From a virus (Duplodnaviria; Heunggongvirae; Uroviricota; Caudoviricetes): DNA of 64,000 nucleotides. The DNA is taken from IMG/VR virus record IMGVR_UViG_3300035698_019136, positions 35,573 through 99,572 of that record; one strand, given 5' to 3'. Positions 1-64,000 of this stretch are shown one piece after another. The notes under the pieces are model-generated. The model saw only the letters and a list, made by a program, of their open reading frames with translations, did not search any database and was not told the origin of the DNA. Each line of letters opens with the position of its first letter. Positions within the stretch are counted from its first letter, which is position 1. The position numbers and the translations under genes were made by a program.

Positions 1-169
1 ACTATGATATTTTATGGGCAAAAGGAGTAATAGAATGTTTAGGAGTAGAAGTAAATATTCTAGTTCCTAATTGGTGGTGGCAGTATAATTGTTGGTCATT
101 TGTTTGGAAGTGTTGGGGAATTGATAGCCCTCATAATACTTTTCCTGATGATGTGGTAAATAGTCCAGA

Positions 170-370
170 TTGGGAGATTATAGGAGTTTACTAATGTATA
201 GATGGTCAGATACAGAAAAGTTTTTTTCACTAAAACCAAACAGCTGGATTTGCTATTGCTGTGGATTTATTATTCCTATAAGAGAGCAATGCCCTAAATG
301 TTTTAGTGTGATGGTCGATTTACAAGGAAGGGCAACTACTGTTGTTCGTTTATCAGGAAAACTAATATAA
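170..370 (+). CDS. hypothetical small Cys-rich protein (CxxC pairs)
   Basis: ORF in six-frame track with two CxxC-like pairs. No recognisable family. Confidence 0.3.
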   Translation: MGDYRSLLMYRWSDTEKFFSLKPNSWICYCCGFIIPIREQCPKCFSVMVDLQGRATTVVRLSGKLI

Positions 371-388
371 AGAAAGGATATAAAAGAT

Positions 389-676
389 ATGCAAGTATAT
401 AGTACATCAATTCCAACATTGATTTGTTCTGTTTGTAAGAAAGAAGTAGAGTTTGGTCCTAATGACTATTATGGATATTGGAATAGAACGGAAACTTGTT
501 CTAAGGAATGTGAAAGAAAGTCTATTAAATGGGGGGAAGCTAAGAGGAAGATAGATAGTTTCTTCAGCTTTTTAACTGAGGGTCAATACAGTCTTTTAGT
601 ATTAATTGCGAGTCTCCAAAATGATTTGTATAAAGAGGCTATAATAGAAAGATTAAAGGTAGGATATAAAAAGTGA
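389..676 (+). CDS. hypothetical Cys-rich zinc-ribbon-like protein
   Basis: ORF with CSVCKK...CSKEC motifs and a preceding AG-rich RBS. Confidence 0.35.
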   Translation: MQVYSTSIPTLICSVCKKEVEFGPNDYYGYWNRTETCSKECERKSIKWGEAKRKIDSFFSFLTEGQYSLLVLIASLQNDLYKEAIIERLKVGYKK

Positions 677-1014
677 TAACAAGAAGACAGTTTATAAAGA
701 AAACAGGAGCTTTAGCTTTATTAGCTGGATTTTTTAAATTTCCTTTAGATGCAATAGCTAAAAGTAGGACTATACGAACTGCTGTTGCTCCTTCTCCCTC
801 AGCTTCTGAAAGTCCAAGTGCAAGCCCTTCAGCTTCAGTCTTACTTAGTAATAATGCACATGTAGGGGATATGATGGTTTTAGATGAATGTGGGAGGGTA
901 AGAAAATATAAAAGAACAGAGAGGAAACCGTTGTTTGGGTATGCTATTGAAGATTCTAAAATTATAAATGGGAAACCTATGGTAAAAGTTCTATTTTTGG
1001 GGGGCATAAAATGA
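673..1014 (+). CDS. twin-arginine (Tat) signal peptide protein with PSPSAS low-complexity linker
   Basis: N-terminus MITRRQFIKKTGALALLAGFF...AIA is a textbook Tat signal (RRxFIK, h-region, AxA). The ORF overlaps the next gene by ATGA. Confidence 0.45.
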   Translation: MITRRQFIKKTGALALLAGFFKFPLDAIAKSRTIRTAVAPSPSASESPSASPSASVLLSNNAHVGDMMVLDECGRVRKYKRTERKPLFGYAIEDSKIINGKPMVKVLFLGGIK

Positions 1015-1892
1015 AAAATTTTGCAGTTATTGGATTAGGTTTTATATCTCTAAGACATATTAGAGCAATTAAAGATATAGGGGGCAGAATAGTTTGTGTT
1101 TGTGATATAGATGAAAATAAAAAGAACATAGTTCCGCTTTGTTATGATATTAGGAATATCTATGGATTTGTTTTTATCCCTGCTTTTTATCAGGATTGGA
1201 AAAAGATGATGAAGAGCAGGGTATTCGAAAGAGTAGATTATGTAGTTATTCTTACTCCTAATCATCTTCATTTTGAGATGATAAAAGAAGCTAGGAAGAG
1301 AGGGAAAAAAGTTATTTGTGAAAAACCTTTGGTTACTTCCATAGATGAGTTAGCTGTTTTGGTAGATGATAATGAGATATATGCTACATTGCAACTTAGA
1401 TATGGGTGTCCGATTATAAAAAAGAATAGACATCCTAGTTTCAATGAGATTTGGATGAACATAGAAGTTCACAGGGGAGATTGGTATTATAAAAGTTGGA
1501 AGGTGAATAAGGAATTGTCTGGGGGGTTATTGTTTAATATAGGGATTCATTATTTTGATTTGCTTCTTAGTGAATTTCGGGATTTAAAGATAACAGAGAT
1601 AAGCAGATATGATAATAGAAAAATAGAAGGGATATTAGAATGTACAGAAGCAAGAATAAAGTGGAGACTTAGAATTGATGCACCTATTAGAGAACAAAAA
1701 AGAGAAATAATATTTAGAGGGAAAGAGCCTATAGATTTAACTCGTTTTAGTTATGGAAAGACTGAAGTGGAGTTTGCGAATTTACATACTAAAGTTTATG
1801 AGGATATTATGAAGGGGAAGGGGATTAGACCTAAAGATTTAATGAGGGTTACTAAATTGGCAGCTGAAATGACTGAGGAGAGCAGAAGATGA
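1011..1892 (+). CDS. Gfo/Idh/MocA-family NAD(P)-dependent oxidoreductase
   Basis: N-terminal Rossmann motif VIGLGFIS. The family motif ILTPNHLHFEMIKEARKRGKKVICEKPL (xTPNxxH...CEKPL) is also present. Confidence 0.7.
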   Translation: MKNFAVIGLGFISLRHIRAIKDIGGRIVCVCDIDENKKNIVPLCYDIRNIYGFVFIPAFYQDWKKMMKSRVFERVDYVVILTPNHLHFEMIKEARKRGKKVICEKPLVTSIDELAVLVDDNEIYATLQLRYGCPIIKKNRHPSFNEIWMNIEVHRGDWYYKSWKVNKELSGGLLFNIGIHYFDLLLSEFRDLKITEISRYDNRKIEGILECTEARIKWRLRIDAPIREQKREIIFRGKEPIDLTRFSYGKTEVEFANLHTKVYEDIMKGKGIRPKDLMRVTKLAAEMTEESRR

Positions 1893-2086
1893 TAAAATGC
1901 ATGGATTGTTTTCATTGTAAAAGAAAGAATAAAATGACTTACTGTAAGGAGGAAGGATGGTTCCCTGATATGATGGGAGGAAAATTTTCATTTCTTCCTA
2001 ATCCAGATAGTGTAATTAAAAAAGAGTTAGAAAGGTTGTTAGGAGAAGATTTTGAGTGTGGTGAATTTCTAAGTATGGATGATTAG
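1889..2086 (+). CDS. hypothetical small Cys-rich protein
   Basis: ORF with CMDCFHC...C motif, start overlapping the previous stop. Confidence 0.3.
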   Translation: MIKCMDCFHCKRKNKMTYCKEEGWFPDMMGGKFSFLPNPDSVIKKELERLLGEDFECGEFLSMDD

Positions 2087-2088
2087 TT

Positions 2089-2289
2089 ATGAAAATGATA
2101 TGTAAAAATTGTCAAGAATTATTTCCAGAGGAAGAAATGATAAAGATGTCTCAACATGATTATGAAATGAAGACACAGAAAGAAGGACAAATAATAAGCT
2201 ATTCTTTATATGATACTGCTAGATATTGCAATTATGTAGCTATTTGTGAAAATTGCTATAAAAGATTAGGCAAATGGAACAAACAATAG
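2089..2289 (+). CDS. hypothetical small Cys-rich protein
   Basis: ORF with CKNC...CENC pairs. Confidence 0.3.
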   Translation: MKMICKNCQELFPEEEMIKMSQHDYEMKTQKEGQIISYSLYDTARYCNYVAICENCYKRLGKWNKQ

Positions 2290-2416
2290 AAGAAAAAGAA
2301 GATGAAGTGGCATTTAATGTTACTCTGTATAGAGATAATGAAGAAGATGTTAAAATATGGAATAATATAGTAGAAAATATTAAAAATTTGTATGATATAG
2401 TGATGGAGAAGGTAAA

Positions 2417-3343
2417 ATGAAATTATTATTAGTTAGCGATCTACATTTAATGGGCAGAACTCCAGTTTCTAGGAAAGATAATTTTCCTGATACTCAGTAT
2501 GGAAAAATGGAAGAAATTAATGAGACAGCAGAAGCAGCTGGAGCTACAGTTCTTCAGGCAGGAGATTTTTTTGATTCTTTCAATCCTTCATTTGGGTTAG
2601 TAAGAAGATATATAGATTTACTTGCTACAGGGGATATAAATTGTTGTAATTGGGAAGTAATTTTAGGCCAGCATGATATGTATATGTGGAATCTTGATTC
2701 GGTAGATAGGACTCCTTTGGCTGTCATGGAATCAGCTGGGGCTGTGAGAATTATAAGAGATAAAAAAAGTTATAGTCATAAAAATACTATGATATATGGG
2801 TGCTCTTGGGGCCAGGAAATTCCAGAGCTAGATAAAAATTATGATGGTTGTAATATATTAGTAATACATAGAAATATAGGAGATAAAGCACTATTCCCAG
2901 GACATGAATTGATTAGCCCTAAAAGATTCCTAAATAAATTTAAGGGGTGGGATTTAGTGTTGTGTGGGGATTATCATTTTCCTTTCGAATATAAATTAGG
3001 CAATTCTTTGATAATCAATACTGGAGTTATCTGTAGGAAATCGATAGTAGAAAAGGATGTGGAACCTTCTGTGGTATTGTATGATACAGACACAGGAGAG
3101 CATGAGTGGGTCAAATTAGCTTGTGGGGACGATGTATTTAGAGAAAGGGGTGAAGTTACAGGTAAGACGTTTGTTGATGATCCTAGTATGCTTGAATTTG
3201 TAGAAGGGATTCAATTGGCAGATACTTCTGAGATATCGTTTAAAGCCAATGTATTGAGAGTTATGGAGAGAGATGTTGTACCAAAGGAAGTAAAAGAATT
3301 GGCTATAGATGTGTTGAATAATATAAAGGAACATAGGAAATAG
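2417..3343 (+). CDS. calcineurin-like metallophosphoesterase (SbcD/Mre11-like nuclease candidate)
   Basis: Motifs LLVSDLHL (D-x-H), GDFFDS (GDxxD), GQHD (GNHD-like) and GDYH in the canonical order. Confidence 0.65.
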   Translation: MKLLLVSDLHLMGRTPVSRKDNFPDTQYGKMEEINETAEAAGATVLQAGDFFDSFNPSFGLVRRYIDLLATGDINCCNWEVILGQHDMYMWNLDSVDRTPLAVMESAGAVRIIRDKKSYSHKNTMIYGCSWGQEIPELDKNYDGCNILVIHRNIGDKALFPGHELISPKRFLNKFKGWDLVLCGDYHFPFEYKLGNSLIINTGVICRKSIVEKDVEPSVVLYDTDTGEHEWVKLACGDDVFRERGEVTGKTFVDDPSMLEFVEGIQLADTSEISFKANVLRVMERDVVPKEVKELAIDVLNNIKEHRK

Positions 3344-3380
3344 ATTGTCCAGTCTATACTATATAAAAGGAGGTGATGGA

Positions 3381-3851
3381 ATGAAAAGAATTAGTTTGTT
3401 AATAGTAGCGATTTTGTTTTTGTTGGTTAGTGTTGTATCAGCTCAGATGGTTACTCTCCCTCAAGAACCTCCAATCCAGGTATCTACTCCACAAGTAGAG
3501 GATGGTTATATTGCTATAGCATGGATTGCGAATTCTGAGACTGATTTGGGCGGTTATATTGTAGGGTATTCATTAGGGGGTACTGGGTATGTTTATGGTG
3601 TTGGACAAACTTTTGATGTGGGGGATACTACTGAAGCTACCTTTGTTGATTTCCCTCCAGCAGTTTGGGCATTGATGGCAATTGCAGAACAAGAGGTATG
3701 GATAGCGTTGTATGCATATGATCAAGCCGCAGGTATTCCCGATAGTACATATCAAGATGGAGATAATATTAGTGGGGCTAGTGATTCAGTATCCATTTAT
3801 TTTTTCGTAGACCAAGCACCCCTTGCTACGCAAGGAGTGTATACAAAGTAA
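3381..3851 (+). CDS. secreted protein with N-terminal signal peptide (FN3-like)
   Basis: In-frame ATG at 3381 is preceded by AAGGAGG. The start MKRISLLIVAILFLLVSVVSAQ is signal-peptide-like. The six-frame ORF begins at 3345. Confidence 0.45.
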   Translation: MKRISLLIVAILFLLVSVVSAQMVTLPQEPPIQVSTPQVEDGYIAIAWIANSETDLGGYIVGYSLGGTGYVYGVGQTFDVGDTTEATFVDFPPAVWALMAIAEQEVWIALYAYDQAAGIPDSTYQDGDNISGASDSVSIYFFVDQAPLATQGVYTK

Positions 3852-3934
3852 TTGGATTAATGTGCGACTTTTTCAAAAAATGTTTTGGTAAATAAAATTA
3901 GACTGGACAATCTAAATTTTAATAGGGGGAAGTA

Positions 3935-4195
3935 ATGAGTGAAAAGGATTTAAAAAGAATAGAGAGAGATATAAAAGTAATAAAGGAAGAGACGGCAGAA
4001 AAGAAGCAGAGTAGAGATAAGTTGAAGGGTAAATTACAAGCACTTATGGATAGATTGGAAAATGAATTTGATTTGAAATCATTAGAGGGTGCAGACAAAG
4101 AAATTAAATATTTAGAAGAAGAATTGGAAGCATTGGAAAAGGAGTGTACTTCTAAATATAAAAGATTAATGACTAAAGTTGAGGAGATGGGATAA
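3935..4195 (+). CDS. hypothetical coiled-coil protein
   Basis: ORF with K/E-rich heptad-like sequence and a GGGGAAG RBS. Confidence 0.35.
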   Translation: MSEKDLKRIERDIKVIKEETAEKKQSRDKLKGKLQALMDRLENEFDLKSLEGADKEIKYLEEELEALEKECTSKYKRLMTKVEEMG

Positions 4196-4209
4196 ATGGG
4201 AAAATATCA

Positions 4210-4503
4210 ATGGGTTATTATTTTAGTTATAATGGCTATACATTTTTAATGGACAAAGAGTTGATAATAAATAGTGATAATTGGGTTAGTTGTATGTGGG
4301 GATATCCAACCCCAGAAAATATTGGGATACCAGAATTTGTAGTTAAAGGAATAGCAATAAAGGAGTTGGTTTATGCTGATTGGCACCCGACATGTCCCTA
4401 TGTCATTGTTAAAGATTATGAAGATAACTATTGGGGTAGTTATTTTACGGGGAGTGAAATGGTGCCGAAGGATGGATGCTTAAATGGACAAAGAACTGAT
4501 TGA
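4210..4503 (+). CDS. hypothetical protein
   Basis: ORF in track with no recognisable motif. Confidence 0.3.
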   Translation: MGYYFSYNGYTFLMDKELIINSDNWVSCMWGYPTPENIGIPEFVVKGIAIKELVYADWHPTCPYVIVKDYEDNYWGSYFTGSEMVPKDGCLNGQRTD

Positions 4504-4659
4504 GAAGTTTGAGAAAAAATTTAGCAAGTCCTTTCAATATCCGAGCAGAAGGTCATTATTAGAGTTCCTTAAAAAAGAAGGCTACGTCATAGTTAAGAAA
4601 GAGGATGCAATGCAAAATGGAGGAATGTTGACACCTAAAGAATTGGGGTTGGTGTAGCA

Positions 4660-5076
4660 ATGGACAAAAGTAAAACTCACATAGCTATGGCCGATTGTCC
4701 TGAGATCCAGGATAGGTGGGAACCTGAAGATGGGGATTGGGGATATTCTATAAGAGGTGGTGTTCAGTGTATACATGAGGGAACCATTTTATTGGGAGAG
4801 TTACTGTCAAGGCTGAAACACGATTTTATTTACCTTCCTAGCCAACGCCAGTATCAGGATATGATTAATTGGAAGACTAATTATACTATTTCTATGTGGG
4901 ATTCATCGGCAGAAGGGATAATACAAAGGTTGCATATGGAAGTAGAATTTTGTGGTGAAACTGTTTATTATTTTCTTGCCGATACAGTGGAACAACTCTG
5001 GTGTAAATTCTATATGAAGGACACTCATAACAAGACATGGAGTGGTGAAAAATGGACAAAAGTAAAACTCACATAG
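4660..5076 (+). CDS. hypothetical protein, tandem paralog A (MDKSKTHIAMADCPEIQ...)
   Basis: Shares its N-terminus (MDKSKTHIAMA-C-EIQD-WE) and C-terminus (NKTW-GEKWTK) with the next ORF. Confidence 0.4.
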   Translation: MDKSKTHIAMADCPEIQDRWEPEDGDWGYSIRGGVQCIHEGTILLGELLSRLKHDFIYLPSQRQYQDMINWKTNYTISMWDSSAEGIIQRLHMEVEFCGETVYYFLADTVEQLWCKFYMKDTHNKTWSGEKWTKVKLT

Positions 5077-5435
5077 CTATGGCCAATTGCTCTGAGATCC
5101 AGGATGGGTGGGAACTAAAGTGGGGTGATTTTGTGTGGAGGAAGGAAGAGGGTGGTGGGGTAATAGTTCTAATGACCTCTAATTATCTGGAAGATTATGG
5201 CTTCCTCCCCCGCCAAGACCAGTATTGGGATATGGTTGCAGATTCTCTCAACTGTATTCACGAAAGAGGCCATTGGTGTCAAGATTGCCATGAAGAAGTA
5301 GGTAGGTTTATGAGAAGTGATCACCCGTCGATACTTAATTTATTAATAAAAAATGATCATCTAACAAGAGAAACAGTTTTATGTGCTTTCTATATGAGAA
5401 ACAAGACATGGGACGGAGAGAAGTGGACAAAGTAA
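5052..5435 (+). CDS. hypothetical protein, tandem paralog B
   Basis: Paralog of 4660-5076. Its start codon overlaps the 3' end of paralog A. Confidence 0.4.
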   Translation: MDKSKTHIAMANCSEIQDGWELKWGDFVWRKEEGGGVIVLMTSNYLEDYGFLPRQDQYWDMVADSLNCIHERGHWCQDCHEEVGRFMRSDHPSILNLLIKNDHLTRETVLCAFYMRNKTWDGEKWTK

Positions 5436-5604
5436 CTGACATTCCTACTAAGTTGATGCTGGCATATAGAATGCGTTTGCAATATACGCCAAGACTGTTA
5501 ATCCCACAAACTATAGGGGGGATAAAACAATCCAGAGAAGAATTATGGGCAATGCGTATGAATTTATATTTATTTGATGAAAGTCATGGGGATAAAGGTA
5601 CGGT

Positions 5605-5805
5605 ATGGATAAATTCATAGAAGGGCTAGTTACACCATATATACTTATTATTCAGTATATAAGTAAAGATATTTCTTTATTAGGATGTTATCAATTAGGA
5701 TTTTTTATTGGCATAATATTGATATCATTACCAATTGTGGCATTAATTTTTTTGTTTAATTATTTAATGAATAAAATAGAATGGGATCAAAGATCTGGCA
5801 TATAG
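5605..5805 (+). CDS. small membrane protein
   Basis: Long hydrophobic stretches (ILIIQYI..., IILISLPIVALIFLF). Confidence 0.3.
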   Translation: MDKFIEGLVTPYILIIQYISKDISLLGCYQLGFFIGIILISLPIVALIFLFNYLMNKIEWDQRSGI

Positions 5806-6092
5806 GACACTCAGTTACCCTTCCTTCCTCCTTATTTAATAATTATATGAGAGAAATGGGAGATTGCACAGTAAATTCTAATAGTGAGAAATTTGTAGGA
5901 TTCCATATAACGAAAAAGTATGAGGGCAGAGTAATTTCAGATAACGATTGTATGTCTGCTTACGCTGCTTCTTTTCAGTGTCCTTATTGTAGAAAAACAG
6001 TTAGATTTATTTATGATATATATGATGGGCTACAAAAAGCAAAGGTTCGATGTGATAGGTGTGAGTCAGTTCCATATATAGTTAGTTTATAA
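5781..6092 (+). CDS. Cys-rich zinc-finger-like protein
   Basis: CPYCRK...CDRC pairs. Confidence 0.3.
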   Translation: MGSKIWHIGHSVTLPSSLFNNYMREMGDCTVNSNSEKFVGFHITKKYEGRVISDNDCMSAYAASFQCPYCRKTVRFIYDIYDGLQKAKVRCDRCESVPYIVSL

Positions 6093-6106
6093 TGGGAAGG
6101 AGAGAA

Positions 6107-6709
6107 ATGGATTTAGTTCAATGGGCTCAAAAGACTCAGGGATATGTAGAAGGTCTTGAGAAGACAATTAAAGAGCTTCATACAGATATCTTAGAATGTC
6201 AGAATCAAAGTGCTCTATATTCCCAGGTTAGGGATTTGTTTGCTTCAGTAGGGAAGGCTACTCAGGAACAGCTTATTGGGTATTTTGAGAAATTAGGAAC
6301 TTCGATGCTTCAAACTATTTATGGGGAGGAATATAGATTTGTTTTAAAATTTGAGATGAAGAGAAATAAAAGTGAATGTGCCCCCAAAGTATGGAAGGGA
6401 GATTTAGAGTTAGATTTAAAGGATGATACTGGGGTAGGTGTAGTAGATGTTCTTTCATTTGCTATGAGGTTAGCTGTTTGGTCATTAAGCAGACCGAGGA
6501 CAGAGCCTGTGTTTATATTAGATGAGCCATTTAAGTATGTATCAGAGGATAAATTAAAGTTAGTAGGGAATGCTTTGCAAGAACTAGTAGAGACATTAGG
6601 TGTACAAATTATCATGGTGTCTCATGATGAAGAATTAATAGAAGCTGCGAATACAGCTCATAGGGTAATAATACATGATGGGATAAGTGAAGTAAGGAGG
6701 GAAAGATGA
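6107..6709 (+). CDS. SMC/Rad50/ABC-type ATPase C-terminal-domain protein (orphan half)
   Basis: C-terminus carries Walker B FILDEP and the H-loop QIIMVSHD. No Walker A is present. ATG at 6107 follows GGAAGGAGAG. The six-frame ORF begins at 6092. Confidence 0.5.
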   Translation: MDLVQWAQKTQGYVEGLEKTIKELHTDILECQNQSALYSQVRDLFASVGKATQEQLIGYFEKLGTSMLQTIYGEEYRFVLKFEMKRNKSECAPKVWKGDLELDLKDDTGVGVVDVLSFAMRLAVWSLSRPRTEPVFILDEPFKYVSEDKLKLVGNALQELVETLGVQIIMVSHDEELIEAANTAHRVIIHDGISEVRRER

Positions 6710-6888
6710 TATATCAAATACTTTTTTTTCTGGTTTTTGGGGTAGGATTAGGGGGATTGGCAGCTGCTTTTACCACTGCTGATTATGCTGGGGAGAAAGC
6801 AGCTAGTTCTTGGGGATTTGTGGTTGTTACAATTTTGGGGGTTCTAGCGTTTTTTGGAGGATTTTTTAATTGTCTTATAGGAGGTTAA
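6706..6888 (+). CDS. small membrane protein
   Basis: Two hydrophobic helices; ATGA overlap with the upstream gene. Confidence 0.35.
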   Translation: MIYQILFFLVFGVGLGGLAAAFTTADYAGEKAASSWGFVVVTILGVLAFFGGFFNCLIGG

Positions 6889-6889
6889 A

Positions 6890-7135
6890 ATGAGCAAAGA
6901 AAAATATTTTAAAATTTATATAAATGAAGATGGGGATATAAGGATAAATGAATATTCTAAGGTTGAATTATTAGAATTAATCAATGAATGTGTTGAAGAT
7001 GGGGATGATATAGAATATAAAAAAACGATAAATGATAATGACCCTATGTATTGGGGCAGAAGCTGCTTGATTATAAAAGGAGAAATAATTATACCAGAAG
7101 TAAAGGAAGTAATCAAAGAATATGATATTCAGTAA
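6890..7135 (+). CDS. hypothetical protein
   Basis: ORF with RBS GGAGG upstream. Confidence 0.3.
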   Translation: MSKEKYFKIYINEDGDIRINEYSKVELLELINECVEDGDDIEYKKTINDNDPMYWGRSCLIIKGEIIIPEVKEVIKEYDIQ

Positions 7136-7145
7136 AGAGGGAAAG

Positions 7146-7580
7146 ATGAAAGAGATAGATAAAATACGTCAAATATTTGAAGATAGAAAGGAATTATTTA
7201 CAAAAAAGAATGAGAACTATGGGAATTCATTTAGAAAGACTGGGCAGATATTGAAGGTTATTTTTGAAGAGCCTGTAAAATTGGATACTGAAGATGATTA
7301 TGTGGCATTTGGTTTAATAGTAAGGAAATTAGATAAGATAGTGAGATATTGCAATCTAAGATTTACAGGGGAAAAAGACAAAGTGGGGGAATCGATAAAG
7401 GATACAATAGGAGATGATGGAGTATATTCGTTTATTTTACAAGGAGTAGAGGAGAGAAAGGAAAAGCAAATGATACCACCTATTTATAGTTGGGTATGCA
7501 GCAAAGGGCATAGGGTAGAAGGATGGGTAACTGAGTGTCCTATATGCCAGAAATTATTAAATAAGGAGGAAGGAAAATGA
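7146..7580 (+). CDS. hypothetical protein with C-terminal zinc ribbon
   Basis: C-terminal motif CSKGH...CPIC. ATG at 7146 follows GAGGGAAAG. Confidence 0.35.
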   Translation: MKEIDKIRQIFEDRKELFTKKNENYGNSFRKTGQILKVIFEEPVKLDTEDDYVAFGLIVRKLDKIVRYCNLRFTGEKDKVGESIKDTIGDDGVYSFILQGVEERKEKQMIPPIYSWVCSKGHRVEGWVTECPICQKLLNKEEGK

Positions 7581-7870
7581 GGATGACATTAAAAGAATGG
7601 AAAGAGGGGGCTAGAAAAGGTATATCAGGATATATGGTATGGGATATACTTGGGGATTGGGAAGAAGATAGAGAGAAAATAAAGGGTGTGGCATGGGCAT
7701 TCAAGGAAATGATAGAGCATACAGATCAGGATCTGTTTAAGAATGGTGTGGAATATATGGGGCAAGACGAAGGTTCTATAAAAGGATGGGAATATTTTAA
7801 AAAGATAAGTGATTTATATAAAGAATTGTTTGATGAATATGAAAATCCAGAATTGTTGGAGAAGAAATGA
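7577..7870 (+). CDS. hypothetical protein
   Basis: ORF with ATGA overlap. Confidence 0.3.
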   Translation: MRMTLKEWKEGARKGISGYMVWDILGDWEEDREKIKGVAWAFKEMIEHTDQDLFKNGVEYMGQDEGSIKGWEYFKKISDLYKELFDEYENPELLEKK

Positions 7871-8238
7871 GAAAGAAATATGAGAAAAGAAATAAAAGAA
7901 CAATAGATGTTTATAATGATTTAGCAGAAATGGCAGGCTCAAAGGTAGCTTTAGAGATGTATAGACGATTTAATGGAGAAATAGTTGTTTTTAGCCACAA
8001 AAAGCACACTTCATTTTATGAGAGTCTGGAAGAGTTGGCTGGGAAAGATATTAAAAAGGAATTCCAAGAAAAATATAAAGGAACTCAACGATATATAGGG
8101 TTTGGGATATTAGAAAGGAAAATGAGGAATGAGGAGATAAAAGAGCTTTTTGATGGAACTAATACACTTGATTTGGCTAAACGATTTAATTTGTCTTCAG
8201 CCATGATAGGAGTGGTAGTTAAAGGAAAATATGACTAG
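7867..8238 (+). CDS. putative DNA-binding protein with C-terminal helix-turn-helix
   Basis: C-terminal segment TNTLDLAKRFNLSSAMIGVV resembles an HTH. Confidence 0.3.
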   Translation: MRKKYEKRNKRTIDVYNDLAEMAGSKVALEMYRRFNGEIVVFSHKKHTSFYESLEELAGKDIKKEFQEKYKGTQRYIGFGILERKMRNEEIKELFDGTNTLDLAKRFNLSSAMIGVVVKGKYD

Positions 8239-8285
8239 AAACTATACTTTTTACTTAATTTATTGTATAATATAGGAAGAAAGTT

Positions 8286-8648
8286 ATGGAAAAACCTATT
8301 ATAGAAGTTCATGATTTAATATTAGATAAACGCAAATTTGAGTTAAAAAGTGATATTGCCAGGTGGGAAAGACTCAAGCAATATGAAGAAACACTTGAAG
8401 AATTGATGAAAGAGTTGAGAAAGAGAATAGATGATGGGAAAGCAGGAACTCCAGATGTTCAAAGAATAATTACTAATGTAAGGGCAATAGAAGATTTTAT
8501 GGATCAAAAGAAAAAAGAGATTGTAAATTCTGATACAGATTATAAGAGATTAGTAGCTTATCTGAAGTCAAAATATCCAGAAGATTTGAAGAGAATGAAG
8601 ATAAGAATAGAGGGGAATCTTACTCATAAGGGAATTATAGTGAAATAG
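8286..8648 (+). CDS. hypothetical protein (positional candidate for small terminase subunit)
   Basis: 120-aa charged protein directly upstream of the large terminase. The call is positional only. Confidence 0.25.
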   Translation: MEKPIIEVHDLILDKRKFELKSDIARWERLKQYEETLEELMKELRKRIDDGKAGTPDVQRIITNVRAIEDFMDQKKKEIVNSDTDYKRLVAYLKSKYPEDLKRMKIRIEGNLTHKGIIVK

Positions 8649-8890
8649 ATGTTATATAATAACCTAGATTATGAATGTGATTATTGTGGCAAAGCTTGTG
8701 ACGGTACAACAAGCACAGAATGTGGTGATGTGTGCTGTTCTGAAGAATGTATGATTGAATATCTTAATGATATAGTTGCAAGTAGTCGCTAAATAGAAAT
8801 AGCAGAAAAGAGAATAAAAAGTGTTATGAAAAGACTAATATAAAGGAGAGTGGATATGTACTGAAAATTACATTAGAAGCACAAAGAGGA

Positions 8891-10495
8891 GTGAATCAGA
8901 TACTTACTAGTTATGCTATAGTGTGTGATGCACTGGATGAATCAGAAGCTGTAAGGGATATCAATGTTTTTTGTAATAAGATACTTAAAGATGAGAAAGG
9001 TAAGGTTGTTGAGCAAGGAGATATTCATGCTGCCTGGCATGCTCATATTAAATACTGCTGGGACAGGGGGTTACACCCTATTATTCTTGCGCCCTGGGGA
9101 CATGGTAAATCGGTTCAGATAGTCATTGGGTTCCCATTATTTTGGTTAGGGGCTCACCCAGAAGAAAGAGTAAAAATAATATGTAATTCAGATGAGAACG
9201 CAAAGGCTAGGGTCACAGCAGTTGCGAGATACATAGAACATGATCAAGAATACAGAAAGTTTTTTCCACAAGTAAGGAAAGATGAGAATGAAAGCTGGAC
9301 AAAGCATGAGATATTTATCGAAAGACCTCCTGGAGTTATGTCTGTTGATGCTTCTTTACAGGCTAAAGGAGTATTTAGCACAGGTATTGGTGGGAGAATA
9401 GATTTGGCATTGTTTGACGATATAGTAGACAGGAGAAATGCAATAGAACAGCCTGAGTTAAGAAAGAAACTTCCTAATACATTTCAGGATACTTGGATGT
9501 CAAGACTAGAGCCACAAGGACATACTGTATATATAGGAACTCCTTGGCATAAGGACGATAATACTCATGTTATTATGAAAGATCCTAATTTTTGTACTAT
9601 AAAACAGGAAATATCAGAGGACTTTGGGAGAATTAAAACATCATTATTGAATGTGCCAGATGATGAACATCCTTTATATAAGATGTATCGAAAGAGTTCA
9701 GATGGAAATTCCGATTATACTAATCTTCCTTTATGGTCTAAGAAATGGGACAAGAAAACATTAATTAGAATATGTGGGAAGACAGCTACATCTAAGAGGT
9801 CATTTCAATTTGGTTTTAGGTTAAAGCCTCTTACTGATACAGATTTGATGTATCCTAGTTTTAAGAAATGTATAAGGTATGGATTAGCTCCCAAAGATGT
9901 GGTAGGAAAAGATTGGCTGTATTATACCGGAGTAGATTTATCGACTAAGACAAGAGCTGGGAATGTGATATTTACGTTGGGTCATAATCCTTCAAAGAAT
10001 ATAAAGGTTCCAGTAGATATAAGAAAGGGAGCTTGGACTTCTCCTCAAGTTGCCCATGAATTATCTGAAGTAGATAGGATATGGTCTCCAGAGATATTCA
10101 CAGTAGAAACAAATTCTATGCAAACGACATTGGTTGAGTGGATACAAGAAGAATCGGGGCAGTATAAGTTTTGGGATAGAATTGTTAGTTATCAGACTCA
10201 AGGGGATGTTAAAAGAGCTGAAGACGGATTGCCAGCAATGGAAGTAGAGTTTTCTAATGGGGGTTGGCAGATACTTATAGAGGAAGAGCATGATATAACT
10301 TGCGATTGTGGGTGGTGTACTTGGATAAGTGAAATGAATAGTCATCCATTTGCAGATAATATGGATACAATTATGGCTAGTTGGTTTGCTAGAGAAGGAT
10401 GCAAGATGGGGATAGCAGAAGAGTATTATGAGGAGTGGATCAATCCAGCAGAAGCTGGAATATTTGAAGTTCCATTAGATGATTTTGAGGGGTAA
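8891..10495 (+). CDS. terL: terminase large subunit
   Basis: Walker A-like LAPWGHGKS and Walker B LALFDDIVD in the N-terminal ATPase. The acidic C-terminal nuclease-like region includes TVETNSMQ. GTG start follows AGAGGA. Confidence 0.8.
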   Translation: MNQILTSYAIVCDALDESEAVRDINVFCNKILKDEKGKVVEQGDIHAAWHAHIKYCWDRGLHPIILAPWGHGKSVQIVIGFPLFWLGAHPEERVKIICNSDENAKARVTAVARYIEHDQEYRKFFPQVRKDENESWTKHEIFIERPPGVMSVDASLQAKGVFSTGIGGRIDLALFDDIVDRRNAIEQPELRKKLPNTFQDTWMSRLEPQGHTVYIGTPWHKDDNTHVIMKDPNFCTIKQEISEDFGRIKTSLLNVPDDEHPLYKMYRKSSDGNSDYTNLPLWSKKWDKKTLIRICGKTATSKRSFQFGFRLKPLTDTDLMYPSFKKCIRYGLAPKDVVGKDWLYYTGVDLSTKTRAGNVIFTLGHNPSKNIKVPVDIRKGAWTSPQVAHELSEVDRIWSPEIFTVETNSMQTTLVEWIQEESGQYKFWDRIVSYQTQGDVKRAEDGLPAMEVEFSNGGWQILIEEEHDITCDCGWCTWISEMNSHPFADNMDTIMASWFAREGCKMGIAEEYYEEWINPAEAGIFEVPLDDFEG

Positions 10496-10500
10496 TAATT

Positions 10501-10761
10501 ATGGATGATTGGGGAAAAGTAAAATATTTTTTTATTATTTTTGGGATATGTTTTTTGCTTAGTTGCAATAATGATGCAGAATTAAGAATTCTACATAAGA
10601 CTGCTGATTTAGGATTCAGTAAAGGTGTAAATGTGGGAATGAAAGCAGTGATGGACAGACTAGATAAAAAGAAGGATTGGGATGTTATAGAAAGGGAGCA
10701 AGAGATGTGTAGGCAAAATATGCACATTGAATTAGATAAGATAATATGGACAAAGAACTAA
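10501..10761 (+). CDS. putative lipoprotein (signal peptide with lipobox-like LLSC)
   Basis: N-terminus MDDWGKVKYFFIIFGICFLLSCNN. Confidence 0.35.
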   Translation: MDDWGKVKYFFIIFGICFLLSCNNDAELRILHKTADLGFSKGVNVGMKAVMDRLDKKKDWDVIEREQEMCRQNMHIELDKIIWTKN

Positions 10762-11064
10762 TTGAGAAGATGACTGACGAAGAGTGGGTATTGGAGCATG
10801 TAATGGGAAGAGCAAAAAGAATACGAGATATAAAAAAGTGTTCTTTCTATTTGTGGTTTAAGGAATTAGAGAAAGATAAAAATGCTGTCAAAAGAATTAA
10901 TAAAAAGAAGATTTAAGATACTAAAAGCTGAAGATATTTTTAGTCAAAAGAATATTGATAAAAGTATGACGTTTGAAAAGTTTTTAGAAATAAGAAAGAA
11001 TAGCATGAAATTTGTACCAATAGAAGATTTTATAAATAATGAAAGATATGGAGGTGAATAATAA

Positions 11065-12585
11065 TTGATAGGATTAGAAATAATACAGACGAAGTATAAA
11101 ATATGGCGTGAACAGGAAAGGTTAGAGTTAAGATCAATTGAATTAGCAAAGAAACAATTGGATGAGGCTGCTACTTATGCTCAAAGAGATGATGATGCTG
11201 GTTGGGACATGCTTTCTTCTGCTTCGAGGAGTAATATAGGGGATGTTTTATCAGAAGACTCTTCAGATGCTTCAAGAACTCAAAGTAGGAAGTTTGCAAG
11301 ATGGAATCCTCATGCTAGAGGTATATTGAGAAATCTAGTAAAGTTTGTTATAGGTAGAGGATTAACATTTGCCCCTAAGTTCCCTAAAGAAGTTTCTGAT
11401 AAAGTTAAGAAGCAGTGGATGGATCATTGGGATAAGTGGGTGAAGGCTGAGAAGTTTTTAAAGAAACAGAAAGAATGTATTCGCAGGTTGACTAGAGATG
11501 GGGAATTCTTTTTGGAGATGATTGATAATTTAAAAAGTGGGTTCCCTAAAATTAGATTTTTAGAGCCTGGTAGGATTAAGAATCCTGCTGGATATGTTGA
11601 TGGGAAGTTAAATGGCAAGGTTTTAGCAGGGAATCTTTCTTATGGTATTGAAACATCTAAGAAAGATATTGAAAAGGTGCTTTACTATTATTATTGTAAT
11701 GATGATGGGACACTAAAAAGAAGAATATCTGCTAAGAATATAATACATAAAAAGCTCTTTGCAGATAGTGATAGGAAAAGAGGATTTCCATTTCTTGAAA
11801 CTCTGTTATTTGATTTAAAGTCTTATAGAGAGTGGTTAAAAGATAGAATTATATTGAATAAGATTAGAACAGCTATAGCTTTGGTTAGGGAAGTTCAACC
11901 TGGAGTAGGAACAAAGTCTCAGATAAAAAGTCTTAGAGATGCTACAAAGGCTACAATTCCAGGAACAAAGTCTACTAAACTTCAAGTTCCAGAAGCAGGG
12001 ACTATGCTAACATCTAAAGGATTTACATATAAGTTTCTCACTCCTAATTTAGCGGCTGAAGATAGTGCTCATGATGGTAGACATATCTTATTAAATATAG
12101 CAGCTGGGGCAGGTCTTGCTGAGTATATGGTAACAGGAGATGCTAGTAATGCAAATTATAGTTCTTCTATGGTAGCAGAAAGTCCGGCAGTAAAAGAGTT
12201 TGAGGACATCCAAGATGAATCTAAGGATGCTTATATAGAGATATGGGATAGGGTTATGGCTAATGCAAAGAAATCATCCAAAGATGTTCCTGATATGGAT
12301 GCTCCTACTTGTGATTTAACTTTCCCAGTTCTTATAGCAAGGGATATCAAGAAGGAAGCTGATGCTTTTACAGGATTGCATCAAGAAAGAATACAGTCAA
12401 GAAAAACAGCTAGAGGAAAATTAGGATTAAATAATGAGATAGAAGATAAGAATTTTGAGGATGAACTAAATGATGAAATGGAATGGAATGCTGTTATAAA
12501 TCCTGAGCCAGAAAAAGAGCCGGAAGAAAAACCAAAAAAAGAAGAGCCTAAAAAGAAAAAGCCAAAAGGTAATGAGGAAGAGTAA
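11065..12585 (+). CDS. portal protein
   Basis: 506 aa, immediately downstream of terL, with a K/E-rich C-terminal tail. The internal segment LNIAAGAGLAEYMVTGD is portal-like. TTG start. Confidence 0.7.
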   Translation: MIGLEIIQTKYKIWREQERLELRSIELAKKQLDEAATYAQRDDDAGWDMLSSASRSNIGDVLSEDSSDASRTQSRKFARWNPHARGILRNLVKFVIGRGLTFAPKFPKEVSDKVKKQWMDHWDKWVKAEKFLKKQKECIRRLTRDGEFFLEMIDNLKSGFPKIRFLEPGRIKNPAGYVDGKLNGKVLAGNLSYGIETSKKDIEKVLYYYYCNDDGTLKRRISAKNIIHKKLFADSDRKRGFPFLETLLFDLKSYREWLKDRIILNKIRTAIALVREVQPGVGTKSQIKSLRDATKATIPGTKSTKLQVPEAGTMLTSKGFTYKFLTPNLAAEDSAHDGRHILLNIAAGAGLAEYMVTGDASNANYSSSMVAESPAVKEFEDIQDESKDAYIEIWDRVMANAKKSSKDVPDMDAPTCDLTFPVLIARDIKKEADAFTGLHQERIQSRKTARGKLGLNNEIEDKNFEDELNDEMEWNAVINPEPEKEPEEKPKKEEPKKKKPKGNEEE

Positions 12586-12770
12586 TGGAGAATAAGTTAA
12601 AGTTACTAGAGGTTATAGTCAATGAGAAAGATTTTAATTGTCAGTCGATCCTGGATGTGAGTTAATGAAATGGCGTATGGTATGCAGGGATAAAAAAGGG
12701 GTAAAAACAGAAGTTATTTTGAATGCTAAAACAGGAGAGATAGAGGAGGAAGAGTAATGGGGGTGAGAAT

Positions 12771-13085
12771 ATGAGCAGTACGATGTTTGTGATTATAATG
12801 TTTTTGTTTTGGCTTGTACCAGCAGCAGTGTTTGGGCAGTGGTGGCTTTTTGCAGTCTTTATGATTTTTGGAATTGTTTTTGGAATTGTGGAGTTAGTAT
12901 GCTCAAAGGTTACTGGTGATAGTGTATCACAGATATTCTGGGAATGGTCAGTGTATAACATGAAAAAGGCTTGGATACTTTTGGGTTGTATGTTGATTGG
13001 ATGGTTGATGCTTTTGTACCACTTGGGGGAAAAGATGATATCTCCAGAGAACATGGAACAGCTTCATAGAATACTAATAGGGTAA
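12771..13085 (+). CDS. membrane protein (about 3 TM helices)
   Basis: Highly hydrophobic ORF between the portal and head morphogenesis genes. Confidence 0.35.
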   Translation: MSSTMFVIIMFLFWLVPAAVFGQWWLFAVFMIFGIVFGIVELVCSKVTGDSVSQIFWEWSVYNMKKAWILLGCMLIGWLMLLYHLGEKMISPENMEQLHRILIG

Positions 13086-13088
13086 ATA

Positions 13089-14174
13089 ATGCCTAAAGAT
13101 GTAAATCAACAGATATTAGATAGCATTCTCAGACATCTGCACTTTGTTAGAGCATATGAGAATCATATTTTGAAGAGTGAGATCCTTCCTATTCTTGTGA
13201 AAGCCAAGAAGGATATGCTGAAGAAGTATAATGATTTTGGCAAGAGAATAGGAAGGAAGAATCTCAATAGATTGACAAAGCAAGAAAGAGCAATGCTGGG
13301 TGTAAAGATGAGAGAGCTTGATGGGCTTATTAAGGTGGCAAACAGTAAGATATCAGGTGTAATGGATAAGAGACTTCTTCCTTTTGCTAAGTCAGAGGAG
13401 AAACTTTATCGTGGACTTATTTCAGATGCATTTCCTATTAGTCTTGGATTGAATAGACTTCCATTAGAGCAGTTGAAAAAATTAGTAGATGAACCATTGG
13501 GGGGACATAAGTATGCTGATAGATTGAAGAAGAATTATGGGGATGCTGTAGCAACAATGAAAACAGAAATTGGTGCTGGGATACTGAAGGGTGAGAGTAT
13601 GGTTCAAGTAAGGAATAGACTTATTGGAGTAGGGAAAGGAATGGGGGGGAAAGTAGGATTATTGATAGGGGACAGAGCTATAATGATAGCACGTAGTGAA
13701 ATTATGAGAGTGTCTAATGCTGTTAATGATCAGATTTATCGTGCGAATCAGGATATACTTAAAGGAGTTCAATGGGTTGCAACATTGGACTCCCGTACGT
13801 GCCCCCAATGCTCAATTCTTGATGGCAATGTGTATGATTATAGCAAAGGGGAAAGAGCACCTATAAGACCTCTTCATGTTTTTTGCCGTTGTGTTGTAGT
13901 AGGAATAACCAAGTCATGGAAAGAGTTAGGGGATGATAGCAAGATGGCAAAGCAGATGGATAAATTAGATCCAGGCTTACGAGCTACTATGTCAGGATAT
14001 GTTCCTGCTAAAGTGAAATATCCTACATGGTTTAATGCTCAGCCGGACAGTTTTAAAAGAAAAGTATTAGGCCCAGGTAGATTTGCATTGTATAAGAGTA
14101 AGGGATTATCTTACAATAGAATGGTTAAGAACGGTAGATGGATCACATTAAAGGATTTAGCTAAACTAAGATAA
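13089..14174 (+). CDS. head morphogenesis protein, SPP1 gp7 / Mu F family
   Basis: Hallmark motif ATLDSRTCPQCSILDGNVYD (D-x-RTC...C...DG). Position after the portal is typical. Confidence 0.75.
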   Translation: MPKDVNQQILDSILRHLHFVRAYENHILKSEILPILVKAKKDMLKKYNDFGKRIGRKNLNRLTKQERAMLGVKMRELDGLIKVANSKISGVMDKRLLPFAKSEEKLYRGLISDAFPISLGLNRLPLEQLKKLVDEPLGGHKYADRLKKNYGDAVATMKTEIGAGILKGESMVQVRNRLIGVGKGMGGKVGLLIGDRAIMIARSEIMRVSNAVNDQIYRANQDILKGVQWVATLDSRTCPQCSILDGNVYDYSKGERAPIRPLHVFCRCVVVGITKSWKELGDDSKMAKQMDKLDPGLRATMSGYVPAKVKYPTWFNAQPDSFKRKVLGPGRFALYKSKGLSYNRMVKNGRWITLKDLAKLR

Positions 14175-14319
14175 AAGGAGGATATATGGAATGTCATCAA
14201 GTTGTTTGTAAAGAACGAAAGGAAAGATCGGATAAGCTATATGATTTAGCATGTGAAATGTTGAGAGCTATTTTGCTTAATGGGGATATATCTGAGTTTG
14301 GGGAAGAGGACTGTGAGCG

Positions 14320-14526
14320 TTGGAGAATAGAACTATCAAAATTAAAAGGAGAATAAAGATGGAATGTTCTAAGTGTGGAATGGAAAATGAAGAAGATAGT
14401 TTTAATAAGATGTTTCAAGAGATTGGTATAGAAGTTGTTTGTTGTGAGGAAGAAATATGTGTTGTTAAGGAAGGTAAATGTAAATACTGTGGAGGGGAAC
14501 TATCAAAATTAAAAGAGGGGGGTTAG
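14320..14526 (+). CDS. small Cys-rich protein
   Basis: CSKCGMEN...CKYCGG pairs. Confidence 0.3.
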   Translation: MENRTIKIKRRIKMECSKCGMENEEDSFNKMFQEIGIEVVCCEEEICVVKEGKCKYCGGELSKLKEGG

Positions 14527-14676
14527 CATGATTTGGGATTTAATAGTTTGTTTAATGTTGATTTTGTTATTTATATATACTAGGATAGAGGATAGGAGAA
14601 TGAGGAAATATTTGATTAAAGTAATTAAAGATGCTGAAGAAAAAACAAAAAAATACAACAAAGAAGGAGAATAAGA

Positions 14677-15225
14677 ATGGCTAAAGAAAAAAAACAGAAA
14701 CCAATATTGAAGAAGAACTTCACTCATTACACTCAGATACCAAAGTCAATAAGGGATAGGAAAATAAATGACTTGGATCTTGCTAATGAATGGAATCAGA
14801 ATCTCCAAAAGGGTAGAGAAAATGGAGTTATGGAAGAATCCTACCCATGGATTATATGGTTTATAAAGTATTTTTGGAGTATAGCAGAGGGAAAATGGGT
14901 ATCAAGAGATCCATCAAAAGCTTTTTATCGAGAAAATCAAAGGCTTGCATTAGAAGAGATATTTCTTGTATTAAGTTTATTGGTTACTCGAAGAAATAAA
15001 TGTGGCAGTGATTTTATCCAGACTCTAATAGATATGTTAAAGAAGATAAAAATCAATGCCATAGAAATGGAAAGCACAATAGAAGTTAAAGAAATAGTAA
15101 AGGGAGAAGAAAATGGCCAAACAAAAGAAGAAAAAGGAAGTGAAAGTGAAGGAATTTACCCAGAAGGAGGAAATTCAGTTTCTGTTACACCCAGAAGAGA
15201 CCAAGATAAAGATGGAGACAAATGA
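14677..15225 (+). CDS. hypothetical protein
   Basis: ORF with AAGGAG RBS. Confidence 0.35.
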   Translation: MAKEKKQKPILKKNFTHYTQIPKSIRDRKINDLDLANEWNQNLQKGRENGVMEESYPWIIWFIKYFWSIAEGKWVSRDPSKAFYRENQRLALEEIFLVLSLLVTRRNKCGSDFIQTLIDMLKKIKINAIEMESTIEVKEIVKGEENGQTKEEKGSESEGIYPEGGNSVSVTPRRDQDKDGDK

Positions 15226-15250
15226 TGTATTATTCCGATTAGGGGATTTT

Positions 15251-15403
15251 ATGATGGGAACAGTTAGGTCAGAGTGGGATATAAAGATATTAAATAAATA
15301 CAAGGACATAATAGAAGAGGCAATTAGTAAATTAGAAGATTGTAAAAAGGTGGATGGGTTTGAAGACTTTCTAGGTAATTTAGAAAAAGGGATTATGCAC
15401 TAA
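15251..15403 (+). CDS. hypothetical small protein (alternative: longer ORF from 15113 overlapping the upstream gene)
   Basis: In-frame ATG after AGGGGA. The longer 15113 ORF overlaps 14677-15225 by 113 nt in another frame. Confidence 0.25.
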   Translation: MMGTVRSEWDIKILNKYKDIIEEAISKLEDCKKVDGFEDFLGNLEKGIMH

Positions 15404-15405
15404 TA

Positions 15406-15765
15406 GTGGATAAGAAATGCAAGCTCTGCCAAAGGAACTTTAGGGAAAAAGAGATTAAGTATGAAGTACTGTTGGATGTATTTAGTTCCTGTGATATATG
15501 CAAGCCTATTAAAAAAAAGTTTGAAGGAAAATCTATACTTATATACAGGATAAGTGAAAGGGTTTATTATAGGAAAGAAAAGGCTATGTTATGTGAGACT
15601 TGTGTAGAGGCTGCTTCTGTAGAAGAGGTACTTAGTTTTGGAAAAAAGATTAAAAGATCGGATTATACAGTTCTAAGTGAGGGGAAAGGATATGATATAG
15701 AAGAAGTTTCAGTAGTAAAAGGCATAGACTATGAAGAAGATAATGGAGAAGACGATGCTTACTAG
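15406..15765 (+). CDS. Cys-rich protein
   Basis: CKLCQ...CDIC...CETC motifs. Confidence 0.35.
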   Translation: MDKKCKLCQRNFREKEIKYEVLLDVFSSCDICKPIKKKFEGKSILIYRISERVYYRKEKAMLCETCVEAASVEEVLSFGKKIKRSDYTVLSEGKGYDIEEVSVVKGIDYEEDNGEDDAY

Positions 15766-15852
15766 AGTAATAAGAGTAAAGTGTTTATGGTGTGGGAAGA
15801 CATTAGATAACAGAAACAATGATAGACAGGTTGTAAATTTTTGCCGTAAAGA

Positions 15853-16050
15853 ATGCAAAAAGAAATACAAACAACAAGAAAGAAGGAGAAAATAATGGAA
15901 ATATTGGCAAAGATGACTACAAATATAGAAACCCCTATAGATATATCAATTAGAAGTGGTACGCTTAGTTATAGATTAATAGTAGATGGGAAGGTATATT
16001 GGATTGAAAAAGGAGAATGGGAAAAATTAACCAGAATAAAGGAGGAATAG
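15853..16050 (+). CDS. hypothetical small protein
   Basis: ORF in track. Confidence 0.3.
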   Translation: MQKEIQTTRKKEKIMEILAKMTTNIETPIDISIRSGTLSYRLIVDGKVYWIEKGEWEKLTRIKEE

Positions 16051-16054
16051 CATT

Positions 16055-16216
16055 ATGACAATGCAAGAAGAAATGACATTAGTAGGAAAGATATTAGAGG
16101 TAACAAAGGATGTAGATGTAAAGAGATTACCAAAGTTATTTGGTATGTGCGTAGTATACAGAACAACTCAGAATTTGGAAAAGAAAATAGAATTTCCTAA
16201 AATTCCTATAAAGTAA
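16055..16216 (+). CDS. hypothetical small protein ending KIEFPKIPIK
   Basis: 53-codon ORF not in the track (below 60 aa). Its C-terminal peptide and 3' sequence are repeated at the end of the next gene. Confidence 0.3.
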   Translation: MTMQEEMTLVGKILEVTKDVDVKRLPKLFGMCVVYRTTQNLEKKIEFPKIPIK

Positions 16217-16226
16217 GGAGGTAAAA

Positions 16227-16673
16227 ATGTGTTTATATACAGTAAGGAGATCCTGCTATGAGATCAAAGGAAATGTTCATTGTTCAGATTGTCCTGATAA
16301 GATTATAAAAGGGTATCAGGTAAGGTGGTGGAAGAGAATAAAAGATGAGAAGGTAGTGTATGCAGGAAGATACCATCATAATCCAATGTTAGAAATAGGA
16401 GAATGGGAGAGTTCCTGCAATGGGCAGACATATATGCGATCCTGGCCAAGGGAGCAACCTTATCCTTTAGGATATCATATTTATGGGAATAAAAGAGATG
16501 CAATAAAGGAATGGGATAAAATGGGAGTGATAGTAGCTGTTATAGGAAAAGAGTTAGTAGCAGTTGGAAAGAACAAGGAAAGTGACAGAGGATTAACTTA
16601 TATTTGTAAAAAGATGAAAATAGTTAAAGAGATTAAAGGTAAAATAGAATTCCCTAAAATTCCTACAAAGTAA
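16227..16673 (+). CDS. hypothetical protein ending KIEFPKIPTK
   Basis: ORF in track with AAGGAGG RBS. Confidence 0.4.
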   Translation: MCLYTVRRSCYEIKGNVHCSDCPDKIIKGYQVRWWKRIKDEKVVYAGRYHHNPMLEIGEWESSCNGQTYMRSWPREQPYPLGYHIYGNKRDAIKEWDKMGVIVAVIGKELVAVGKNKESDRGLTYICKKMKIVKEIKGKIEFPKIPTK

Positions 16674-16674
16674 G

Positions 16675-16818
16675 GAATTATCCTATCGTTTTTAGTTTCG
16701 GAATTATCCTATCGTTTTTAGTTTCGGAATTATCCTATCGTTTTTAGTTTCGGAATTATCCTATCGTTTTTAGTTTCGGAATTATCCTATCGTTTTTAGT
16801 TTCGGAATTATCCTATCT
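16675..16818. repeat. tandem direct repeat, 26-bp unit GGAATTATCCTATCGTTTTTAGTTTC x5.5 (iteron-like)
   Basis: Five perfect head-to-tail copies plus a partial copy are read directly. Shorter CATACCTAT repeats and an A9 run follow. Confidence 0.9.
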
Positions 16819-16834
16819 ATATCATACCTATTAG

Positions 16835-16851
16835 ACCTATCATACCTATCA
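16835..16851. repeat. inverted-repeat arm ACCTATCATACCTATCA (partner at 23091-23107)
   Basis: Read directly; part of the CATACCTAT short-repeat tract. Confidence 0.8.
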
Positions 16852-17026
16852 TACCTATTGATACCTATCAAAAAAAAATACAAAAAAGTTTGATAATAAA
16901 ACTGGGCATATTACCGGTGATTATGTAAACTAACTACATAAAATAATAGTTTAAGTGCATGTTATTATTATAATAATAGGTGTTTTAGTGTGTCATATTA
17001 TTGGCACTTTCGCCAGAATATTGACA

Positions 17027-17055
17027 TTGACATAACATATTGGTATTATTATAAT
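17027..17055 (+). promoter_or_regulatory. consensus sigma-A promoter TTGACA-17 nt-TATAAT (tandem TTGACATTGACA -35)
   Basis: Exact -35 and -10 hexamers with 17-nt spacing are read in the sequence. Confidence 0.55.
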
Positions 17056-17157
17056 AATTGGGATTTATTGGTTAGGTGTCTATATTTTGACAAGTTCATA
17101 AAGTGAACACACTATTTAAAGTCTAAAAACAAGGTTTTATTTTGGCATGATGATCGC

Positions 17158-17165
17158 TGTATAAT
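17158..17165 (+). promoter_or_regulatory. extended -10 element TGTATAAT upstream of the first small early gene
   Basis: TGnTATAAT lies about 40 nt upstream of the 17208 ATG. Confidence 0.4.
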
Positions 17166-17207
17166 AGGGTTCTACTAACATAAACCTACAAAACAGGGGG
17201 AGAAATT

Positions 17208-17585
17208 ATGATTTATATAACAAACACATTTTCACCGTTAATGCTTAAAGATAAAGAAAATAACAATTTCAAGGGAAAAGAATATTCTTTAGAAGAGATT
17301 CAGGATTATATTGAATCTCTTTATGAGGATGGTAATCCAGAGGATATTGTTTCGGCAATATCACATGAGGTTACTGTCCCTTTGATCAATACCCTATTGG
17401 ACTTGCAATTAAAGTTTAATAGGGTATCTTTAGCTCTGGAACCGAATGATGTAGTACTTTGCATTATTCCCAAGTTCAGAGCCGAAAAGGCTAGAGAATT
17501 TACAAAAGAGGAGGTCGAACAGGCTGGTGTAAGATGTTTTAAGATTGTAATAGTAGCTAGTAAAATATATGTAAATTTTATATAA
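17208..17585 (+). CDS. hypothetical protein
   Basis: ORF with GGGGGAG RBS; first gene after the noncoding hub. Confidence 0.4.
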   Translation: MIYITNTFSPLMLKDKENNNFKGKEYSLEEIQDYIESLYEDGNPEDIVSAISHEVTVPLINTLLDLQLKFNRVSLALEPNDVVLCIIPKFRAEKAREFTKEEVEQAGVRCFKIVIVASKIYVNFI

Positions 17586-17610
17586 ACCATAAAACAGGGA
17601 GATAAAAAAA
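17583..17610 (+). promoter_or_regulatory. conserved intergenic cassette TAAACCATAAAACAGGGAG (stop + SD)
   Basis: One of about 14 near-identical elements between small genes. Confidence 0.5.
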
Positions 17611-17784
17611 ATGGATAAATTAGATAGGAAAATAGAGTGCATATTTATAGGTAAAGGATCTTGTGATTCCTGCGGGGAGTGTGAAAAAACAATAGAGGAA
17701 GATCTAGGAAGAAAAATTGATATAGGAAGTAAAGAGGAAGTGGACAAGTTAAGTAGAAATGAACTTTATAATTTATTAACATAA
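17611..17784 (+). CDS. small Cys-rich protein (CDSCGEC)
   Basis: 57-aa ORF not in the track, directly after the cassette. Confidence 0.35.
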   Translation: MDKLDRKIECIFIGKGSCDSCGECEKTIEEDLGRKIDIGSKEEVDKLSRNELYNLLT

Positions 17785-17814
17785 CCCCTCCCCAGAGGGA
17801 AAAGGAGCCAACAA

Positions 17815-18006
17815 ATGGCATATCAAAAAGAAGTAAAAAACATCGATGAAGTGTTGGAAATATTAAAAAAGATAGGAGTGAAATATTTAACAGTTAATAA
17901 AATAGATAATTCCATGTTTTGGCATGGCATAGCATTTTATGGGCCTGATAGTTTCCAAGTTGCATACTATGACGAAGAGAAAGAAATTATAAATATAAAA
18001 GCTTGA
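17815..18006 (+). CDS. hypothetical small protein
   Basis: ORF with AAGGAG RBS. Confidence 0.35.
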   Translation: MAYQKEVKNIDEVLEILKKIGVKYLTVNKIDNSMFWHGIAFYGPDSFQVAYYDEEKEIINIKA

Positions 18007-18228
18007 CAAAAAAACAGTACTATGATTAAGTAAACTTAAACCATAAAAAATAGGGAGATTAAAACTATTAAAAAAACAGGAGAAAAGATAATAGGTAGAA
18101 TAAATGGCAAGAGAGCAAAACTTTCTAAAAAGAGATGGTTAAAATTAATGGATAATAAGAATAACCATATTAGTTTTAAAGAAGATTAAATAAACTTAAA
18201 CCATAAAAAATAGGGAGGGCAAAAAGTA

Positions 18229-18327
18229 ATGAGATTATCAAGAGTTATAAAGATTTTAGGGAATAGAAGACGGTCACAGTTCGGAGTGAGAAAAAGACGG
18301 AAAAGAGTTAAAGGAAGAAAAAAATAA
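18229..18327 (+). CDS. tiny highly basic protein (32 aa, R/K-rich)
   Basis: ORF after a perfect copy of the cassette TAAACTTAAACCATAAAAAATAGGGAGG. Confidence 0.25.
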   Translation: MRLSRVIKILGNRRRSQFGVRKRRKRVKGRKK

Positions 18328-18359
18328 TATAAACTTATAAAAATAGGAGATATAAGACT

Positions 18360-18935
18360 ATGGAAACTACTGATATAAAAAAACTAAAAGAAGTAAGCAA
18401 GGCATCAGCAACTAGAATACAAAACAATGGAATACTAGAAAATGTATATATTGATACAAATAAAACTCTAGTCAACAATAATATAGTAGATAGTGGACCA
18501 GGCGAAGCACTAGCTATAGGATGCGATGGACATATATTAGCTATGACGTCCATTGAGGTTGAAATTAATGGCAGTAGTAATGTCCAGATTCCAGCAGTAT
18601 TATTGGGAAAGTTTAAAGAGAGTAAAAATGGGGCAAATAACATAAGCATAACCCCGGATGACACTCGGCCGAATGATAGGAAAATTAGTATATTAAATAA
18701 AGAAGGCTGTCGGACTATACCATTAGATTATTTCGGAGAGTTTCCAGATTATGAAAAGGCAGTACCATCAGCTGATGGAGTTGTAAAAATTGGGTTAAAT
18801 GTTACTGTATTGAAAAAACTTCTCAGTTGCTTTAGCAAAGATGAAGTTATAACATTGTATGTCAAGGATGAGAGATCCCCGGTGTTAGTTACCGGGCAAG
18901 AAAAAACTGGTGTTATAATGCCTTGTAAAATATAA
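18360..18935 (+). CDS. hypothetical protein
   Basis: 191-aa ORF after the cassette TAAACTTATAAAAATAGGAGA. Confidence 0.4.
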   Translation: METTDIKKLKEVSKASATRIQNNGILENVYIDTNKTLVNNNIVDSGPGEALAIGCDGHILAMTSIEVEINGSSNVQIPAVLLGKFKESKNGANNISITPDDTRPNDRKISILNKEGCRTIPLDYFGEFPDYEKAVPSADGVVKIGLNVTVLKKLLSCFSKDEVITLYVKDERSPVLVTGQEKTGVIMPCKI

Positions 18936-18959
18936 ACTTATAAAAATAGGAGAGAGATT
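18933..18959 (+). promoter_or_regulatory. conserved intergenic cassette TAAACTTATAAAAATAGGAGAGAGATT
   Basis: The identical element recurs at 19399-19424. Confidence 0.5.
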
Positions 18960-19400
18960 ATGGACAAAGTAATAAATATAGGGAAACAATCAACATATGG
19001 TGGCAGGAAATATAATGTATACTGTCATATAAAGTACAATGCTTGCAGGTTATCAATTTCAGGAGTGGAAGGACCTCTAATAAGTGGAAGAGCTTTGGGT
19101 AGTTGCGGGCAAATTATAGACGGTTGCTATTGGGATATAATTGAGCTAGACAAGGACTGGACTCCTAACATGCTAAAGAATTTCCTGGAAATATGGGATA
19201 AATGGCATTTAAACGATATGCATGCTGAATGTGAGCATCAAGAGGCGTTAGGAATTACATGTAGAACAGATCCTTGTGCAACTTGTCCTGTTTGTGGTTA
19301 TAAGTTAGGTAGTGGATGGACTGTCAGAGAAGTTCCTCAAGATGTAATTGACTTTCTCTTTTCCCTTCCTCTATCAACTAAAACACCAGATTGGTTTTAA
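18960..19400 (+). CDS. Cys-rich protein
   Basis: Multiple Cys/His: CHIKYNAC, CGQIIDGC, CATCPVCGYK. Confidence 0.4.
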   Translation: MDKVINIGKQSTYGGRKYNVYCHIKYNACRLSISGVEGPLISGRALGSCGQIIDGCYWDIIELDKDWTPNMLKNFLEIWDKWHLNDMHAECEHQEALGITCRTDPCATCPVCGYKLGSGWTVREVPQDVIDFLFSLPLSTKTPDWF

Positions 19401-19424
19401 ACTTATAAAAATAGGAGAGAGATC

Positions 19425-19601
19425 ATGAAATGGAAATTGACATATTATGAGTGGTATTTAAGAGAATCAGCAACAATTTACTTGTCAAGCAAAGGAGGAG
19501 TACTGAAGTTTATTGAGGAAAAGGGAGAGGGGCAAATAATGTCGTATACTGAGGTGGATGGAGATATAGAACCTTATGAATTCCAAAAAGAGGAGATATA
19601 A
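19425..19601 (+). CDS. hypothetical small protein
   Basis: 58-aa ORF after the cassette; not in the track. Confidence 0.3.
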   Translation: MKWKLTYYEWYLRESATIYLSSKGGVLKFIEEKGEGQIMSYTEVDGDIEPYEFQKEEI

Positions 19602-19604
19602 ATA

Positions 19605-20273
19605 ATGATTGATATAGATAACTTAGTTATCGAGGTCACAAGACGATGCAATATGTTATGTCCTCATTGTTTGAGGGGAGATCAACAGGAGAAAGATATA
19701 TCTTTTGAGGTATTACAAAAGATAGCTGACACGTTTGGTTATATTTCCACTATTGCATTTACTGGAGGGGAACCTTCTCTCAACTCCTGGGCAATAGATA
19801 AATTTATTGATTTATGCCGAAGTCAAGAAGTCGGTATAGGTAGCTTCTATATTGCTACTAATGGCAAAAAATATTCAGATAGATTTTTAAAATCATTAAT
19901 GAATCTATGGATATACTGTGATGATAACGAAGTAAGTCAAGTTACAGTGTCAAGATCGGACTTTCACGAAGATCAAGACGAAAGAGAAATCGAGAAAATC
20001 AAATGTTTTCGATTTGTAGATGAAAGAGAAAACCTCACAGAAAAGTATTTAATTGCCGAGGGTAGAGCGTTAGATAACTTTTATTGTAGAATAAATCGGG
20101 AACCTGATAAATTCGAGATAGAAGATGACCAGATTATTGGTGGTTCGCTATATATAACAGTTGATGGTGATATTATACCAGGCTGTGATTTTAGCTATGA
20201 TAGGATGGAGGAGGAAAAGGTAGGTAATATTTTAAAAGATGATATTATGGAAGTATTACCAATAGAAAACTAA
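19605..20273 (+). CDS. radical SAM enzyme (small, about 220 aa; NrdG/QueE-size class)
   Basis: CNMLCPHC (CxxxCxxC) near the N-terminus and a glycine-rich FTGGEPSL SAM-binding motif. Confidence 0.7.
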   Translation: MIDIDNLVIEVTRRCNMLCPHCLRGDQQEKDISFEVLQKIADTFGYISTIAFTGGEPSLNSWAIDKFIDLCRSQEVGIGSFYIATNGKKYSDRFLKSLMNLWIYCDDNEVSQVTVSRSDFHEDQDEREIEKIKCFRFVDERENLTEKYLIAEGRALDNFYCRINREPDKFEIEDDQIIGGSLYITVDGDIIPGCDFSYDRMEEEKVGNILKDDIMEVLPIEN

Positions 20274-20299
20274 ACCATAAAACAAGGGAGGTATAAATC
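20271..20299 (+). promoter_or_regulatory. conserved intergenic cassette TAAACCATAAAACAAGGGAGG
   Basis: Starts with the stop codon of the radical SAM gene. Confidence 0.5.
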
Positions 20300-20911
20300 A
20301 TGAGACAAGAAACAATTAATTTATACAAATTTGATGAATTATTAAAAGAATCTCAAGAGAAAGTTCTGGAAAGAATGGCCGATATCAATGTGGATTTCAA
20401 CTGGTGGGATTTCGAGGATGCAGAAACAATAGGATCTATAATGGGGATTGAAATAGATGACATTTATTTCAATGGGTTTGGTTCCCAGGGAGATGGGGCT
20501 TATTTTGAAGGGAATTATGAATATAGAAAAGGAAGTGTGAAAAAATTAAAGGCTTATGCTCCTGTAGATAGGGAATTACATAGAATCGTTGAAAGTCTTT
20601 TCAAATTGCAGAAAAGTAATCGATATAGGTTGCAAGCAATAATTAAACACAAAGGACATTTTCACAATGAAAATAGTACAGAAATAGAAGTATATCAATA
20701 TCAGGATAGTTATGGAGATCAATTCCTTATAAGATCGGGGCATTTTTCTTGTAATTATGAAGAGTTAAGAGAGCTGCTGCGGGATTTTATGCGATGGATA
20801 TATAAGCAGCTAGAAAAACAATATGAATATTTGACAAGCAAGGAAGGTATCATTGAAACGATAAAATCTAATGGTTATGAATTCCAGGCCAATGGCACTT
20901 TAGGCTATTAA
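20300..20911 (+). CDS. hypothetical protein
   Basis: 203-aa ORF. Confidence 0.4.
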   Translation: MRQETINLYKFDELLKESQEKVLERMADINVDFNWWDFEDAETIGSIMGIEIDDIYFNGFGSQGDGAYFEGNYEYRKGSVKKLKAYAPVDRELHRIVESLFKLQKSNRYRLQAIIKHKGHFHNENSTEIEVYQYQDSYGDQFLIRSGHFSCNYEELRELLRDFMRWIYKQLEKQYEYLTSKEGIIETIKSNGYEFQANGTLGY

Positions 20912-20935
20912 ACCATAAAACAAGGGGAGTATATT
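20909..20935 (+). promoter_or_regulatory. conserved intergenic cassette TAAACCATAAAACAAGGGGAG
   Basis: Same element as at 17583 and 20271. Confidence 0.5.
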
Positions 20936-21205
20936 ATGGGAAAGCAGACGTTTAGAGAGGGTGAGGCCTCACATTTTAATTCCTTGATAGGGCCGTGGGT
21001 TGAAAAGAACGGGTTAAAAGTAGATTGGAAGTTTAGAGAAGGAAGAGGAAGATGGAACAAGGGTAAAACAATAAGCTATTTTGTTATAACAGGGAAAGAT
21101 TATTATGGGGAATGGGGAAGTGATGCAATTGTAGAATTGAACGGGTTAGTAAATTCTTTCGGTGTTGATTATAGAGTAATAGGAAATTCTGTAATAGTGG
21201 AGTAA
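20936..21205 (+). CDS. hypothetical protein
   Basis: 89-aa ORF. Confidence 0.35.
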   Translation: MGKQTFREGEASHFNSLIGPWVEKNGLKVDWKFREGRGRWNKGKTISYFVITGKDYYGEWGSDAIVELNGLVNSFGVDYRVIGNSVIVE

Positions 21206-21237
21206 AGCCTAACTAAAAACAAGGGGAGGATAAGATC
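21206..21237 (+). promoter_or_regulatory. cassette variant CTAACTAAAAACAAGGGGAGGATAAGATC
   Basis: Variant family shared with 21403-21429. Confidence 0.45.
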
Positions 21238-21405
21238 ATGGATATAATCAACAAAACAGCACGTTATATATACTCATTTTATGGCAGTCAAGATTATGGA
21301 GAAAAGGTTAGTGAATATAGTAGTCTATTGGCTTTTATAATAAATGAGAGGGAGGACATAATTAAAAAAGTGTTGACATATACAATTGAACAATATAACA
21401 TCTAA
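21238..21405 (+). CDS. hypothetical small protein
   Basis: 55-aa ORF not in the track. Confidence 0.3.
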   Translation: MDIINKTARYIYSFYGSQDYGEKVSEYSSLLAFIINEREDIIKKVLTYTIEQYNI

Positions 21406-21429
21406 TTAAAAACAAGGGGGGATAAGATT

Positions 21430-21750
21430 ATGAAAAAACAAGAATATAAAGACTACCAAGAGAAAGTAAGCAAGTTTTTTAAACGTGAAGGGATCAACAA
21501 TCTATCTCTTGCAGTGTCAGAAGATGACACAATTTGTCCAGGTTGTGATAATGAGCAAAGCTTTGAGCCTTCATTTAGTTATTGGCCTTGCGATTGCTGT
21601 AATAGGGATCTTGGAGGCGATCGTTATCACTGCTCTGGTTATAACCCGGAAACTGAAGAGATTTATTGTTATTATGTATGCCCAGATTGTCTATATTATG
21701 CTGAGTACGGGATGCTTGATGATATGACTATGATGGAAATGGAAGAATAA
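21430..21750 (+). CDS. Cys-rich protein (MKKQEY...)
   Basis: CPGCDN...CDCCN...CPDC motifs. Confidence 0.4.
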   Translation: MKKQEYKDYQEKVSKFFKREGINNLSLAVSEDDTICPGCDNEQSFEPSFSYWPCDCCNRDLGGDRYHCSGYNPETEEIYCYYVCPDCLYYAEYGMLDDMTMMEMEE

Positions 21751-21779
21751 CTAACTAAAAGGAAAGGGAGGACAAGATT
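21748..21779 (+). promoter_or_regulatory. cassette variant TAACTAACTAAAAGGAAAGGGAGGACAAGATT
   Basis: Repeated almost exactly at 21942-21975. Confidence 0.45.
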
Positions 21780-21941
21780 ATGACATTAGTACAATTCATA
21801 AGGGAGAATAGAGAAGAGATTGACAAGGGGATTAAAAGGGTAGTACCTAACTGTAAGTTGAATGATGGAGAAAGGAGGGAATGGGTGATGAATGACGAAG
21901 GACTCTATAATTGGGCAAGAAGTGAGGGAGTGAAGATATAG
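21780..21941 (+). CDS. hypothetical small protein
   Basis: 53-aa ORF not in the track. Confidence 0.3.
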   Translation: MTLVQFIRENREEIDKGIKRVVPNCKLNDGERREWVMNDEGLYNWARSEGVKI

Positions 21942-21975
21942 GGTAACTAACTAAAAGGAAAGGGAGGATAAGATT

Positions 21976-22143
21976 ATGAAAAAACAAGAATGGAATAAAG
22001 AATTCGAGCCAAACGAAATTGACCTAGAGGAAATTGCACATGCAATAACTGAAGAGTGTACAAGTGGTCGCTTGGATTGTGAGGGAAGGTATATTTATTG
22101 GGAATTAAAAATGAATACTTGGACTAAAGAGGAAGGGAAATAA
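21976..22143 (+). CDS. hypothetical small protein (MKKQEW..., CxxxxxxC)
   Basis: 55-aa ORF with the same MKKQE start as 21430. Confidence 0.3.
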   Translation: MKKQEWNKEFEPNEIDLEEIAHAITEECTSGRLDCEGRYIYWELKMNTWTKEEGK

Positions 22144-22594
22144 AGATAAGCAGTATAGAAAAAGTTCTTTACTATTTGTTAAAAATACTATATAATAGAT
22201 ATATAGGGTATAGAACAAGAGAACATAATACAAATATTAAAATGTATGAATAGAGGAGGTATAAAATGAAGTAGAACAAAGCTAAGAAGTATTGGGGAAT
22301 AGAATGTATATAGGAGTGCTAGAATTAAGTTTTTAGCACTCTTATTTGTTGATATGTGCTATATAGGCGATAAAATAAATTATAGACTATAGAGGGAGAG
22401 TATGGAGTCATGACTTGATAAGAGTCAAGATATAATATATAATAGATATATAGAGTGCAAAAATACAGGGTATTATAATAAGAGTAGAGGACAACATGAA
22501 CAGAAAAATGAGCGAACTTCTTAAACCTTTTTTAAACAAAGGCTCTAATAAGAGTATTATAGCACTACAATGATACTACAATAGGAGTGTAATA

Positions 22595-22795
22595 ATGGGT
22601 AGATCAATAAAGGGTAATTGGGAATACAAGGGAGACAGAGAAGTATACACAAACAGGGTACTACACTATATTTTAACTAATGGCCTACAACTAAGTGATT
22701 TCCTCAGAGATATAAAGTATAAGGGTGTCATATTACCAGACAAATTAGTTACGGGCCTTTATGAGAGATTGACAGCTAATCCACTAAATGAATAG
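22595..22795 (+). CDS. hypothetical protein, tandem paralog 1 (WEYKGDRE-YTNRV-HYI)
   Basis: About 70% identical to the next ORF. Confidence 0.4.
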   Translation: MGRSIKGNWEYKGDREVYTNRVLHYILTNGLQLSDFLRDIKYKGVILPDKLVTGLYERLTANPLNE

Positions 22796-23012
22796 GAGTG
22801 CAATAATGGGGAAACCAAAAGAGAAAATACATAAGAGTGACTGGGAATACAAGGGAGATAGGGAAGAGTATACAAACAGGGTTATGCATTATATTATAGC
22901 TAATGGCTTGCAATTAGGGAAGTTCTTAGCTGATATAGAATATAAGGGTATTATATTGCCAGACAAATTGATCAAGGGTATCAAGGCCAGGCTATCATCT
23001 AACCCTTTATAA
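22788..23012 (+). CDS. hypothetical protein, tandem paralog 2
   Basis: Paralog of 22595-22795; also shares the upstream AATAGGAGTG(T/C)AATAATGG. Confidence 0.4.
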   Translation: MNRSAIMGKPKEKIHKSDWEYKGDREEYTNRVMHYIIANGLQLGKFLADIEYKGIILPDKLIKGIKARLSSNPL

Positions 23013-23085
23013 ATTCCAGGTCTCTCAGGCTCCTGGTCTCTCAGGCTCCAAGTCTTGCGGGACGGGCAAAGTCTGGAGGACTGAG
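23013..23085 (+). other. GC-rich structured element with direct repeat GGTCTCTCAGGCTCC x2 (terminator/RNA element candidate)
   Basis: A locally GC-rich segment in an AT-rich genome, immediately after the paralog pair. Confidence 0.35.
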
Positions 23086-23090
23086 AGGTA

Positions 23091-23107
23091 TTGATAGGTA
23101 TGATAGG
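23091..23107. repeat. inverted-repeat arm TGATAGGTATGATAGGT (partner at 16835-16851)
   Basis: Exact reverse complement of ACCTATCATACCTATCA at 16835-16851. Confidence 0.8.
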
Positions 23108-23510
23108 TAGCCCTACCCTAGTGGAAAAAATTAATTTTTTTGTAGTGGTTCAGTACCTAGCTCTTAATTATAACCAAATTTTTAGGCCATTTTCTATAAG
23201 TACATGAGATTATTAGACTTTTATGCCTCACAAAAACTTAATAGATTCATAGGAGATAAGTTATGATAGCACCAGGAATAATAGTAGCGATATTAGTAAC
23301 AGTGATAGGAATAGCAATGATAGTTGCATTTAATAAAGAATAGAAAAGAGGTTGTATAAATGAGTATAGTTAGTAAAAAAGTGTGGGGTTTTTTGGACTT
23401 TGGGTATAGATAAGTATAGTTGAGTATAAGAACTAGTAAAAAAACATCAGTTTGCTATAAAAAACAGTCTTAAATATGTAATTTTATTAAATAAAAAGGG
23501 GTGATACAAA

Positions 23511-24599
23511 TTGAGAAAATATAAGAACCATGAAGACATTAGAGAGTACTTCAAAGGTTGCATTGATGAGAACACTAAGATAGATAAAAACATGGGAATG
23601 GTGTGGGGCATATGTGCATTCAGGCCAGAAAGCTTAAATAACAGAATATACAAGCCCAAAGCTGTTAATGCGATAAAAAGTTTAATGGATGGATGTAAAT
23701 GTTTTATGGATCATGGAGATTGTTTTTCAGGCCAAAGTCTGGAGAACTTAACCGGAATATTGCACAAGCCAAGAAAGCATAATGGAGGTATTTACGCAGA
23801 TCTTGAGATATTAGATAATGCAAAATGCAGGAATATGTTTTTTGAGATGGCAGAAAATCATCCTTCCTCTACGGGATTTTCGATATCTGCCAGAGGAGTA
23901 TTTGCAGAAGAAAAGGATGATCAAGGCAGAGAGCAAGTAGAAGATATTACAAATCTTTGGAGTACTGACTGGGTAGATTCCCCGGCCACTACTTCTGGTA
24001 TGTTTGAAAAAAAAGAAACCAATATAAATAAAAACTCAGGAGGTGATACAAGAATGGATAAGATATTAATGTATTTAGAAGGCAAAATTAAAGTGAAAGG
24101 TTTGACTGAGGATGGCCAAGAGCAAGCGGTCATTAAGTATATAGAGGACTTGGAAGAATCTGACTATACCATTAATGAGTCTTTGAAATCTGTTAAAGAA
24201 GATAATGAGTCTTTAAAGGCAGAGAATGCTAAAATTACAAAAGAGTTTGGAGATACTAAAGATAAGCTGATTACAGCTACAGGTAAACTTCAAATTCACG
24301 AAGATGAAAATACTAAAAAAGAAACTCTAAAAAGTAGAAAAGAGTTGATTGCAAAAGTATTAGTAGAAGAGAAATTAGAAATTAAAGAGATTTCTGAAAA
24401 AATGAATAAAATATTCCATAGTTTTTCAGAGGCAGAAGCTGAAGATCAGATTCGGGAATTGGTTAAGCTGCAAAAGACTAAACTGAATCCTGATATGGAT
24501 AACGGTGATGAACATATAAATGAGTCAAATTCTGGAGATAAAAAGAAATTGACTGACGAGGAAGCTAGACTAAAACTCCAGGAAGCTTTAGAATACTAA
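23511..24599 (+). CDS. prohead protease (HK97 S78-like) fused to coiled-coil scaffold-like domain
   Basis: N-terminal motifs FMDHGD, HPSSTGFSISARG and LWSTDWVDSPA resemble the His/Ser/EVSLV-PA motifs. The C-terminal half is a K/E-rich coiled coil. The gene sits just upstream of the capsid gene. Confidence 0.5.
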   Translation: MRKYKNHEDIREYFKGCIDENTKIDKNMGMVWGICAFRPESLNNRIYKPKAVNAIKSLMDGCKCFMDHGDCFSGQSLENLTGILHKPRKHNGGIYADLEILDNAKCRNMFFEMAENHPSSTGFSISARGVFAEEKDDQGREQVEDITNLWSTDWVDSPATTSGMFEKKETNINKNSGGDTRMDKILMYLEGKIKVKGLTEDGQEQAVIKYIEDLEESDYTINESLKSVKEDNESLKAENAKITKEFGDTKDKLITATGKLQIHEDENTKKETLKSRKELIAKVLVEEKLEIKEISEKMNKIFHSFSEAEAEDQIRELVKLQKTKLNPDMDNGDEHINESNSGDKKKLTDEEARLKLQEALEY

Positions 24600-24640
24600 G
24601 CTCTTGGGTTATAATATATTTGAGGAGGTGTTAAAAAATA

Positions 24641-25192
24641 ATGAGTAAAGGAAATAAAACAGGTAAGAATACTTATTTGCGAGGAAACACCGAGCAAGTG
24701 ACTGTTCCTGTGGATACAGAAAAAACAAATGAAGCTGATGAAATTGCTATCGGTGATATGGTGTATCTTAATAGAGCACTGAGAACCGCTTCAGCTAATC
24801 GTTATAAAGCTCGTCCTATGTCTCATTTAGTGGCTGCTAGTATTGATGATCGAGGAGCCCATTTCTTGGGAGTATCAATGGATCAGTCTAAAGATGGTGA
24901 CAGTGACGAGATTCTGGTTTATACCAATGGGGTGTTTGAGTTTGATCTAGATTCCAGTTCGACTGTGTATGTAGGTGAGCCTGCTCAGCTCCAGGTTGCT
25001 GGTGAGGGTGATGGTTCTACTTCTTTAGATTGCTTTCATACTTTACCTACAGTTACTATTCCTACTGGTGCTGGTAGGGTTATAGGTACAGTAGTTAAAT
25101 ATGGTACTTCTCAGACAACTGCTGAAGTAGCGATTCACAGTAATATAATGCATGGTTCCTATGATTCTAATTATTATGGGGATACTGGTTAA
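24641..25192 (+). CDS. hypothetical structural protein (decoration/scaffold candidate), Ser/Thr/Gly-rich
   Basis: Lies between the protease/scaffold and major capsid genes. Confidence 0.35.
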   Translation: MSKGNKTGKNTYLRGNTEQVTVPVDTEKTNEADEIAIGDMVYLNRALRTASANRYKARPMSHLVAASIDDRGAHFLGVSMDQSKDGDSDEILVYTNGVFEFDLDSSSTVYVGEPAQLQVAGEGDGSTSLDCFHTLPTVTIPTGAGRVIGTVVKYGTSQTTAEVAIHSNIMHGSYDSNYYGDTG

Positions 25193-25230
25193 ATAATATT
25201 TTAAATTAATATACTGGAGGTGACAAAAGA

Positions 25231-26271
25231 ATGAAAGAGATTTTCGAAGCTGGAATGGATTTTAATCAGCTGAAAAGAAAGGTTCAAGAGATTGGTGATC
25301 CCGATCAAGCTTGTAAGGTTATTATAGAAGATATCAATTCGGGCAAACTTCCTGTGAATAAATGTTCTATCAGGGATATGTTTGAAGCGTTGACTACTTC
25401 TACTTTTCCCAAGGCTGTAGGTGCTCTTATTAATAAGAGTGTTATGTCCGGTTATGATTCTGTTGATACTATTGGTGATCAGTTAGTAGAAATTGTTCCG
25501 AGTAATAAGATGACTGAGACAGTTGTTGGTTTTGATGAGGTTGATACTCCTGATATCGTATTGGAAGGTATGCCTTATGGAGAAACTGGATTCGGTGAAA
25601 AATATGTAACCATGAAGAACATCAAACGTGGTCGTATTATATCTATTACTGAGGAAACAATTAAATTTGACCAGACAGGTCAGGTTATTCAGAAAGCTAA
25701 ATTAATCGGTGAAAAGTCCGCATTGAAAAGAGAGCAACTGATTGTTGAGGGTGTTATTGATAAAAATAGTACTGTCTATAAACCTGGTGGTATTGCCACA
25801 GCATTGTACCGAACAGGTACTCCTGCGAATAGTGTTACTACAGTTCTTGGTGAGGCTGGATTGGATGCTGTTGAGGCTTTAGTTGCTGCTATGACAGATG
25901 GTAATGGTGATAAGATTATGATAAATCAGGGTAATATGATAATCCTTACTGGACAAACATTGAAGAGACAGGCATGGGAACTTATGAATTCCCCTATGAC
26001 TTCTGAATCTGCTGATGGAGCGAAGAGTTATTTCAAGGGTATGTATACTCAGAAATATTCTCCGTTTATAACCAGTGCGACTAATTATTTTATCGGTGAT
26101 TTCAAAAAGGATTTTTGGTGGACTGAAGTTTATCCACTGCAACTCATGAAAAGAAAGATGATCGATACAGATGAGGGTTTTAAAAGGGATATTATTGCTC
26201 AGTTTAAAGCAAGATTTTATGGTACGATAGGCGCTGTTGATTATAAACATAGTTTTAAGGGCGGTGCTTAA
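25231..26271 (+). CDS. major capsid protein (HK97-fold candidate)
   Basis: 346 aa, downstream of the protease/scaffold, followed by a terminator-like hairpin. The composition is typical of a major capsid protein. Confidence 0.55.
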   Translation: MKEIFEAGMDFNQLKRKVQEIGDPDQACKVIIEDINSGKLPVNKCSIRDMFEALTTSTFPKAVGALINKSVMSGYDSVDTIGDQLVEIVPSNKMTETVVGFDEVDTPDIVLEGMPYGETGFGEKYVTMKNIKRGRIISITEETIKFDQTGQVIQKAKLIGEKSALKREQLIVEGVIDKNSTVYKPGGIATALYRTGTPANSVTTVLGEAGLDAVEALVAAMTDGNGDKIMINQGNMIILTGQTLKRQAWELMNSPMTSESADGAKSYFKGMYTQKYSPFITSATNYFIGDFKKDFWWTEVYPLQLMKRKMIDTDEGFKRDIIAQFKARFYGTIGAVDYKHSFKGGA

Positions 26272-26281
26272 TATATAAATC

Positions 26282-26330
26282 CTGAGATGGGGTGTGAGAA
26301 GGCTTTCCCGTTTCTCTCCCCTCCATCTCT
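26282..26330 (+). terminator. imperfect inverted repeat GAGATGGGG...CCCCTCCATCTC after the capsid gene
   Basis: GC-rich dyad directly after the stop codon, followed by a T-rich tract. Confidence 0.35.
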
Positions 26331-26366
26331 CCTCCCTTTATTTAATACTTAGGAGGTGAATGAGGA

Positions 26367-26726
26367 ATGGGAAGAGGAACGAAACATAGATATGGAGTTA
26401 AGAATATGTATTCTTATGCTTCACAAGATGTAGGCAGAGTTCTAAGCTGGGCAGCTGGAACTGTTGCTGTAACAGGTTCAAGAGATGTTGATACGGGTTT
26501 GACACTACTTGTTTCAGGAGGAGCTAATGTAGCTAATATTAACAAATTACTTTATGGCACTCATGCTCCTTTTTTTGCATCAGTTAGAATACCTAAACCA
26601 GCAGGTCCAACTCCACATGCTTCTAAAGGAGCTGGATTTATGAAGATTATATGTAATACTTCGACAGCTTCTGTTGAAGCCGAAACTGCTGCTTCTGTTG
26701 ATTGGCATGCTATTGGTGAAAAATAA
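26367..26726 (+). CDS. hypothetical protein (Gly/Ala/Thr-rich)
   Basis: ORF with AGGAGG RBS. Confidence 0.35.
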   Translation: MGRGTKHRYGVKNMYSYASQDVGRVLSWAAGTVAVTGSRDVDTGLTLLVSGGANVANINKLLYGTHAPFFASVRIPKPAGPTPHASKGAGFMKIICNTSTASVEAETAASVDWHAIGEK

Positions 26727-26850
26727 TAAAAACTAGAGTTATGAATCTAATTAAAAATATGAAAAAGGAATACTATAAAATCTATTTGCTCCCTTACAAC
26801 GGGCTGGTGAAAGAATATAGTATTCCTTTTTTATTAAAAAGGAATCTAAA

Positions 26851-27231
26851 ATGAAAACAATATGTGTAGTACATTCAAGAGGTTTAAGAGATAAGGCAAT
26901 TAGATTTGCAGAGGAATTACGGAATGATGATGGGTTAGTATGTGTATTAAGTAAGAAAGTTAAGATCAAAGATAGTAATGGAAAGTTTCTTTCAGAATTA
27001 GATATAATAAGTCAAAAAATAGAGGTGATATCAGGATCTGATGAAATTCAGATATTGTGGGATGGGGAATGCTCAGAAGTTCCATTGATGGTTGGAGCAG
27101 CATTGGCTTTAAAGAAAAAAGTGAGCACTTCTTATGTAGCACCTGTTAGCGTGAAAAAGTATCTATGGGAAACTAGAGTAAGGAAGGAGAAAAATAATGA
27201 GGTATCAAGAGCTTCTAAAAAAGATAGCTGA
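26851..27231 (+). CDS. hypothetical protein
   Basis: 126-aa ORF. Confidence 0.3.
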   Translation: MKTICVVHSRGLRDKAIRFAEELRNDDGLVCVLSKKVKIKDSNGKFLSELDIISQKIEVISGSDEIQILWDGECSEVPLMVGAALALKKKVSTSYVAPVSVKKYLWETRVRKEKNNEVSRASKKDS

Positions 27232-27910
27232 TTCTAAATGGGAAACAGCTACTCTATTCAGTTACCAACAAATCAGTCCAGATAAAAATGTAATAGCTAT
27301 TAGGCATGATATAGATGATAAAGTAGATGTTGCTAAAAAAATGGCTTTATTAGAGCATGATATGAATATATATTCTACTTATTTTCTTCTAACTACCCAT
27401 CCTTATTATGAGGAAGGGATATATTATGCAAATTATTTATACCAGTTGGGTCATGAAGTGGGGTTACATCTTGATTTGGCTATTGTGTCCGCTGTTGGGA
27501 AATTGAATGCTCACCAGTATATAATGGATAAACTTTTAGAATTAGGAAAAATGGATATTGAGGTAAAAGGGGTGTCTTCTCATGGTTCTGAATTGGCGAG
27601 GGTGATGAAATTTAAAGGGTGGCAATATTTTTATGACTATGCTGAAAGAGAATATGCTATTCATTTTGAAGATGAGAAAGGGGGGTTTTTAACTCTTACT
27701 ATGGGGATTCATCCTCTAGCGGAGTATGGATTAACTTATGAGGCTATTAAATTAGAGAAACCTAATTATATTAGTGATTCTCATGGGGAAATAAGGATAA
27801 ATAGAGATTTAAAAGATCCTCCGAATACTGAGGAGGAACTATTTGATTTTATAGAGAATGGGACTGGTAAGACTATAATGTTACTCCATCCACAATATTA
27901 TGAGGTATAG
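27197..27910 (+). CDS. hypothetical protein, possible carbohydrate esterase/deacetylase-like
   Basis: IAIRHDIDD and HxxxxH patterns give only a weak resemblance. Confidence 0.25.
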   Translation: MRYQELLKKIADSKWETATLFSYQQISPDKNVIAIRHDIDDKVDVAKKMALLEHDMNIYSTYFLLTTHPYYEEGIYYANYLYQLGHEVGLHLDLAIVSAVGKLNAHQYIMDKLLELGKMDIEVKGVSSHGSELARVMKFKGWQYFYDYAEREYAIHFEDEKGGFLTLTMGIHPLAEYGLTYEAIKLEKPNYISDSHGEIRINRDLKDPPNTEEELFDFIENGTGKTIMLLHPQYYEV

Positions 27911-27912
27911 TT

Positions 27913-28149
27913 ATGAGATTTATGATATCATATGGAGAAGGAGAGCCTCTAATAGAGCAGTATTGGGAAAGAACATATGAATTTTATACAAATGAAGATC
28001 CTGAAGCTTATGGCATTACTTGGGAAGAGGCTAGAAGGGAAGTAGGAGATTGGCATAGAAAAAAAGCAGAGGAATGGGATATTAAAAAAGAAGAAGAATA
28101 TTTCATAGGTCCCATTGTAAAAATTGAAGAACTCCTGTACCAGATTTAG
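27913..28149 (+). CDS. hypothetical small acidic protein
   Basis: ORF lying between two copies of a 45-bp direct repeat. Confidence 0.3.
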   Translation: MRFMISYGEGEPLIEQYWERTYEFYTNEDPEAYGITWEEARREVGDWHRKKAEEWDIKKEEEYFIGPIVKIEELLYQI

Positions 28150-28229
28150 GTATTTCTATAAATGATCCCAGAGCAGAAGATTTGGTAAGACTATAATGTT
28201 ATTCCATCCACAATATTATGAGGTGTAAA

Positions 28230-28397
28230 ATGAACGAAAGAAATAGAGGCGGTAGAATGGGGGGTAATAGAAGAGGAGCTGGACCAGGAGGAAAATGTGT
28301 TTGTCCTTCTTGTGGGCATATTGCAACTCATAGCATAGGAATTCCTTGTTATCAGATGTCGTGCCCAAAGTGTGGAGCATCTATGGTAAGAGCATAG
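28230..28397 (+). CDS. small Gly/Arg-rich zinc-ribbon protein
   Basis: [15 protein letters not shown] then CVCPSCGH...CPKCG. 55 aa; not in the track. Confidence 0.3.
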
Positions 28398-28398
28398 A

Positions 28399-28632
28399 AT
28401 GGATTGGATAGCTGGAATATTAGAATTAGCAGGTTTATGGAAGATAGGGGATAAGAGAGCTTGGGGGTTTTTATTGTGTATAGCTGGTGGACTTTGTTGG
28501 ATTACATATGTCATTTTGAATGGGCATACTTATGGATTGTTAGTTGTAGTTATTCCAGCTTTATTTATTAATGTAAGAAACTATACTAAATGGAGGCGTG
28601 ATGAAAAAATGGGAAATAAGATACCAAGATAA
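28399..28632 (+). CDS. small membrane protein
   Basis: Three hydrophobic helices. Confidence 0.3.
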   Translation: MDWIAGILELAGLWKIGDKRAWGFLLCIAGGLCWITYVILNGHTYGLLVVVIPALFINVRNYTKWRRDEKMGNKIPR

Positions 28633-29209
28633 TAGAGAAAAGTTAAAAACAGGAGATATAGTTCTTTTTGGGGGCAAAAGTAAAATAAGTGGGATTATAA
28701 AGTATCTTACTAGAAGTAAGTGGTCTCATATAGGAATGGTCTATCGTCCTACTCCTGATTTAGTTTTGTTATGGGAATCTTCTAATTGTGGTAGTTTAGC
28801 AGATATTGAAAAAGGGAAGTCAAAAAATGGGGTGAAACTTGTGCCACTAAGCGAAAGAATAGAATCTTATGATGGGAGTATATCAGTTAGATTTCTTTCT
28901 ACTACAATAACTGGAGAAATGTTTCATAAGTTACAATCTTTCCGAGAAGAAGTAAAAGGAAGACCCTATGAAAAAAAAGCAATAGAGTTACTCAAATCAG
29001 TTTATGATGGAATTTGGGGGCTTAACGAGGAGGATCCATCTTCTTTTTTCTGTAGTGAATTGTTTGCTGAATCTTGGCAGAGAATGGGGCTACTTTCAGA
29101 GGAGTCTCCCTCAAATGAGTTTACCCCAAAAGATTTTGAAGAAGGTGGGATTGTAGAAAATCTACTATTAGCAGGCAATATAAGTGAGGAGGTAAAAATA
29201 AAATTATGA
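28598..29209 (+). CDS. permuted papain-fold (YiiX/NlpC-P60-like) hydrolase candidate
   Basis: GDIVLF...SHIGMV followed much later by FCSELF, a His-then-Cys order. Confidence 0.35.
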   Translation: MMKKWEIRYQDNREKLKTGDIVLFGGKSKISGIIKYLTRSKWSHIGMVYRPTPDLVLLWESSNCGSLADIEKGKSKNGVKLVPLSERIESYDGSISVRFLSTTITGEMFHKLQSFREEVKGRPYEKKAIELLKSVYDGIWGLNEEDPSSFFCSELFAESWQRMGLLSEESPSNEFTPKDFEEGGIVENLLLAGNISEEVKIKL

Positions 29210-30243
29210 AAATAGGGATAGTTGCTTGGGCAGCATGTGTAAGATGTATAAAAGAGTGTAGGATGTTAGCAGCAAAAGGACATGAGTTATATTTATTTGC
29301 TAATTTTCCTCCTCAGATATCTTCTGATATTGATCAAGATGATATATTTTTTCATCAAACTTTTTTTAATTCTCCTAAGATGCTTTTTGATAGAATAAAA
29401 GGATTGGATTTTTTAGATTTAATTCATGTTCATAATGAACCTTCATGGCCTGCTAATATAGCTAAAAATGCAGGATTCAAAGTAGTTTTAGATGCCCATG
29501 ATTTAAATATAGTTCGTTTTGGCTGGAAAAAAGCATTAGAGATGGGAGGGGATGATGTAAATGCTATAGGAGAATCAGATGGACTTATAGTTCCTTGCAA
29601 TAAGTACATAGATATCATAGAAGAGCAGGGTACTTTAAGAATACCCACATTAGAATTGTTGTCCTATGCTAATGAGGAAGATTTTACTGAAAATAAAAAT
29701 GATATAGGAGGGATTGTATATCAAGGCAGTATTTATGAACCTAAACCTGATCATCCATATTCTTATAGACTTTATGACAAAGTAGCGAAAGAGTTATTGG
29801 ATATGGAAATTCCATTTCATATATATCCAGGAAGAGGTTATGAGAAAGAGATGCCATTTTATAAAGAATTAGGATGCCATACTTACAAGACTCAAGATTA
29901 TAATAAATTATTGAAGCAATTAGGGAGACATGATTGGGGGTTTTGTGGAAGTCCTATAAAGCATCGTCAATGGGATAATACTTTTAGCAACAAACTTTTT
30001 GATTCTATAGCTGCTGGAATACCTTCTTTTATCTATCAAGCAGAAGCTACAGAAAAAAGATTTGGATTAAGGGGGATTGGGCCAGTAGTAGAAGAATTGG
30101 GTGATATAAAAGAATATATGGAAACAAAAGGGAAAAGAGAAGATTGTAGGAATGAGATAATGGACAGGAGAAGGAAAGAATGGACGATGGAGAGTCAGTA
30201 TGACAGTCTGATGGATCTTTATAATAAGGTGTTAAGTAGATAA
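29206..30243 (+). CDS. putative GT-B glycosyltransferase (paralog of 57412-58506)
   Basis: Starts MKIGIV. Shares HVHNEP...DAHDLNIVRFG with the 57412 gene. Confidence 0.45.
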   Translation: MKIGIVAWAACVRCIKECRMLAAKGHELYLFANFPPQISSDIDQDDIFFHQTFFNSPKMLFDRIKGLDFLDLIHVHNEPSWPANIAKNAGFKVVLDAHDLNIVRFGWKKALEMGGDDVNAIGESDGLIVPCNKYIDIIEEQGTLRIPTLELLSYANEEDFTENKNDIGGIVYQGSIYEPKPDHPYSYRLYDKVAKELLDMEIPFHIYPGRGYEKEMPFYKELGCHTYKTQDYNKLLKQLGRHDWGFCGSPIKHRQWDNTFSNKLFDSIAAGIPSFIYQAEATEKRFGLRGIGPVVEELGDIKEYMETKGKREDCRNEIMDRRRKEWTMESQYDSLMDLYNKVLSR

Positions 30244-30574
30244 AAAACGGAATGTCCTATTTTAAGGTAGAGGTATATAGTATTATGGCAAACAGCATAT
30301 TCTATTTTTATTTTATTTTTGTAATATCAATCATAGCGGCATTTGTGGGGGGGGCAGAATGCGGTTGTTATGTAATATTGGGGGGAATATGGTATAAGCT
30401 ATATTTTAGTCCAAAAGCTAATTAGGAGGACACCATAAGGACCATAGCAATAATTATTCCAATTGGTTGATTTCATTATTAAAATATAATTTGAAACATT
30501 GAAAATCCCCCAAAAAGCAACATTTAGGACTAGTTGAGGACCATGGGAAACTTGAATATATTATTAAGTAAAAA

Positions 30575-30790
30575 ATGCACTACCATAAACTAGGACATTC
30601 CGATAAAAAAATCAAGAATATAAATGATTTACCTATGTCAGTAGTGATTTTGATATTATTGGGTTATGTTATAGGTATTATATTTTTGGCAGCATATTTT
30701 ATTGCCGTGCTACACATAAATTGTTTGTATATAATACCAGTAATGGTAGTTATTAACTGTTTTGTTGATGGGTTTTTTGTGAGGTTATGA
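30575..30790 (+). CDS. small membrane protein
   Basis: Hydrophobic ORF. Confidence 0.25.
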   Translation: MHYHKLGHSDKKIKNINDLPMSVVILILLGYVIGIIFLAAYFIAVLHINCLYIIPVMVVINCFVDGFFVRL

Positions 30791-30984
30791 TGGGTGCGAA
30801 TAAAAAATATAAGAGTTTATACATTTGTGGTAAGTGTGGCGAAGATTTCAGTAAGCACTGGAACAGAGATAAACTTATGAAAAAAGTAGTGCTTGCTGGT
30901 CGTGCCGATATTTTATGTTGGACTTGCCGATGTGTTATGGAAGACGAGCTTGAAGATATTGCTAAAAGATCCCTATTAATTTAA
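30787..30984 (+). CDS. small Cys-rich protein
   Basis: CGKCGE...CWTCRC. Confidence 0.3.
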   Translation: MMGANKKYKSLYICGKCGEDFSKHWNRDKLMKKVVLAGRADILCWTCRCVMEDELEDIAKRSLLI

Positions 30985-31016
30985 ATTTTAGTATTTCTAT
31001 AGCAGATAAAAAGTAA

Positions 31017-31706
31017 ATGATTAAAGTAGATATTGGCAAAGAATGCACAGATGAGTATTGCAAGAAGGCAGTAGAGTCTATAAGTGGAATTCTCAATAGA
31101 GATTACGATGCCTGGGGACTCCCTACAATTCTTCAAATATCAGAAGGGACTACACCTATAAGCTACTTTAAAGAAGTCTTAGATTGTAAGACTAGAAATA
31201 TGATAAGAAAACCATCAAAATATAATATATTTTTTCGACAGGTAAAGAAAAACTTGGTTTTAAAGCAAGTGCATGAGATTAATACATCTTCTTTATTTAG
31301 GCAAGGAAGAATAATGAGTGAAGGGTATAGAAAATTTCCAAAGTATACTAAGTATGAAAGAAATTGTGATAAACATTACTGGCAATTTTATGGAGCTTTT
31401 AGTGAAGAGGGGAAATTTGATAGATTAATAGCTTACATATCTGTTTTAACATATAAAGAGTTGATTCTTGTTAGCCAGATTCTTGGTCACGCTGATTACT
31501 TAAAAACAGGGGTGATGAACTTCCTACTTTATTGGACTATTGTGGATATTATGAATTGGAATTCCTATGTTAAATATATTCAGTATGGTTTTTGGGGGTC
31601 AGGGGAAGATGGTCTAAGGCATTTCAAAAAGTCTATGGGGTTTAAGCCAATGGACATAAGAGAAGGTGAACACAGGGTTAGAAGGTATGATAGGTTTAAT
31701 AGGTAG
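31017..31706 (+). CDS. FemAB/CelD-like GNAT-fold acyl/aminoacyl-transferase candidate
   Basis: C-terminal LRHFKKSMGFKP matches the L-x-FKK-x-GF motif of FemAB/BioF2-like GNATs. Confidence 0.4.
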   Translation: MIKVDIGKECTDEYCKKAVESISGILNRDYDAWGLPTILQISEGTTPISYFKEVLDCKTRNMIRKPSKYNIFFRQVKKNLVLKQVHEINTSSLFRQGRIMSEGYRKFPKYTKYERNCDKHYWQFYGAFSEEGKFDRLIAYISVLTYKELILVSQILGHADYLKTGVMNFLLYWTIVDIMNWNSYVKYIQYGFWGSGEDGLRHFKKSMGFKPMDIREGEHRVRRYDRFNR

Positions 31707-31724
31707 TGGGAAAAATAGGTTAAT

Positions 31725-32285
31725 ATGAATCTTTGGGCATTATTAGCTGACTTTATTCGAACATGGATAGTTAATTTAGTTCCTAGACCCTTCATTGTAA
31801 GAAAAACACATGGGGCGGTGAAGTTTGTAAGGGGCAAGAAGATAATAGAATTAAACTCTGGATTTTATTTTTATTGGCCTTTTATTACAGAAATAGAAGT
31901 TATACCTATTGTTAGACAAACTATTAGGTTGCCTACCCAATGTTTAATGGATGTAGATGACCATTCTATAATAGTTGGAGCTGTTTTAGTTTATGAAATA
32001 GAGGATGTAGTAAAGGCATTATCTGAGGTCTATGAAATTGACGAAGCTATAGAAGATATATCACTTGCTACTATTAAGTGTTTTATTGTGGGGAAAAGAG
32101 TTAGGGGAATATCGGAAAAGTTTATAGAGATAGATAAGGAATTAACCCAATCTATCAGGGGCAAATTAAAGCCTTTAGGCGTTAAGGTAAAGAATGTTTA
32201 TTTATCTGATTGTTCAGAAACTATGGTATTAAAAAATTATGGGGAAAAATTTAAATTATATAGTGATGAAAGGTTAGAAATATGA
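31725..32285 (+). CDS. SPFH/band-7 domain protein
   Basis: The pattern IPIVRQTIRLP...VDDHSIIVGAVLVYEIEDVVKA matches the SPFH core. Confidence 0.45.
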   Translation: MNLWALLADFIRTWIVNLVPRPFIVRKTHGAVKFVRGKKIIELNSGFYFYWPFITEIEVIPIVRQTIRLPTQCLMDVDDHSIIVGAVLVYEIEDVVKALSEVYEIDEAIEDISLATIKCFIVGKRVRGISEKFIEIDKELTQSIRGKLKPLGVKVKNVYLSDCSETMVLKNYGEKFKLYSDERLEI

Positions 32286-33163
32286 AAGTAATTTTTGATG
32301 TTGGAGAAATTGGGTGGTCTTTGCTTCATAGAGCACACATAGCATGGTTAGAAGGATATGATACATTAGAAGATGTTAAAGTATTTACTTTAAAGGAAAG
32401 AACAAGATTTTATGATAATTATATTCCAGAGAATAATATTATTACAGATCTTCCTGAAGAGATGTATTCAGCTAATTTGGTGAGGAATTCATTCCTTTAT
32501 AATAATGGTCCTCCTATATTAGATATGTTCAGGAAATGTGATATAGATTCAGATGATGTTATTCATGGGTGGAAGAATTTAGATTGGAAGTCTGCTGATT
32601 GTTATAAAGATAAAATGGTATTCGAGCCTTTTGATTCTCGTTTGGTGAACATGGAAGAGTATGATGAAAAGATGTTAAATTTAGATCCTAAGAAACCTAA
32701 TATTGTTTTGATGCCAAGATTTAAAATAGGAGATCCATATACTGAACAGCGGAATTGGGGGGTAAAAAATTGGAAGACTCTTTATAGTATGATTATAGAT
32801 AAGATAGATTGCAATGTGATTATAGTTGGGAGATATGGGCAAAGTTATTATTTGAAGGAGATTAAGGGCAGGTCTTTGAATCTTATATCAGACGATCCAT
32901 TTCCTATGATGCTTGAGGCTTTGAATAATCCTAATTCTGTTTTGGCTGTGAGTTCTCAGTCTTTTGGGGGCAAGTTAGCTTTATTGCAGAATGTAGATAC
33001 TATTATGTGGGGGCATCAGAAACAAAGACACAAAGTGGATGAGAATTGGAGTTCTAAAGAAGGAGTAAGATGTATATTTTTTGAGGATATAAAATACAAT
33101 ATTGATCCTACAACAATTTTTACGACAATAGATGTTTATATAAAGGGGGTAAGTCATGAGTAA
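32282..33163 (+). CDS. putative glycosyltransferase (GT9/heptosyltransferase-like)
   Basis: The central segment PNIVLMP...NWKTL...VIIVG gives a weak resemblance. Confidence 0.3.
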   Translation: MKVIFDVGEIGWSLLHRAHIAWLEGYDTLEDVKVFTLKERTRFYDNYIPENNIITDLPEEMYSANLVRNSFLYNNGPPILDMFRKCDIDSDDVIHGWKNLDWKSADCYKDKMVFEPFDSRLVNMEEYDEKMLNLDPKKPNIVLMPRFKIGDPYTEQRNWGVKNWKTLYSMIIDKIDCNVIIVGRYGQSYYLKEIKGRSLNLISDDPFPMMLEALNNPNSVLAVSSQSFGGKLALLQNVDTIMWGHQKQRHKVDENWSSKEGVRCIFFEDIKYNIDPTTIFTTIDVYIKGVSHE

Positions 33164-33356
33164 AGTTTATTGCAGTGAATGTAGGCATTATAGTTCTTCT
33201 TCTGATCCATTTGAAGGTTGGGATACTGGAGAAGAGACATGTACATCACCATCAAATCTGCAAGGCACTTATTTATCCCCTAAACAAATACCTATATATA
33301 CTTGTGAAAAGAGGAATAGGGATAATAAGTGTGCTTGGTTTTCAAAAAGGCGTTAA
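33156..33356 (+). CDS. small Cys-rich protein
   Basis: CSECRH...C...C. Confidence 0.3.
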   Translation: MSKVYCSECRHYSSSSDPFEGWDTGEETCTSPSNLQGTYLSPKQIPIYTCEKRNRDNKCAWFSKRR

Positions 33357-33359
33357 AAA

Positions 33360-33614
33360 ATGGCTCTTAGAAGATATTGTGAAACACCATTGAATAGATG
33401 GCGTCATTGTGAAGCAGCATGGGAGGAATGTTTGGATCAAATAACTCGTAAGTGTGATCATAGAGGAGAAGTAATAGAAGTAACAGAAGGTGATTGTTTT
33501 GGAAGAGTTCTGAGTTGTCAGGATGAGCCTATGGAAAAAAATTGTAAAAATATAATAGAAACTACTACTTTGACTTGTCTTTGTTGTGGGAATAAAGTTT
33601 ATAGAAGGAGGTGA
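33360..33614 (+). CDS. small Cys-rich protein (RYCET...PMEKNC-NIIE family)
   Basis: Paralog of 33983-34318. Confidence 0.35.
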   Translation: MALRRYCETPLNRWRHCEAAWEECLDQITRKCDHRGEVIEVTEGDCFGRVLSCQDEPMEKNCKNIIETTTLTCLCCGNKVYRRR

Positions 33615-33841
33615 GACAAATGGGCGATGAATTTTCATATCCAAAGGATTGGAAAAAGCAAGAAAAAACAGATTGTAATATAGTAGGAAAAATTACTTTT
33701 ACTCCTAATAATACGGGGTGGATTTGTCCAAAATGTGGGAGAGTGCATTCTCCATCTACTCTACAGTGTTTTTTTTGTGTGGGGAAGAAAAAGAGAATAT
33801 ATGATGGAACTATAATAAAAGACATAAAAGAAAATGAGTAA
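33611..33841 (+). CDS. small zinc-ribbon protein
   Basis: CPKCGRVH...CFFC. Confidence 0.3.
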   Translation: MRQMGDEFSYPKDWKKQEKTDCNIVGKITFTPNNTGWICPKCGRVHSPSTLQCFFCVGKKKRIYDGTIIKDIKENE

Positions 33842-33984
33842 TAAGATAATTTGCATTTATTGCAGAACTGAATTCGAAGATAGACAATCTTTTGAAAACC
33901 ACATGTTATTGTTTCATCAAGATAAGGTCAAGTTAATAAATGCTTTTTATAGAAGAATGGCAGGAGAAAGGGAGGAAGAAAAAT
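33835..33984 (+). CDS. small C2H2-like zinc finger protein
   Basis: CIYCRTEFEDRQSFENHMLLFH (CxxC...HxxxxH). 49 aa; not in the track. Confidence 0.3.
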
Positions 33985-34318
33985 GAGAAAAAGATATTGT
34001 GAGACAATTTTGCAAAAGTGGTATTCCTGTAATTCAGGATTTGGTAGTTATTACTTAGGGGGAAAAGATGGGGCTATGATTTCTAAAGGCTGTAGGGATA
34101 TGCCTATGGAAAAAAATTGTAGTAATATAATAGAAGAAAATGATATATGTTGCCCCACTTGTGGAAGTCCAATGAAAGATGATGACATTAAACATCCTAA
34201 TTTTCCTTGGGTTACTATAGAGATATTTCTGGTATATTTGATCCAAATTTTAAATGGGAGAAAGAATAATGAAAATAGGGATTATATGTACAGGCAGCAA
34301 TCCAGTTCCTCCAGATAA
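33983..34318 (+). CDS. small Cys-rich protein (RYCET family paralog)
   Basis: Shares RYCET and PMEKNCSNIIE with 33360. Its 3' end overlaps the next gene. Confidence 0.3.
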   Translation: MRKRYCETILQKWYSCNSGFGSYYLGGKDGAMISKGCRDMPMEKNCSNIIEENDICCPTCGSPMKDDDIKHPNFPWVTIEIFLVYLIQILNGRKNNENRDYMYRQQSSSSR

Positions 34319-35351
34319 TTACGGAGGAACACAGATGGTAAATTGGGAGACTGCCGAAGGATTATTAGAATGGGGGCATGAGGTTACTTTATTTGCTCCT
34401 CCTGGAAGTGAGAGCAATGCCAAGATAGTAGAGATAAAAGAGGGGTGGGGGTATAAAAATGAAAAGTATAATTTTGAAGAACATTTAATATACTATATTG
34501 ATAAGTTAGAGGTTCTTATAGATACAACAGCTTATGGATTGACAGGACGTATAACTCCTAAGTTTCCTTATGTTGCAAGAATGGGGGGAGACCCAGAAAA
34601 GAATTATTGTAGAAATTTTGAAAGGAATATAATATTCCCTTCTGTTCATCATGCTCAATTTCATTCTCAAAATGATTGTGCTTGTGGGATAAAAAGAAGA
34701 AAAATATATGGGGGTTTAGCTCAAGATTTTATAAAGGCTGTTGTTGTTCCGAAACCTATTTGTTACAGGCATTCTTTTGAAACTTTAGATCCTTTAGAGT
34801 ATACTGATTTAAATACTAGGCTTGCTTATAATAAGGATAGTTATTATTTATATATAGGATTAATTGCAAGCCATAAGGGGACTGATTTAGCAGTAGAGTT
34901 TGGGAATAAAATGGGGATAAAGACGCTTATAGCAGGACCACATGATTTGTCTCCTTATTTTGATAATGTAATAAGACCAAAACTTTCCTATAAAGTTTCG
35001 TATATAGGAGAAGTAGATAATTTAGAAAAATGGGAATTGATGAAGAATGCTAAAGCTGTTATTTTTACTTCTACTTGTGAAGAAGGAGATCCTAATGTTC
35101 CAAAAGAGGCTTTACTAATGGGCACTCCTGTAATTGCTTTGGATGGAACAGTATCAGAGATAGTAGAGGATGGGAAGACAGGATTAATATGTAAGTCTGT
35201 AGATGAGATGGTGGATAGGTGTTTTAATGTCAATTATATTGATCCAGAAGAATGTAGAAGAAGTGTATTAGAAAAGTTTGGAAGAGAGAAATATATAGAA
35301 AAAACAATAAATCTTTTACAGAAAGCTATAGCAGGGGATGAATGGATATAG
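34269..35351 (+). CDS. GT4-family (GT-B) glycosyltransferase
   Basis: N-terminus MKIGIICTGSNPVPP-NYGG and the C-terminal E-x7-E region EGDPNVPKEALLMGTPVIA. ATG at 34269 follows GGGAGAAAG. The six-frame ORF begins at 34254. Confidence 0.75.
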   Translation: MKIGIICTGSNPVPPDNYGGTQMVNWETAEGLLEWGHEVTLFAPPGSESNAKIVEIKEGWGYKNEKYNFEEHLIYYIDKLEVLIDTTAYGLTGRITPKFPYVARMGGDPEKNYCRNFERNIIFPSVHHAQFHSQNDCACGIKRRKIYGGLAQDFIKAVVVPKPICYRHSFETLDPLEYTDLNTRLAYNKDSYYLYIGLIASHKGTDLAVEFGNKMGIKTLIAGPHDLSPYFDNVIRPKLSYKVSYIGEVDNLEKWELMKNAKAVIFTSTCEEGDPNVPKEALLMGTPVIALDGTVSEIVEDGKTGLICKSVDEMVDRCFNVNYIDPEECRRSVLEKFGREKYIEKTINLLQKAIAGDEWI

Positions 35352-36190
35352 TTTGTATAACAGCAGAACATTATGATATTCTAACAGAAGTTATAATAGA
35401 GGGGATTAGATGTACTGAACATAGTATTAAAGTCAATAATAAAGAATTTTTAGCTGAAGCTGATTTAATTTTAATGTTTTTATCTATGGAACGAAAAAAT
35501 GAACCTTTATTGAATTATATAGTGCAGAATAAATGGGAAAAGAAAACAGCAATAATAGATGATGAAGATAGATTAGAATTAATAGAGCCTGGAGCTGTAG
35601 GGGTATTTAGGATTTATTTTAAAAGAGAATTATATATTGAGGATATTAGAAAAAATATAAAACCAATGCCTTTTGGAGCAATGAAAGCTTATTTTAAATA
35701 CAAAGGGAAGGTGGATAATAAATACAGTGTAATTTGTTCAATGGCTACAGGAACAAATTTAAGAAGATTGAAAATAGAAGAAGCTGTAAGATCATTAGGT
35801 ATTCAGAATTCTATGGTGGGAAGAATTGGGAGAGCAAATGCTTGTACTCCATCTACTCATGAATTAAAACAAATATATTATAAAAGTTTAGCTGAAAGTA
35901 AAATAGGAGTTTCATATTATGGTTCAGGATATGAGACAGCTAGATTTTGGGAAATACCGGCTAGTGGTGCTTTATTGTTATCTCCTCCTATTAAAATACA
36001 GATTCCTAATCCTCCTGTAGCGGGAATTCATTTTGTGTCTTACAATAATGAAGAAGAGTTAAAAGATAAAATAAAGTATTATTTAGAAAATGAACAAGAA
36101 AGAGCACTTATAGCAAAGCAAGGGTATGAATATGTATTAAAATATCATACATCAAAAGAAAGAGCTAAATACTTATTAGGAGTGATATAA
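35342..36190 (+). CDS. CgeB-like glycosyltransferase (Glyco_trans_1_2-type C-terminal domain)
   Basis: C-terminal region KIGVSYYGSGYETARFWEIPASGALLLS...YLENEQERALIAKQGYEYVLKYHT. Confidence 0.45.
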   Translation: MDIVCITAEHYDILTEVIIEGIRCTEHSIKVNNKEFLAEADLILMFLSMERKNEPLLNYIVQNKWEKKTAIIDDEDRLELIEPGAVGVFRIYFKRELYIEDIRKNIKPMPFGAMKAYFKYKGKVDNKYSVICSMATGTNLRRLKIEEAVRSLGIQNSMVGRIGRANACTPSTHELKQIYYKSLAESKIGVSYYGSGYETARFWEIPASGALLLSPPIKIQIPNPPVAGIHFVSYNNEEELKDKIKYYLENEQERALIAKQGYEYVLKYHTSKERAKYLLGVI

Positions 36191-36194
36191 GAAT

Positions 36195-36884
36195 ATGAAA
36201 CGTCTTAAAACAAGAACTACTGAAAATGAGGATGGTATTTTTACATACCTTTCTTTTGATCGTATAAGTAAGCATTTAGTAAATGGTAGATGGGCGGGGG
36301 AGATTTTAGATTTATATAAAAAATTAGTAAAGGAGGGGGACAATGTTATTGATTGTGGAGCTTATATAGGAGTTCACACTGTTGCTTTGTCAAAAATTGT
36401 AGGGGATAATGGGATGGTTTGTTCATTTGAACCTCATAGAATATATCATCAATTATTGTGTTCTAATGTAATTAAGAATGGTTTAGCTAATGTAAGAGCT
36501 TTTAATATGGGATTGGGGGCATATAAAGAAAAGAGTAAAATTACTTCAAGAGATATATTTGCTACTACAGACACTCATTATAGTCATAGTGCTATTGTTG
36601 AAGATAGAAATAAAGAAGGGGAGGTTGTATATATAGAAACTTTAGATAATTTAGATTTACCAAAGATTTCTTTAATAAAGATAGATGTAGAGGGGTATGA
36701 GTTAAATGTAATAAAAGGAGGGTTGAAAACTATAGAACGTGATTCTCCTCTTATACTTTTTGAATACAATAGACAAACATCGAGATTTAATTATACCAAA
36801 GAGGATTTATTTGGGTATTTAGAGGGATTGAATTATTATATTGTCCAATTTGATCAAGATAATTATTTAGGGACAAGAGTATAA
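36195..36884 (+). CDS. FkbM-family SAM-dependent methyltransferase
   Basis: NVIDCGAYIG...VCSFEP...LxxN...NV pattern. Confidence 0.6.
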   Translation: MKRLKTRTTENEDGIFTYLSFDRISKHLVNGRWAGEILDLYKKLVKEGDNVIDCGAYIGVHTVALSKIVGDNGMVCSFEPHRIYHQLLCSNVIKNGLANVRAFNMGLGAYKEKSKITSRDIFATTDTHYSHSAIVEDRNKEGEVVYIETLDNLDLPKISLIKIDVEGYELNVIKGGLKTIERDSPLILFEYNRQTSRFNYTKEDLFGYLEGLNYYIVQFDQDNYLGTRV

Positions 36885-36885
36885 A

Positions 36886-37821
36886 ATGAAAATAGCATTC
36901 CATTCAAATCAATTATGTGAACGTGGGACAGAAGTAGCTATGTATGATTATGCTAAATATAATGAAGAAATATTAGGTAATGAGTCTATTATTATTTCCA
37001 ATTACAATAAGGATTTAAAGGCTTTTTCTAAATTTAAAGAAAGATTTACAGAAGTTTGGGGTTATATTGATTTTAGTCTTGTTGAAAAAATGATAAAAAA
37101 AGAAAAGGTTGATATATTTTATGCTATTAAAAGAGGACGTAAGGATGGAATAGGGATTATGTGTTGCAAGACTGTAATTCATTGCGTATTTGAAATTACA
37201 GAACCTCATGGGGATGTTTATGCTGCTGTTGGGGATCAGTTATCACAAGGGAAGGTCCCCGTAGTTCCCCATATGGTAGATATTCCATTCCATAATAAGA
37301 ATATGAGAAGAAAACTAAAAATTCCAAAAGATGCTGTAGTATTTGGAAGACATGGGGGAATAGGGGATTTTAATATAGACTTTGTGAAAGATGAAATAAA
37401 AAACATACTTAGTAAACGAAAGGATGTATATTTTTTATTTTTAAATACAAGAGAATTCTTTAATCATGATAGAATAATATATCTTCCTTTTATTTTAGAC
37501 TTGAGTGAAAAAGTTAAATTTATTAATACCTGTGATGCAATGATTCATGCAAAACATAGGGGGGAGACTTTTGGATTAACAGTAGGTGAATTTTCTGTTA
37601 GAAATAAACCTGTTATTACTTGGGGTGGATCAAGAGAAATTGAACATTTAAATTTATTAGGAGAAAAAGCTATTGTTTATTCCAATGCTTCTCAATTATA
37701 TAAAATTTTTATGGATTTTGATAGAAATTGGAGCAGTAAGCAGAATTGGGATGTATACAGTAAAAAATATAATTCTAACAAAGTAATGGAAATATTTAAG
37801 AGAGTATTTATAGATGAGTGA
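36886..37821 (+). CDS. putative GT-B glycosyltransferase
   Basis: C-terminal HRGETFGLTVGEFSVRNKPVI is E-x7-E-like. Confidence 0.4.
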   Translation: MKIAFHSNQLCERGTEVAMYDYAKYNEEILGNESIIISNYNKDLKAFSKFKERFTEVWGYIDFSLVEKMIKKEKVDIFYAIKRGRKDGIGIMCCKTVIHCVFEITEPHGDVYAAVGDQLSQGKVPVVPHMVDIPFHNKNMRRKLKIPKDAVVFGRHGGIGDFNIDFVKDEIKNILSKRKDVYFLFLNTREFFNHDRIIYLPFILDLSEKVKFINTCDAMIHAKHRGETFGLTVGEFSVRNKPVITWGGSREIEHLNLLGEKAIVYSNASQLYKIFMDFDRNWSSKQNWDVYSKKYNSNKVMEIFKRVFIDE

Positions 37822-38512
37822 GAATGAAGAGGAATTAAGGGATATAAGTTTTATAATTGGAGATCTTTTAGCAAGTGATAAGAAAATTTTAATGCTAGTA
37901 GCTCATCCAGATGATGAAGTATTATTTGGAGGGGGGATACTTTTAACTTATGCTCAAGGGAAGAGTAATTGGATTGTTACTAGTTGTTGTGTACCATTTT
38001 ATCCTGAATCTTATAATTGGGATAGTAAGTTAAATAAATATAGACATTTTGAAGAGATATGTAAAAAGTTGGGTGTAAGCTGGAAATGTTTAGGTATTCC
38101 CCATGCTAAATTTTCTGGGGATGAGATATTATGGGAAAGTATTCAAAATATGCTAATACGAAATCAAATACATGGTGCATACACAGGAATTTTGTACTAT
38201 TTAAATAAGCTTTCACCGGATGTAATTATAACCCATAATATGTATGGGGAATATCGAAACCCAGTTCATTCTTTAGTAAATGCTGTAGTTAGAATGTATA
38301 AAGGGATTTTAGCTCCAGAAACAGTTATTTTGTCTTTTGCTGCTCATAAAGAAGATATTGCTTCTAATCCCCATTTTGTATTAGAACTTGATGAAAATAT
38401 TTATAATAAGAAAATAGAATTACTAAGTATGTACAAAGGGAAGGGAAACACTTTAAAGAAATATGGGATTGCTCATTGTAAAAAGGAGGCTCTTTGGTTT
38501 GAAGATTATTAA
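37814..38512 (+). CDS. PIG-L/LmbE-family N-acetylglucosaminyl deacetylase
   Basis: Hallmark VAHPDDEVLFGGG motif. Confidence 0.7.
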   Translation: MSENEEELRDISFIIGDLLASDKKILMLVAHPDDEVLFGGGILLTYAQGKSNWIVTSCCVPFYPESYNWDSKLNKYRHFEEICKKLGVSWKCLGIPHAKFSGDEILWESIQNMLIRNQIHGAYTGILYYLNKLSPDVIITHNMYGEYRNPVHSLVNAVVRMYKGILAPETVILSFAAHKEDIASNPHFVLELDENIYNKKIELLSMYKGKGNTLKKYGIAHCKKEALWFEDY

Positions 38513-38528
38513 AGCTCCTATACAGAAA

Positions 38529-39407
38529 ATGAAAGAAGATTGGGAAGAGCTAATAAATAAGGCTGCTAGTAAAAATCCATTTGTTGATTACCCCTGGCTC
38601 AGTGTCATTACTTTACATCCTGATGTTCATCAATCTTATGTATGGATAGGATATATTGACAAAGAACCTGCAATGGGATTTCCTATATCAATTTCTAAAT
38701 ATAAAGGTGATTATTCGGATATCTTAATGGAAGAAGGGTTAGATGCAGATTTAGCATATAAATTAGGTTGTATAATATTAAAAGAGGAAATAGCAACAGA
38801 TTTCCCACAAGGAAGCTTTTTTAAATATGATTCTCATTTTGTATCTATTAACAAATCTATGTTTACTTTAAATACCAATAAAGGGACTTGGGATATTAAA
38901 TTACCTAAATCTTTTGAAGAATATATGAGCAGATTTAAAGGGAAAAAAAGATATAATATGAAAAGAGAATTCAAACAGCTTGAAGATAATCATAAAGTAG
39001 AAATTATTCCTAAAGCAGATTTAAAGTATATGGATTGGTTTTTTAAATTACATGAAGCTAGATGGGGGAGAAGATGGTCTACAGGAGCAATGAGATTTTT
39101 TTTAGAAGAATATGCAAAAGCTTTGGGGGATAAATTATGGTTAGGTATGATGAAAATAGATGATGTCCCAGCTTGTATGATTTTTTGCATGGAATGTGAG
39201 AATAAACTATATGCGAGTATAAGTGGATATGATGAGAAGTATGGAAAATATAGTATTGGGATAAAGACTCATCTTGGAATAATAGAATCAGCTATTTCTC
39301 AAGGAATTACAGAATATGATTTAATGAAAGGGGATACTTCCTATAAGAAGACATTAGGAGGAATAAAAAGGGAAAGATATTATTGGAAGAGAGATGTATA
39401 TGCCTAA
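38529..39407 (+). CDS. CelD/BioF2-like GNAT-fold acetyltransferase (Acetyltransf_6-type)
   Basis: LHEARW...ISGYDEKY...YDLMKGDTSYKKTLGG. The six-frame ORF begins at 38463 and overlaps the previous gene. Confidence 0.55.
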   Translation: MKEDWEELINKAASKNPFVDYPWLSVITLHPDVHQSYVWIGYIDKEPAMGFPISISKYKGDYSDILMEEGLDADLAYKLGCIILKEEIATDFPQGSFFKYDSHFVSINKSMFTLNTNKGTWDIKLPKSFEEYMSRFKGKKRYNMKREFKQLEDNHKVEIIPKADLKYMDWFFKLHEARWGRRWSTGAMRFFLEEYAKALGDKLWLGMMKIDDVPACMIFCMECENKLYASISGYDEKYGKYSIGIKTHLGIIESAISQGITEYDLMKGDTSYKKTLGGIKRERYYWKRDVYA

Positions 39408-40056
39408 AATGGATTTAACTCAAGAAGAAGTAAAGAAAATGAAAGAAACTTATTCCCAAATAGAAGAAGTAAGGGGCAGAGAATGGGAAATTAAGAATGA
39501 GGGAATAATTAGATCAGCAATAAACCAGATTGCTTTTGCTGTTTTTCCTATGCTAGATAAAGTTGGGCCATACAAATCTGTATTAGATTTAGGATGTGGT
39601 TCAGGCACATTTTTTAAAACTTATTTTTCTATAGCATCAAAGAAGGTATTCAAACAGGGAGTAGATATGTGTGAAATGGTAATAAATAAAGATAGAAAAG
39701 AACTCCCTAATTGTGTTTTTATTTCTGATGATATTCCCCATTATATAGAATTAGAAAGTTCTGATAGTTTTGATTTAGTTACAGCTTTTGGAGTAATTCA
39801 GCATATACCAAAAGAAGAAGTTCGCTCAAAGATATATAAAGAAATGTTTAGAGTAAGTAATAAATATGTTTGTGTAGCTAATTATAGGGGATGGAAAAGC
39901 AAGGATAAGTTTTTTAAATCAAGTAAGAGTGGGGAGAGATTATTTGCATCTGAGCAAACAAAGATAGATTTTATTGAGAATTTAGAAACATATGGCAAAT
40001 TAATCAGTTATATTAGTATTTATGGAATTAATGTAGCTTTAATGGAAAAAAAATGA
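39394..40056 (+). CDS. class I SAM-dependent methyltransferase
   Basis: Motif I VLDLGCGSGTF, plus a post-I acidic residue and a motif II-like DLV. Confidence 0.65.
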   Translation: MYMPKMDLTQEEVKKMKETYSQIEEVRGREWEIKNEGIIRSAINQIAFAVFPMLDKVGPYKSVLDLGCGSGTFFKTYFSIASKKVFKQGVDMCEMVINKDRKELPNCVFISDDIPHYIELESSDSFDLVTAFGVIQHIPKEEVRSKIYKEMFRVSNKYVCVANYRGWKSKDKFFKSSKSGERLFASEQTKIDFIENLETYGKLISYISIYGINVALMEKK

Positions 40057-41342
40057 AAAAAATAGTATTAATAATTCCCCCATCTCCGTGGTTAATATCA
40101 GATACAGATTTTCCCATGCTTGGGATATTATATATTTCGGCAAATCTTAAACATAATGGGATTGAAGTAGATGTATGTGATTTAGCAGGTATCCCAGAAT
40201 CTAATTGGAGAATACCAGTTGGGGATGTATATGGTATAACAGGAACTTTCCCTAATTTCCCTTGTATGAAAAGCATAGCGGAGCATCTAAAGAAAAGAGA
40301 TAATAAAGCGTTTGTTATAGTTGGGGGGGTTCATGCTACAACCTTCCCAGAGCATATTATGAAATATTCTTGTTTTGATGCTTGTATAAGGGGCGAGGGG
40401 GAAGATTCTTTATTAGATTTTATGTGGGATTTTCCTTTTGATATGATTGGAGGACTTGTGTATAGAAAAGATGGGGAAATTATATACTCTTTGGATGATA
40501 ATAGAATTGAAGATATAAATTACCTTCCATTTCCTGATAGAAAAGCATTAGATTTTTATAAGTATATACCTGAAGATATATTCAGTTATTTGATGGGGGA
40601 ATGCAGATCAGCAACACTTATTACTTCTAGAGGATGTCCATTTGATTGTGCTTTTTGTGCTTCATGCAAAATTTGGAAAAGAGAGGTATCTTATTTTGAT
40701 ATTGATTATATTATGGAAGAAATTAAGTATTTGAAAAAAAAATACGGAATTAAATTATTCCATATTGTTGATGATTCTTTTGTTTTAAATAAAAATAGAG
40801 TATTAGAATTTTGCAGCAAGATAGCTGATTTGGGAGTTTATTGGGATTGTTTGAACAGGGTGGATTTAGTACAAGAAGATGTAATAAAAGCTATGAAAGA
40901 AGCTGGGTGTATTCAAATGACATTTGGATTTGAATCTGGGTCAAATAAAATATTAGAGAAAATGAATAAAAAAGCAAATATAGAAGATGCTTTTTCAGCA
41001 ATAGATATTGTAAATAGACAAGAAATGAAAATTAGAGGTCAGATGATTTTAGGTTTCCCAGGTGAAACAGAACAAACAGTAAATGAAACAATAGATTTTA
41101 TTCAAAAAGCTAAAGAAGTAACAAAGTTTGGGTTACATATATTTCAACCTTACCCAGGATGTGATGTTTGGAATAACCCAGAAAAGTATAATTGGAAAAT
41201 AGATAAAGAAAATATAAATTTTGATTTGTTTCACACTATAGGAAAACCTGGGGCTAAATTAACTGATAATATTAAATTAGAGGGGTGGTACAATAAAGTT
41301 AAAGAAGTTATCAAAAACAGAAGTATAGATTGGAGGAGATAA
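40053..41342 (+). CDS. B12-binding domain radical SAM enzyme
   Basis: N-terminal B12-binding-like region (KIVLIIPPSPW...VIVGGVHAT), then LITSRGCPFDCAFCAS (CxxxCxxC). Confidence 0.8.
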   Translation: MKKIVLIIPPSPWLISDTDFPMLGILYISANLKHNGIEVDVCDLAGIPESNWRIPVGDVYGITGTFPNFPCMKSIAEHLKKRDNKAFVIVGGVHATTFPEHIMKYSCFDACIRGEGEDSLLDFMWDFPFDMIGGLVYRKDGEIIYSLDDNRIEDINYLPFPDRKALDFYKYIPEDIFSYLMGECRSATLITSRGCPFDCAFCASCKIWKREVSYFDIDYIMEEIKYLKKKYGIKLFHIVDDSFVLNKNRVLEFCSKIADLGVYWDCLNRVDLVQEDVIKAMKEAGCIQMTFGFESGSNKILEKMNKKANIEDAFSAIDIVNRQEMKIRGQMILGFPGETEQTVNETIDFIQKAKEVTKFGLHIFQPYPGCDVWNNPEKYNWKIDKENINFDLFHTIGKPGAKLTDNIKLEGWYNKVKEVIKNRSIDWRR

Positions 41343-42238
41343 TGAAAAAGGCTTATTTTTATGTTAATAAAGGATACAAAACTAATACCTCAAGTTCTCA
41401 CCCTATTAGTTTTATAGGAGAAGGGTTAAAAAAACATTCTCCTTATTTTGATATATTTTATGGGGCAAAAATATTAAGCGATGAAGATATTAGGGAAATA
41501 GAACAAAAAGCTTTTGTTTTTATATCATATCAGGGAAATCAGATTCAACAATTAGAAGGGAAAGTAAAGGCTGTTAATTTTATAACTACTGTGGAAGAGT
41601 GCAGTAAGAAATATTATAAAAATACTTCTGTGCCATCTATTAATATGTCAAGGTATTCAGCTAATTGGTATAAAAAGGTATATGGCAGAGATGGGGAATT
41701 GTTGCGAATAGGGGTAGACACAGAGATCTTTCCATATAAAGAAAAGGTGGCAAAAAGAAAACCAAAATTTGGTATGGTATATAATATGGGTGTTGCCCAT
41801 AGAAAAGGAACAGGTATTATTGTAGAGCTAATAAAAAAAGGTATAAATATAGTAGCTGCTGTTGGGGATATAACAGGGAAGAGTGCATTTTCTCATGATC
41901 GTCTTTATAATTATTATCAAGGTATAGATTGTTTAATCATTAATGCACCAGATAATAAAGGAAGGGAAACTGGAAGTGCATGTGGAATAGAGGCTGGATC
42001 TTGTGGAACTACTGTTATAACTACCCCTGTGGGATTAGGAGAAGAAGCAATAGAAAATGGTAAAACAGGATTTATAATTAAAAACAATCAGGAAATAATA
42101 GATATTTGTACTAGGTATGAGGACAATGAAGAGCTTATAGTTATGGGGAAAAAATATTCTGAACATATCAGAAAAGAATGTAGTTGGAAGAACAGAATAA
42201 AAGATTGGGATAATTTTGTATTGGAGTACAAGGAATAA
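41342..42238 (+). CDS. putative GT-B glycosyltransferase (C-terminal domain)
   Basis: CGIEAGSCGTTVITTPVGLGEEAIENGKTGFI resembles a GT4 C-terminus. The six-frame ORF begins at 41330. Confidence 0.4.
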   Translation: MKKAYFYVNKGYKTNTSSSHPISFIGEGLKKHSPYFDIFYGAKILSDEDIREIEQKAFVFISYQGNQIQQLEGKVKAVNFITTVEECSKKYYKNTSVPSINMSRYSANWYKKVYGRDGELLRIGVDTEIFPYKEKVAKRKPKFGMVYNMGVAHRKGTGIIVELIKKGINIVAAVGDITGKSAFSHDRLYNYYQGIDCLIINAPDNKGRETGSACGIEAGSCGTTVITTPVGLGEEAIENGKTGFIIKNNQEIIDICTRYEDNEELIVMGKKYSEHIRKECSWKNRIKDWDNFVLEYKE

Positions 42239-43455
42239 TGAAAATATTATTAGTGAATCCTCCTTTTAGTAGATTTTTTGGATTAGAACAAGACTATGTT
42301 CCATTGTCCCTTTTAGCTGTAGGGTCAGCATTAAGTGCAGATGGATATGATGTAGTTGTTAAAAATTTAGAAGTTGACCCAAAATCAGGATATCGTGGGT
42401 ATAGTAGTAGAATCAAGGATTATAATAATTACATAGATGGGGTTTATAATGATGACCATCCTATCTGGAAAGAATTTAGGGAAGTTCTTCAGAAAGAAGC
42501 TCCAGATAAAGTGGGGATTTCAATCTTAAATGTCAAATACAAATCAGCTAAGAAATTGATATCTATCGTAAATGAATTTGGTATAAAGATTATGGTTGGA
42601 GGGTTTCATCCCACCCTGAATGAATTTATATATGGCGAAGAAATAGAAATTAATAAGGGGGAATTTGAGTGGGAATCAGGAAGAATTCAAAATTTAGATA
42701 GTTTATCATTCCCGGATTATGATATTTTAATTGATAAATATTCTCCAAATGGCTATGCCCATTTAGTTACTTCTAGGGGATGCGCTTTTAATTGTAGATT
42801 TTGTGCTTCGAGTGCGATGTGGGGAAGAAAAGTTACATTTAAATCGGTTGATAGAATATTAGAAGAAATGAGAGATATTGAGAATAGGTTCCATAGTGAT
42901 TATTTTACTTTTTGGGATGAGACATTCACAGTTAATAGAAAACGTATTTTAGAATTTTGTTCAAGATATAATCTATCAGCTGATTGGAGCTGTGAAACAA
43001 GAGCTGATTCTATAGATTCTGAATTAGTAAAAGCTATGAAAGATTCTGGGTGTGTTCAAATGGGAGTGGGAATTGAATCTGGAGTAGATAGAATATTAGA
43101 TTATATAGAAAAAGGAGAGTCGATAAAACAATTTGAACAAGCCTCTATAATTTTAAATAATAGGAAAATGAATTGGAAGGCATATTTTATTGCTGGATTC
43201 CCAGAAGAAACGGAGGAAGATATTTTGACTTCTTTAAATTTTATCAAATCATTATCACCAACTAAGATAGTGTTAAGCATATTTACTCCATATCAAGGAA
43301 CTTCTTTATTTGAAGAATGCTGTATAGATGAGGATGAAATTAGATATTCTCATCAAAGTCCTTACAATTATTTCTCAAAAAAGATAGAAAGAAATAGATT
43401 TAAAGAATTGATATCAAGTATTTCAAAGGAGATAGATATTTATAATGGAAATTGA
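42238..43455 (+). CDS. B12-binding domain radical SAM enzyme (second copy)
   Basis: MKILLVNPPF...MVGGFHPT then LVTSRGCAFNCRFCAS. Paralogous architecture to 40053. Confidence 0.8.
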   Translation: MKILLVNPPFSRFFGLEQDYVPLSLLAVGSALSADGYDVVVKNLEVDPKSGYRGYSSRIKDYNNYIDGVYNDDHPIWKEFREVLQKEAPDKVGISILNVKYKSAKKLISIVNEFGIKIMVGGFHPTLNEFIYGEEIEINKGEFEWESGRIQNLDSLSFPDYDILIDKYSPNGYAHLVTSRGCAFNCRFCASSAMWGRKVTFKSVDRILEEMRDIENRFHSDYFTFWDETFTVNRKRILEFCSRYNLSADWSCETRADSIDSELVKAMKDSGCVQMGVGIESGVDRILDYIEKGESIKQFEQASIILNNRKMNWKAYFIAGFPEETEEDILTSLNFIKSLSPTKIVLSIFTPYQGTSLFEECCIDEDEIRYSHQSPYNYFSKKIERNRFKELISSISKEIDIYNGN

Positions 43456-44446
43456 TTATTTAGTAGTTGGGGCTGGAATAACAGGATGTACGGTAGCAAG
43501 GGCAATAGCAGATACTCTAGGGGATGTTCTTATTGTAGATCAAAGGGATCACATAGGGGGGAATTGCTATGATTACTATAATAATGATGGAATATTAGTT
43601 CATAAATATGGGGTTCATTTGTTTCATACTGACAATAAAAAAGTATGGGATTTTTTAAGTAGATTTACTGATTGGAATTTTTATCAGCATAAAGCTGTGA
43701 GTTATGCTGAGGGAAAGTTATGGCCGTTTCCTCCCACTAAATCAGTTCTTCAAGAATTAGGGGGGGAAGCCTATGCGGAACTTACTTTTTATCATGGATA
43801 CAATAAAAAGATGTGGAATAAAAGATTTCAAGATATTCCAGTATCTATAAAAAATAGAGCTAAAATGAAATATAATGAGGATGAAAGATATTTTAATAAT
43901 AAATATCAAGGTCTTCCTCTTTATGGGTATACAAAGATGTTTAATAAGATGTTATCATTTAAAGGTATAAGATGGCTTTTAAATACGGATTACAGGGATG
44001 TATGGGGTTTGTTTAATAAAGCAAAGAAGGTGATATGGACAGGGGGAATAGATGATTTATGTGGTTATATATATGGGAAACTTCCCTATCGTTCATTAAT
44101 ATTTAAACATAGAACATATGATAAAGAGTTTCATCAAGAAGCATTGGCTATAAGTTACCCAAATGATAATGAATTTATACGAACAATAGAAATAAAGCAT
44201 GGTACAGGTCAACGCCACCATAAGACTACAGTGATTTATGAATATCCTACAAATATTGGAATTCCATTATATCCAGATATAACAAATAGAAAGGGTTTGG
44301 AATTGTATGATAAATATAAAAACCGAGTACTTGAGATTTGGGGGGATAAGATAATTTTGTTAGGTAGATTAGCAGAATATAAATATATTAATATGGATAC
44401 AGCAGTAGAAAATGCTTTAAATTCTATAGAAAAAGAGGTTTCATAA
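43445..44446 (+). CDS. glf: UDP-galactopyranose mutase
   Basis: DYLVVGAGITGC FAD motif, VLIVDQRDHIGGNCYD and GILVHKYGVHLFHT are all near-consensus UGM blocks. Confidence 0.85.
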   Translation: MEIDYLVVGAGITGCTVARAIADTLGDVLIVDQRDHIGGNCYDYYNNDGILVHKYGVHLFHTDNKKVWDFLSRFTDWNFYQHKAVSYAEGKLWPFPPTKSVLQELGGEAYAELTFYHGYNKKMWNKRFQDIPVSIKNRAKMKYNEDERYFNNKYQGLPLYGYTKMFNKMLSFKGIRWLLNTDYRDVWGLFNKAKKVIWTGGIDDLCGYIYGKLPYRSLIFKHRTYDKEFHQEALAISYPNDNEFIRTIEIKHGTGQRHHKTTVIYEYPTNIGIPLYPDITNRKGLELYDKYKNRVLEIWGDKIILLGRLAEYKYINMDTAVENALNSIEKEVS

Positions 44447-44448
44447 AG

Positions 44449-45138
44449 ATGGATATTAATGCCTCTATGATATTAGAGAAGTTTAATTCTGATAAATGGC
44501 AATTTAGAACTTTGAGCTTATTGGGAGCAATCAGAGATTGTTATGGGACTAATTTTGAAGGGGTCAAGGTATTAGAGGTTGGGTGTGGATTAAATTTTAT
44601 TGGTTGGGAGCTATTTAAACAGGGTGCTGATGTTGTTTTTTCTGATGCTAGAGAAGAGTACCTTAAAATAATAAAACTTAGATGTGATAAAGCAAAAACA
44701 ATTAGAGCTGATTTGGATAAAGGATTTAATTTTGGTCCAGAATTTGATCTAATTCTACATATAGGCACTTTGTATCATTTAAAGAATCCTGCTAAGGCTT
44801 TAAATGAAGTGTGTGAGTCTATGAAAAGTGGAGCACATTTATTTTTGGAAACTGAGTGGTGCAATTCGATGGATGAGACTTTGTTTGTTTGCAGAATAGA
44901 AGAAGGATGTAACAAGGCATATAATAATGTAGGATGTAGACCTTCTTATGCTATGGTGGAGTCTATTTTGAAAAAGAATAATATGAAATTTATAAGAATA
45001 GCAGATGAAAAATATAATTATTGCGATATGATTCATAATAACAATCCTGAAAAGTTAGGGCCAGATGAAAATGGTATGACTACTATAAAAATTTCAAATG
45101 ATAGGTATAGGGGGATTTGGTATGGGAAAAAACTTTAA
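44449..45138 (+). CDS. SAM-dependent methyltransferase candidate
   Basis: VLEVGCGLNFIG motif I-like, with DLILHIG downstream. Confidence 0.45.
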   Translation: MDINASMILEKFNSDKWQFRTLSLLGAIRDCYGTNFEGVKVLEVGCGLNFIGWELFKQGADVVFSDAREEYLKIIKLRCDKAKTIRADLDKGFNFGPEFDLILHIGTLYHLKNPAKALNEVCESMKSGAHLFLETEWCNSMDETLFVCRIEEGCNKAYNNVGCRPSYAMVESILKKNNMKFIRIADEKYNYCDMIHNNNPEKLGPDENGMTTIKISNDRYRGIWYGKKL

Positions 45139-45688
45139 AAGAGGACTTCTAGTAGTAAGAAATAATGGATTGCAACATCTTCAAAAAGTAATAGATAGAA
45201 TATTAGTAATAGAAAGTTTGACTATTAGTACTATTCTTCAGATTAAATGGAAAGAAGAAGATGTAGACCAGAATGTAAGAGGCTTATATGGACATATAGG
45301 GGATGAAATTATTATACAGAAGATTATAGATATGCAAGGGGTATGTATGGTAGCTATTATACTTTTAGATTCTAAACCTGACCCTTATCGACATTCATGC
45401 AGTATTTGTGGAAAGAAAACAGGGGAGGAACGATTAGATAATATGAATGTAAATAGAATCAAAGATGATATGAGAGTTCAGTATGGAAATATTATTCATT
45501 CTGCTGATACAGAAGAAAAGGCTTTGGAAGAAATAATTAAATTTGGTGGGGGACATTCAATGATGCTTGCTGAAATGAAACCTAAATTTGGAACATTTTT
45601 GAATACAACTTTTAGTTGTGACGGAATATTAGAACAATTAAATACTATGGAAAGTGGGGCGAAAGTATGGATACCACCAAACAAATAA
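45122..45688 (+). CDS. hypothetical protein
   Basis: ORF. ATG at 45122 follows GGGGGA. The six-frame ORF begins at 45098. Confidence 0.3.
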   Translation: MGKNFKRGLLVVRNNGLQHLQKVIDRILVIESLTISTILQIKWKEEDVDQNVRGLYGHIGDEIIIQKIIDMQGVCMVAIILLDSKPDPYRHSCSICGKKTGEERLDNMNVNRIKDDMRVQYGNIIHSADTEEKALEEIIKFGGGHSMMLAEMKPKFGTFLNTTFSCDGILEQLNTMESGAKVWIPPNK

Positions 45689-46326
45689 TAAACAGTTCTC
45701 GATATATTAATCAGGAAGTAATTCCTGGGAATGGGCATTCACCTTATACTGGATATACTGTATTCAGAGCTTACGATAAAGAAGAAGGGAAACAAGTTGT
45801 AATAAAAAGTGGAGGCTCTCCTAATACAGAGCATAGAAGTATAATGTCTGAGTATGAGATTCTTCGCAGGATTAATTATCCAGGAATAATTAAGGTAATA
45901 GGTTTTGGGTTTGATAGGCACACCAGTTATTTTATAATGGAGAATCATGAATTAGGAGGAAGGCGGAGTAGATGGAGAGAATTATTTAAAGAAATGTCAG
46001 AAGAAGAACTTCGTCAATTTTGCATGATTATGATAAAAACATTAGATAAACTTCGGGAAATAGATATGATCAATGAAGATGTGGAGTTAGCTAACATCGT
46101 AGCAAGTAAAGTTGATAGACCAGTACTCATAGATTTTGGAAGAGCTAAATACAAAGAGTATACTAGAATGGAATTATTGACAGCATTACATCCAGATAAT
46201 AATACAAGAATAAATGCTTGGGTTAGGGAGCTTTGTGGTATAGGGGGTAAATATGCAGAAGAAGGTGTTATACATAAAAAGGTTGATGGGATAATGCGAT
46301 TTTTATTACGGGAATGGAGAAATTAA
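45667..46326 (+). CDS. protein-kinase-fold protein (Kdo/WaaP/RIO-like small kinase candidate)
   Basis: VVIKSGG (VAIK-like Lys), NEDVELANIV (catalytic-loop-like) and LIDFGRA (DFG) in the canonical order. Confidence 0.5.
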   Translation: MDTTKQIINSSRYINQEVIPGNGHSPYTGYTVFRAYDKEEGKQVVIKSGGSPNTEHRSIMSEYEILRRINYPGIIKVIGFGFDRHTSYFIMENHELGGRRSRWRELFKEMSEEELRQFCMIMIKTLDKLREIDMINEDVELANIVASKVDRPVLIDFGRAKYKEYTRMELLTALHPDNNTRINAWVRELCGIGGKYAEEGVIHKKVDGIMRFLLREWRN

Positions 46327-46913
46327 TGGATAAAGAACATTCAGAAGAAATTTATAATATGATAGGGGTTAAACCTCCTATTGAAATGCATGGGTGTATA
46401 AAACCAGATGAAGGGCTATTATTGTATGATGTTATACTTAATTTTCAACCTGAATATATTATAGAAACAGGCAGTGGGGTCTCCACATTTTTTATTCTGA
46501 AGGCTTTGCAAATATTAGGTAAAGGGTCTTTGGTTTCTATAGATAAATTTATATTTGGTAAGCAACCATATTATCAGGATGGGGATTATAGTAATAGAGA
46601 AAAATGGATATTGCCTATTATAAAAGATAAATTTAGCGATGTAGATTGGACTTTTATAGCTAATAAAGATTCAGCAGAGTATTTAGAAGCTAATTCTGAT
46701 TTACCTGTAGATTTATTTTTCCATGATTCCTGCCATGAATTAGTTCATATAAGAAGAGAATGGTTGACAGTAAAAGATAAAACAAGAATATTTGTAGCTC
46801 ATAATTCAAATGGGAAAAAATGCTCCTCATTTTATTTTGGGGAAGAATTCACAAAAGAATTTAATTTACTAGGAGGGAAAGGAACATTAGGAGTATGGGA
46901 AAAAAAACATTAA
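46314..46913 (+). CDS. class I methyltransferase-like protein (CmcI/Methyltransf_24-like)
   Basis: IIETGSGVSTFFIL motif. Confidence 0.4.
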   Translation: MEKLMDKEHSEEIYNMIGVKPPIEMHGCIKPDEGLLLYDVILNFQPEYIIETGSGVSTFFILKALQILGKGSLVSIDKFIFGKQPYYQDGDYSNREKWILPIIKDKFSDVDWTFIANKDSAEYLEANSDLPVDLFFHDSCHELVHIRREWLTVKDKTRIFVAHNSNGKKCSSFYFGEEFTKEFNLLGGKGTLGVWEKKH

Positions 46914-47560
46914 TAATAGGAGCACCAAGAAGTGGGACATTATATATTGCTCATTTAATGCATAGAATAGGAATAGATATTAAACATGAAGATATGGGGA
47001 AGGATGGAATGGTAGATTGGGAAGCTACTTTTTGGGATAAAAAGCCTCCTTATGTACCAACATTACAAAATATGTTTGTATCAGATTTTGATATAGTATT
47101 TCATCAAACAAGATATCCTATTCCGACAATAGAATCTATGCATATTATTAATAAAAGGAATTGGGGTAAAGCGAGAGCTTGCGTAAAAGAAATGAATGAG
47201 AAAGATTCTTTGTTATTGTCTTGTATGAAATTTTATTATTACTATAATTTGAAAGCTGGGGAAATAGCTAGGTATCAATATAAAATAGAAGATATAAATA
47301 ATGTTATAATTTCTATGTTGAGATTAATGGAATATAAATTAAGTTCTAGAGTAGAAAATAAACTCCATGAATTTATTTCTAAGAGTTCAACTATTATACA
47401 TAGTTTAAGACATATAAGATTTAAAGAGAAGGACAAACCTCAGTATGGGGAAGTTACTTGGGGGTCAATGGAACAAGAAGATTTTGAATTAGCAAGGAAA
47501 ATAAAAGTAATGGCTAGAAATTATGGGTATATTATTGGGGAAAAACAAAATGAAAAATAA
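46895..47560 (+). CDS. sulfotransferase-domain protein candidate
   Basis: N-terminal LIIGAPRSGT resembles the 5'-PSB loop (PKSGTT) of sulfotransferases. Confidence 0.45.
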   Translation: MGKKTLIIGAPRSGTLYIAHLMHRIGIDIKHEDMGKDGMVDWEATFWDKKPPYVPTLQNMFVSDFDIVFHQTRYPIPTIESMHIINKRNWGKARACVKEMNEKDSLLLSCMKFYYYYNLKAGEIARYQYKIEDINNVIISMLRLMEYKLSSRVENKLHEFISKSSTIIHSLRHIRFKEKDKPQYGEVTWGSMEQEDFELARKIKVMARNYGYIIGEKQNEK

Positions 47561-48476
47561 GGAGAAACTTTTAATTGTTTGGTTAGGAGAATTTGGGTGG
47601 GAATTTATCTCTTTTATTCCCATGTTAAAAGAATATCTCAAATCTAATTTTTTAGATCGGGAAATATTGGTCGCTTCTTATAGAGGAAGGGAGATTTTGT
47701 ATAGAGGTATTTATGATAAATTTATCCCTATAGATTTAACTGAAGAAGAAGCAAACAGTATAAATGTTGGGAGATTAAATAATTTCTGGTTGCCAAATAA
47801 GGAGTATGATAGTAAATCAAGACCTGAAAAACTATTCCATTTGCAAGTTGGTAGAAATATATGTTTAAGAATAATAGAAAGTTTAGAATGGGGGGAGAAT
47901 GATAAAATATTTACATTGCATGGACTTCAAAATAGAAAATATATAGATTCAGGAAGAGGAATTTTTGAGCATGTTAAAAGTTCTAATTTTAGTATAGAAG
48001 ATGACAAAATAAAAAATGGGGAATATATAGTATTATTTCCTAGAGATTTGTCAGGAGAAGTGAATAGCACTATAAAGGTATATATGAAAGAAGTATGGGA
48101 GGGAATAGTAGAATTGCTAATTTCTTCTGGTCTTGATGTATATTATTATTCCCATAACACAGCTGGAAAAGCTTTTTATGATATAAAACAGGCTAAAAAA
48201 ATTAATGATCTTCCTCAGCACACTAAAGATAATTCAGTTGATTTACAGTTTTATTTAGCTAAACATGCTAAATGTATTTTAGGATCACAAACAGGGGCAT
48301 TTCATATGGGAGTATTTGCTCCTGCTAAGAAGATGGTGGGGTTTTATTATTCTGGTGGATTTATGGATTTACCTTGGGTATGGAAATTAATAGATAAAGA
48401 TAAAGTGAGATTATTTGATTTTAGTTATGATTCTAATGTAGTATTAAATTTAATAAAAAAGGAAGTAATAGAATGA
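47523..48476 (+). CDS. hypothetical protein
   Basis: 317-aa ORF in the island with no recognised motif. Confidence 0.3.
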   Translation: MGILLGKNKMKNKEKLLIVWLGEFGWEFISFIPMLKEYLKSNFLDREILVASYRGREILYRGIYDKFIPIDLTEEEANSINVGRLNNFWLPNKEYDSKSRPEKLFHLQVGRNICLRIIESLEWGENDKIFTLHGLQNRKYIDSGRGIFEHVKSSNFSIEDDKIKNGEYIVLFPRDLSGEVNSTIKVYMKEVWEGIVELLISSGLDVYYYSHNTAGKAFYDIKQAKKINDLPQHTKDNSVDLQFYLAKHAKCILGSQTGAFHMGVFAPAKKMVGFYYSGGFMDLPWVWKLIDKDKVRLFDFSYDSNVVLNLIKKEVIE

Positions 48477-49105
48477 AAACTATAACAGATGAATTTCATG
48501 GAATATTTTATAATTCAAAAACCACCTGGGAACAAACATATTGGAAAGGGATTAGAATATTAAAAAATCCTTTGGATTTATGGGTATTCCAAGAAATTAT
48601 TTGGAAGACAAGACCTGATTTAATTATAGAGACAGGGACAGGAATTGGAGGGAGTTCTTTTTTCTTTTTAGATATTATGAAAGGTTATGGGGGAGGGAAA
48701 GTTATTACAATAGATATTCAACCAAGATATGTATTTGACAATGCCATAAAATTTATACAGGGGTCTTCTATTTCAGAGGAAGTAATTAAGCAAGTAAAAG
48801 AATTAATATCGGATTATAGAAACTCTAAAATAATGGTAGTTTTAGATTCACGACATGAACAACCTCATGTTTTAAAAGAATTAGAATTATACAGTCCTTT
48901 TGTTTCTAAAGAATGTTATTTAGTAGTAGAAGATTCTAATATTAAAGGACATCCTATATTACCAAAAATAAAAGAAGAGGGTGGGCCATGGGAAGCAATT
49001 CAAGAATTTATGAAAAAAAATCAAGATTTTATTATAGATAAGTATTGTGAAAGATATATGTTATCTTTTAATCCTAATGGGTATTTAAAAAAAGTGGGGG
49101 AGTAG
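48473..49105 (+). CDS. CmcI-family (cephalosporin hydroxylase / rhamnosyl O-methyltransferase-like) SAM methyltransferase
   Basis: LIIETGTGIGGSSFFF and VITIDI motifs. Confidence 0.55.
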   Translation: MKTITDEFHGIFYNSKTTWEQTYWKGIRILKNPLDLWVFQEIIWKTRPDLIIETGTGIGGSSFFFLDIMKGYGGGKVITIDIQPRYVFDNAIKFIQGSSISEEVIKQVKELISDYRNSKIMVVLDSRHEQPHVLKELELYSPFVSKECYLVVEDSNIKGHPILPKIKEEGGPWEAIQEFMKKNQDFIIDKYCERYMLSFNPNGYLKKVGE

Positions 49106-49167
49106 CTTAATGGAAAGCCCCGAATTGTATCGGGAAGTTGCAGGTTCGAATCCTGCCTCCTCCACCA
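49096..49167 (+). tRNA. tRNA (anticodon region ATTGTAT: UGU/Thr if canonical) with atypical anticodon arm
   Basis: Hand-folded. The 7-bp acceptor stem GGGGGAG/CTCCTCC includes one G-T pair, followed by discriminator A and an encoded CCA. D stem GCTT/AAGC. T arm GCAGG-TTCGAAT-CCTGC. Confidence 0.65.
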
Positions 49168-49186
49168 AAATAAATAGGAGGTTAAA

Positions 49187-50080
49187 ATGAGAATATTAGT
49201 TGTTATGGCCACACACAATGAAGTTGATTTCATCGATAAAAATTTAAGAACTCTTTTGCCTTATGTGGATAAAATAGCAGTTTCTACCACTAATCATTTA
49301 ACTGGATATAATTCTACTGATGGAACAGAGCAGAAGTTAGAGTATTTCATGGATACTGAAGATAAAGAACATAAGATAATATACAGAGACCCTAAAAAAT
49401 ATTTAGAATATATTAGTGTAAGCAATGTCTATGATAAAAATGAAGCTGTTTTAAAAACTGATTTAATGGTCATGATGGACCCAGAAGAAGGGGATTGGAT
49501 ATGGGTTGTAGATGCAGATGAATTTTATAGTGAATGGCAATTAGAAAGATTAAGAAGTAGATATTTATTAAATCACCAAGCTCTTCAGTATAATAAGCAT
49601 TGTCTAATGGTATCGGCTATGGTGTTTGCTTATAATACAAGTAATTTTTATTTTTCTAGGCATGGAAGATTTTTTAGATATAAAAAAGGGTCTTATTTTA
49701 ATTTGGCTAATCATTTTACATGGGATGGAGGGGAGCCTGTGTATGGGGATAAGTATGGTTGGGAGATACCTCATTCATATTTAAATATGTATCATATGAG
49801 GTATGTACGAAGTTCAATAGATAGATTAAGAAATAGATATGTGTATAGACAGGACAAAGCAGGTATGAAGAAATTAAAGTGGTTTGACGAAGTTTTTATG
49901 CATTACCCAATAAATCATATAGAAGCTATGGGAAGAAATGAGGAATTATGTGGAGCAAGAGTTTTTGATTCTCCTTTAGGAGGGGAACTCCGTTCTATAA
50001 TAGATCCCCATTTACCAAATGAATTAAAAAATTTAGACATAAATTTATGGAAAAAAATTAGAGAGGAGAAAAAATGGTAA
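49187..50080 (+). CDS. GT2-like (GT-A) glycosyltransferase candidate
   Basis: MRILVVMATHNE... with a DxD-like VVDADEFY. Confidence 0.45.
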   Translation: MRILVVMATHNEVDFIDKNLRTLLPYVDKIAVSTTNHLTGYNSTDGTEQKLEYFMDTEDKEHKIIYRDPKKYLEYISVSNVYDKNEAVLKTDLMVMMDPEEGDWIWVVDADEFYSEWQLERLRSRYLLNHQALQYNKHCLMVSAMVFAYNTSNFYFSRHGRFFRYKKGSYFNLANHFTWDGGEPVYGDKYGWEIPHSYLNMYHMRYVRSSIDRLRNRYVYRQDKAGMKKLKWFDEVFMHYPINHIEAMGRNEELCGARVFDSPLGGELRSIIDPHLPNELKNLDINLWKKIREEKKW

Positions 50081-50346
50081 GAACAAAATCTCAAATACTA
50101 ATAAAAGCAACAGTGAAATTCAAGAAAGAGAGAATAGAAATATTAGAAAGTAATATTCTTGATAGTTTAAAAGAAATAGAAAAAACAAAAAAAACAATTG
50201 GTGAACTTAACTATTTAGATAGTAGAGATAAACAAGTTTTGGAAGCACATATAATAAGTAGAAAAGGATATATAAATATTTGTATGGATAAAATAATAAG
50301 AATAGAGAAGGAGGAGATAAAAAATGAAAATAGCATTACTGAGTGA
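50074..50346 (+). CDS. small coiled-coil protein
   Basis: K/E-rich ORF. Confidence 0.3.
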   Translation: MVRTKSQILIKATVKFKKERIEILESNILDSLKEIEKTKKTIGELNYLDSRDKQVLEAHIISRKGYINICMDKIIRIEKEEIKNENSITE

Positions 50347-51223
50347 TTACCCATCACAACCTACAAAGACTTTGGCAGATAATATAAAAAAGCATAGTAA
50401 ACATGAAGTAGTATTATATCATAGATTTGCTAATATTGAGAGAATAGAAGCTGACGTAATATATTATTTTAATATATTAGATGTTCTTCTTCATGATGAA
50501 GCTTATGAGCAGATAAAAAAAACAGGTAAGAAAATATGTAGCACAGTTCATAGTTGGAGATATATTCATCATAATGATTTGGTGCAGAAAATGGAGTGGA
50601 TAAAAGATAAAATATTTGTTCTAAGTGCGGTGAATAAAGAGTTGTTAAAAAATATGAAGTTTGACGGTAAAAAAATGATAACTCATACAGCTCCAGATGA
50701 TAGATTTTTTAGAGAAGTTGAACCTGTTTCTACTAAAGGAAAATTAAAAGTGGGGTATGTAGGAACATTTAGAGTTTGTAAAAGGTATGAAGTAGTTTTG
50801 AAGCCTGTGCTGGAAAAATTAGATTCTATTTTGGAAGTAACGATTTATGGCAATGCAGGTGATACTATTCCTCATATTCGAATGGTTCAAGCATATAATG
50901 GTATGGATGTTCTTTTAATGCCTAGCAGAGATGAGGGGTGTTCTTTACCACCGCTAGAAGCTGCTTTATGTGGAAGAGCTACTTTGGGAACAGATTGTGG
51001 AGCATTAAAGGAGATATTTTCATCTCAAAGTTCTTTTCTTTTTCCTAGCATAGATGAAGAGGGTTCTTCTAAAGCATTATTTGAAGAAGCGTTAGTAGAT
51101 TTATATAGTCATAGGATGGATGCTATGGTAAAAGGAAAATGGGCGAAAGATATAATTCATAATACTTGGACTTGGGAAAAGAAAATAAAACAATATGACA
51201 CTATGTTTGAGGAAACGATATGA
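50324..51223 (+). CDS. GT4-like glycosyltransferase
   Basis: DVLLMPSRDEGCSLPPLEAALCGRATLGTDCGALKE (E-x7-E region). Confidence 0.55.
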   Translation: MKIALLSDYPSQPTKTLADNIKKHSKHEVVLYHRFANIERIEADVIYYFNILDVLLHDEAYEQIKKTGKKICSTVHSWRYIHHNDLVQKMEWIKDKIFVLSAVNKELLKNMKFDGKKMITHTAPDDRFFREVEPVSTKGKLKVGYVGTFRVCKRYEVVLKPVLEKLDSILEVTIYGNAGDTIPHIRMVQAYNGMDVLLMPSRDEGCSLPPLEAALCGRATLGTDCGALKEIFSSQSSFLFPSIDEEGSSKALFEEALVDLYSHRMDAMVKGKWAKDIIHNTWTWEKKIKQYDTMFEETI

Positions 51224-51714
51224 ATGAAGTAGAGAGAGCTTTAAAGACTATTCAAAAACCAGATATGAATCCAAAGTGCGCTGATTTTATAAGGGATTAT
51301 GTGAAAAAGTATAATGTAAGGAATGTTTTAGAATTTGGTTCAGGTGGTTCTACTAAGTTATTTGAGTCTTTGAATTGTTTAGTAATTTCAGTTGAGCATA
51401 ATCCCACATATTATTTGGCAGTTCGGGAATTATGCAAATCAATCAGGGTATTTCCTATATTAGCAGTAGATTCAAAATCTTATTTTATAATGACTAAATT
51501 GATAAAGGATATGGATTTGGTATTTATAGATGGGATATTGAGAGAAGATATTATGGGAATGATGGTAGAAACTACTTCTAATTGGGATACGGTTATGGTT
51601 CATGATTCTGAAAGAAAAGAGTACCAACCTTATTTTAAAGGGTTTAAACGAATGGGGTGTAATATTATAGAATCGGGGGTTAATTTATTCGTATGCCAAA
51701 AGAAAAAAAAGTAA
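51220..51714 (+). CDS. methyltransferase-like protein
   Basis: VLEFGSGGSTKLF motif I-like and VFIDG. Confidence 0.4.
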   Translation: MNEVERALKTIQKPDMNPKCADFIRDYVKKYNVRNVLEFGSGGSTKLFESLNCLVISVEHNPTYYLAVRELCKSIRVFPILAVDSKSYFIMTKLIKDMDLVFIDGILREDIMGMMVETTSNWDTVMVHDSERKEYQPYFKGFKRMGCNIIESGVNLFVCQKKKK

Positions 51715-51862
51715 AAAAAATTAATCACAATTCGATATTTAGTCAGTTAGTAGGTGATGAAAGAAAGAAGAAAAATTTACGTGCTGTGCTAAAGCAGTTT
51801 GATAAATCATTAGATGATTATAGTTATTTATGGAGTGGTAAAAAACATTTATAGGAGGAAAT

Positions 51863-52957
51863 ATGAAAGAGTTAAGCCCATACAAGATTTTTAATTTTTC
51901 AGATAGTATAGATCAGATTAGATTTTTTGGGGATGGTTCACCAATATCAGCTGAAATTGACCCCATTAATTCTTGCAATCATCACTGTAAATTATGTTCA
52001 GATGGGAAAGCTACCCATGGGGGGGATAAGATGTCTTTGGAGGCAGCTACATCGATTATGACCCAATTAAAGGAAATGGGGGTAAAGAGTGTACTGTTTA
52101 AGGGTGGAGGGGAACCAACTTTGCATCCAGATTTTTCTTATTTTATTGAAGAGGCTTATGGGCAAGGATTTGAAATAGGAATGCTTACAAATGGTTCTTG
52201 TCTTAGTGAAGAAATAATAAGAGACTATATAGTTCCATATTGTTCATATATAAGAATTTCGTTAGATGCGGTAAATAGCAAAGGACATAGAGAATGGCAC
52301 AGGTCTAAATTTCCCTATGATTGGAATAGAATTATATATTATATAAATAATTTGGTTTGGGAGAAAGATCTCCAAGAAAAGCCTATAAAAATAGGAATTA
52401 ATATACTGTATGATCATACAACTTGTTATAATATGTCTGAGGGAGTTGCTTTAGGGGATGCTTTGGGTGTAGATATACTTTCATTCAGAAGAGCATTTAT
52501 AGAGCAATATGGACATTCAGAAAATAAATGGACACCAGAGTTATTAGAATTAGAGGAAGAAATAAAAAAAACAACAAAAGAATTAGTAAAAGATAAACAG
52601 ATATTGGATGGAATGAAAATGCATGTTATGTTTGATGCTAGTAGAGGAACAGAGATTGGCAATATGGCAGAAAAGGCTTTACCTAAATGTTTGGCTACCC
52701 CACTATTTGCTATTATATGTGCTGATCAAAAAGTATATCCTTGTTGTGATTTAAGGTATATGGAAGAATACTGTTATGGGGATTTAAAAACTCAGACTTT
52801 TGAAGAGATATGGAAAAGTGATAGGAGAAAAGAGATATTAAATAAATTAGTGATCCCAAAGAAATGTTTTAAGTATTGCACTCATAGATTTCAATACTAT
52901 AATGAAATTTTAAATTACTTAGATGACCCAGATAAACCACATGGAGGATTGCTATGA
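51863..52957 (+). CDS. radical SAM enzyme with SPASM/twitch-like Cys-rich C-terminal domain
   Basis: INSCNHHCKLC (CxxxCxxC) and FKGGGEPTLHP. The C-terminal segment CADQKVYPCCDL...C...C is Cys-rich. Confidence 0.7.
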   Translation: MKELSPYKIFNFSDSIDQIRFFGDGSPISAEIDPINSCNHHCKLCSDGKATHGGDKMSLEAATSIMTQLKEMGVKSVLFKGGGEPTLHPDFSYFIEEAYGQGFEIGMLTNGSCLSEEIIRDYIVPYCSYIRISLDAVNSKGHREWHRSKFPYDWNRIIYYINNLVWEKDLQEKPIKIGINILYDHTTCYNMSEGVALGDALGVDILSFRRAFIEQYGHSENKWTPELLELEEEIKKTTKELVKDKQILDGMKMHVMFDASRGTEIGNMAEKALPKCLATPLFAIICADQKVYPCCDLRYMEEYCYGDLKTQTFEEIWKSDRRKEILNKLVIPKKCFKYCTHRFQYYNEILNYLDDPDKPHGGLL

Positions 52958-53547
52958 AAGTTAGAATAAAGGAAGATAATATAATGAATCTTACTTGGCA
53001 CACATTAAAAGGAGATATGAAAGATCATTTAATAATGCTTTATGCTATAGCAGTAGGAATCCAGGCAAAAGAGATTGTTGAAGTGGGGGCAGGGGCAAGT
53101 ACTAAATATTTAACAAGTGCTGCTATTAAAACAAATGGGCATGTTACTACTATAGATATGGATAAAACATTTGAGGGATATGCAGAAATAGATCGTTGGA
53201 CTTTTTGGAATGGGGATTCAACAAAATTAGATTATTCATATTTTGAGACTCATCCAATAGATTTATTATTTATAGATGGGGATCATAGATATGGAATAGC
53301 AAAAATTGATTTTGAAAGACTTGGGAAGTATGTAAGAAAAAATGGATTTATTTGTTTTCATGATACTTTATATCCTATTAATAGTCCTTATGTGGCTGGG
53401 AAAGATTTTCCAAATGAGGATAAGCATTATGCCGCACCAGCAAAAGTTTTTTATAATGCTATTAAATCAGGTAAATATGAAGGGGTCATGTTCACATATT
53501 GCAATGGTTTAGGAGTTCTTAGAAAAATTATGGGGGAAGAGAAATGA
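52954..53547 (+). CDS. class I SAM methyltransferase (O-MTase/Methyltransf_24-like)
   Basis: IVEVGAGASTKYL then LLFIDGDHRY. Confidence 0.5.
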   Translation: MKVRIKEDNIMNLTWHTLKGDMKDHLIMLYAIAVGIQAKEIVEVGAGASTKYLTSAAIKTNGHVTTIDMDKTFEGYAEIDRWTFWNGDSTKLDYSYFETHPIDLLFIDGDHRYGIAKIDFERLGKYVRKNGFICFHDTLYPINSPYVAGKDFPNEDKHYAAPAKVFYNAIKSGKYEGVMFTYCNGLGVLRKIMGEEK

Positions 53548-54266
53548 AATTAGGAATAGCAATGAATGTTTATAATAAAGTAGATGATGTGGGGAGAAAT
53601 TGTTATCTTTGGAAAAAGAAATTTAAGACAGAAACGGTGATATCAGTATTTAGTAATGGTGTAAATTTTAAACCTTACGCAGAAGCTATGGAGTATTATG
53701 GATTTAAACCACAAGCTCCGAATGGGAAAAGAGCTGAAACTCCTTTGACAGTGATGGATGCTGCTAGACCTCTTTTAAATAGAAAGGATTTAGATTTTAT
53801 TCTTTGGATGCACTCTGATTATTTTTATCTTAATGAGGAAGTATTATTAAAGAAATTAGAGGAAATAAAAGATAAAAAATTAATGGGTGGGGCTCATTTA
53901 GATTGTCCTTGGTGTAAAGATGGTTCAGAATTCTATGGTATAAAAAGGACGATGGGGGATGTGAGAGCTGTATCAGCATATTGTGTAATTCTTACTCCTG
54001 AATTTATGAGAGAATATGATTTTGTTAATATGGAACCTTTTAAATCTATTCCAGGAACTAATACTCAAGATGGGGGTACGGCAGATACTTGGACATCTTA
54101 TTTTTATAAGGTACTTGGGGAAAGTTGGCAGGATATGATTTTAGATTTTCCGAAGCATGGTCCAGATGAAACAATAAGTGAAAATTCATGGTTTCCTGAT
54201 GTGCATATGATTCATACACATGTAGAAGACAGAGATAAATATATCTTATCAAATGATTGGAGGTAA
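53544..54266 (+). CDS. hypothetical protein
   Basis: ORF in island. Confidence 0.3.
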   Translation: MKLGIAMNVYNKVDDVGRNCYLWKKKFKTETVISVFSNGVNFKPYAEAMEYYGFKPQAPNGKRAETPLTVMDAARPLLNRKDLDFILWMHSDYFYLNEEVLLKKLEEIKDKKLMGGAHLDCPWCKDGSEFYGIKRTMGDVRAVSAYCVILTPEFMREYDFVNMEPFKSIPGTNTQDGGTADTWTSYFYKVLGESWQDMILDFPKHGPDETISENSWFPDVHMIHTHVEDRDKYILSNDWR

Positions 54267-54269
54267 AAG

Positions 54270-55046
54270 GTGAAAATAATTTCGATAATAGCAGGGTATG
54301 AAAATGCAGATGTACTTCCATTTGCAGCACAGATACCATTGGAGATATCAGAGAGAGTAATATTTGTGGATGGAATTAGACCTGTTATTAAGAGGGAGAA
54401 TCCTAGAATAGAATGGTTTAAACACACTGATAAATCTTATAGTCAAGATGGGACTGCGAGAATGTGCAAGAAATTAGGAATTGATTATATTCATTCAAAT
54501 CAGCCTCTTTATAATGGAGAAAAGATTCGGCATGGATTAAACTTTTATAAAGAAGATTATAAAGCTTATTTGTATTTAGAAGCAGATGAGGCATTAGAAC
54601 CTGATGATAAAGATTTAATAGTAGATTATATAGAGAAAGCTAAGGCTAGATTTAGTTCTTTTGATTTAATACAGCTTTGGAAAGATTATACAGGGTTTAA
54701 AGTTTCTTTTTCTTGTTCAAAATTAGTTTCAGATTTAGATTACAAATTCTCTGTTAGAGATGAGGGACATAATGCGGGGGAGGTCATAAGGATAGCTTTT
54801 AATAATGTTATACCCGCTAGAATGTATCATCTCCATATGTTTAGAGAGAAAGCATTGAAGAGGGTATATAATATTGAAGGGGAGGATACTTGGAGAGGAG
54901 GGGGAGATGGAGGAGGCTTAAAAATTGATAAAGCTAAATTCAAGTTGGATAGAACTAAGTTTTTAGATGATATTTATAGTACTTTGGAGATTCAAGATAA
55001 AGAAGATTTAAATGAAAAGATAAATACATATGTGGGGGAGTTATGA
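54270..55046 (+). CDS. hypothetical protein (possible GT-A-like)
   Basis: GTG start after GGAGGTAAAAG; weak DxD-like EADE. Confidence 0.3.
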   Translation: MKIISIIAGYENADVLPFAAQIPLEISERVIFVDGIRPVIKRENPRIEWFKHTDKSYSQDGTARMCKKLGIDYIHSNQPLYNGEKIRHGLNFYKEDYKAYLYLEADEALEPDDKDLIVDYIEKAKARFSSFDLIQLWKDYTGFKVSFSCSKLVSDLDYKFSVRDEGHNAGEVIRIAFNNVIPARMYHLHMFREKALKRVYNIEGEDTWRGGGDGGGLKIDKAKFKLDRTKFLDDIYSTLEIQDKEDLNEKINTYVGEL

Positions 55047-55630
55047 GAAATTTAATTTTAGTTCCTCATCAAGATGATGAGATGGTTGGTTGTTATTCTC
55101 TTATGAAATTATTGGGGGGAGAGGTGTCAGTAGCAGTGGTTTTTAAAGGTGGGGGGCAACCAAAAGATGAAGTATTAGATGAGGAAAGGTTATTTCATTT
55201 AAGATGTCAAGAAACTATGGATGCTTGTAGGGAGTTAGGAGTAAAGGAGTATGATTTTTTGTCTATTCCTAGAGGAACAAAGTTTAATGAAGTTAAAAGT
55301 TTAGTTAGAGATTATTTGAAATGGAAAAAACCTGTAAATATATTTACTACATATCCTTATGATAATCATCAAGAGCATATGATTTTGGGTAAGATTATTA
55401 AACAATTAACTAAAAAATATCAGAGAGCATATGGATTTATAGTTCAAACTGATTACCTTAAAGATTTTGCAAGTCAGCATTACCCAGATATTCGATTTAA
55501 ATTGAATACAAGTGAATTAGGAGAAAGACAACGGTTAATATGTATGTACAAAACTCAGTCTCATTTTTTACCTAATATTATAAAAAGACCTGAATATGAA
55601 TTTGAAAGGTATTGGAGGATAACTAAATGA
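55043..55630 (+). CDS. PIG-L/LmbE-like deacetylase (second copy)
   Basis: LILVPHQDDEMVG matches the xHPDDE signature. Confidence 0.55.
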   Translation: MRNLILVPHQDDEMVGCYSLMKLLGGEVSVAVVFKGGGQPKDEVLDEERLFHLRCQETMDACRELGVKEYDFLSIPRGTKFNEVKSLVRDYLKWKKPVNIFTTYPYDNHQEHMILGKIIKQLTKKYQRAYGFIVQTDYLKDFASQHYPDIRFKLNTSELGERQRLICMYKTQSHFLPNIIKRPEYEFERYWRITK

Positions 55631-55802
55631 GCCATAAAGGAGAAATATATGAATATAAGCAGGATGCTGAGGATTATTCCTTTAATTGTTGCCCAGTATG
55701 TGATGAACGATTATGGGTTGGTTCTGTGATTCATTATTATAGTTGCAGTAAATGTGGATTAATATTTAAAGCAATAGAATACAAAATGAAATTGGAGGTC
55801 CA

Positions 55803-56579
55803 ATGAGCCATACAGTATCATTTGCAATTCCTATAGCTCCCAGATGTAGAATAGATTATTGGGACAAGGCTATGGATAATCTGAATAGAACATTAAATTC
55901 TATAGAGAATCAGACTTCAGATTCTTATAAAATATACTTGATAAAATATTATGATACAAATGATAAGCTAAGATTAGATAAAAAGTATAAAAATCTTTCA
56001 ATTTTAAATGTGTCTACTTTACATGAGTTTTCAGAAGATAAGGATGACAAAACGAAACTGGCTTTGCAGATGCATTATAAAGATGGGGGAATATATTTCT
56101 TTAGACTTGATTGGGACGATCTAGTACATCAAGGATTAGTAGAGCATATTGAAGAAAATCCTTATACTCATGGGTGGATGATAGCTCAAGGGTATTTTTA
56201 TAGACCTTCTGATAATGCAGTTATCCCCTTTGATAATTATTGGGCGCAGTGTGGCAGTTCATATGCGATAAACTATAGTGATATTGAATGCAGATTTGGG
56301 CCTATTGAAGGATTCCACCATCAAAAAATTCCTATGTTTCGAAAGAATTTAGGGAAGCCGTTGAAAATTGTCCCCTTTTTTGCTGGAATGTATACAGTTC
56401 ATGGAGATAATATTAGCACACCTAAACACGAAAGAATATTGAAAGATGTTGCTTGGATGCCTATACAAGCAATAGAAGGGCTGGCTAAGACTTTTGGATT
56501 GACAAAAGACTATGATGATTCATTTAAGAAAAAAGCGTTAGCAGATTATATAAAATATTATCAGATAAAAGGAGGATAA
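55803..56579 (+). CDS. hypothetical protein
   Basis: ORF in island. Confidence 0.3.
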   Translation: MSHTVSFAIPIAPRCRIDYWDKAMDNLNRTLNSIENQTSDSYKIYLIKYYDTNDKLRLDKKYKNLSILNVSTLHEFSEDKDDKTKLALQMHYKDGGIYFFRLDWDDLVHQGLVEHIEENPYTHGWMIAQGYFYRPSDNAVIPFDNYWAQCGSSYAINYSDIECRFGPIEGFHHQKIPMFRKNLGKPLKIVPFFAGMYTVHGDNISTPKHERILKDVAWMPIQAIEGLAKTFGLTKDYDDSFKKKALADYIKYYQIKGG

Positions 56580-56584
56580 TTAGT

Positions 56585-57415
56585 ATGAGCAAAGTAGATA
56601 TAATAATCCCAACATATAATAGATTAGAATTTTTAAAGAATTGTACGAGAAGTCTTTGGTACAAAACAAAAATAGATTATAGATTATTTATAATAGATGA
56701 TTGTAGTAATGATGGAACAGCAGAATGGCTAGCTAATTTAAATCATCCTAAATTGGAGACTGTAGTATTAAATAAAAAGAGAAGAGGACTTACATACAAT
56801 TTTGATGCTTTGTATGATTTTGTACAGAACATGAATTGGTACTATGGGTCTGAATCTGAGTATCTTTGTTTATTACAAGATGATACAGAAATAATGGCAG
56901 AAGGATGGTTAAATAAATTAATTTGTTGGTATACAGAGTTGCAAGAAACTTCTCATCATAGAATTGGTTTTTTTTCAGGCCATCATGCTCCTGAACATCC
57001 TACTATTGAAGAATATTCTATTGCCAAAATTAAAAAATCCATGCGGGCTACTAATATAATTGCTACGTGGTCTCACTGGAAAAGTATAGGAAAAGTACCA
57101 AGATTACAGCCAAATGGAAGTGAGAGGGGCTTTCCCTCAGCTCCCTATGTCCCTAAATGGGGGGAAGAAAATAAGGGGGTAGGCTTTGCTACGACATATG
57201 ATCCTAAGAAGAGAGGGCAAGGTTCAAATTTAGACATTTTTTTAACTGGCTGTCAGAGTCAAGGAAAAGTAGTAGATATGGGGAGAACAACAGAGAAAAG
57301 TAACTACCACCAGGGTATGGTCTGTATGGTAATTCCAGGACTTGTGAAGCATATGGCATGGAAAAAAGAAGATTCACTTTGGGAGAACACTAACATAGAA
57401 CAGGAGGTAGAATGA
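56585..57415 (+). CDS. GT2-family (GT-A) glycosyltransferase
   Basis: VDIIIPTYNRLEFL...LFIIDDCSNDGT, the classic GT2 N-terminus. Confidence 0.75.
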   Translation: MSKVDIIIPTYNRLEFLKNCTRSLWYKTKIDYRLFIIDDCSNDGTAEWLANLNHPKLETVVLNKKRRGLTYNFDALYDFVQNMNWYYGSESEYLCLLQDDTEIMAEGWLNKLICWYTELQETSHHRIGFFSGHHAPEHPTIEEYSIAKIKKSMRATNIIATWSHWKSIGKVPRLQPNGSERGFPSAPYVPKWGEENKGVGFATTYDPKKRGQGSNLDIFLTGCQSQGKVVDMGRTTEKSNYHQGMVCMVIPGLVKHMAWKKEDSLWENTNIEQEVE

Positions 57416-58506
57416 AAGATTTAATTAAGGATTACGAACTGGTAAAAGAAGATTTAATTTTAACAAAGGGATCAAAAGTAAAAATAGACCCCAAAAAACC
57501 TACTATTATGTTTGTAGGATGGCATACTTGTATTAGAGCAATAAAGGAGGCAACTGTTCTAGCTAAATTGGGATATCGAATAGGGCTAATTACTAATAGA
57601 ATTCCTGATAATACTGATATGTTTGACAAAGTGTATTGCTATCAAGGGGATGTGCAGTTAAAAAAGGAATTAAAGGATGCTGAAGGGGAATATGATATAT
57701 TTCACGTTCATAATGAACCGAATGCTCTTATGATCAGAACGGCAGAAGTAGTAAAGAAGAAACCTATTATTTTTGATATCCACGATTTAAATATTTTACG
57801 AAAAGGACATTGTAGAGAGGATGAGATTTTAGCTATTTCAAGGTCTGATGCTATGGTTCATGTATCTGAACATATTTCAGATTTTATAGTGGATTTATAT
57901 GATTATAAAAAGCCTTCTATTACAATAGCTTCCAGATGCCCTATAGATTTTCAAATAGAAGATAAAGGAGATCCTAGAGCAGACGTAGTATATGAAGGGG
58001 GATTGAGATTACCGGAAGATTTGCAGGATTTCAGTTACCGAGATATATTTCCAATATGTTATGCTTTTACACAACAGGGTTTTAGGTTCCATTACTATGG
58101 ATATATGGATAACCAGATTGCTACTAAGTACGCAGATTGTGGGATGATTATGCAAGGAGGGCGGAAATATAAGAGTTTATTGAAAGCTTTAGCTAAATTC
58201 AAATGGGGATGGTCTGGATTTATCCAAGATCCTCCTAAAAGACATATTCGTTGGGCACTTACAAATAAATTCTGGGAGTATATAAACTGTGGAACTCCGG
58301 TATTAGTGTATAACACTGAAACTCAAGCAGAAATAGTGGAGAAATACAAAATTGGTATAGTTATAAGAGGGTTAAAGGGTTTAAAGGAGCAGATAGAGGC
58401 TTATGATTGGGATGAACTCCATGATAATGTATTGAAAAATAGGAATAAGCTGGCAATGGATAACAATATTCAGCCACTTGTAGATTTATATGAGAAATTG
58501 AGATAA
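57412..58506 (+). CDS. putative GT-B glycosyltransferase (paralog of 29206-30243)
   Basis: FHVHNEPNALMIRTAEVV...IFDIHDLNILRKG is shared with the 29206 gene. Confidence 0.45.
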   Translation: MKDLIKDYELVKEDLILTKGSKVKIDPKKPTIMFVGWHTCIRAIKEATVLAKLGYRIGLITNRIPDNTDMFDKVYCYQGDVQLKKELKDAEGEYDIFHVHNEPNALMIRTAEVVKKKPIIFDIHDLNILRKGHCREDEILAISRSDAMVHVSEHISDFIVDLYDYKKPSITIASRCPIDFQIEDKGDPRADVVYEGGLRLPEDLQDFSYRDIFPICYAFTQQGFRFHYYGYMDNQIATKYADCGMIMQGGRKYKSLLKALAKFKWGWSGFIQDPPKRHIRWALTNKFWEYINCGTPVLVYNTETQAEIVEKYKIGIVIRGLKGLKEQIEAYDWDELHDNVLKNRNKLAMDNNIQPLVDLYEKLR

Positions 58507-58587
58507 GATTGAAGAGACCTTAGTATACTTTGAGGGGGAATAGGGGTATAATATAAGGTATAGAATTGTTTAAATTAAGGAAGGGAT

Positions 58588-60591
58588 TTGATGAATAGGA
58601 ACACTATTAAAATTTATATCATTTGGATTATATTAGTATTATCCTCGTTTCTAGCCAGAAGTGGGCATTGTGCTACTTATTATGTAGATTATTCAAGTGG
58701 TAGTAATAGCTCAAACGGATTGACCGAATCAACCGCTTGGAAAACACTTGATTATATGGACGACCAGGCATATACACCTGGCGATAATATAAACCTGAAA
58801 AAAGGTGAGGAGTGGAGGGAGACATTAACAGTACCTTCAACCGGGGATGCCACAGGACGAATTACTATTGGAACATACGATACAGGTGCAGACCCTATTA
58901 TAAATGGTGCTGATATAATGACTGGTTGGACACAACTTTTGGATGAAGATATTTGGTATACTCCAACGGCTACCAGTGCCGAGGTTGTTATCTTTGATAC
59001 GGATGAAGTAGGTAGTGATCGTACTGGTGAGATTGTAAGTGGAACATCTGCAAGTACAATCCTAGTGGCTGAGTATGATTGGTCATACAGTGATGGTGAT
59101 GATGCTTTATATATCTACTCTGAACAAGACCCCGACAACAGTACAACCTATGCTGCAACTGTGGAGGCCTCACAAAGAATTTATGGTATTCTATTTAATA
59201 AGAGAATGGATTTTATAACCATTGATGGGATTCATCTGAAAAATCATGGAGGACTTCACTCAAGACATGCCCTAACTATAAACGTGGGTCGACCTGGTGC
59301 TATTGGTGAATACTGGGCGGATGCTCCATATTCTACTGATAATATTATTAGAAATTGTACCTTTACAAACAACAAGGCAGCAATATGTGTGCTAAATGCC
59401 ATTGCCGGAACTGGTGGTGATAGGTGGTTAATAGAAAACAATACCATTGTTGGGATTCCGAATAGAGGCGGGAATCGAGCAGTTGAATATTCTACGGGGA
59501 TTTATCTTGGAGGTGCTAGTAACATGACTATTTCTAATAATACAATGTCCTATTTGTGGAAGAGTATTCTTACTGTTTATTATGGGAGCTATATTACTAT
59601 AGACAATAATGACGTGTCTCATTATGGTGAATTAGGCATAGATATGCCCCAAGTTGGTGGTGATTATTTTACTGTTACCAACAATACGTTACGGTACCCA
59701 GAAATGAATTGGGATGCTATTCAAGTAGCACCAAGAGCCAGCCCTCAACATGTACTCTTTTCTGGCAATAAGTTTTATCAGGAAGGGAGTTCTTTTGGTG
59801 ATAGTGCGTTTATTATAGATATGTTTGATGATGGGAAAGCAACGATAATTGATAATTACGTTGAAGGCGTCCATTGCTTTGGGATGTGGGTACTTGGTGG
59901 TGATGGTCATACTATAAGTAGAAATCGCTTTAAGGATTGCGGATACGATTGTTATTCTGGAGCACTTTGGACAGAAGGAGTAATGGCAATAGTTAGTAGA
60001 AGTTGGATAGGTAGTGATCGCATGGCATCGAACCATGTAGTATCATATAACATATTGGATAATTGCTCTAGGGGCATTTATCTGGACGAAAGTATTGTTG
60101 GTACTCCATCAGGGCATAAATTTTACAACAACGTAATCAAGGTTAAGGCTGAATCGCCAGGGGTGAGTATTTATGATTTTGGATTTAAAATAAATGGTAC
60201 TTTCTCTGATACCGAGTTTAAAAATAACATTATTTATGACAATGGAGGAACAACCTATTTTGTGGTTGTAATTTCAGGGGCAGAAACAGGATTTGATTCA
60301 GATAACAATTTATTCTACGGTGACTCTGAGTGGTTATGGGTAGCAGATGGGACAGATACTACCTTAGCAGAATGGCAAGCTGGCTCAGGTGGTGATGCCG
60401 ACTCCAAATTTAAAGACCCACTATTCAAAGACCCAAGTTTTCAGTTGAGTCGATGGAGTCCGGCTATTGATAAAGGAATATATATAAAAGGATTAGATTT
60501 AGATTTCATAGGACGAAGAATTGATAAATTAAGACCTGATATTGGGCCTTATGAATTTATAAAACCACAACAATATGATGAGGAGGATTGA
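58588..60591 (+). CDS. secreted right-handed parallel beta-helix (pectin-lyase-fold) protein
   Basis: Signal-peptide-like N-terminus then ATYYVDYSSGSNSSNG. Repeated IxNNTI/SNNT beta-helix rungs. Confidence 0.6.
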   Translation: MMNRNTIKIYIIWIILVLSSFLARSGHCATYYVDYSSGSNSSNGLTESTAWKTLDYMDDQAYTPGDNINLKKGEEWRETLTVPSTGDATGRITIGTYDTGADPIINGADIMTGWTQLLDEDIWYTPTATSAEVVIFDTDEVGSDRTGEIVSGTSASTILVAEYDWSYSDGDDALYIYSEQDPDNSTTYAATVEASQRIYGILFNKRMDFITIDGIHLKNHGGLHSRHALTINVGRPGAIGEYWADAPYSTDNIIRNCTFTNNKAAICVLNAIAGTGGDRWLIENNTIVGIPNRGGNRAVEYSTGIYLGGASNMTISNNTMSYLWKSILTVYYGSYITIDNNDVSHYGELGIDMPQVGGDYFTVTNNTLRYPEMNWDAIQVAPRASPQHVLFSGNKFYQEGSSFGDSAFIIDMFDDGKATIIDNYVEGVHCFGMWVLGGDGHTISRNRFKDCGYDCYSGALWTEGVMAIVSRSWIGSDRMASNHVVSYNILDNCSRGIYLDESIVGTPSGHKFYNNVIKVKAESPGVSIYDFGFKINGTFSDTEFKNNIIYDNGGTTYFVVVISGAETGFDSDNNLFYGDSEWLWVADGTDTTLAEWQAGSGGDADSKFKDPLFKDPSFQLSRWSPAIDKGIYIKGLDLDFIGRRIDKLRPDIGPYEFIKPQQYDEED

Positions 60592-61031
60592 AGATGAAAA
60601 AATTGTTTTTAAGTATGTTAGTTGTAGCACTATTAAGTTTCCCTGTTTATGCTAAGGATACAATTCATATTCTTACATTTAGTATAGATGATGTAGGAAC
60701 AGGAGCTGATTCAGCAAAAACCGCTTTGCGGATACCTGCAAAACAATGTAAAATGATATTATTGACAGGAGGAATGGAGCAAGGAGAATCAGGGACAAGC
60801 TATGATTTACATCTGTATAGTGATAATGTTGCTGCTACAGAGCAGGAGGATATTATATATCCAATAAATAATGTGACTACAGGATATTACAATGATGTTA
60901 TTCCTCAAATGATTCGTTCTAATGCTACTTCAGGAAATTATATTTATTGGAAGATTACAAATGATGGAAATGAATCGGATTATTCATTCGAAATGCATCT
61001 TATTCCGTGGCCATCTGTAACTTATCCATAA
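60588..61031 (+). CDS. secreted protein with signal peptide
   Basis: MKKLFLSMLVVALLSFPVYAKD. Confidence 0.4.
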   Translation: MKMKKLFLSMLVVALLSFPVYAKDTIHILTFSIDDVGTGADSAKTALRIPAKQCKMILLTGGMEQGESGTSYDLHLYSDNVAATEQEDIIYPINNVTTGYYNDVIPQMIRSNATSGNYIYWKITNDGNESDYSFEMHLIPWPSVTYP

Positions 61032-61045
61032 GGAAGTGATTTTAA

Positions 61046-61432
61046 ATGTCTTTTTCGTACAACTCAGATAGTCCTACAAAAAGGGATAAACTCAGGTATC
61101 TTTTAGGGGATACTAATCGAGAGCAATATATCAATGAAGATTCTGAATTGAATATGGCTTTATCTCAAAATGATAATAATATCAATATGGCTGCTGCATT
61201 TTGTTGTAGAGCAATAGCAATGAGTAGAATAAAAGTAGCGATGGTAGTCAAATTGATGGATGATATATCTATAGATAAATCCAAGATCCCGGCTTTGTAT
61301 ATGAAGTTAGCTAGTACATTTGAGTCTGGTGAGAGAAATGAACCTGTAGAATATTGGGATTCAGCAGATGTGAATGTAGATAGTCTAGGGGTTGACTGGT
61401 CGGAATATATTTCTGATAATGAGCTGCTATGA
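61046..61432 (+). CDS. hypothetical protein (possible head-tail connector)
   Basis: Call from position only. Confidence 0.25.
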   Translation: MSFSYNSDSPTKRDKLRYLLGDTNREQYINEDSELNMALSQNDNNINMAAAFCCRAIAMSRIKVAMVVKLMDDISIDKSKIPALYMKLASTFESGERNEPVEYWDSADVNVDSLGVDWSEYISDNELL

Positions 61433-62112
61433 ATTATTGTTTAGAGTGTGGCAAAGAAGTTAAATTAAAAACTACAAAATTATGTAGAAGTTGTAGACAA
61501 AAAGGAACTAGAAATCATGCTTATAAAGGAATAAGAGCTTATTGTAAAATTTGTGGAGTAGAATTATCTAAAATTTCATATACTCGATGTGTTAAACATT
61601 CATATACTAAAGAAAGAAGAAAAAAACAAGTTTTGAATACTATAAGAATACATACAGGAAAAAAACGTTCAGAAGAAACTAAAATGAAATTGAAAGAAGC
61701 ATGGAATACAAGACGATTAACTCCTGTAAGTGAAGAAACTAGAAAAAAATTAAGTATTGCTCATAAAGGAGAAAAAAATTATTGGTATGGACGAAAGGGG
61801 GGGTGCACTCCTAACTGGCTAGGCGGGAAATCTTTTGAGCCTTATGGATTAGAATTTAATGATGAATTAAGGGAGGAAGTAAGAGAACGAGATAATCACA
61901 CTTGTCAGTTATGTAACAAAAAGAAAGAAGAAAATAACCAAAAATTGAGTATTCATCATATTGATTATGATAAAAAGAATAATAAGGAAAAGAATTTAAT
62001 TACTTTATGCAATTCTTGTCATTCAAAAACAAATTTTCAACGGGCTTTTTGGTTGGGGTTTTTATTAGGAGCAATAAATGCGAGATACAACTATAGATTT
62101 ATTAACAGCTAA
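61429..62112 (+). CDS. HNH homing endonuclease with NUMOD3 motifs and N-terminal zinc ribbons
   Basis: CLECGK...CRSCR and CKICG...C zinc ribbons. NUMOD3-like HTGKKRSEETKMKL and IAHKGEKNYWYGRKG. HNH core HTCQLCN...HHIDYD...N...CNSCH. Confidence 0.65.
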   Translation: MNYCLECGKEVKLKTTKLCRSCRQKGTRNHAYKGIRAYCKICGVELSKISYTRCVKHSYTKERRKKQVLNTIRIHTGKKRSEETKMKLKEAWNTRRLTPVSEETRKKLSIAHKGEKNYWYGRKGGCTPNWLGGKSFEPYGLEFNDELREEVRERDNHTCQLCNKKKEENNQKLSIHHIDYDKKNNKEKNLITLCNSCHSKTNFQRAFWLGFLLGAINARYNYRFINS

Positions 62113-62695
62113 TGATATATTAAATATTAAATCTGACATGTCAGATTTAATTAATGATCCCCAGTTTCGAGTTTCGATAATTCTAGGAAAGAAAGCAGAA
62201 GGTTCGTATGCTCCGAGTACGGGAGTGAAAACAGAAACATGGACAAGAGATATTCTTTACGCTATACGGGGAAATCCTTTTAGAGAGCATAATCTTGAAG
62301 GGGCTTTCGAAGTAGGAGATATTATATTTTTAGTCAGATATGATGATTATATAGACGATTTAGGAGTAGAGGTAGATATAGGGGATCAGTTGTTAGAACT
62401 TAGATATGCTACGGGAACGGCAGATGTTATCAAAGATTCAACCGCTGTCACAGGAAATGGAACAAGTTGGCTTATAAATGTAGGAAAAGGAGATTATTTT
62501 AGGTTAAAATATGAAACTGATTTTTATGGAATTAGTGCTATAGCATCCAATACTTCAATTACATTAGCATCAAATTATACAAATGCCACTAAAACAGGAT
62601 ATCCTTATGAAGTATATCTGAGATGGCAGATTATTAATGTTATACCAGACCCATTGAATGTATTGAGAAAAATGCATTGTAGAAGAGTGATGTAG
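62078..62695 (+). CDS. hypothetical protein (structural/neck candidate)
   Basis: ORF. Confidence 0.3.
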   Translation: MRDTTIDLLTANDILNIKSDMSDLINDPQFRVSIILGKKAEGSYAPSTGVKTETWTRDILYAIRGNPFREHNLEGAFEVGDIIFLVRYDDYIDDLGVEVDIGDQLLELRYATGTADVIKDSTAVTGNGTSWLINVGKGDYFRLKYETDFYGISAIASNTSITLASNYTNATKTGYPYEVYLRWQIINVIPDPLNVLRKMHCRRVM

Positions 62696-62709
62696 GAGAT
62701 GGTGCTCTA

Positions 62710-63213
62710 GTGTCCAAGGATTTGATGACAGTAAAGATGGAGACAAAACATTTTAACAAATTTGTAAAAAAGTTTGTTAAACAATCTAGTCTTGGTACTG
62801 AAATTATAATTAGAAAAATAGCTTTAGATTTACTGAGAAGAATTATTATGAAAAATCCTGTAGATACAGGGAGGTCAAGAGCAGGATGGTACGCATCTAT
62901 GATAGGTTTGAAAGGCCAATGGAAGGATGAGGGAAGAGACCCAGCCCAACAGACTGTAGGAAAGATAAAAGGAAGATTTGTAAATCATTTAAAAGGATAC
63001 AATAATAAATATGTAACTTTAATTAATGGAATTTATTATACTTTATATTTGGAATATGGAAGTTCAAAGCAAGCTTCAGCAGGATTTGTAAGAGTTGCAA
63101 TGCGTGAAATGCAAGGAACATTACCAAAAGAAATAATGAGAAAATACAAAATAATATGGGATAAAGAATCAGGCAAAGTAAAAGCATTATCAAAAATAAG
63201 GGTAGTGAAATAA
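62710..63213 (+). CDS. HK97 gp10-family head-tail joining protein candidate
   Basis: PVDTGRSRAGWY resembles the VDTGxLRxS motif of this family. Confidence 0.45.
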   Translation: MSKDLMTVKMETKHFNKFVKKFVKQSSLGTEIIIRKIALDLLRRIIMKNPVDTGRSRAGWYASMIGLKGQWKDEGRDPAQQTVGKIKGRFVNHLKGYNNKYVTLINGIYYTLYLEYGSSKQASAGFVRVAMREMQGTLPKEIMRKYKIIWDKESGKVKALSKIRVVK

Positions 63214-63696
63214 ATGGCTTTAAAAGCAAGCGGGAAAATGGAAAATGTGAAAGCATCACTTGAGACTTATCTGTATGCTAATCTTGTTACTACAGAAAGT
63301 CTTAAAGTAGATTGGGCTGGGGGACAAGGAATAGACACAGAGAATGAAAATGAGTGGGTAATGCCTAATATATTAATAGGGGGAAAAGATTATCTAAGAC
63401 AAGTAACAAGCACTACTAAAGGTAATAATGTAGATTTCATTTTGAATATAAATATATTTTTGAGGAAAGGTTCTACTACTAATTATCATAGACTCGCAGA
63501 ATTGCGGGATATTGTAGCAAATTATTTTCAGGAGGATCAATTAATTGCTTTTACTGATTATAAAACTACGGGGAATCCCAGGATAGGTAGTTTTATAGTA
63601 CGAGAGATAATGACAGATCAAGAGATTCCATCAATAGAAAAAAAACTTTTTCAATGGAATTTTTCTCCCAGACTTGTGGGGATAATGGAGCATTAA
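63214..63696 (+). CDS. hypothetical protein (tail/neck candidate)
   Basis: ORF immediately after the gp10-like gene. Confidence 0.3.
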   Translation: MALKASGKMENVKASLETYLYANLVTTESLKVDWAGGQGIDTENENEWVMPNILIGGKDYLRQVTSTTKGNNVDFILNINIFLRKGSTTNYHRLAELRDIVANYFQEDQLIAFTDYKTTGNPRIGSFIVREIMTDQEIPSIEKKLFQWNFSPRLVGIMEH

Positions 63697-63706
63697 TATG
63701 AATTAT

Positions 63707-64000
63707 TGTTTAGATTGTGGGAAAAAAGTGAAAGGGGCTAGATGTAGAACTTGTAATAATAAATCTAGAACAGGTGCTAATCATCCGATGTTTGGGAAAA
63801 AGCATTCAGAGGAATCTAAGAAACAAATTATAAGGACATTGAAAAAAAGATATGAAACAGAAGATCATAAACTAAAAGGAAGAAAGCAAAGTAAAGAGCA
63901 CATACAAAAACGATTTGAAACTATGAAGTTTGATGATGCTTACAGAGAAAAAATGAGTATCATTAGTAGAAGAACTTATTATGAAGGAAAAGTAGATAAA
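63707..64000 (+). CDS. NUMOD3-containing homing endonuclease paralog (partial, runs off the window)
   Basis: MNYCLDCGKKV...CRTCNN zinc ribbon and GKKHSEESKKQI NUMOD3 motif. The N-terminus parallels 61429. Confidence 0.5.

What the first reader, a model, noticed from the sequence alone, without database searches (positions are those of the whole stretch)
16675..17207. Iteron-like 26-bp x5.5 tandem array plus consensus sigma-A promoters in a 530-bp noncoding hub
Five perfect copies of GGAATTATCCTATCGTTTTTAGTTTC plus a partial copy are followed by CATACCTAT short repeats, an A9 tract and AT-rich DNA. Within this lie an exact TTGACA-17-TATAAT promoter (17027-17055) and an extended -10 (17158-17165) driving the small-gene block. 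Direct-repeat iterons next to an AT-rich region are the architecture of phage and plasmid replication origins. They could alternatively be operator arrays for an early-gene regulator.
Basis: partly seen in the sequence, partly recalled or inferred. Interest (0 to 1): 0.6.

Follow-up and report, generated by a model that had tools for sequence, protein, structure and literature searches.

The report
Phage early-promoter hub with repeat array
The largest gene-free stretch of this unknown phage holds its best host-type promoters, which point into a block of small genes led by an anti-CRISPR-family enzyme, with a perfect and probably recently expanded 26-bp repeat array just upstream; nothing tested marks it as a replication origin.

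Summary
Five perfect 26-bp units plus a 14-nt partial copy lie at 16674-16817. A 9/10-bp ACCTAT array follows at 16820-16870, then an A9 tract. The window's only perfect TTGACA-17-TATAAT lies at 17027-17055. All of this sits in the largest ORF-free gap of the window, 534 bp.

New findings:
- Three of the five best sigma-70-like matches in 64 kb are in this hub, including a leftward one.
- The first gene downstream (17208-17585) belongs to the DUF1874/AcrIII-1 ring-nuclease family and keeps the catalytic histidine.
- The 26-mer carries the same CCTATC core as the 9-mers, giving 11 CCTAT cores in one orientation within 190 bp.
- Parts of the 9-mer array recur inverted at 23082-23110 and 31683-31705.

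The origin reading fails every feature I could test. No initiator or other replication gene was recognised among the window ORFs scanned. The hub has no DnaA boxes. Its AT-rich part is not unusually easy to unwind. The 26-bp spacing is off helical phase, and GC skew does not turn.

No relative of the hub exists in any collection searched, so conservation is untestable.

Best reading: an early-promoter hub launching an anti-defence operon, preceded by a young tandem array that probably docks one DNA-binding protein. A neutral minisatellite is the main rival. The case is moderately interesting.

The parts
16227..16673 (+). Last ORF before the hub (148 aa). It is not a recognisable DNA-binding or replication protein.
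   Evidence: No Pfam or PHROG hit and no word-index homologue. An exhaustive HMMER search found 14 weak relatives of about 130 aa. Their alignment has invariant M1, G29, Y79, G82, H84 and other columns, with C2 nearly invariant. No PDB or Pfam match. The single-sequence AlphaFold model is unusable, pLDDT 31. Its last 48 aa are homologous to the preceding 53-aa ORF at 16055-16216 (D16, 60).
16674..16817 (.). Perfect tandem array: 5 x 26 bp GGAATTATCCTATCGTTTTTAGTTTC plus a 14-nt partial copy. It starts immediately after the stop codon of the upstream ORF.
   Evidence: Each unit carries one CCTATC core. The junction TAGTTTC|GGAATTA is an imperfect dyad with 5 of 7 Watson-Crick pairs. By my estimate that is no better than chance for a 26-mer. 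The exact unit is absent from viral, metagenome and genome collections.
16820..16870 (+). Array of five ACCTAT cores spaced 9, 9, 9 and 10 bp.
   Evidence: On the + strand CCTATC occurs 11 times in 64 kb, and 9 of those are in the hub.
16870..16887 (.). A9 tract (16870-16878) and A6 tract (16882-16887).
16963..16978 (.). AT-only palindromic element TATTATTATAATAATA, overlapping the -10 of the leftward promoter-like site.
   Evidence: (I1, D3). The exact 15-mer occurs only here and at 17044 in the window.
16967..16996 (-). Leftward promoter-like site ATGACA-18-TATAAT (11/12), pointing towards the repeat arrays.
   Evidence: No credible ORF lies downstream on the - strand.
17021..17055 (+). Two overlapping rightward promoters: TTGACA-17-TATTAT with a TG (11/12) and TTGACA-17-TATAAT (12/12). 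The -10 lies inside the second copy of the palindromic element, 17044-17058.
17158..17165 (+). TGTATAAT, a weak third promoter candidate with misplaced TG and no -35.
17181..17210 (+). Leader with Shine-Dalgarno sequence. It belongs to a 30-nt family repeated before four genes of the block (17181, 18330, 18933, 19398).
   Evidence: D4.
17208..17585 (+). First gene driven from the hub: a member of the DUF1874 / STIV B116 / AcrIII-1 (viral ring nuclease) family.
   Evidence: Pfam PF08960, E 1.2e-13; phrog_5063. tblastn hits to SIFV, SIRV1 and Fusobacterium phage homologues. A profile hits PDB 2J6B, 2X4I (SIRV1 gp29), 2J85 and 6SCF, and the invariant His53 aligns with His47 of 2X4I. His47 is the catalytic residue (paper 10.1101/778746).
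23082..23110 (-). Inverted partial copy of the right half of the 9/10-bp array (25/28 identical to 16843-16870), preceded by a 16-bp x 2.6 tandem repeat at 23015-23055.
   Evidence: (I2).
31683..31705 (-). Inverted partial copy of the left half of the 9-bp array (22/23 identical to 16825-16847), at the 3' end of ORF 31017-31706.
   Evidence: (I8).

Best explanation
The hub is a transcription start region, not a demonstrated origin.

Host RNA polymerase with its primary sigma factor would recognise the consensus promoters at 17021-17055. It would then transcribe rightward into a block of small accessory genes. The first of these is an AcrIII-1-family ring nuclease, an enzyme family that destroys the cA4 alarm signal of type III CRISPR systems. 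This is the layout of an immediate-early anti-defence operon.

The 26-bp x 5.5 array upstream is a young, lineage-specific expansion. It arose by slippage or unequal exchange between two 14-bp direct repeats. The expansion multiplied a CCTATC-core site that is also present in the adjacent 9-bp array. Together they give 11 CCTAT cores in one orientation within 190 bp.

I infer that this is a dense docking platform for one sequence-specific DNA-binding protein, of phage or host origin. That protein would shut off, insulate or time the early operon. One possible action is blocking read-through from the unterminated upstream head-gene operon or from the leftward promoter.

Shown:
- the repeats
- the promoter matches and their concentration in the hub
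- the family of the first gene, with its catalytic His
- the shared core motif and its two distant inverted copies

Inferred:
- that the promoters fire early
- that a protein binds the repeats
- what that binding does
For: Promoters:
- The only perfect TTGACA-17-TATAAT of the window is here.
- 3 of the 5 matches scoring at least 11/12 in 64 kb lie at 16967-17055.
- This is the largest non-coding gap of a genome whose genes all run rightward.

First gene:
- It matches PF08960/DUF1874. Its profile matches SIRV1 gp29 and STIV B116 structures with the catalytic His aligned.
- The family is an anti-CRISPR ring nuclease, and STIV B116 is expressed early (10.1101/778746).

Operon structure:
- Downstream genes are small and share conserved leaders (D4, D5).
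- The scan found no intrinsic terminator on the + strand between the upstream ORF and the promoters.

Repeats:
- 9 of the 11 + strand CCTATC hexamers of the window lie in the hub, and the 26-mer and the 9-mers share this core in the same orientation.
- The phased motif recurs at only two other places. Chance expectation is 0.035-0.4 per window, depending on the pattern used.
- The palindrome TATTATTATAATAAT occurs exactly twice, each time over a -10 element. This resembles operators of acr promoters.

Age of the array:
- Units are 100% identical at all 26 positions, there is a terminal partial copy, and no match exists anywhere else.
- These are the same signatures that were read as recent formation in Borg tandem repeats (PMC9879509).
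Against: - No binding protein is identified. No helix-turn-helix or other DNA-binding family was found among the ORFs flanking the hub that I scanned, so no Aca-like repressor is in sight.
- The array lies 210-350 bp upstream of the main promoter, which is far for a classical operator.
- The dyad inside the unit is no better than chance.
- Perfect identity of the units is also what a functionless minisatellite would show.
- No relatives exist, so there is no conservation evidence.
- The host is unknown. If it were an archaeon, the sigma-70 reading would fail.
- The repeats-plus-AT-rich layout is compatible with an origin whose initiator lies outside the window.
Confidence: 0.4

Rival explanations
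1. Neutral minisatellite. The 26-bp array is a recent slippage product in tolerant non-coding DNA and has no function of its own. Only the promoters matter.
For: - All five units are identical at every position, including positions that no binding site would constrain, and there is a terminal partial copy.
- The unit is unique to this place and absent from all collections searched.
- The unit length is not divisible by 3 and lies outside ORFs.
- No significant RNA structure on either strand.
- The internal dyad is at chance level.
- Young perfect tandem repeats of about 20 nt with flanking partial repeats are documented as fast-evolving features in other elements (PMC9879509).
Against: - It is the only long perfect tandem repeat in 64 kb, so the genome is not generally repeat-prone.
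- It sits in the main regulatory gap.
- It shares the rare + strand hexamer CCTATC, in the same orientation, with the adjacent phased array. I estimate the chance of this at roughly 0.001-0.01.
Confidence: 0.25
2. Replication origin. An initiator binds the 26-bp iterons or the 9-mers, and the A-tracts and AT-rich DNA to the right melt. Transcription from the flanking promoters may help.
For: - The layout matches described origins: direct repeats, a second repeat class, A-tracts, AT-rich DNA and promoters. Compare iteron plasmids (PMC4980987) and the non-coding origin region of the PLE satellite, which holds four repeat classes of which one is the iteron (PMC7145576).
- A leftward promoter-like site points into the repeats.
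- The 64-kb window is only part of the genome, so an initiator gene may lie elsewhere.
Against: - No Rep, O, RepA_N, DnaD-like, helicase or primase family among the window ORFs scanned.
- The flanking ORFs are a protein of unknown family and an AcrIII-1 homologue.
- No DnaA box with 1 mismatch or fewer in the hub, and the count for the window is at chance.
- The least stable 40-150 bp stretches of the hub rank behind more than 12 other places.
- 26-bp spacing puts neighbouring sites on opposite faces of the helix. From established knowledge, classical iterons repeat about every 22 bp.
- GC skew stays positive with no turn, though with all genes on one strand this test is weak.
Confidence: 0.15
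3. Genome-end, packaging or injection signal. On this reading the hub marks the boundary of a terminal repeat or the first DNA to enter the cell. It would resemble the repeat-rich left ends of T7 and T5 or the SPO1 host-takeover region, where repeats are followed by strong early promoters and anti-restriction genes.
For: - The order is repeats, then strong host-type promoters, then small anti-defence genes.
- The small-gene block from 16.9 to 23.1 kb is flanked by inverted copies of the 9-mer array (I2).
- The comparison with T7, T5 and SPO1 is from memory and is a lead only.
Against: - The block interrupts the head module: terminase, portal and Mu F-like protein lie upstream, and the capsid gene lies downstream.
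- The SPP1 gp7/Mu F-type head genes are typical of headful packaging, which has no fixed ends (established knowledge).
- Any pac site would be expected near the terminase genes, 6-8 kb upstream.
- No read data are available to test ends.
Confidence: 0.05
4. RNA-level element. The leftward promoter transcribes the arrays into a repeat RNA that acts as a decoy or regulator, for example a mimic of CRISPR repeats.
For: - A promoter-like site scoring 11/12 lies about 140 nt upstream of the array on the - strand.
- The neighbour is an acr-family gene. RNA anti-CRISPRs sit within 250 bp of a promoter and next to acr genes (PMC10651486).
- In one register the - strand unit ends in GAAAC.
Against: - No Rfam family, including the CRISPR-DR families, matches at E up to 10.
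- No stable fold on the - strand: z = -0.4 for three units and +0.6 for the region.
- The 26-nt units are spacer-less and in tandem, unlike described solitary repeat units.
- The host repeat is unknown, so similarity could not be tested.
Confidence: 0.04
5. Centromere-like partition site of a phage-plasmid. It would resemble sopC or parC/tubC arrays, or the omega heptad arrays of pSM19035.
For: Homogeneous tandem repeats, plus a short repeat present in three arrays of different size and orientation. This resembles such systems (comparison from memory).
Against: - No ParA, ParM, TubZ, ParB, ParR or ribbon-helix-helix family was found among the window ORFs scanned.
- No match in the plasmid collection.
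Confidence: 0.03

Closest known systems
Anti-CRISPR (acr) operons with a strong early promoter controlled through inverted repeats (acr-aca loci; AcrIII-1/DUF1874 viral ring nucleases)
   Same: - A consensus-strength promoter lies directly upstream of an acr-family gene at the head of a small-gene operon.
- A palindromic element overlaps the -10.
- The family member STIV B116 is expressed early (10.1101/778746).
   Different: - No helix-turn-helix Aca gene was found in the operon.
- The palindrome is AT-only and could be incidental.
- Described acr loci have no 26-bp x 5.5 direct-repeat array upstream.
- Anti-CRISPR activity of this protein is untested.
Iteron-type replication origins (plasmid Rep/iteron origins; lambda ori; RepA_N origin of the PLE satellite)
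   Same: Several identical direct repeats lie next to A-tracts and AT-rich DNA in a non-coding region that also carries other repeat classes and promoters (PMC4980987; PMC7145576).
   Different: - No initiator gene nearby.
- No DnaA boxes.
- An unremarkable unwinding region.
- 26-bp spacing instead of about 22 bp.
- The unit lacks the inverted sub-repeats converging on a poly-A tract that are described for RepA_N iterons.
Young perfect tandem repeats of large extrachromosomal elements (Borg TRs)
   Same: - Units are perfectly identical, about 20-30 nt, with a partial repeat at the edge.
- The sequence is unique.
- The location is intergenic or starts at a gene end.
- The genome has all genes on one strand, with A>T>G>C on that strand (PMC9879509).
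   Different: - Here there is a single such array in 64 kb, not pervasive repeats.
- The element is a tailed phage with terminase, portal and capsid genes.
- The unit is T-rich rather than A-rich on the coding strand.
Arrays of short contiguous repeats bound by one repressor at several loci (omega heptads of pSM19035; phi105 and L5 asymmetric operators/stoperators). Comparison from memory.
   Same: A short asymmetric motif is repeated head-to-tail in different numbers and orientations at three loci of one genome.
   Different: - No cognate protein is known here.
- Units are 9-10 bp.
- The two distant copies are not next to evident promoters.

Membership tests
Iteron-containing replication origin | Three or more direct repeats (iterons) in a non-coding region | tested here: met
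   5.5 x 26 bp and 5 x 9/10 bp.
Iteron-containing replication origin | Cognate initiator gene (Rep, O or RepA_N type, winged-helix) adjacent or nearby | tested here: not met
   No such family among the flanking ORFs or the other window ORFs scanned. The upstream ORF family has no DNA-binding match. An initiator outside the window cannot be excluded.
Iteron-containing replication origin | Distinct DNA-unwinding element next to the repeats | tested here: inconclusive
   AT-rich (GC 0.28), but the least stable hub segment ranks behind more than 12 other sites in the window.
Iteron-containing replication origin | Host DnaA boxes | tested here: not met
   No TTATCCACA with 1 mismatch or fewer within 16674-17207. 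The window total of 27 matches the chance expectation of 28.
Iteron-containing replication origin | Iteron spacing in helical phase (about 11 or 22 bp) | tested here: not met
   Period 26 bp, about 2.5 turns. The norm is from established knowledge of plasmid iterons.
Iteron-containing replication origin | Supports initiation (autonomous replication, marker-frequency peak, skew turn) | not testable with these tools
   Only GC skew could be examined: positive throughout with no turn. This is weak because all genes are on one strand.
Sigma-70/sigma-A type promoter | -35 TTGACA and -10 TATAAT separated by 17 +/- 1 bp, in intergenic DNA upstream of co-oriented genes | tested here: met
   12/12 at 17027-17055 and 11/12 at 17021-17049, unique in the window. 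The next gene starts at 17208.
Sigma-70/sigma-A type promoter | Mapped transcription start; bacterial host | not testable with these tools
   No RNA data. The host is unknown. Strong Shine-Dalgarno leaders and a Mor-family gene suggest a bacterium.
Extended -10 promoter (17158-17165) | TG one base upstream of the -10 hexamer (TGnTATAAT) | tested here: not met
   The sequence is TGTATAAT, so the TG abuts the hexamer. The best -35 matches 3 of 6.
AcrIII-1 / DUF1874 ring nuclease (gene 17208-17585) | Match to PF08960 above the curated cut-off | tested here: met
   51.5 bits against a cut-off of 26, E 1.2e-13.
AcrIII-1 / DUF1874 ring nuclease (gene 17208-17585) | Absolutely conserved catalytic histidine (His47 of SIRV1 gp29) | tested here: met
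   Invariant His53 in the motif SAISHEVT aligns with His47 of PDB 2X4I. Its role is described in 10.1101/778746.
AcrIII-1 / DUF1874 ring nuclease (gene 17208-17585) | cA4 cleavage and inhibition of type III CRISPR immunity | not testable with these tools
   Needs a biochemical or infection assay.
acr-aca operon | Co-encoded Aca repressor (usually helix-turn-helix) that binds inverted repeats in the acr promoter | tested here: not met
   No HTH or other DNA-binding family in the operon ORFs scanned. A palindrome over the -10 exists, but its binding is unknown.
RNA anti-CRISPR (solitary CRISPR-repeat unit) | Sequence and structure similarity to a CRISPR repeat of the host | tested here: inconclusive
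   No Rfam CRISPR-DR or other match at E up to 10, and no fold. The host repeat is unknown.
RNA anti-CRISPR (solitary CRISPR-repeat unit) | Promoter within about 250 bp upstream on the same strand; next to acr genes | tested here: met
   The leftward 11/12 site at 16996..16967 lies about 140 nt from the array, and an AcrIII-1-family gene is on the other side. Criteria are from PMC10651486.
Plasmid or phage centromere (parS/parC/sopC/tubC) | Adjacent partition NTPase and centromere-binding protein genes | tested here: not met
   None among the window ORFs scanned.

The most novel reading that the evidence does not exclude
The hub may be a two-armed anti-CRISPR locus. Rightward, it expresses an AcrIII-1-type ring nuclease. 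Leftward, the promoter at 16996..16967 would transcribe the spacer-less 26-nt tandem array, whose - strand unit ends in ...UUCCGAAAC in one register. That transcript would be a multi-copy mimic of the host's CRISPR repeat, a tandem RNA anti-CRISPR. It would soak up Cas6 or effector subunits and load complexes with guide-less RNAs. Tandem, spacer-less repeat mimics have not been described.
Probability: 0.04. Interest if true: 0.8.

Novelty: new member of a known kind. Interest (0 to 1): 0.35.

Why it matters
If the reading is right, the hub is the control point where an uncultured, very divergent phage launches its anti-defence genes. That gives a ready-made strong promoter and a candidate type III anti-CRISPR to test.

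The dense CCTAT-core array, with its two distant inverted copies, would define the recognition sequence of an unknown regulator. That makes the regulator easy to fish out.

If the array is instead only a young minisatellite, it is still a useful strain marker. It would also be an example of how phage regulatory gaps tolerate rapid repeat expansion.

If it proves to be an origin, it would be one whose initiator gene was not found near it in this window, set inside the head-gene module, which would be unusual.

Tried and rejected
1. Looked for relatives of the hub to test conservation and copy-number variation.
- The exact 26-mer gave nothing in viral, metagenome and genome collections.
- blastn of the hub against phages and plasmids gave nothing.
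- Protein-anchored searches with both flanking ORFs, the Mu F-like protein and TerL gave nothing, both as single proteins and as an alignment.
- The closest Mu F homologues (60-64% identity) sit on 2-3 kb contigs that end before the hub.
- DUF1874 homologues (43-52% identity) sit in unrelated contexts.
- Result: no comparative evidence.

2. Tested for structured RNA. No Rfam hit. Folds of the array, the whole hub on both strands, the 5' leader and the second hub were not better than shuffles. Rejected.

3. Tested whether the upstream 148-aa ORF is the array's binding protein or initiator. It belongs to a small family with no DNA-binding signature, and the structure model was useless. No support.

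4. Tested for DnaA boxes and an unwinding element. No support.

5. Examined the dyad inside the 26-mer. I estimate that 5 of 7 pairs is expected about once among the possible centres of a 26-mer. It is not evidence of function. Near-matches to the dyad elsewhere in the window are at chance.

6. Scanned IMG/VR for phased ACCTAT x 3. This gave more than 119 mostly coding 9-nt repeats. The one exact (TAGGTATGA) x 4 lies inside an ORF of an unrelated repeat-rich contig. Chance.

7. Tried to identify the host through the UDP-galactopyranose mutase gene. This gave only about 40% identity to diverse bacteria. Uninformative.

8. Literature search for 'bracket repeats' of terminal repeats found nothing.
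Full report
**The observation**

Tandem Repeats Finder reports one array at 16674-16817 with period 26, 5.5 copies, 100% matches and score 288. A second array at 16820-16870 has period 9, 5.6 copies and 81% matches. The 26-mer GGAATTATCCTATCGTTTTTAGTTTC has five exact copies. It has no other match in the window even with three mismatches, and none in 100 shuffles. A 14-nt partial sixth copy follows. The array starts at 16674, the base after the TAA stop of ORF 16227-16673.

An A9 tract lies at 16870-16878 and an A6 tract at 16882-16887. TTGACA-17-TATAAT at 17027-17055 is exact. It is the only perfect match on either strand of the 64-kb window.

Two details need correcting. First, the 'extended -10' at 17158-17165 is TGTATAAT. 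Its TG abuts the hexamer and it has no usable -35. Second, the AT-richness (GC 0.28-0.29) is ordinary for this 33% GC sequence. In a nearest-neighbour stability scan, the least stable hub segments rank behind more than a dozen other places.

**Context**

All ORFs of convincing size are on the + strand, and GC skew is positive in every kilobase. The hub (16674-17207, 534 bp) is the largest stretch without a + strand ORF.

Upstream lie:
- a Mor-family activator (7867-8238)
- the large terminase (8891-10495) and portal (11065-12585)
- a Mu F / SPP1 gp7-type head protein (13089-14174)
- a run of small ORFs

Downstream lie small genes up to 22143 and a second non-coding region (22144-23510). After that the head module resumes with a capsid-like gene at 25231-26271. 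The hub therefore opens a roughly 6-kb accessory block inserted in the head module. A distant relative also carries accessory genes between its Mu F-like gene and its capsid gene.

No replication gene was recognised among the roughly 70 window ORFs scanned. The annotatable genes are an SbcCD-like nuclease, head genes, an HNH endonuclease and a large glycan-biosynthesis cluster.

**Promoters**

A scan of the whole window for sigma-70-type matches of at least 11/12 gives five sites. Three are in the hub:
- the rightward TTGACA-17-TATTAT with a TG (17021-17049)
- the rightward TTGACA-17-TATAAT (17027-17055)
- a leftward ATGACA-18-TATAAT (16996..16967)

A fourth lies in the second non-coding region (22415-22443). 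The palindromic 15-mer TATTATTATAATAAT occurs exactly twice in the window. Each copy lies over the -10 of one of the divergent promoters, and the copies are 81 bp apart. The scan found no terminator-like hairpin on the + strand in the hub. Transcription from the upstream head genes would therefore read into it.

**The first gene**

ORF 17208-17585 matches Pfam PF08960 (STIV B116-like, DUF1874) at E 1.2e-13. It finds homologues in archaeal rudiviruses and lipothrixviruses and in Fusobacterium phages. A profile built from it and six homologues matches the solved structures AFV3-109, SIRV1 gp29 (2X4I, 6SCF) and STIV B116. The invariant His53 of the motif SAISHEVT aligns with His47 of SIRV1 gp29.

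This family is the viral ring nuclease AcrIII-1. It degrades cyclic tetra-adenylate and blocks type III CRISPR defence. His47 is its absolutely conserved catalytic residue, and STIV B116 is expressed early (10.1101/778746). A consensus host-type promoter in front of an anti-CRISPR-family gene at the head of a string of small genes is the pattern of an immediate-early anti-defence operon. The early timing is inferred, not shown.

**The repeats**

The 26-mer and the 9-mers share a core. On the + strand, where C is rare (10.8%), CCTATC occurs 11 times in 64 kb, and 9 of these are in the hub. Counting the variant CCTATT, the hub has 11 CCTAT cores in one orientation between 16682 and 16864. Six are spaced 26 bp apart and five are spaced 9-10 bp apart.

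The phased motif is not confined to the hub. ACCTATNRNACCTAT with one mismatch or fewer is expected 0.27 times and is found six times. Three phased AGGT cores occur only at the hub, at 23082-23110 and at 31683-31705, against a shuffle mean of 0.035. The two distant copies are inverted relative to the hub. They resemble specific halves of the hub array:
- 25/28 identical to 16843-16870, including the single 10-nt unit
- 22/23 identical to 16825-16847

The copy at 23.1 kb and the hub copy flank the accessory block as inverted repeats. No recombinase or transposase lies between them. I could not explain this arrangement (note).

The imperfect dyad TAGTTTC|GGAATTA at the unit junction is, by my estimate, no better than chance. 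It has no excess of near-matches elsewhere.

**RNA readings**

No Rfam family matches the hub at E up to 10. Folding of three units, of the whole repeat region on either strand, and of the 5' leader is not better than shuffled controls.

**Comparative evidence**

There is none. The 26-mer is absent from the viral, metagenome and genome collections. The hub has no blastn match in phages or plasmids. Protein-anchored searches found no close locus. The nearest Mu F homologues lie on contigs that end before the hub.

The upstream 148-aa ORF has only weak relatives of about 130 aa. They form a family with invariant M1, G29, Y79, G82, H84 and other columns (C2 nearly invariant) and no DNA-binding or initiator match.

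**Weighing the explanations**

The origin model is supported by layout only. It resembles iteron origins (PMC4980987) and the multi-repeat non-coding origin of the PLE satellite (PMC7145576). It lacks an initiator gene, DnaA boxes, an outstanding unwinding element, helical phasing and a skew turn. It is not refuted, because the window is only part of the genome.

The perfect identity of all 26 positions in five units, the terminal partial copy and the uniqueness of the sequence point to recent expansion. These are the signatures discussed for Borg tandem repeats (PMC9879509). That is compatible with a functionless minisatellite. The shared rare core, the single-orientation density and the recurrence of the short repeat elsewhere argue that the expansion multiplied a real protein-binding site.

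My best reading (0.4) is an early-promoter hub for an anti-defence operon with an upstream multi-site docking platform for an unidentified DNA-binding protein. The rivals are:
- neutral minisatellite, 0.25
- origin, 0.15
- terminus or packaging signal, 0.05
- RNA decoy, 0.04
- centromere, 0.03

**Novelty and interest**

Tandem binding-site arrays next to phage early promoters or origins are a known kind of feature. This one has no sequence relatives, so it is a new member rather than a new kind. The link to an AcrIII-1-family gene and the dispersed inverted copies of the short array are the most useful new facts. Interest is 0.35.

Noticed in passing
window 17208-17585: The first gene after the hub is a DUF1874/AcrIII-1-family protein (viral ring nuclease, anti-type III CRISPR) with the catalytic histidine conserved (His53 aligns with His47 of SIRV1 gp29).
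   Followed up: yes
window 23082-23110 and 31683-31705: Inverted partial copies of the hub's 9/10-bp ACCTAT array. One matches its right half and the other its left half. The first, together with the hub copy, flanks the 6.2-kb small-gene block as inverted repeats. Function unknown.
   Followed up: partly
window 22144-23510: A second non-coding hub. It holds two 55-nt promoter-like repeats (22185-22239 and 22432-22486), a 15-bp-stem terminator-like hairpin (22310-22345) that could close a roughly 140-nt small transcript, a 16-bp x 2.6 tandem repeat (23015-23055), and two paralogous small ORFs (22595-22795 and 22788-23012).
   Followed up: partly
window 29206-58506: A cluster of about 25-30 kb inside the phage, after the capsid genes. 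It encodes many glycosyltransferases, two B12-binding radical SAM enzymes, a SPASM radical SAM enzyme, UDP-galactopyranose mutase, methyltransferases and a protein-kinase-like ORF. A beta-helix protein follows at 58588-60591. This could serve virion or cell-surface glycan synthesis, or DNA modification.
   Followed up: partly
window 17181, 18330, 18933, 19398; and 21206, 21748, 21944: Two families of conserved 30-36-nt leaders (stop codon, spacer, Shine-Dalgarno, ATG) are repeated in front of consecutive small genes of the accessory block. This suggests cassette-like duplication or exchange.
   Followed up: no
window 5794-5844 and 7510-7575 (also 1945-1968): Inverted repeats of 42 nt (90%) and 24 nt (100%) flank a 1.7-kb segment that contains an SbcC-like ATPase ORF. 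The repeated sequence includes a ribosome-binding-site-like GGAGGAAGGA.
   Followed up: no
window 16055-16216 and 16227-16673: The two ORFs before the hub share a homologous C-terminal domain ending KIEFPKIP(I/T)K and a 36-nt, 94% identical DNA repeat across their stop codons. The 148-aa ORF belongs to a small family of about 130-aa proteins with an invariant His in a GFH motif and a nearly invariant Cys at position 2. A Cys/His hydrolase is my speculation only.
   Followed up: partly
window 18360-18935: A 191-aa ORF whose C-terminus resembles the last domain of DNA polymerase sliding clamps (phrog_947; weak PCNA_N hit). It could be a clamp fragment or mimic in the accessory block.
   Followed up: no
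L002 970-2424 (ENA ERZ27256808 k141_519125): The closest Mu F-like homologue (62% identity) carries an intein-type insertion (PT-HINT / Intein_splicing hits) that is absent from the window's gene.
   Followed up: no
window 49096-49167: A single tRNA gene (Rfam 53.8 bits). ARAGORN could not assign a normal anticodon ('tRNA-???, anticodon (tg)').
   Followed up: no
window 7867-8238: A Mor-family transcription activator gene lies just upstream of the terminase genes. Its position would fit a role in late-gene activation; I did not test this.
   Followed up: no
window 4659-4723 and 5051-5115; 27865-27909 and 28183-28227: Near-identical direct repeats of 65 nt (94%) and 45 nt (96%). The first pair lies at the starts of ORFs 4660-5076 and 5052-5435, which suggests recent local duplication.
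   Followed up: no

What the first reader, a model, noticed from the sequence alone, without database searches (positions are those of the whole stretch)
16835..23107. 17-bp inverted repeat brackets the whole small-gene block
ACCTATCATACCTATCA at 16835-16851 is the exact reverse complement of TGATAGGTATGATAGGT at 23091-23107. The two arms sit at the two ends of the roughly 6.2-kb array of small early genes (17208-23012). Such bracketing could mark paired regulator binding sites (looping). It could also mark boundaries of an invertible or exchangeable module, or recombination sites by which the accessory block was acquired.
Basis: seen in the sequence. Interest (0 to 1): 0.55.

Follow-up and report, generated by a model that had tools for sequence, protein, structure and literature searches.

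The report
Repeat arrays flanking phage early-gene cassette
The 17-bp inverted repeat is real, but it is only the overlap of two oppositely oriented arrays (of three in the window) of a 9-bp protein-binding-type repeat; the arrays mark the borders of a swappable early anti-defence gene cassette wedged into the head-gene module of a novel uncultivated phage, which is interesting but not unprecedented.

Summary
An exact 17-mer inverted pair in 64 kb is not rare by itself (38% of simulations). What is non-random is the context. Each arm lies in a tandem array of a 9-bp unit (TGATAGGTA): 5.6 units on the left, 2.9 inverted on the right. A third array sits at 31679-31705. These are the only three such loci, and all lie at gene-module junctions.

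The bracketed block is a cassette with sigma70-type promoters. Its first gene belongs to the AcrIII-1 (DUF1874) ring-nuclease family. It sits between the MuF/SPP1-gp7-family gene and the prohead protease/scaffold gene, the slot where SPP1 carries oriR plus morons.

Relative L018 has a non-homologous cassette in the same slot, flanked by arrays of a related 8-bp unit in direct orientation. L202 carries the window's 13-mer upstream of its protease gene despite 51% capsid identity. The block encodes no recombinase, and no inversion was seen.

Best reading: iteron-type binding arrays of one phage DNA-binding protein, with an origin-like left cluster and satellite sites. Rivals are late-transcription control and long-terminal-repeat borders. 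An invertible segment is not supported. An exchangeable module is supported.

The parts
13089..14174 (+). MuF / SPP1-gp7-family head morphogenesis gene. It marks the upstream side of the slot, together with the small Cys-rich ORFs at 14186-16673.
   Evidence: PF04233 3.2e-12 and phrog_241 7.9e-62. Portal 11065-12585 and TerL 8891-10495 lie upstream.
16674..16817 (.). 26-bp perfect tandem repeat, 5.5 copies (GGAATTATCCTATCGTTTTTAGTTTC). Each copy holds a degenerate motif core, CCTATCG.
   Evidence: TRF 100% matches; the repeat finder D1. 9 of the 11 + strand CCTATC in the window lie at 16682-16864. A contig from another sample (L200) ends exactly where this array starts.
16820..16870 (-). Left array: 5.6 units of the 9-bp repeat (TGATAGGTA read on the - strand). 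It contains the exact 17-mer arm at 16835-16851.
   Evidence: (D8, I1, I9).
16871..17020 (.). A9 tract and AT-rich spacer between the arrays and the promoters (possible unwinding region; not proven).
   Evidence: Sequence. Duplex stability is in the least-stable ~1% of the window but not unique.
17021..17170 (+). Cluster of host-type (sigma70 consensus) promoters that drive the block.
   Evidence: TTGACA-17-TATAAT 12/12 at 17027-17055 and 11/12 with TG at 17021-17049. Extended -10 TGTATAAT near 17160 (by eye).
17208..17585 (+). First gene of the block: DUF1874 / STIV B116-like, AcrIII-1 (viral ring nuclease) family.
   Evidence: PF08960 3.8e-12, 46.6 bits against a cutoff of 26. PDB 2j85 2.2e-7, 2x4i/6scf (SIRV1 gp29) and Crn2-type fusions 8y7f.
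17208..23012 (+). Early accessory cassette of about 16 small genes. Contents include a clamp-like 191-aa protein, a radical SAM/SPASM protein, a phrog_5162 protein and two paralogs at the 3' end. It has an internal terminator at 22310-22345 and a second promoter at 22415-22443.
   Evidence: None of its proteins has a homolog in the L018 cassette.
23015..23055 (.). 16-bp tandem repeat, 2.6 copies (TCCAGGTCTCTCAGGC), followed by an imperfect hairpin that ends at the first unit of the right array.
   Evidence: sequence. The RNA fold is not better than shuffles (z -0.31). L072 has a different 16-bp repeat at the same place.
23082..23109 (+). Right array: 2.9 units of the 9-bp repeat, inverted relative to the left array. 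It contains the exact 17-mer arm at 23092-23108.
23118..23200 (+). Conserved non-coding element just downstream of the right array (AGTGGAA ... GTAGTG.CAGT.CC ... AAATTTTTA.CC.ATTTT). It is a candidate late (non-sigma70-consensus) promoter region of the head operon.
   Evidence: Alignable in window, L202, L072, L018, L021 and L203. No conserved RNA structure. No strong sigma70 match in 23013-23510.
23511..24599 (+). Prohead protease/scaffold-type gene, marking the downstream side of the slot. It is followed by a 183-aa gene and the major capsid gene at 25231-26271.
   Evidence: Position and homologs in all relatives. MCP PF25209 2.7e-17.
31679..31705 (+). Third array: 3 units in the same orientation as the right array, also followed by GTGG(G/A)AAAA. 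It is read as a 13-codon 3' extension of ORF 31017-31706.
   Evidence: The L018 homolog (51% identity) ends before this extension.

Best explanation
The inverted repeat is not a discrete pair of crossover sites. It is the overlap between two of three arrays of one 9-bp iteron (consensus TGATAGGTA). I take these arrays to be cooperative binding sites of a single phage-encoded, sequence-specific DNA-binding protein.

The large left cluster has about 5 contiguous units plus 6 degenerate cores inside the 26-bp repeats, then an A-tract and AT-rich stretch, then strong host-type promoters. That is the layout of an iteron-type phage origin or control region. It heads an early, self-promoted anti-defence cassette lodged between the MuF (SPP1 gp7 family) gene and the prohead protease/scaffold gene. 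SPP1 carries oriR plus moron genes in that same slot.

The two small arrays (23.09 kb, just upstream of the conserved head-operon leader, and 31.69 kb) would be satellite sites for the same protein. By pairing with the main cluster or acting as roadblocks, they would couple or insulate the early cassette and the late operons. Orientation would not matter.

Shown: the arrays, their confinement to three module junctions, the cassette's promoters and its AcrIII-1-family first gene, the slot, the parallel architecture in L018, and the same 13-mer in L202.
Inferred: protein binding, the origin function, and pairing between clusters.
For: - Array structure and restriction to three loci.
- The left cluster combines two tandem families that share the CCTATC core, followed by an A9/AT-rich stretch in the least-stable ~1% of the window and then 12/12 and 11/12 sigma70 promoters.
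- The third array is a DNA element rather than a coding constraint. It encodes a C-terminal extension absent from the 51%-identical L018 homolog.
- L018 (capsid 50% identical) has the same layout. An 8-bp unit ACTTATAR, 6 of 8 positions like ACCTATCA, is present x3 at both borders of a non-homologous cassette. Large 13-bp and 12-bp tandem arrays, an AT-rich palindromic region and a TTGACA promoter lie on its left.
- L203 has 13 copies of a 12-bp repeat, palindromes and an AT-rich region on the left of a small cassette.
- L202 has head genes 33-53% identical to the window. It carries AGGTATGATAGGT, the 13-mer common to all three window arrays, in 27-bp repeats. These sit at the same position and in the same orientation as the window's right array, while the flanking DNA is otherwise unalignable. 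This points to constraint or transfer of a specificity determinant.
- Motif type is incongruent with head-gene phylogeny: L202 and L018 share 78% capsid identity but have different motifs. Initiator/iteron, repressor/operator and similar cognate pairs behave this way.
- Precedent: in SPP1, oriR (direct repeats plus an AT-rich DUE bound by gp38) and morons 8-10 interrupt the head module between gene 7 and gene 11. A second repeat set, oriL, lies kilobases away (PMC6316719; record NC_004166).
Against: - No initiator or other candidate binder was identified. Replication genes are not in the window.
- GC skew shows no inflection at 16.8 kb; it follows transcription throughout.
- The AT-rich stretch is not uniquely unstable.
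- In L202 the large array is at the right border, next to the head-operon leader. That fits a transcriptional role at least as well.
- L203 has no copy of its left-array unit on the right, so bracketing is not universal.
- L018's shared 15-mer is only modestly significant (my estimate, p about 0.02-0.2).
- All comparative evidence rests on four short or partial relatives.
Confidence: 0.36

Rival explanations
1. Temporal transcription control or insulation. The arrays bind a phage regulator that activates the late promoter of the head operon (right array) and another late unit (third array). The oppositely oriented left cluster shuts off or insulates the early cassette. This is a phi29-p4-like or Ltr/Alt-like early/late switch.
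For: - The right and third arrays are co-oriented with transcription, and both are followed by GTGG(A/G)AAAA.
- The right array lies 10 nt upstream of a non-coding element conserved in six phages. That element has no conserved RNA fold and no strong sigma70 match, as expected of an activator-dependent late promoter.
- L202, L018, L021 and L072 all have some short repeat array just upstream of that element.
- A Mor-family activator gene lies at 7867-8238.
- Direct repeats are proven recognition sites of late activators in Gram-positive phages (PMC3753634).
Against: - No array lies upstream of the Mor/TerS/TerL operon (7.8-8.9 kb), where a late promoter is expected.
- Mor/C proteins bind dyad sites, not direct-repeat arrays (my knowledge).
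- The left cluster is the largest, is inverted, lies 150-200 nt upstream of the early promoters, and faces no minus-strand gene.
- The spacing from the array to any -10-like hexamer differs between the right and third sites.
Confidence: 0.25
2. Borders of a long direct terminal repeat. The 6.2-kb block is the terminal redundancy of a linear genome, collapsed to one copy in the assembly. The inverted repeats mark the junctions where terminase or a nickase cuts, as in Twort-like (Kayvirus) phages.
For: - The block consists of small early genes behind consensus host promoters. An anti-defence gene comes first, as expected for DNA that enters the cell first.
- At 6.2 kb the block would be about 5% of a genome of roughly 110-125 kb, the size of relatives' contigs.
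- Tandem repeats pile up at the left border.
- Twort-like phages have 7.6-8 kb LTRs that hold early host-takeover genes. [quoted passage not shown]
Against: - In L018 the analogous arrays are direct.
- A third array exists inside the unique region.
- The block lies in the middle of a Mu/SPP1-type head module, in a slot known to hold morons and oriR in SPP1.
- TerL is too distant from any characterised terminase to suggest a packaging type.
- No contig ends at the arms except at tandem repeats, where assemblers break anyway.
Confidence: 0.12
3. Passive mosaic-boundary sequences. The arrays are short shared sequences at module junctions. They serve only as substrates for homologous or illegitimate recombination that shuffles cassettes, like lambdoid 'boundary sequences' or T4-type PeSL cassettes. 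They have no dedicated binding protein.
For: - All three arrays coincide with synteny breaks relative to L018.
- Cassette content is completely replaced between the window and L018.
- Motif distribution is incongruent with head-gene phylogeny.
- The protease next to the array is much more diverged between L202 and L018 (46%) than its neighbours (65-84%), which suggests a recombination joint.
Against: - The unit differs between relatives (window/L202 against L018 against L203), so the arrays cannot provide homology across most of the group.
- The tandem 9-bp periodicity and the retention of an exact 13-mer in otherwise unalignable DNA argue for selection on the sequence itself.
Confidence: 0.1
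4. Invertible (shufflon/Gin-type) or transposable segment bounded by terminal inverted repeats.
For: A 17-28 nt inverted repeat lies at both ends of a discrete gene block.
Against: - No invertase, integrase or transposase domain occurs in any block ORF.
- No target-site duplication flanks the arms (sequence).
- All block genes are co-oriented with the whole genome and keep its strand composition.
- The independent contig L017 has the same orientation.
- Orientation is direct in L018.
- A third copy exists elsewhere.
Confidence: 0.02
5. Chance, or neutral slippage expansions of an AT-rich microsatellite-like unit with no function.
For: An exact 17-mer inverted pair occurs in 38% of simulated 64-kb sequences. 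The 17-mer also occurs by chance in hundreds of unrelated metagenome contigs.
Against: - Enrichment is 7 against 0.44 expected.
- The motif is restricted to three module junctions.
- The C-rich strand version lies on a strand with only 10.8% C.
- The same 13-mer sits at the homologous position in L202.
Confidence: 0.07

Closest known systems
Bacillus phage SPP1: oriR plus moron genes 8-10 between gene 7 (MuF family) and gene 11 (scaffold), with a second repeat set, oriL, elsewhere
   Same: - Same slot in the same head-gene order: TerS-TerL-portal-gp7/MuF | insert | scaffold-MCP.
- The insert starts with short direct repeats (AGACAC boxes with about 10-nt spacing) plus an AT-rich region, followed by a promoter and accessory genes, and is 'bracketed between transcriptional signals'.
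- The same repeats recur kilobases away and are bound by one protein, gp38 (PMC6316719; NC_004166 sequence).
   Different: - The window's cassette is three times larger (6.2 against 1.9 kb), clearly early, and anti-defence.
- The satellite arrays are only 3 units long and inverted.
- No gp38-like initiator is visible in the window.
- Proteins are not detectably related to SPP1 apart from the family-level match of MuF.
- Origin function is untested here.
Iteron replicons with separated or inverted control repeats (satellite phage P4 ori/crr about 4.5 kb apart bound by the alpha protein; plasmid P1 incC/incA, F ori2/incC).
   Same: One protein recognises short repeats clustered at two or more places kilobases apart. 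Orientation of the second cluster is not critical. The clusters pair (looping or handcuffing).
   Different: In those systems the initiator gene lies between or next to the clusters. Here the intervening 6.2 kb shows no Rep-like gene, and a third cluster lies 8.6 kb further on.
Twort-like (Kayvirus) long terminal repeats bordered by 12-bp inverted repeats
   Same: A block of 6-8 kb of small early host-takeover genes with host-type promoters, delimited by a short inverted repeat (PMC7596081; PMC11598898).
   Different: - Terminal redundancy is not demonstrated here.
- The repeats are tandem arrays rather than a single 12-mer.
- A third copy exists.
- The analogous arrays in L018 are direct.
- The block interrupts the head module.
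Direct-repeat recognition sites of late transcriptional activators (RinA/Ltr/ArpU, TP901-1 Alt)
   Same: Three to four short direct repeats upstream of a late morphogenetic operon act as lineage-specific recognition sites. Cognate pairs are swapped between related phages (PMC3753634).
   Different: Those repeats lie immediately after the activator gene and upstream of terS. Here no array lies at terS, and the largest array is upstream of early promoters in inverted orientation.
Mobile regulatory cassettes (PeSL) and 'boundary sequences' that mediate modular shuffling in T4-type and lambdoid phages. From my own knowledge.
   Same: Repeated short regulatory sequences flank small early accessory genes in hyperplastic regions and coincide with mosaic joints.
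   Different: PeSLs are promoter plus stem-loop units repeated between every small gene. Here the arrays are only at the outer borders and differ between relatives.

Membership tests
Iteron-type phage origin / control region (SPP1 oriR-like) | Cluster of three or more short direct repeats | tested here: met
   9-bp x5.6 plus 26-bp x5.5 sharing the CCTATC core.
Iteron-type phage origin / control region (SPP1 oriR-like) | Adjacent AT-rich DNA-unwinding element | tested here: inconclusive
   A9 and an AT-rich 150 nt stretch. It is in the least-stable ~1% of 40-80-nt windows, but several other places are equal or lower.
Iteron-type phage origin / control region (SPP1 oriR-like) | Cognate origin-binding protein encoded by the phage | not testable with these tools
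   No initiator-like domain in the 116 ORFs scanned so far. The replication module appears to lie outside the window.
Iteron-type phage origin / control region (SPP1 oriR-like) | Second set of the same repeats elsewhere in the genome | tested here: met
   Arrays at 23082-23109 and 31679-31705.
Iteron-type phage origin / control region (SPP1 oriR-like) | Replication initiates there | not testable with these tools
   GC skew is monotonic and follows transcription. Needs marker-frequency or 2D-gel data.
Long direct terminal repeat (Twort-like / T5-like) | Block of small early genes with host-type promoters | tested here: met
Long direct terminal repeat (Twort-like / T5-like) | Short inverted repeat at the two LTR/unique junctions, conserved in relatives | tested here: inconclusive
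   Present in the window, but the analogous arrays in L018 are direct.
Long direct terminal repeat (Twort-like / T5-like) | Two copies per virion genome (2x coverage, fixed ends) | not testable with these tools
   No reads available. Contigs break only at tandem repeats.
Site-specific invertible segment (Gin/Hin/Cin type) | Invertase gene in or next to the segment | tested here: not met
   Pfam scan of all block and flanking ORFs at E<=0.01 found no resolvase, invertase or integrase.
Site-specific invertible segment (Gin/Hin/Cin type) | Both orientations found in sequence data | tested here: not met
   The only independent contig of the same phage (L017, 99.95% identity) has the window's orientation across the right arm. 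This is one sample only.
Transposon / insertion sequence | Terminal inverted repeats plus transposase plus target-site duplication | tested here: not met
   No transposase. The bases outside the arms differ (..TATTAG| and |AGCCCT..). A third copy lies elsewhere.
Late-activator recognition repeats (Ltr/RinA/ArpU/Alt type) | Short direct repeats immediately upstream of a late promoter | tested here: inconclusive
   The right and third arrays precede a conserved leader or a gene start, but no transcription start is known.
Late-activator recognition repeats (Ltr/RinA/ArpU/Alt type) | Repeats located after the activator gene and upstream of terS | tested here: not met
   No array lies near the Mor-like gene or TerS (7867-8890).
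AcrIII-1 / DUF1874 viral ring nuclease (gene 17208-17585) | Match to PF08960 above the gathering score, and to solved family members | tested here: met
   46.6 bits against a cutoff of 26. PDB hits: 2j85 at 2.2e-7, plus 2x4i, 6scf, 2j6b and 8y7f.
AcrIII-1 / DUF1874 viral ring nuclease (gene 17208-17585) | Conserved active-site histidine; cA4 cleavage | tested here: inconclusive
   'aisHevT' aligns with B116 'aigHdsT', so the His is conserved in the alignment. Activity is not testable here.

The most novel reading that the evidence does not exclude
The arrays and their unidentified cognate binder form a portable 'cassette-boundary' system in a so far undescribed lineage of ~110-125-kb environmental phages. 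Lineage-specific iteron arrays would demarcate a hypervariable early anti-defence cassette inside the head operon. One protein would couple the cassette's replication or expression to late gene expression. The arrays would also act as the joints at which whole cassettes and specificities are exchanged between phages. That would explain why L202 has L018-like head genes but the window's motif.
Probability: 0.15. Interest if true: 0.65.

Novelty: new variant of a known kind. Interest (0 to 1): 0.4.

Why it matters
If the arrays are binding sites of one phage protein, they offer a handle on how a large uncultivated phage keeps a fast-evolving early anti-defence cassette inside its late head operon without disturbing late expression. 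The cassette's first gene belongs to the AcrIII-1-type anti-CRISPR family. The arrays would also show how such cassettes are swapped between phages.

The case extends the SPP1 observation (oriR plus morons between gp7 and the scaffold gene) to a distant group. It also points to a short, testable DNA motif and a conserved candidate late-promoter element.

It is not a new principle. Iteron clusters at a distance, repeat-bordered early regions and mosaic boundaries are all known. The function here remains inferred.

Tried and rejected
- Near and protein-level searches of 50,697 phage records with the region, portal and capsid found nothing. TerL gave only 22-31% matches, useless for inferring packaging type.
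- The MuF search in IMG/VR found nothing.
- The exact 17-mer gave 16 hits in IMG/VR and 120+ in JGI metagenomes. All were chance or coding hits, with no relation to the window by blastn or tblastn.
  - L008 had the motif x2.4 about 3.7 kb from a homolog of the 203-aa protein. It had no other similarity and no second copy, so I treated it as coincidence.
  - L003 is a eukaryotic-virus-like coding repeat.
- The composite pattern of array plus GTGGRA in IMG/VR gave 18 chance hits in coding DNA.
- The protease/scaffold protein has only itself in the 5.8-billion-protein set. MuF homologs sit on contigs too short to reach the border.
- Distant relatives (capsid identity 46% or lower) show no bracketing repeats between MuF and protease. 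L078 has only similar terminator hairpins in its gaps.
- Rfam found no RNA family in the gaps.
- The right-border hairpin and array fold no better than shuffles. The conserved leader has no consensus RNA structure. I therefore dropped an RNA-level reading, including the idea of a long-range 5'/3' duplex that excises the block. L018's direct orientation also argues against that idea.
- A Rho-utilisation (C-rich, G-poor) reading of the left array (23% C, 3% G) cannot explain the G-rich right and third arrays.
- Reading the arrays as integrase arm-type sites or tRNA-like attP was rejected. There is no integrase, and no tRNA hit at the conserved element.
- DUE prediction by duplex stability was inconclusive.
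- PDB searches of the 203-aa, 191-aa and Mor-like proteins gave nothing decisive.

Full report
OBSERVATION. The left arm ACCTATCATACCTATCA is at 16835-16851. Its exact reverse complement is at 23092-23108, one base to the right of the coordinates given. The complementarity extends to 28 nt at 89% (16843-16870 / 23082-23109). Each arm is part of a tandem array of a 9-bp unit, read as TGATAGGTA on the purine-rich strand. There are 5.6 units at 16820-16870 and 2.9 units at 23082-23109 in the opposite orientation.

The left array is preceded by a perfect 26-bp x5.5 tandem repeat (16674-16817) whose unit contains the degenerate core CCTATCG. It is followed by A9 and an AT-rich stretch. The right array is preceded by a 16-bp x2.6 repeat and an imperfect hairpin.

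A third array of three units, in the orientation of the right arm, lies at 31679-31705. A scan for two or more units spaced 8-11 nt apart finds only these three loci in 64 kb.

IS IT MORE THAN CHANCE? The exact 17-mer alone is not. Second-order Markov simulations of the window contain at least one exact 17-nt inverted pair in 38% of cases. The context is beyond chance:
- Matches with up to 3 mismatches number 7 against 0.44 expected, with 0 of 100 shuffles reaching that.
- The C-rich version lies on a strand with only 10.8% C, and all three + strand ACCTATC heptamers are in the left array.
- The two arms occupy two of the four large intergenic gaps of the window, exactly those bounding the block.
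- The motif recurs at the homologous place in another phage (see below).

WHAT THE BLOCK IS. All genes of the window are on the + strand, with strong positive GC skew. The surroundings form a Mu/SPP1-type head module:
- Mor-family activator (7867-8238)
- TerL (8891-10495)
- lambda-family portal (11065-12585)
- MuF/SPP1-gp7-family protein (13089-14174)
- small Cys-rich ORFs up to 16673
- the block (17208-23012)
- a prohead protease/scaffold-type gene (23511-24599), a 183-aa gene, and the major capsid gene (25231-26271)

The block has its own consensus sigma70 promoters (12/12 at 17027-17055, 11/12 with TG at 17021-17049). It also has an internal terminator (22310-22345) and a second promoter (22415-22443). 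The 498-nt gap before the protease gene has no strong sigma70 match.

The first gene (17208-17585) belongs to the DUF1874 / STIV B116 / AcrIII-1 ring-nuclease family. It matches PF08960 at 46.6 bits, and PDB entries 2j85, 2x4i/6scf and Crn2-type fusions. Other products are a weakly clamp-like protein, a radical SAM/SPASM protein and proteins of unknown function.

No recombinase, invertase, integrase or transposase domain was found. 'Early accessory/anti-defence cassette' is therefore a supported description.

RELATIVES. The phage has no detectable relative among 50,697 deposited phage genomes. Capsid homologs exist only in metagenomes, some on 105-126-kb contigs and some mis-binned into MAGs.

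Distant relatives (capsid identity 46% or lower) keep the order portal-MuF-(0.1-5 kb)-protease-capsid. They have no large gaps and no bracketing repeats. The MuF-protease junction is thus a variable slot.

Six closer sequences are informative.

(i) L017 is the same phage from another sample (99.95% identity). It is collinear across the right arm. L200 ends exactly where the 26-bp array begins.

(ii) L018 (126.6-kb scaffold, capsid 50%) has a non-homologous small-gene cassette in the same slot.
- Its left gap holds an 8-bp unit AACTTATA x3, a 13-bp perfect array so long that the scaffold has an N gap, a 12-bp x4 array, an AT-rich palindromic region and a TTGACA promoter.
- Its right gap holds two terminators and then ACTTATAG/ACTTATAA x3-4, about 130 nt upstream of the conserved leader.
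- The 15-mer ACTTATAAACTTATA is shared by the two gaps in direct orientation.
- The unit resembles the window's (ACYTATMA).

(iii) L202 has head genes 65-84% identical to L018 (protease 46%) but only 33-53% identical to the window.
- It begins with at least 2.5 copies of a 27-bp repeat, AGGTATGATAGGTATCAAACAATTGAC.
- This contains the 13-mer AGGTATGATAGGT that is common to all three window arrays.
- It has the same position and orientation as the window's right array.
- The flanking DNA is otherwise unalignable.

(iv) L203 (capsid 45%) has 13 copies of a 12-bp repeat, palindromes and AT-rich DNA to the left of a 1-kb cassette. It has no copy on the right.

(v) L021 and L072 have G-rich short repeats at the right border.

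Downstream of the right array, a non-coding element (AGTGGAA ... GTAGTG.CAGT.CC ... AAATTTTTA.CC.ATTTT) is conserved in all six phages. It has no conserved RNA structure.

The third window array is translated as a 13-residue tail of ORF 31017-31706. The L018 homolog lacks this tail, and gene content diverges from that point on.

INFERENCE. The arrays are functional DNA elements located at module junctions. Four observations characterise them:
- Their unit sequence is lineage-specific and incongruent with head-gene phylogeny.
- Inverted symmetry is not conserved.
- Bracketing is frequent but not universal.
- Arrays of contiguous 8-9-bp repeats with these properties are the usual signature of a cooperative, sequence-specific DNA-binding protein whose specificity is exchanged together with its sites.

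The left clusters (several tandem families, then AT-rich DNA, then a strong promoter) look like iteron-type origins or control regions.

The closest documented case is SPP1. There the conserved head-gene order is interrupted, between gene 7 (the founding member of the MuF/gp7 family) and scaffold gene 11. The interrupting segment is 'bracketed between transcriptional signals' and holds oriR (direct repeats plus an AT-rich DUE bound by gp38) and three morons. A second repeat set, oriL, lies elsewhere (PMC6316719). The SPP1 sequence shows a terminator, AGACAC boxes, AT-rich DNA, a promoter and then gene 8.

I therefore rank an origin-like main cluster with satellite sites first (0.36).

A purely transcriptional role comes second (0.25). 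Activator sites at a late head-operon promoter, plus early-cassette control, would fit the right and third arrays and the L202 array. It does not fit the large inverted left cluster or the absence of an array at terS.

Long-terminal-repeat borders come third (0.12). They have a striking precedent in Twort-like phages, but L018's direct orientation, the third array and the location inside the head module weaken this reading. It cannot be tested without reads.

Passive recombination boundaries (0.10), chance (0.07) and an invertible or transposable segment (0.02) follow.

It needs three corrections: the off-by-one, the array nature of the arms, and the third copy. Of the proposed meanings:
- 'Paired regulator binding sites' remains plausible.
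- 'Exchangeable module boundary' is supported by comparison.
- 'Invertible module' is not supported.
- 'Recombination sites of acquisition' is unproven.

NOVELTY AND INTEREST. The phage lineage is new to databases. Iteron arrays delimiting an AcrIII-1-led early cassette inside a head operon is a new variant of known themes (SPP1 oriR plus morons, P4 ori/crr-type distant iterons, repeat-bordered early regions). Function is inferred, so interest is moderate (0.4).

Noticed in passing
window 5794-5844 and 7525-7575: Two adjacent exact segments (27 + 24 nt) are each inverted in place (left = X.Y, right = rcX.rcY). They bracket 1.7 kb that includes an SMC_N-like ATPase ORF (6092-6709). The right copy is the 3' end of ORF 7122-7580 plus the ribosome-binding site of the next gene. 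The left copy lies antisense within the start of ORF 5781-6092. This is longer and statistically stronger than the finding's repeat.
   Followed up: partly
window 23118-23200; L202 88-178; L072 58-150; L018 6866-6960; L021 1262-1372; L203 ~3100-3160: A conserved non-coding element lies just downstream of the right array and upstream of the protease/scaffold gene in six phages whose capsids are only 45-63% identical to the window's. It has no conserved RNA fold and no sigma70 consensus. It is a candidate late promoter or leader of the head operon.
   Followed up: partly
L202 1-75 (JGI 3300033064, Ga0364475_10277025): The contig starts inside a 27-bp tandem repeat that carries the window's motif (AGGTATGATAGGT). 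Its head genes are close to L018, which uses a different unit. This is evidence for swapping of the motif type between lineages.
   Followed up: yes
window 34254-58506: A ~25-kb cluster of glycan and modification enzymes sits between the capsid gene and the connector/tail genes. It includes group 1 and 4 glycosyltransferases, two B12-binding radical SAM enzymes, UDP-galactopyranose mutase and a SPASM radical SAM enzyme. Relatives have the tail genes only 4-7 kb after the capsid gene.
   Followed up: partly
window 61429-62112: An HNH + NUMOD3 homing-endonuclease-type gene lies among head-tail genes. Its homologs sit at different positions in relatives, for example between portal and MuF in L026.
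   Followed up: no
L021 3386-7038: In this relative (capsid 60%, TerL 66%) the capsid gene is followed within 1 kb by TerS-like and TerL genes. The head module is therefore arranged differently from the window, where terminase, portal and MuF lie upstream of the cassette.
   Followed up: no
window 17181-17210, 18330-18359, 18933-18962, 19398-19427; 21206-21241, 21748-21783, 21944-21979: Families of near-identical 30-36-nt intergenic cassettes containing ribosome-binding sites are repeated between the small genes of the block. The last two genes (22595-22795, 22788-23012) are paralogs. Both features suggest internal duplication and shuffling (D2-D6).
   Followed up: no
L203 764-925 and 1-760: There are 13 copies of a 12-bp repeat (CGTCATTTYRMR), followed by palindromes and AT-rich DNA, at the left of a small cassette. 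They are preceded by 760 nt of unusually GC-rich non-coding DNA with its own short repeats (TGAGCGGCA, ATGTGATC).
   Followed up: partly
window 49096-49167: A tRNA gene (Rfam 53.8 bits) for which ARAGORN could not assign an anticodon ('tRNA-???'). L018 has two tRNAs at a different place.
   Followed up: no
P0063 (ENA contig, MuF homolog 62% identical): A close MuF homolog carries Hint/intein domains (PF07591, PF14890), that is, an intein inserted in the head morphogenesis protein.
   Followed up: no
window 16184-16219 and 16641-16676: The 3' ends of two consecutive small ORFs (16055-16216 and 16227-16673) share a 36-nt repeat (94% identity) that encodes ...KIEFPKIP(I/T)K. The second copy runs into the first 26-bp repeat (D12).
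   Followed up: no

What the first reader, a model, noticed from the sequence alone, without database searches (positions are those of the whole stretch)
17583..21975. Family of about 14 conserved intergenic cassettes (stop codon + ACCATAAAACAAGGGAGG-type SD) separating small genes
Each small gene in 17.5-22.1 kb is preceded by a 25-32-bp element that begins with the previous gene's stop codon. Subfamilies cluster by position: TAAACCATAAAACA(A)GGGAG (17583, 18031, 18191, 20271, 20909); TAAACTTATAAAAATAGGAGAGAGAT (18329, 18933, 19399); CTAACTAAAAACAAGGGGAGGATAAGAT (21206, 21403); TAACTAACTAAAAGGAAAGGGAGGAYAAGATT (21748, 21942). Two copies 160 bp apart (18031 and 18191) are identical over 27 bp or more. 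This points to gene-plus-spacer units multiplying by local duplication and exchanging by recombination at the conserved spacer. That pattern is a signature of rapidly evolving accessory or anti-defence gene arrays. The element may also be an RNA-processing or translational-coupling site.
Basis: seen in the sequence. Interest (0 to 1): 0.65.

Follow-up and report, generated by a model that had tools for sequence, protein, structure and literature searches.

The report
Repeated stop-RBS spacers in phage operon
A 5-kb operon of about 16 unrelated small genes in an uncharacterised AT-rich phage uses near-copies of one 27-32-base spacer (stop codons, an A-rich tract, a strong ribosome-binding site) in front of almost every gene; the repeat is real, but it is a kind of feature already seen in other phages' early-gene modules.

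Summary
Thirteen of 15 gene starts between 17181 and 21976 carry a related 27-32-nt element, TAA(A)C(C/T)(A/T)T-AAAA(C/A)A-GGGAG-N5-11-ATG. A fourteenth (g19605) keeps only the SD half. With the SD held fixed, the remaining positions are far more alike than composition-matched shuffles (z = 12-18 upstream, z = 8 downstream). A profile finds no other copy in the 64 kb.

The element is unstructured. Its GGGAG sits at Shine-Dalgarno distance from each start, and 9 of 12 spacers close all three reading frames. The spacers lie in what looks like one transcription unit, from a consensus sigma-70-type promoter (17027-17055) to a terminator-like hairpin (22310-22345), inserted between head genes.

The 15 proteins are unrelated to each other, so gene-plus-spacer duplication is not supported. 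Only the spacers are homologous. Their similarity falls with distance along the array, and hybrid forms sit between the blocks they combine. One 40-codon ORF without a canonical start is flanked by 27-nt perfect direct repeats. This fits local copying or recombination between spacers, but no relative long enough to test it was found.

SPO1's host-takeover module shows a weaker family of the same kind, and Cluster K mycobacteriophage SASs are analogous. Verdict: a new member of a known kind, of moderate to low interest.

The parts
17021..17055 (+). Two overlapping sigma-70-type promoter matches (TTGACA-17-TATTAT and TTGACA-17-TATAAT, 11/12 and 12/12) upstream of the operon
   Evidence: sequence
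17181..17207 (+). E1, TAAACCTACAAAACAGGGGGAGAAATT, in the 5' UTR of the first gene g17208 (STIV B116-like). No gene lies upstream.
17583..17610 (+). E2 (A type), TAAACCATAAAACAGGGAGATAAAAAAA. Its TAA is the stop of g17208. It precedes g17611.
17785..17814 (+). Non-member spacer before g17815: CCCCUCCCCAGAGGG hairpin followed by AAAGGAG
   Evidence: MFE -12.9 kcal/mol, z = -2.5
18031..18066 (+). E3 (A/B hybrid), TAAACTTAAACCATAAAAAATAGGGAG... It precedes an open 40-codon frame (18067-18189) that has ATT where the family has ATG.
18191..18228 (+). E4 (A/B hybrid). Its first 27 nt are identical to E3. It precedes g18229 (32-aa arginine/lysine-rich peptide).
18330..18359 (+). E5 (B type), TAAACTTATAAAAATAGGAGATATAAGACT, precedes g18360. 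The real stop of g18229 is at 18325.
18933..18959 (+). E6 (B type), TAAACTTATAAAAATAGGAGAGAGATT. Its TAA is the stop of g18360. It precedes g18960.
19398..19424 (+). E7 (B type), 97% identical to E6. Its TAA is the stop of g18960. It precedes g19425.
19585..19604 (+). Partial member: AAAAAGAGGAGATATAA (16/17 identical to the SD half of E5). It lies inside the 3' end of g19425 and precedes the radical SAM gene g19605 (gap of 3 nt).
   Evidence: (D19)
20271..20299 (+). E8 (A type), TAAACCATAAAACAAGGGAGGTATAAATC. Its TAA is the stop of g19605. It precedes g20300 (phrog_5162).
20909..20935 (+). E9 (A type), TAAACCATAAAACAAGGGGAGTATATT. Its TAA is the stop of g20300. It precedes g20936.
21203..21237 (+). 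E10 (A/D hybrid), TAAAGCCTAACTAAAAACAAGGGGAGGATAAGATC, with stops in all three frames. It precedes g21238.
21402..21429 (+). E11 (A/D hybrid), CTAATTAAAAACAAGGGGGGATAAGATT, precedes g21430. Identity with E13 continues through the first five codons (ATGAAAAAACAAGAA).
   Evidence: (D4)
21748..21779 (+). E12 (D type), TAACTAACTAAAAGGAAAGGGAGGACAAGATT. TAACTAACTAA places a stop in each of the three frames. It precedes g21780.
21944..21975 (+). E13 (D type), 97% identical to E12, precedes g21976, the last gene. The real stop of g21780 is TAG at 21939.
22310..22345 (+). Intrinsic-terminator-like hairpin with a T-run, about 170 nt after the last gene

Best explanation
The elements are copies of one portable intercistronic translation-initiation cassette. 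They lie in a single polycistronic operon of unrelated small accessory genes, probably early and transcribed by host RNA polymerase.

Each cassette has three modules:
1. A stop module (TAAAC.., or TAACTAACTAA) that ends translation from upstream, usually in all three frames.
2. An unstructured A-rich tract that runs into a strong Shine-Dalgarno sequence (GGGAG/GGGAGG).
3. A 5-11-nt A/T-rich spacer before ATG.

Each cistron therefore gets its own strong, structure-free ribosome entry site. That site does not depend on the frame or identity of its neighbour. This differs from the ATGA-type overlap coupling used elsewhere in this genome.

The cassettes resemble one another by descent, not by convergence. 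Sequence has been copied between spacers, mostly between neighbours, by homologous recombination or gene conversion, or by insertion of ORF-plus-spacer units. As a by-product the 27-34-nt repeats can serve as crossover points for gain, loss and replacement of single ORFs.

Shown: the repeat family, its confinement to this operon, its geometry, its lack of structure, the unrelatedness of the genes, and the distance dependence and mosaicism of the spacers.

Inferred: SD function, a single transcript, early timing, and recombination as the copying mechanism.
For: - Family and statistics.
- Geometry: the TAA-to-SD distance is 13-16 nt and the SD-to-start distance is 5-11 nt in all 13. Total length is 27-32 nt.
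- Structure: the TIR windows (-30..+20) are essentially unstructured, MFE mostly 0 to -2 kcal/mol.
- SD strength: duplex energies with a Firmicutes-type anti-SD average -9.9 kcal/mol, against -8.0 for other genes (not significant).
- Frames: 9 of 12 spacers close all three frames, against 3.7 +/- 1.5 in shuffles.
- E1 carries the TAA module although no gene precedes it.
- Transcription unit: one 12/12 promoter lies upstream, one terminator-like hairpin lies downstream, and promoter-like hits are not in excess inside.
- The genes are unrelated.
- Similarity decays with rank distance.
- Mosaic spacers: E3/E4 lie between the A and B blocks, and E10/E11 between the A and D blocks.
- Perfect 27-nt direct repeats flank one 133-nt unit.
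- Same kind elsewhere: the SPO1 host-takeover module has a family ACCAAGATTGTAAAAGGAGAGGTTA before at least 8 genes. L004 and L010, which carry g20300 homologues, have their own spacer families.
Against: - No transcript or ribosome data exist, so SD use, the single transcript and early timing are inferences.
- The SD strength and low structure of these TIRs are not significantly different from other genes of the window (p = 0.11 and 0.05). Translation efficiency alone therefore does not explain why positions outside the SD are conserved.
- The conserved C residues (TAAAC, AAAAC) stand out in a strand with only 10.8% C. They have no assigned role and could mark a binding or cleavage site.
- The three-frame-stop enrichment rests on related, non-independent spacers.
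- Recombination is inferred from within-genome patterns only. No strict four-gamete violation was seen, and no relatives were available.
Confidence: 0.6

Rival explanations
1. The element is the recognition site of a trans-acting factor on the mRNA. This could be a translational repressor or an endoribonuclease, working like T4 RegA or RegB (which cuts GGAG in early-gene SDs), or a host RNase. Such a factor would switch off or process the whole early operon together.
For: - Positions outside the SD are conserved (z = 12-18), including rare C residues.
- The family is confined to one operon. That is what a regulon-specific operator would look like.
- SAS elements in Cluster K phages raised the same possibility (PMC3203893).
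Against: - The distance between TAAAC and GGGAG varies (13-16 nt), and the D type lacks TAAAC altogether.
- The subfamilies differ at many positions, and similarity tracks genomic distance, as expected from copying rather than uniform constraint.
- No RegA, RegB or other RNA-binding Pfam family was found among about 70 ORFs scanned. The phage probably extends beyond the window, and small ORFans could not be assessed.
Confidence: 0.15
2. Each element is a promoter for a phage-specific RNA polymerase or sigma factor (one promoter per small gene), with transcription starting at GGGAG as in T7/T3-class promoters (...TATA/GGGAGA).
For: - There is a superficial resemblance between ...AAAAATA|GGGAGA and T7/T3 ...CACTAT(A)A|GGGAGA (from memory of those consensus sequences, not tested).
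- Promoter-per-gene arrays exist. In L002 more than 20 small genes each have TTGAC-N17-TATAAT directly before ATG.
Against: - The largest ORF in the window is 667 aa, a beta-helix protein, so no single-subunit RNAP is encoded here.
- A Mor-type activator of host RNAP is present.
- Spacing inside the element is not rigid.
- GGGAG lies at SD distance from every start.
- None of the roughly 90 other genes has the motif.
- The spacers contain no sigma-70-type hexamer pairs.
Confidence: 0.05
3. The array arose by tandem duplication of gene-plus-spacer units. The genes have since diverged beyond recognition while selection kept the spacers.
For: - Neighbouring spacers are the most alike.
- The same window shows that tandem gene duplication does happen (22610-23005).
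Against: - No pair of the 15 proteins is detectably related.
- They range from 32 to 222 aa and include different domain families: B116-like, radical SAM/SPASM and clamp-like.
- The units bounded by the identical 27-mers show no residual similarity. If spacers 100% identical over 27 nt were copied with their genes, the genes should still be recognisably alike.
Confidence: 0.04
4. There is no family. The similarity is what any set of strong SDs in an AT-rich genome would give.
For: The A-rich composition (37% A, 11% C on this strand) inflates chance identity. Ordinary arrays such as L044 show AAAAGGAGA at most starts.
Against: The shuffle controls with the SD fixed, the comparison with 87 other starts of the same genome, and the comparison with L044, L007 and SPO1 arrays all place this cluster well above background.
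Confidence: 0.01

Closest known systems
Start-Associated Sequences (SAS) of Cluster K mycobacteriophages (Pope et al. 2011, PMC3203893)
   Same: - A short asymmetric repeat containing the SD core.
- One orientation only.
- Located a few nt upstream of the start codons of 11-19 genes of different families.
- Restricted to the non-structural part of the genome.
- Sometimes contains the upstream gene's stop codon.
- Conserved at positions that cannot pair with 16S rRNA; function unproven.
   Different: - Different sequence (GGGATAGGAGCCC, 13 bp, GC-rich, tightly conserved), against a 27-32-nt A-rich element with four positional subtypes here.
- SASs are scattered over half a genome and conserved across subclusters. 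Here all copies sit in one 5-kb operon and no relatives are known.
- About half of the SASs have an extended inverted-repeat part (ESAS). Nothing comparable is present here.
[quoted passage not shown]
   Same: - An array of small, mostly ORFan early genes in a Firmicutes phage, with promoters and RBSs typical of highly expressed genes (PMC6873191).
- Read directly from NC_011421, at least 8 of 24 genes share an extended leader ACCAAGATTGTAAAAGGAGAGGTTA-N3-5-ATG that includes a TAA just upstream of the SD.
   Different: - SPO1 uses about 12 short operons, each with its own promoter, and the conserved leader mostly follows a promoter. Here one promoter serves about 16 cistrons and the element is intercistronic.
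- Conservation is higher here: mean pairwise 17.1 vs 14.7 of 32, and nearest-neighbour matches up to 31 vs 26.
- There is no sequence similarity between the two families.
PeSL (promoter-early stem-loop) cassettes of T4-type phages (Arbiol et al. 2010, PMC2839356; PMC4122927)
   Same: Short conserved regulatory cassettes flank non-essential ORFan genes in plastic regions. Recombination between neighbouring copies inserts, deletes and replaces single ORFs and can release mini-circles. The 27-nt perfect direct repeats around one small ORF here are the configuration such an event would leave.
   Different: PeSLs are a sigma-70-like promoter plus a terminator stem-loop, acting on transcription. The elements here have neither and act, if at all, on translation. 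Recombination at PeSLs was shown experimentally and by comparing phi1 with RB49. Here it is only inferred.
Integron gene-cassette arrays (attC sites)
   Same: Promoterless, unrelated, same-orientation ORFs sit downstream of one promoter, separated by a family of related short elements.
   Different: attC sites are 57-141-bp imperfect inverted repeats that fold as single strands and need an IntI integrase (established knowledge). The spacers here are 27-32 nt, lack inverted repeats and are unstructured. No integrase was seen among the ORFs scanned.

Membership tests
Cluster K SAS | 13-bp consensus GGGATAGGAGCCC (up to 2 deviations) | tested here: not met
   The consensus here is TAAAC(C/T)(A/T)TAAAA(C/A)A..GGGAG; there is no GGGNNNNNNNCCC frame.
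Cluster K SAS | Asymmetric, one orientation, 3-7 bp upstream of start codons (mostly ATG), contains the SD core, associated with non-structural genes of different families | tested here: met
   All 13 are on the + strand. The SD lies 5-11 nt before the start. Twelve starts are ATG and one is ATT. The downstream genes are unrelated.
SPO1-type host-takeover module TIRs | Cluster of small early genes with consensus host-type promoters and strong, mutually similar RBS leaders | tested here: met
   12/12 promoter; 15-16 genes of 32-222 aa; conserved TIRs. SPO1 was measured with the same metric. Early timing itself was not tested.
SPO1-type host-takeover module TIRs | Sequence homology to the SPO1 leader or genes | tested here: not met
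   The leader families differ. blastn and tblastn against 50,697 phage records gave no Herelleviridae match.
PeSL cassettes | Strong sigma-70-like promoter inside each cassette | tested here: not met
   No promoter-like hexamer pair lies within any spacer. The nearest (21373-21401, 10/12) ends at the edge of E11. Hits in the region are not in excess of shuffles.
PeSL cassettes | Stem-loop terminator inside each cassette | tested here: not met
   TIR windows fold at about 0 to -2 kcal/mol. There are no + strand terminator hits between genes.
PeSL cassettes | Insertion, deletion and replacement breakpoints between related genomes fall in the cassettes | not testable with these tools
   No relative covering this operon is in INPHARED, IMG/VR, JGI metagenomes, GTDB genomes or the 5.8-billion-protein index.
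Integron attC | 57-141-bp imperfect inverted repeat (R''-L''...L'-R') folding as a hairpin, with a GTTRRRY core | tested here: not met
   The elements are 27-32 nt, have no inverted repeats (inverted list) and are unstructured.
Integron attC | Adjacent intI tyrosine recombinase | tested here: inconclusive
   No integrase family was found among about 70 ORFs scanned with Pfam or PHROGs. Not every ORF of the window was scanned, and the genome extends beyond it.
T7-class single-subunit RNAP promoters | Rigid ~23-bp consensus, and a phage-encoded RNAP of about 800-900 aa | tested here: not met
   Internal spacing varies by 3 nt. The largest ORF in the window is 667 aa, a beta-helix protein. An RNAP outside the window cannot be excluded.

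The most novel reading that the evidence does not exclude
The operon is a phage gene-capture platform. The ~27-nt 'three-frame stop plus RBS' linker would be the selected crossover site at which promoterless ORFs are inserted, excised (as ORF-plus-linker circles) and swapped between co-infecting phages. Every captured ORF would then be expressed at once, whatever its frame. This would be a translational counterpart of T4 PeSLs or integron cassettes, and a concrete example of the 'linker' sequences postulated in the modular theory of phage evolution.
Probability: 0.15. Interest if true: 0.6.

Novelty: new member of a known kind. Interest (0 to 1): 0.3.

Why it matters
If the spacers are only strong, insulated ribosome entry sites, this is a tidy natural example of a modular 'stop in every frame plus RBS' design. 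It could be useful as a part for expressing genes in low-GC Firmicutes, but it is biologically ordinary.

If they also serve as crossover points, they would show how phages assemble and turn over arrays of small host-takeover or counter-defence genes without dedicated recombinases. Each newcomer would be expressed immediately. This process has so far been documented mainly for promoter-terminator cassettes in T4-like phages.

The operon also marks 15-16 small ORFan proteins as candidates for early, highly expressed effectors. They include a widespread family (g20300, phrog_5162) that has a confident predicted structure and no match in the PDB.

Tried and rejected
Searches for relatives, all without a usable result:
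- blastn of the region against 50,697 phage records gave only two 70-80-nt chance-level hits.
- Exact and degenerate motif scans of IMG/VR gave singletons at about the chance rate, and no locus had more than one copy.
- Protein-anchored scans of IMG/VR, JGI metagenomes and GTDB genomes used g20300, the minor head protein and the portal. They gave only distant homologues of g20300, or contigs of 1.7-3 kb that stop short of the operon.
- g18360 has no homologue at all in the 5.8-billion-protein index. The exact g20300 protein is not on record.
- The comparative test for cassette shuffling therefore could not be done.

Other checks:
- Paralogy among the operon's proteins, and between the two 160-bp units: rejected.
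- Structured RNA: rejected.
- tRNA or Rfam families in the region: none.
- Block origin from composition: GC and GC3 per gene do not separate the spacer blocks.
- A shared TAAACCATA(A/G)AA between this window and L007 (two copies): judged too short and A-rich to count as homology.
- Function of g20300 by structure: the AlphaFold2 model is confident (pLDDT 91.6), but the best Foldseek E-value against the PDB is 0.78. This was not pursued further.

Full report
**Context**

The window is 33% GC, with strong strand asymmetry (A 37%, T 30%, G 22%, C 11%). Almost all ORFs are on the + strand. It encodes a large terminase (8891-10495), a portal (11065-12585), an SPP1 gp7/Mu F-type head morphogenesis protein (13089-14174) and a capsid/protease-like protein (25231-26271). 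It also encodes a Mor-family transcription activator and a large glycan-biosynthesis cluster from about 29 to 62 kb. It is a tailed-phage genome without close sequenced relatives. The head morphogenesis protein is at most 30% identical to anything in 50,697 phage records.

**The observation**

Between 17.2 and 22.1 kb lie 15 ORFs of 32-222 codons, plus one open frame with a non-canonical start. Elsewhere in the window neighbouring genes mostly overlap by 4 nt or lie 1-5 nt apart. Here the gaps are 24-39 nt.

The multiple alignment shows that 13 of the 15 upstream regions share the pattern TAA(A)C(C/T)(A/T)T-AAAA(C/A)A(A/T)-GGGAG(G)-N5-11-ATG. The 27-nt exact identity between 18031-18057 and 18191-18217 is correct.

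**Is it more than chance?**

Three controls say yes.
- The mean best ungapped identity of the cluster's upstream 32-mers is 17.1. Random sets of 14 other starts from the same genome give 13.4 +/- 0.42 and never exceed 14.9.
It gives z = 17.9 for the stop-to-SD part (12.1 if the TAA is also fixed) and z = 8.3 for the SD-to-start part.
- A profile HMM built from the 13 copies finds no further copy on either strand of the 64 kb.

Ordinary arrays of small phage genes score at background on the same metric: L044 at 13.7 and L007 at 15.3.

**Corrections to the description**

- The TAA of the element is the true stop codon of the preceding gene in only 7 of 13 cases. In the others the real stop lies a few nucleotides upstream.
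- The first copy (17181) lies in the 5' UTR of the first gene, with no gene before it. The TAA is therefore part of the element.
- Two starts are not members. g17815 has a CCCCUCCCC...GAGGG hairpin spacer. g19605 is 3 nt from its neighbour and keeps only the SD half of the B-type element, now inside the coding end of g19425 (D19).

**Anatomy**

- The TAA-to-SD distance is 13-16 nt, the SD-to-start distance is 5-11 nt, and the total length is 27-32 nt.
- The -30..+20 windows are essentially unfolded, mostly 0 to -2 kcal/mol. Rfam and ARAGORN find nothing here.
- Nine of 12 spacers carry stops in all three frames, against 3.7 +/- 1.5 in composition-matched shuffles. TAACTAACTAA, present twice, is a stop in each frame. 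Because the spacers are related, this count is descriptive rather than a test.
- A 12/12 sigma-70-type promoter lies at 17027-17055 and a terminator-like hairpin at 22310-22345. Promoter-like hits inside are not in excess, and none lies within a spacer.
- The simplest reading is one transcript of about 5.3 kb with about 16 cistrons, inserted between head genes.

**What the spacers separate**

The proteins are unrelated to each other (best BLASTP E = 0.02). Recognisable domains are STIV B116-like (g17208), radical SAM/SPASM (g19605), a weak sliding-clamp-like C-terminal region (g18360) and phrog_5162 (g20300); the rest are ORFans.

The two units bounded by the identical 27-mers show no residual similarity in DNA or protein. 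A genuine tandem duplication 500 nt downstream of the operon (22610-22782 vs 22833-23005) is 72% identical across gene and TIR. That is what gene-plus-spacer duplication looks like in this genome. Only the spacers are homologous.

**How the spacers are related**

- Similarity falls with rank distance along the array (Spearman -0.54, permutation p = 0.0004). Adjacent pairs score 16.4 against 10.3 overall.
- I split each spacer into stop module, A-tract/SD module and SD-to-start module. This shows mosaics.
  - E3/E4 combine a B-type prefix and middle with the A-type AACCAT, and lie between the A block (E1-E2) and the B block (E5-E7).
  - E10/E11 have the A-type middle (AAAACAAGGGGAG, as in E9) with D-type flanks, and lie between E8-E9 and E12-E13.
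  - The A-type stop module is identical in E2, E8 and E9, on either side of the B block.
[quoted passage not shown] The exception is E11/E13, where it continues through five codons (D4).
- These patterns fit sequence being copied between spacers, preferentially between neighbours. They also fit ORFs being replaced between spacers.
- The 40-codon frame 18067-18189 is open, has ATT where the family has ATG, and is bracketed by 27-nt perfect repeats. It is the configuration expected from integration of an ORF-plus-spacer unit by a single crossover. It is equally the substrate for its deletion.
- None of this is proof. No strict incompatibility between modules was found, and no related genome covers the operon.

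**Most likely mechanism**

The cassette is a self-contained intercistronic translation unit. It terminates whatever is being translated upstream, presents an unstructured A-rich landing site and a strong SD, and starts the next ORF. Expression of each cistron therefore does not depend on its neighbours.

I put about 0.9 on the SD/TIR function itself. I put about 0.6 on the whole statement, which includes similarity by descent through recombination-type copying.

The main rival is a trans-acting RNA-binding or RNA-cleaving factor that recognises the extra conserved positions, including C residues that are rare on this strand. I give it 0.15. It is weakened by the variable internal spacing and the subtype divergence.

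A phage-RNAP promoter reading gets 0.05. The element ends in ...ATA/GGGAGA like T7-class promoters. However, the window has no RNAP-sized ORF, it does have a Mor-type activator, and the GGGAG always sits at SD distance.

**Comparison with known systems**

- Cluster K mycobacteriophage Start-Associated Sequences share the logic (SD-containing, start-proximal, one orientation, unrelated non-structural genes, sometimes holding the upstream stop) but not the sequence.
- The SPO1 host-takeover module is described as small early genes with promoters and RBSs typical of highly expressed genes. Read directly, it shows a leader family ACCAAGATTGTAAAAGGAGAGGTTA before at least eight genes. That is the same kind of feature, less conserved and promoter-proximal rather than intercistronic.
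- T4-type PeSLs are the documented case of regulatory cassettes that mediate ORF shuffling. They are promoter-terminator units, which these spacers are not.
- Integron attC membership fails on length, symmetry and structure.
- Other phages that carry homologues of g20300 have their own start-associated families: L004 has TAAGCCGTAAAC... four to five times, and L010 has ACCCGAWGTRAGGGAACC-ATG four times. L002 has a promoter directly before each of more than 20 small genes.
- Repeated regulatory cassettes in small-gene arrays therefore look common, and this case is a clear but unsurprising instance.

**Verdict**

The feature is real, well above chance and confined to one operon. It is best read as a family of portable stop-plus-RBS cassettes that have been copied among themselves. 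Gene duplication is not supported. Recombination at the spacers is plausible but untested. An anti-defence role is unproven. I rate it a new member of a known kind, with interest 0.3.

Noticed in passing
window 16674-16870, 23082-23109, 31683-31705: Directly upstream of the operon's promoters lies a perfect 26-bp tandem repeat (GGAATTATCCTATCGTTTTTAGTTTC, about 5.5 copies). It is followed by five 9-10-bp iterons, (T/G)ACCTAT(C/T)(A/G). An inverted copy of the iteron block lies 6.2 kb away, just after the operon, and another at 31.7 kb. The operon is thus bracketed by inverted iteron blocks. They could be an origin, a partition site or operator arrays.
   Followed up: partly
window 18067-18189 (and 18022-18033): An open 40-codion frame follows a perfect family spacer but has ATT where the family has ATG, at 9 nt from GGGAG. 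There is no in-frame ATG/GTG/TTG before codon 28. It is either a rare ATT-initiated gene or a cassette that recently lost its start. [quoted passage not shown]
   Followed up: partly
window 17785-17814: The one intergenic spacer in the array that is outside the family has an anti-SD-like CCCCUCCCC that forms a hairpin with GAGGG immediately after the upstream stop (-12.9 kcal/mol for 17770-17830, z = -2.5). The same sequence scores as a terminator on the minus strand.
   Followed up: partly
window 22595-23012: Two tandem paralogous genes of about 66-74 aa (72% DNA identity over 173 nt). Each has the TIR AATAGGAGTG(T/C)AATAATGGG. This is a genuine gene-plus-spacer duplication next to the operon.
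   Followed up: partly
window 22168-22345 and 22415-22500: Two copies of a promoter-like box (TATATAATAGATATATAG). The first is followed by about 110 nt without a convincing ORF and then the terminator hairpin, so it may be a small RNA. There is no Rfam match.
   Followed up: no
window 29206-62112: A long run of overlapping genes includes glycosyltransferases, two B12-binding radical SAM enzymes, a further radical SAM, UDP-galactopyranose mutase, a GNAT/FemAB-like protein and a 667-aa beta-helix protein. This is an unusually large glycan-biosynthesis cluster for a phage.
   Followed up: no
window 20300-20911 (g20300, phrog_5162): A widespread phage family: 46 homologues at E <= 0.001 in the protein index and 49 phage records, including the terminal repeats of jumbo Caulobacter phages. 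In metagenomic contigs it lies next to ArdC-like, DUF932 and SSB genes. The AlphaFold2 model is confident (pLDDT 91.6, pTM 0.84), but there is no significant Foldseek match in the PDB.
   Followed up: partly
L002 (IMGVR_UViG_3300031857_000303), 160-12450: More than 20 consecutive small genes are each preceded by TTGAC-N17-TA(t/a)AAT ending 6-8 nt before ATG, with no SD. This looks like a promoter-per-gene array, apparently with leaderless mRNAs.
   Followed up: no
L004 6350-8890; L010 5847-9155: Other phages carrying g20300 homologues have their own start-associated repeat families: TAAGCCGTAAAC...(A)GAGGT-N-ATG (4-5 copies) and ACCCGAWGTRAGGGAACC-ATG (4 copies).
   Followed up: partly
window 4659-4723 vs 5051-5115; 27865-27909 vs 28183-28227; 5794-5844 vs 7510-7575: Further local repeats: two genes share a 94%-identical 5' end (MDKSKTHIAMADCPEIQ...), a 45-nt repeat is 96% identical, and a 42-nt inverted repeat (90%) brackets 1.7 kb.
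   Followed up: no
window 49096-49167: A tRNA-like gene (Rfam tRNA, 53.8 bits) for which ARAGORN reports an abnormal anticodon loop ('tRNA-???', anticodon 'tg').
   Followed up: no
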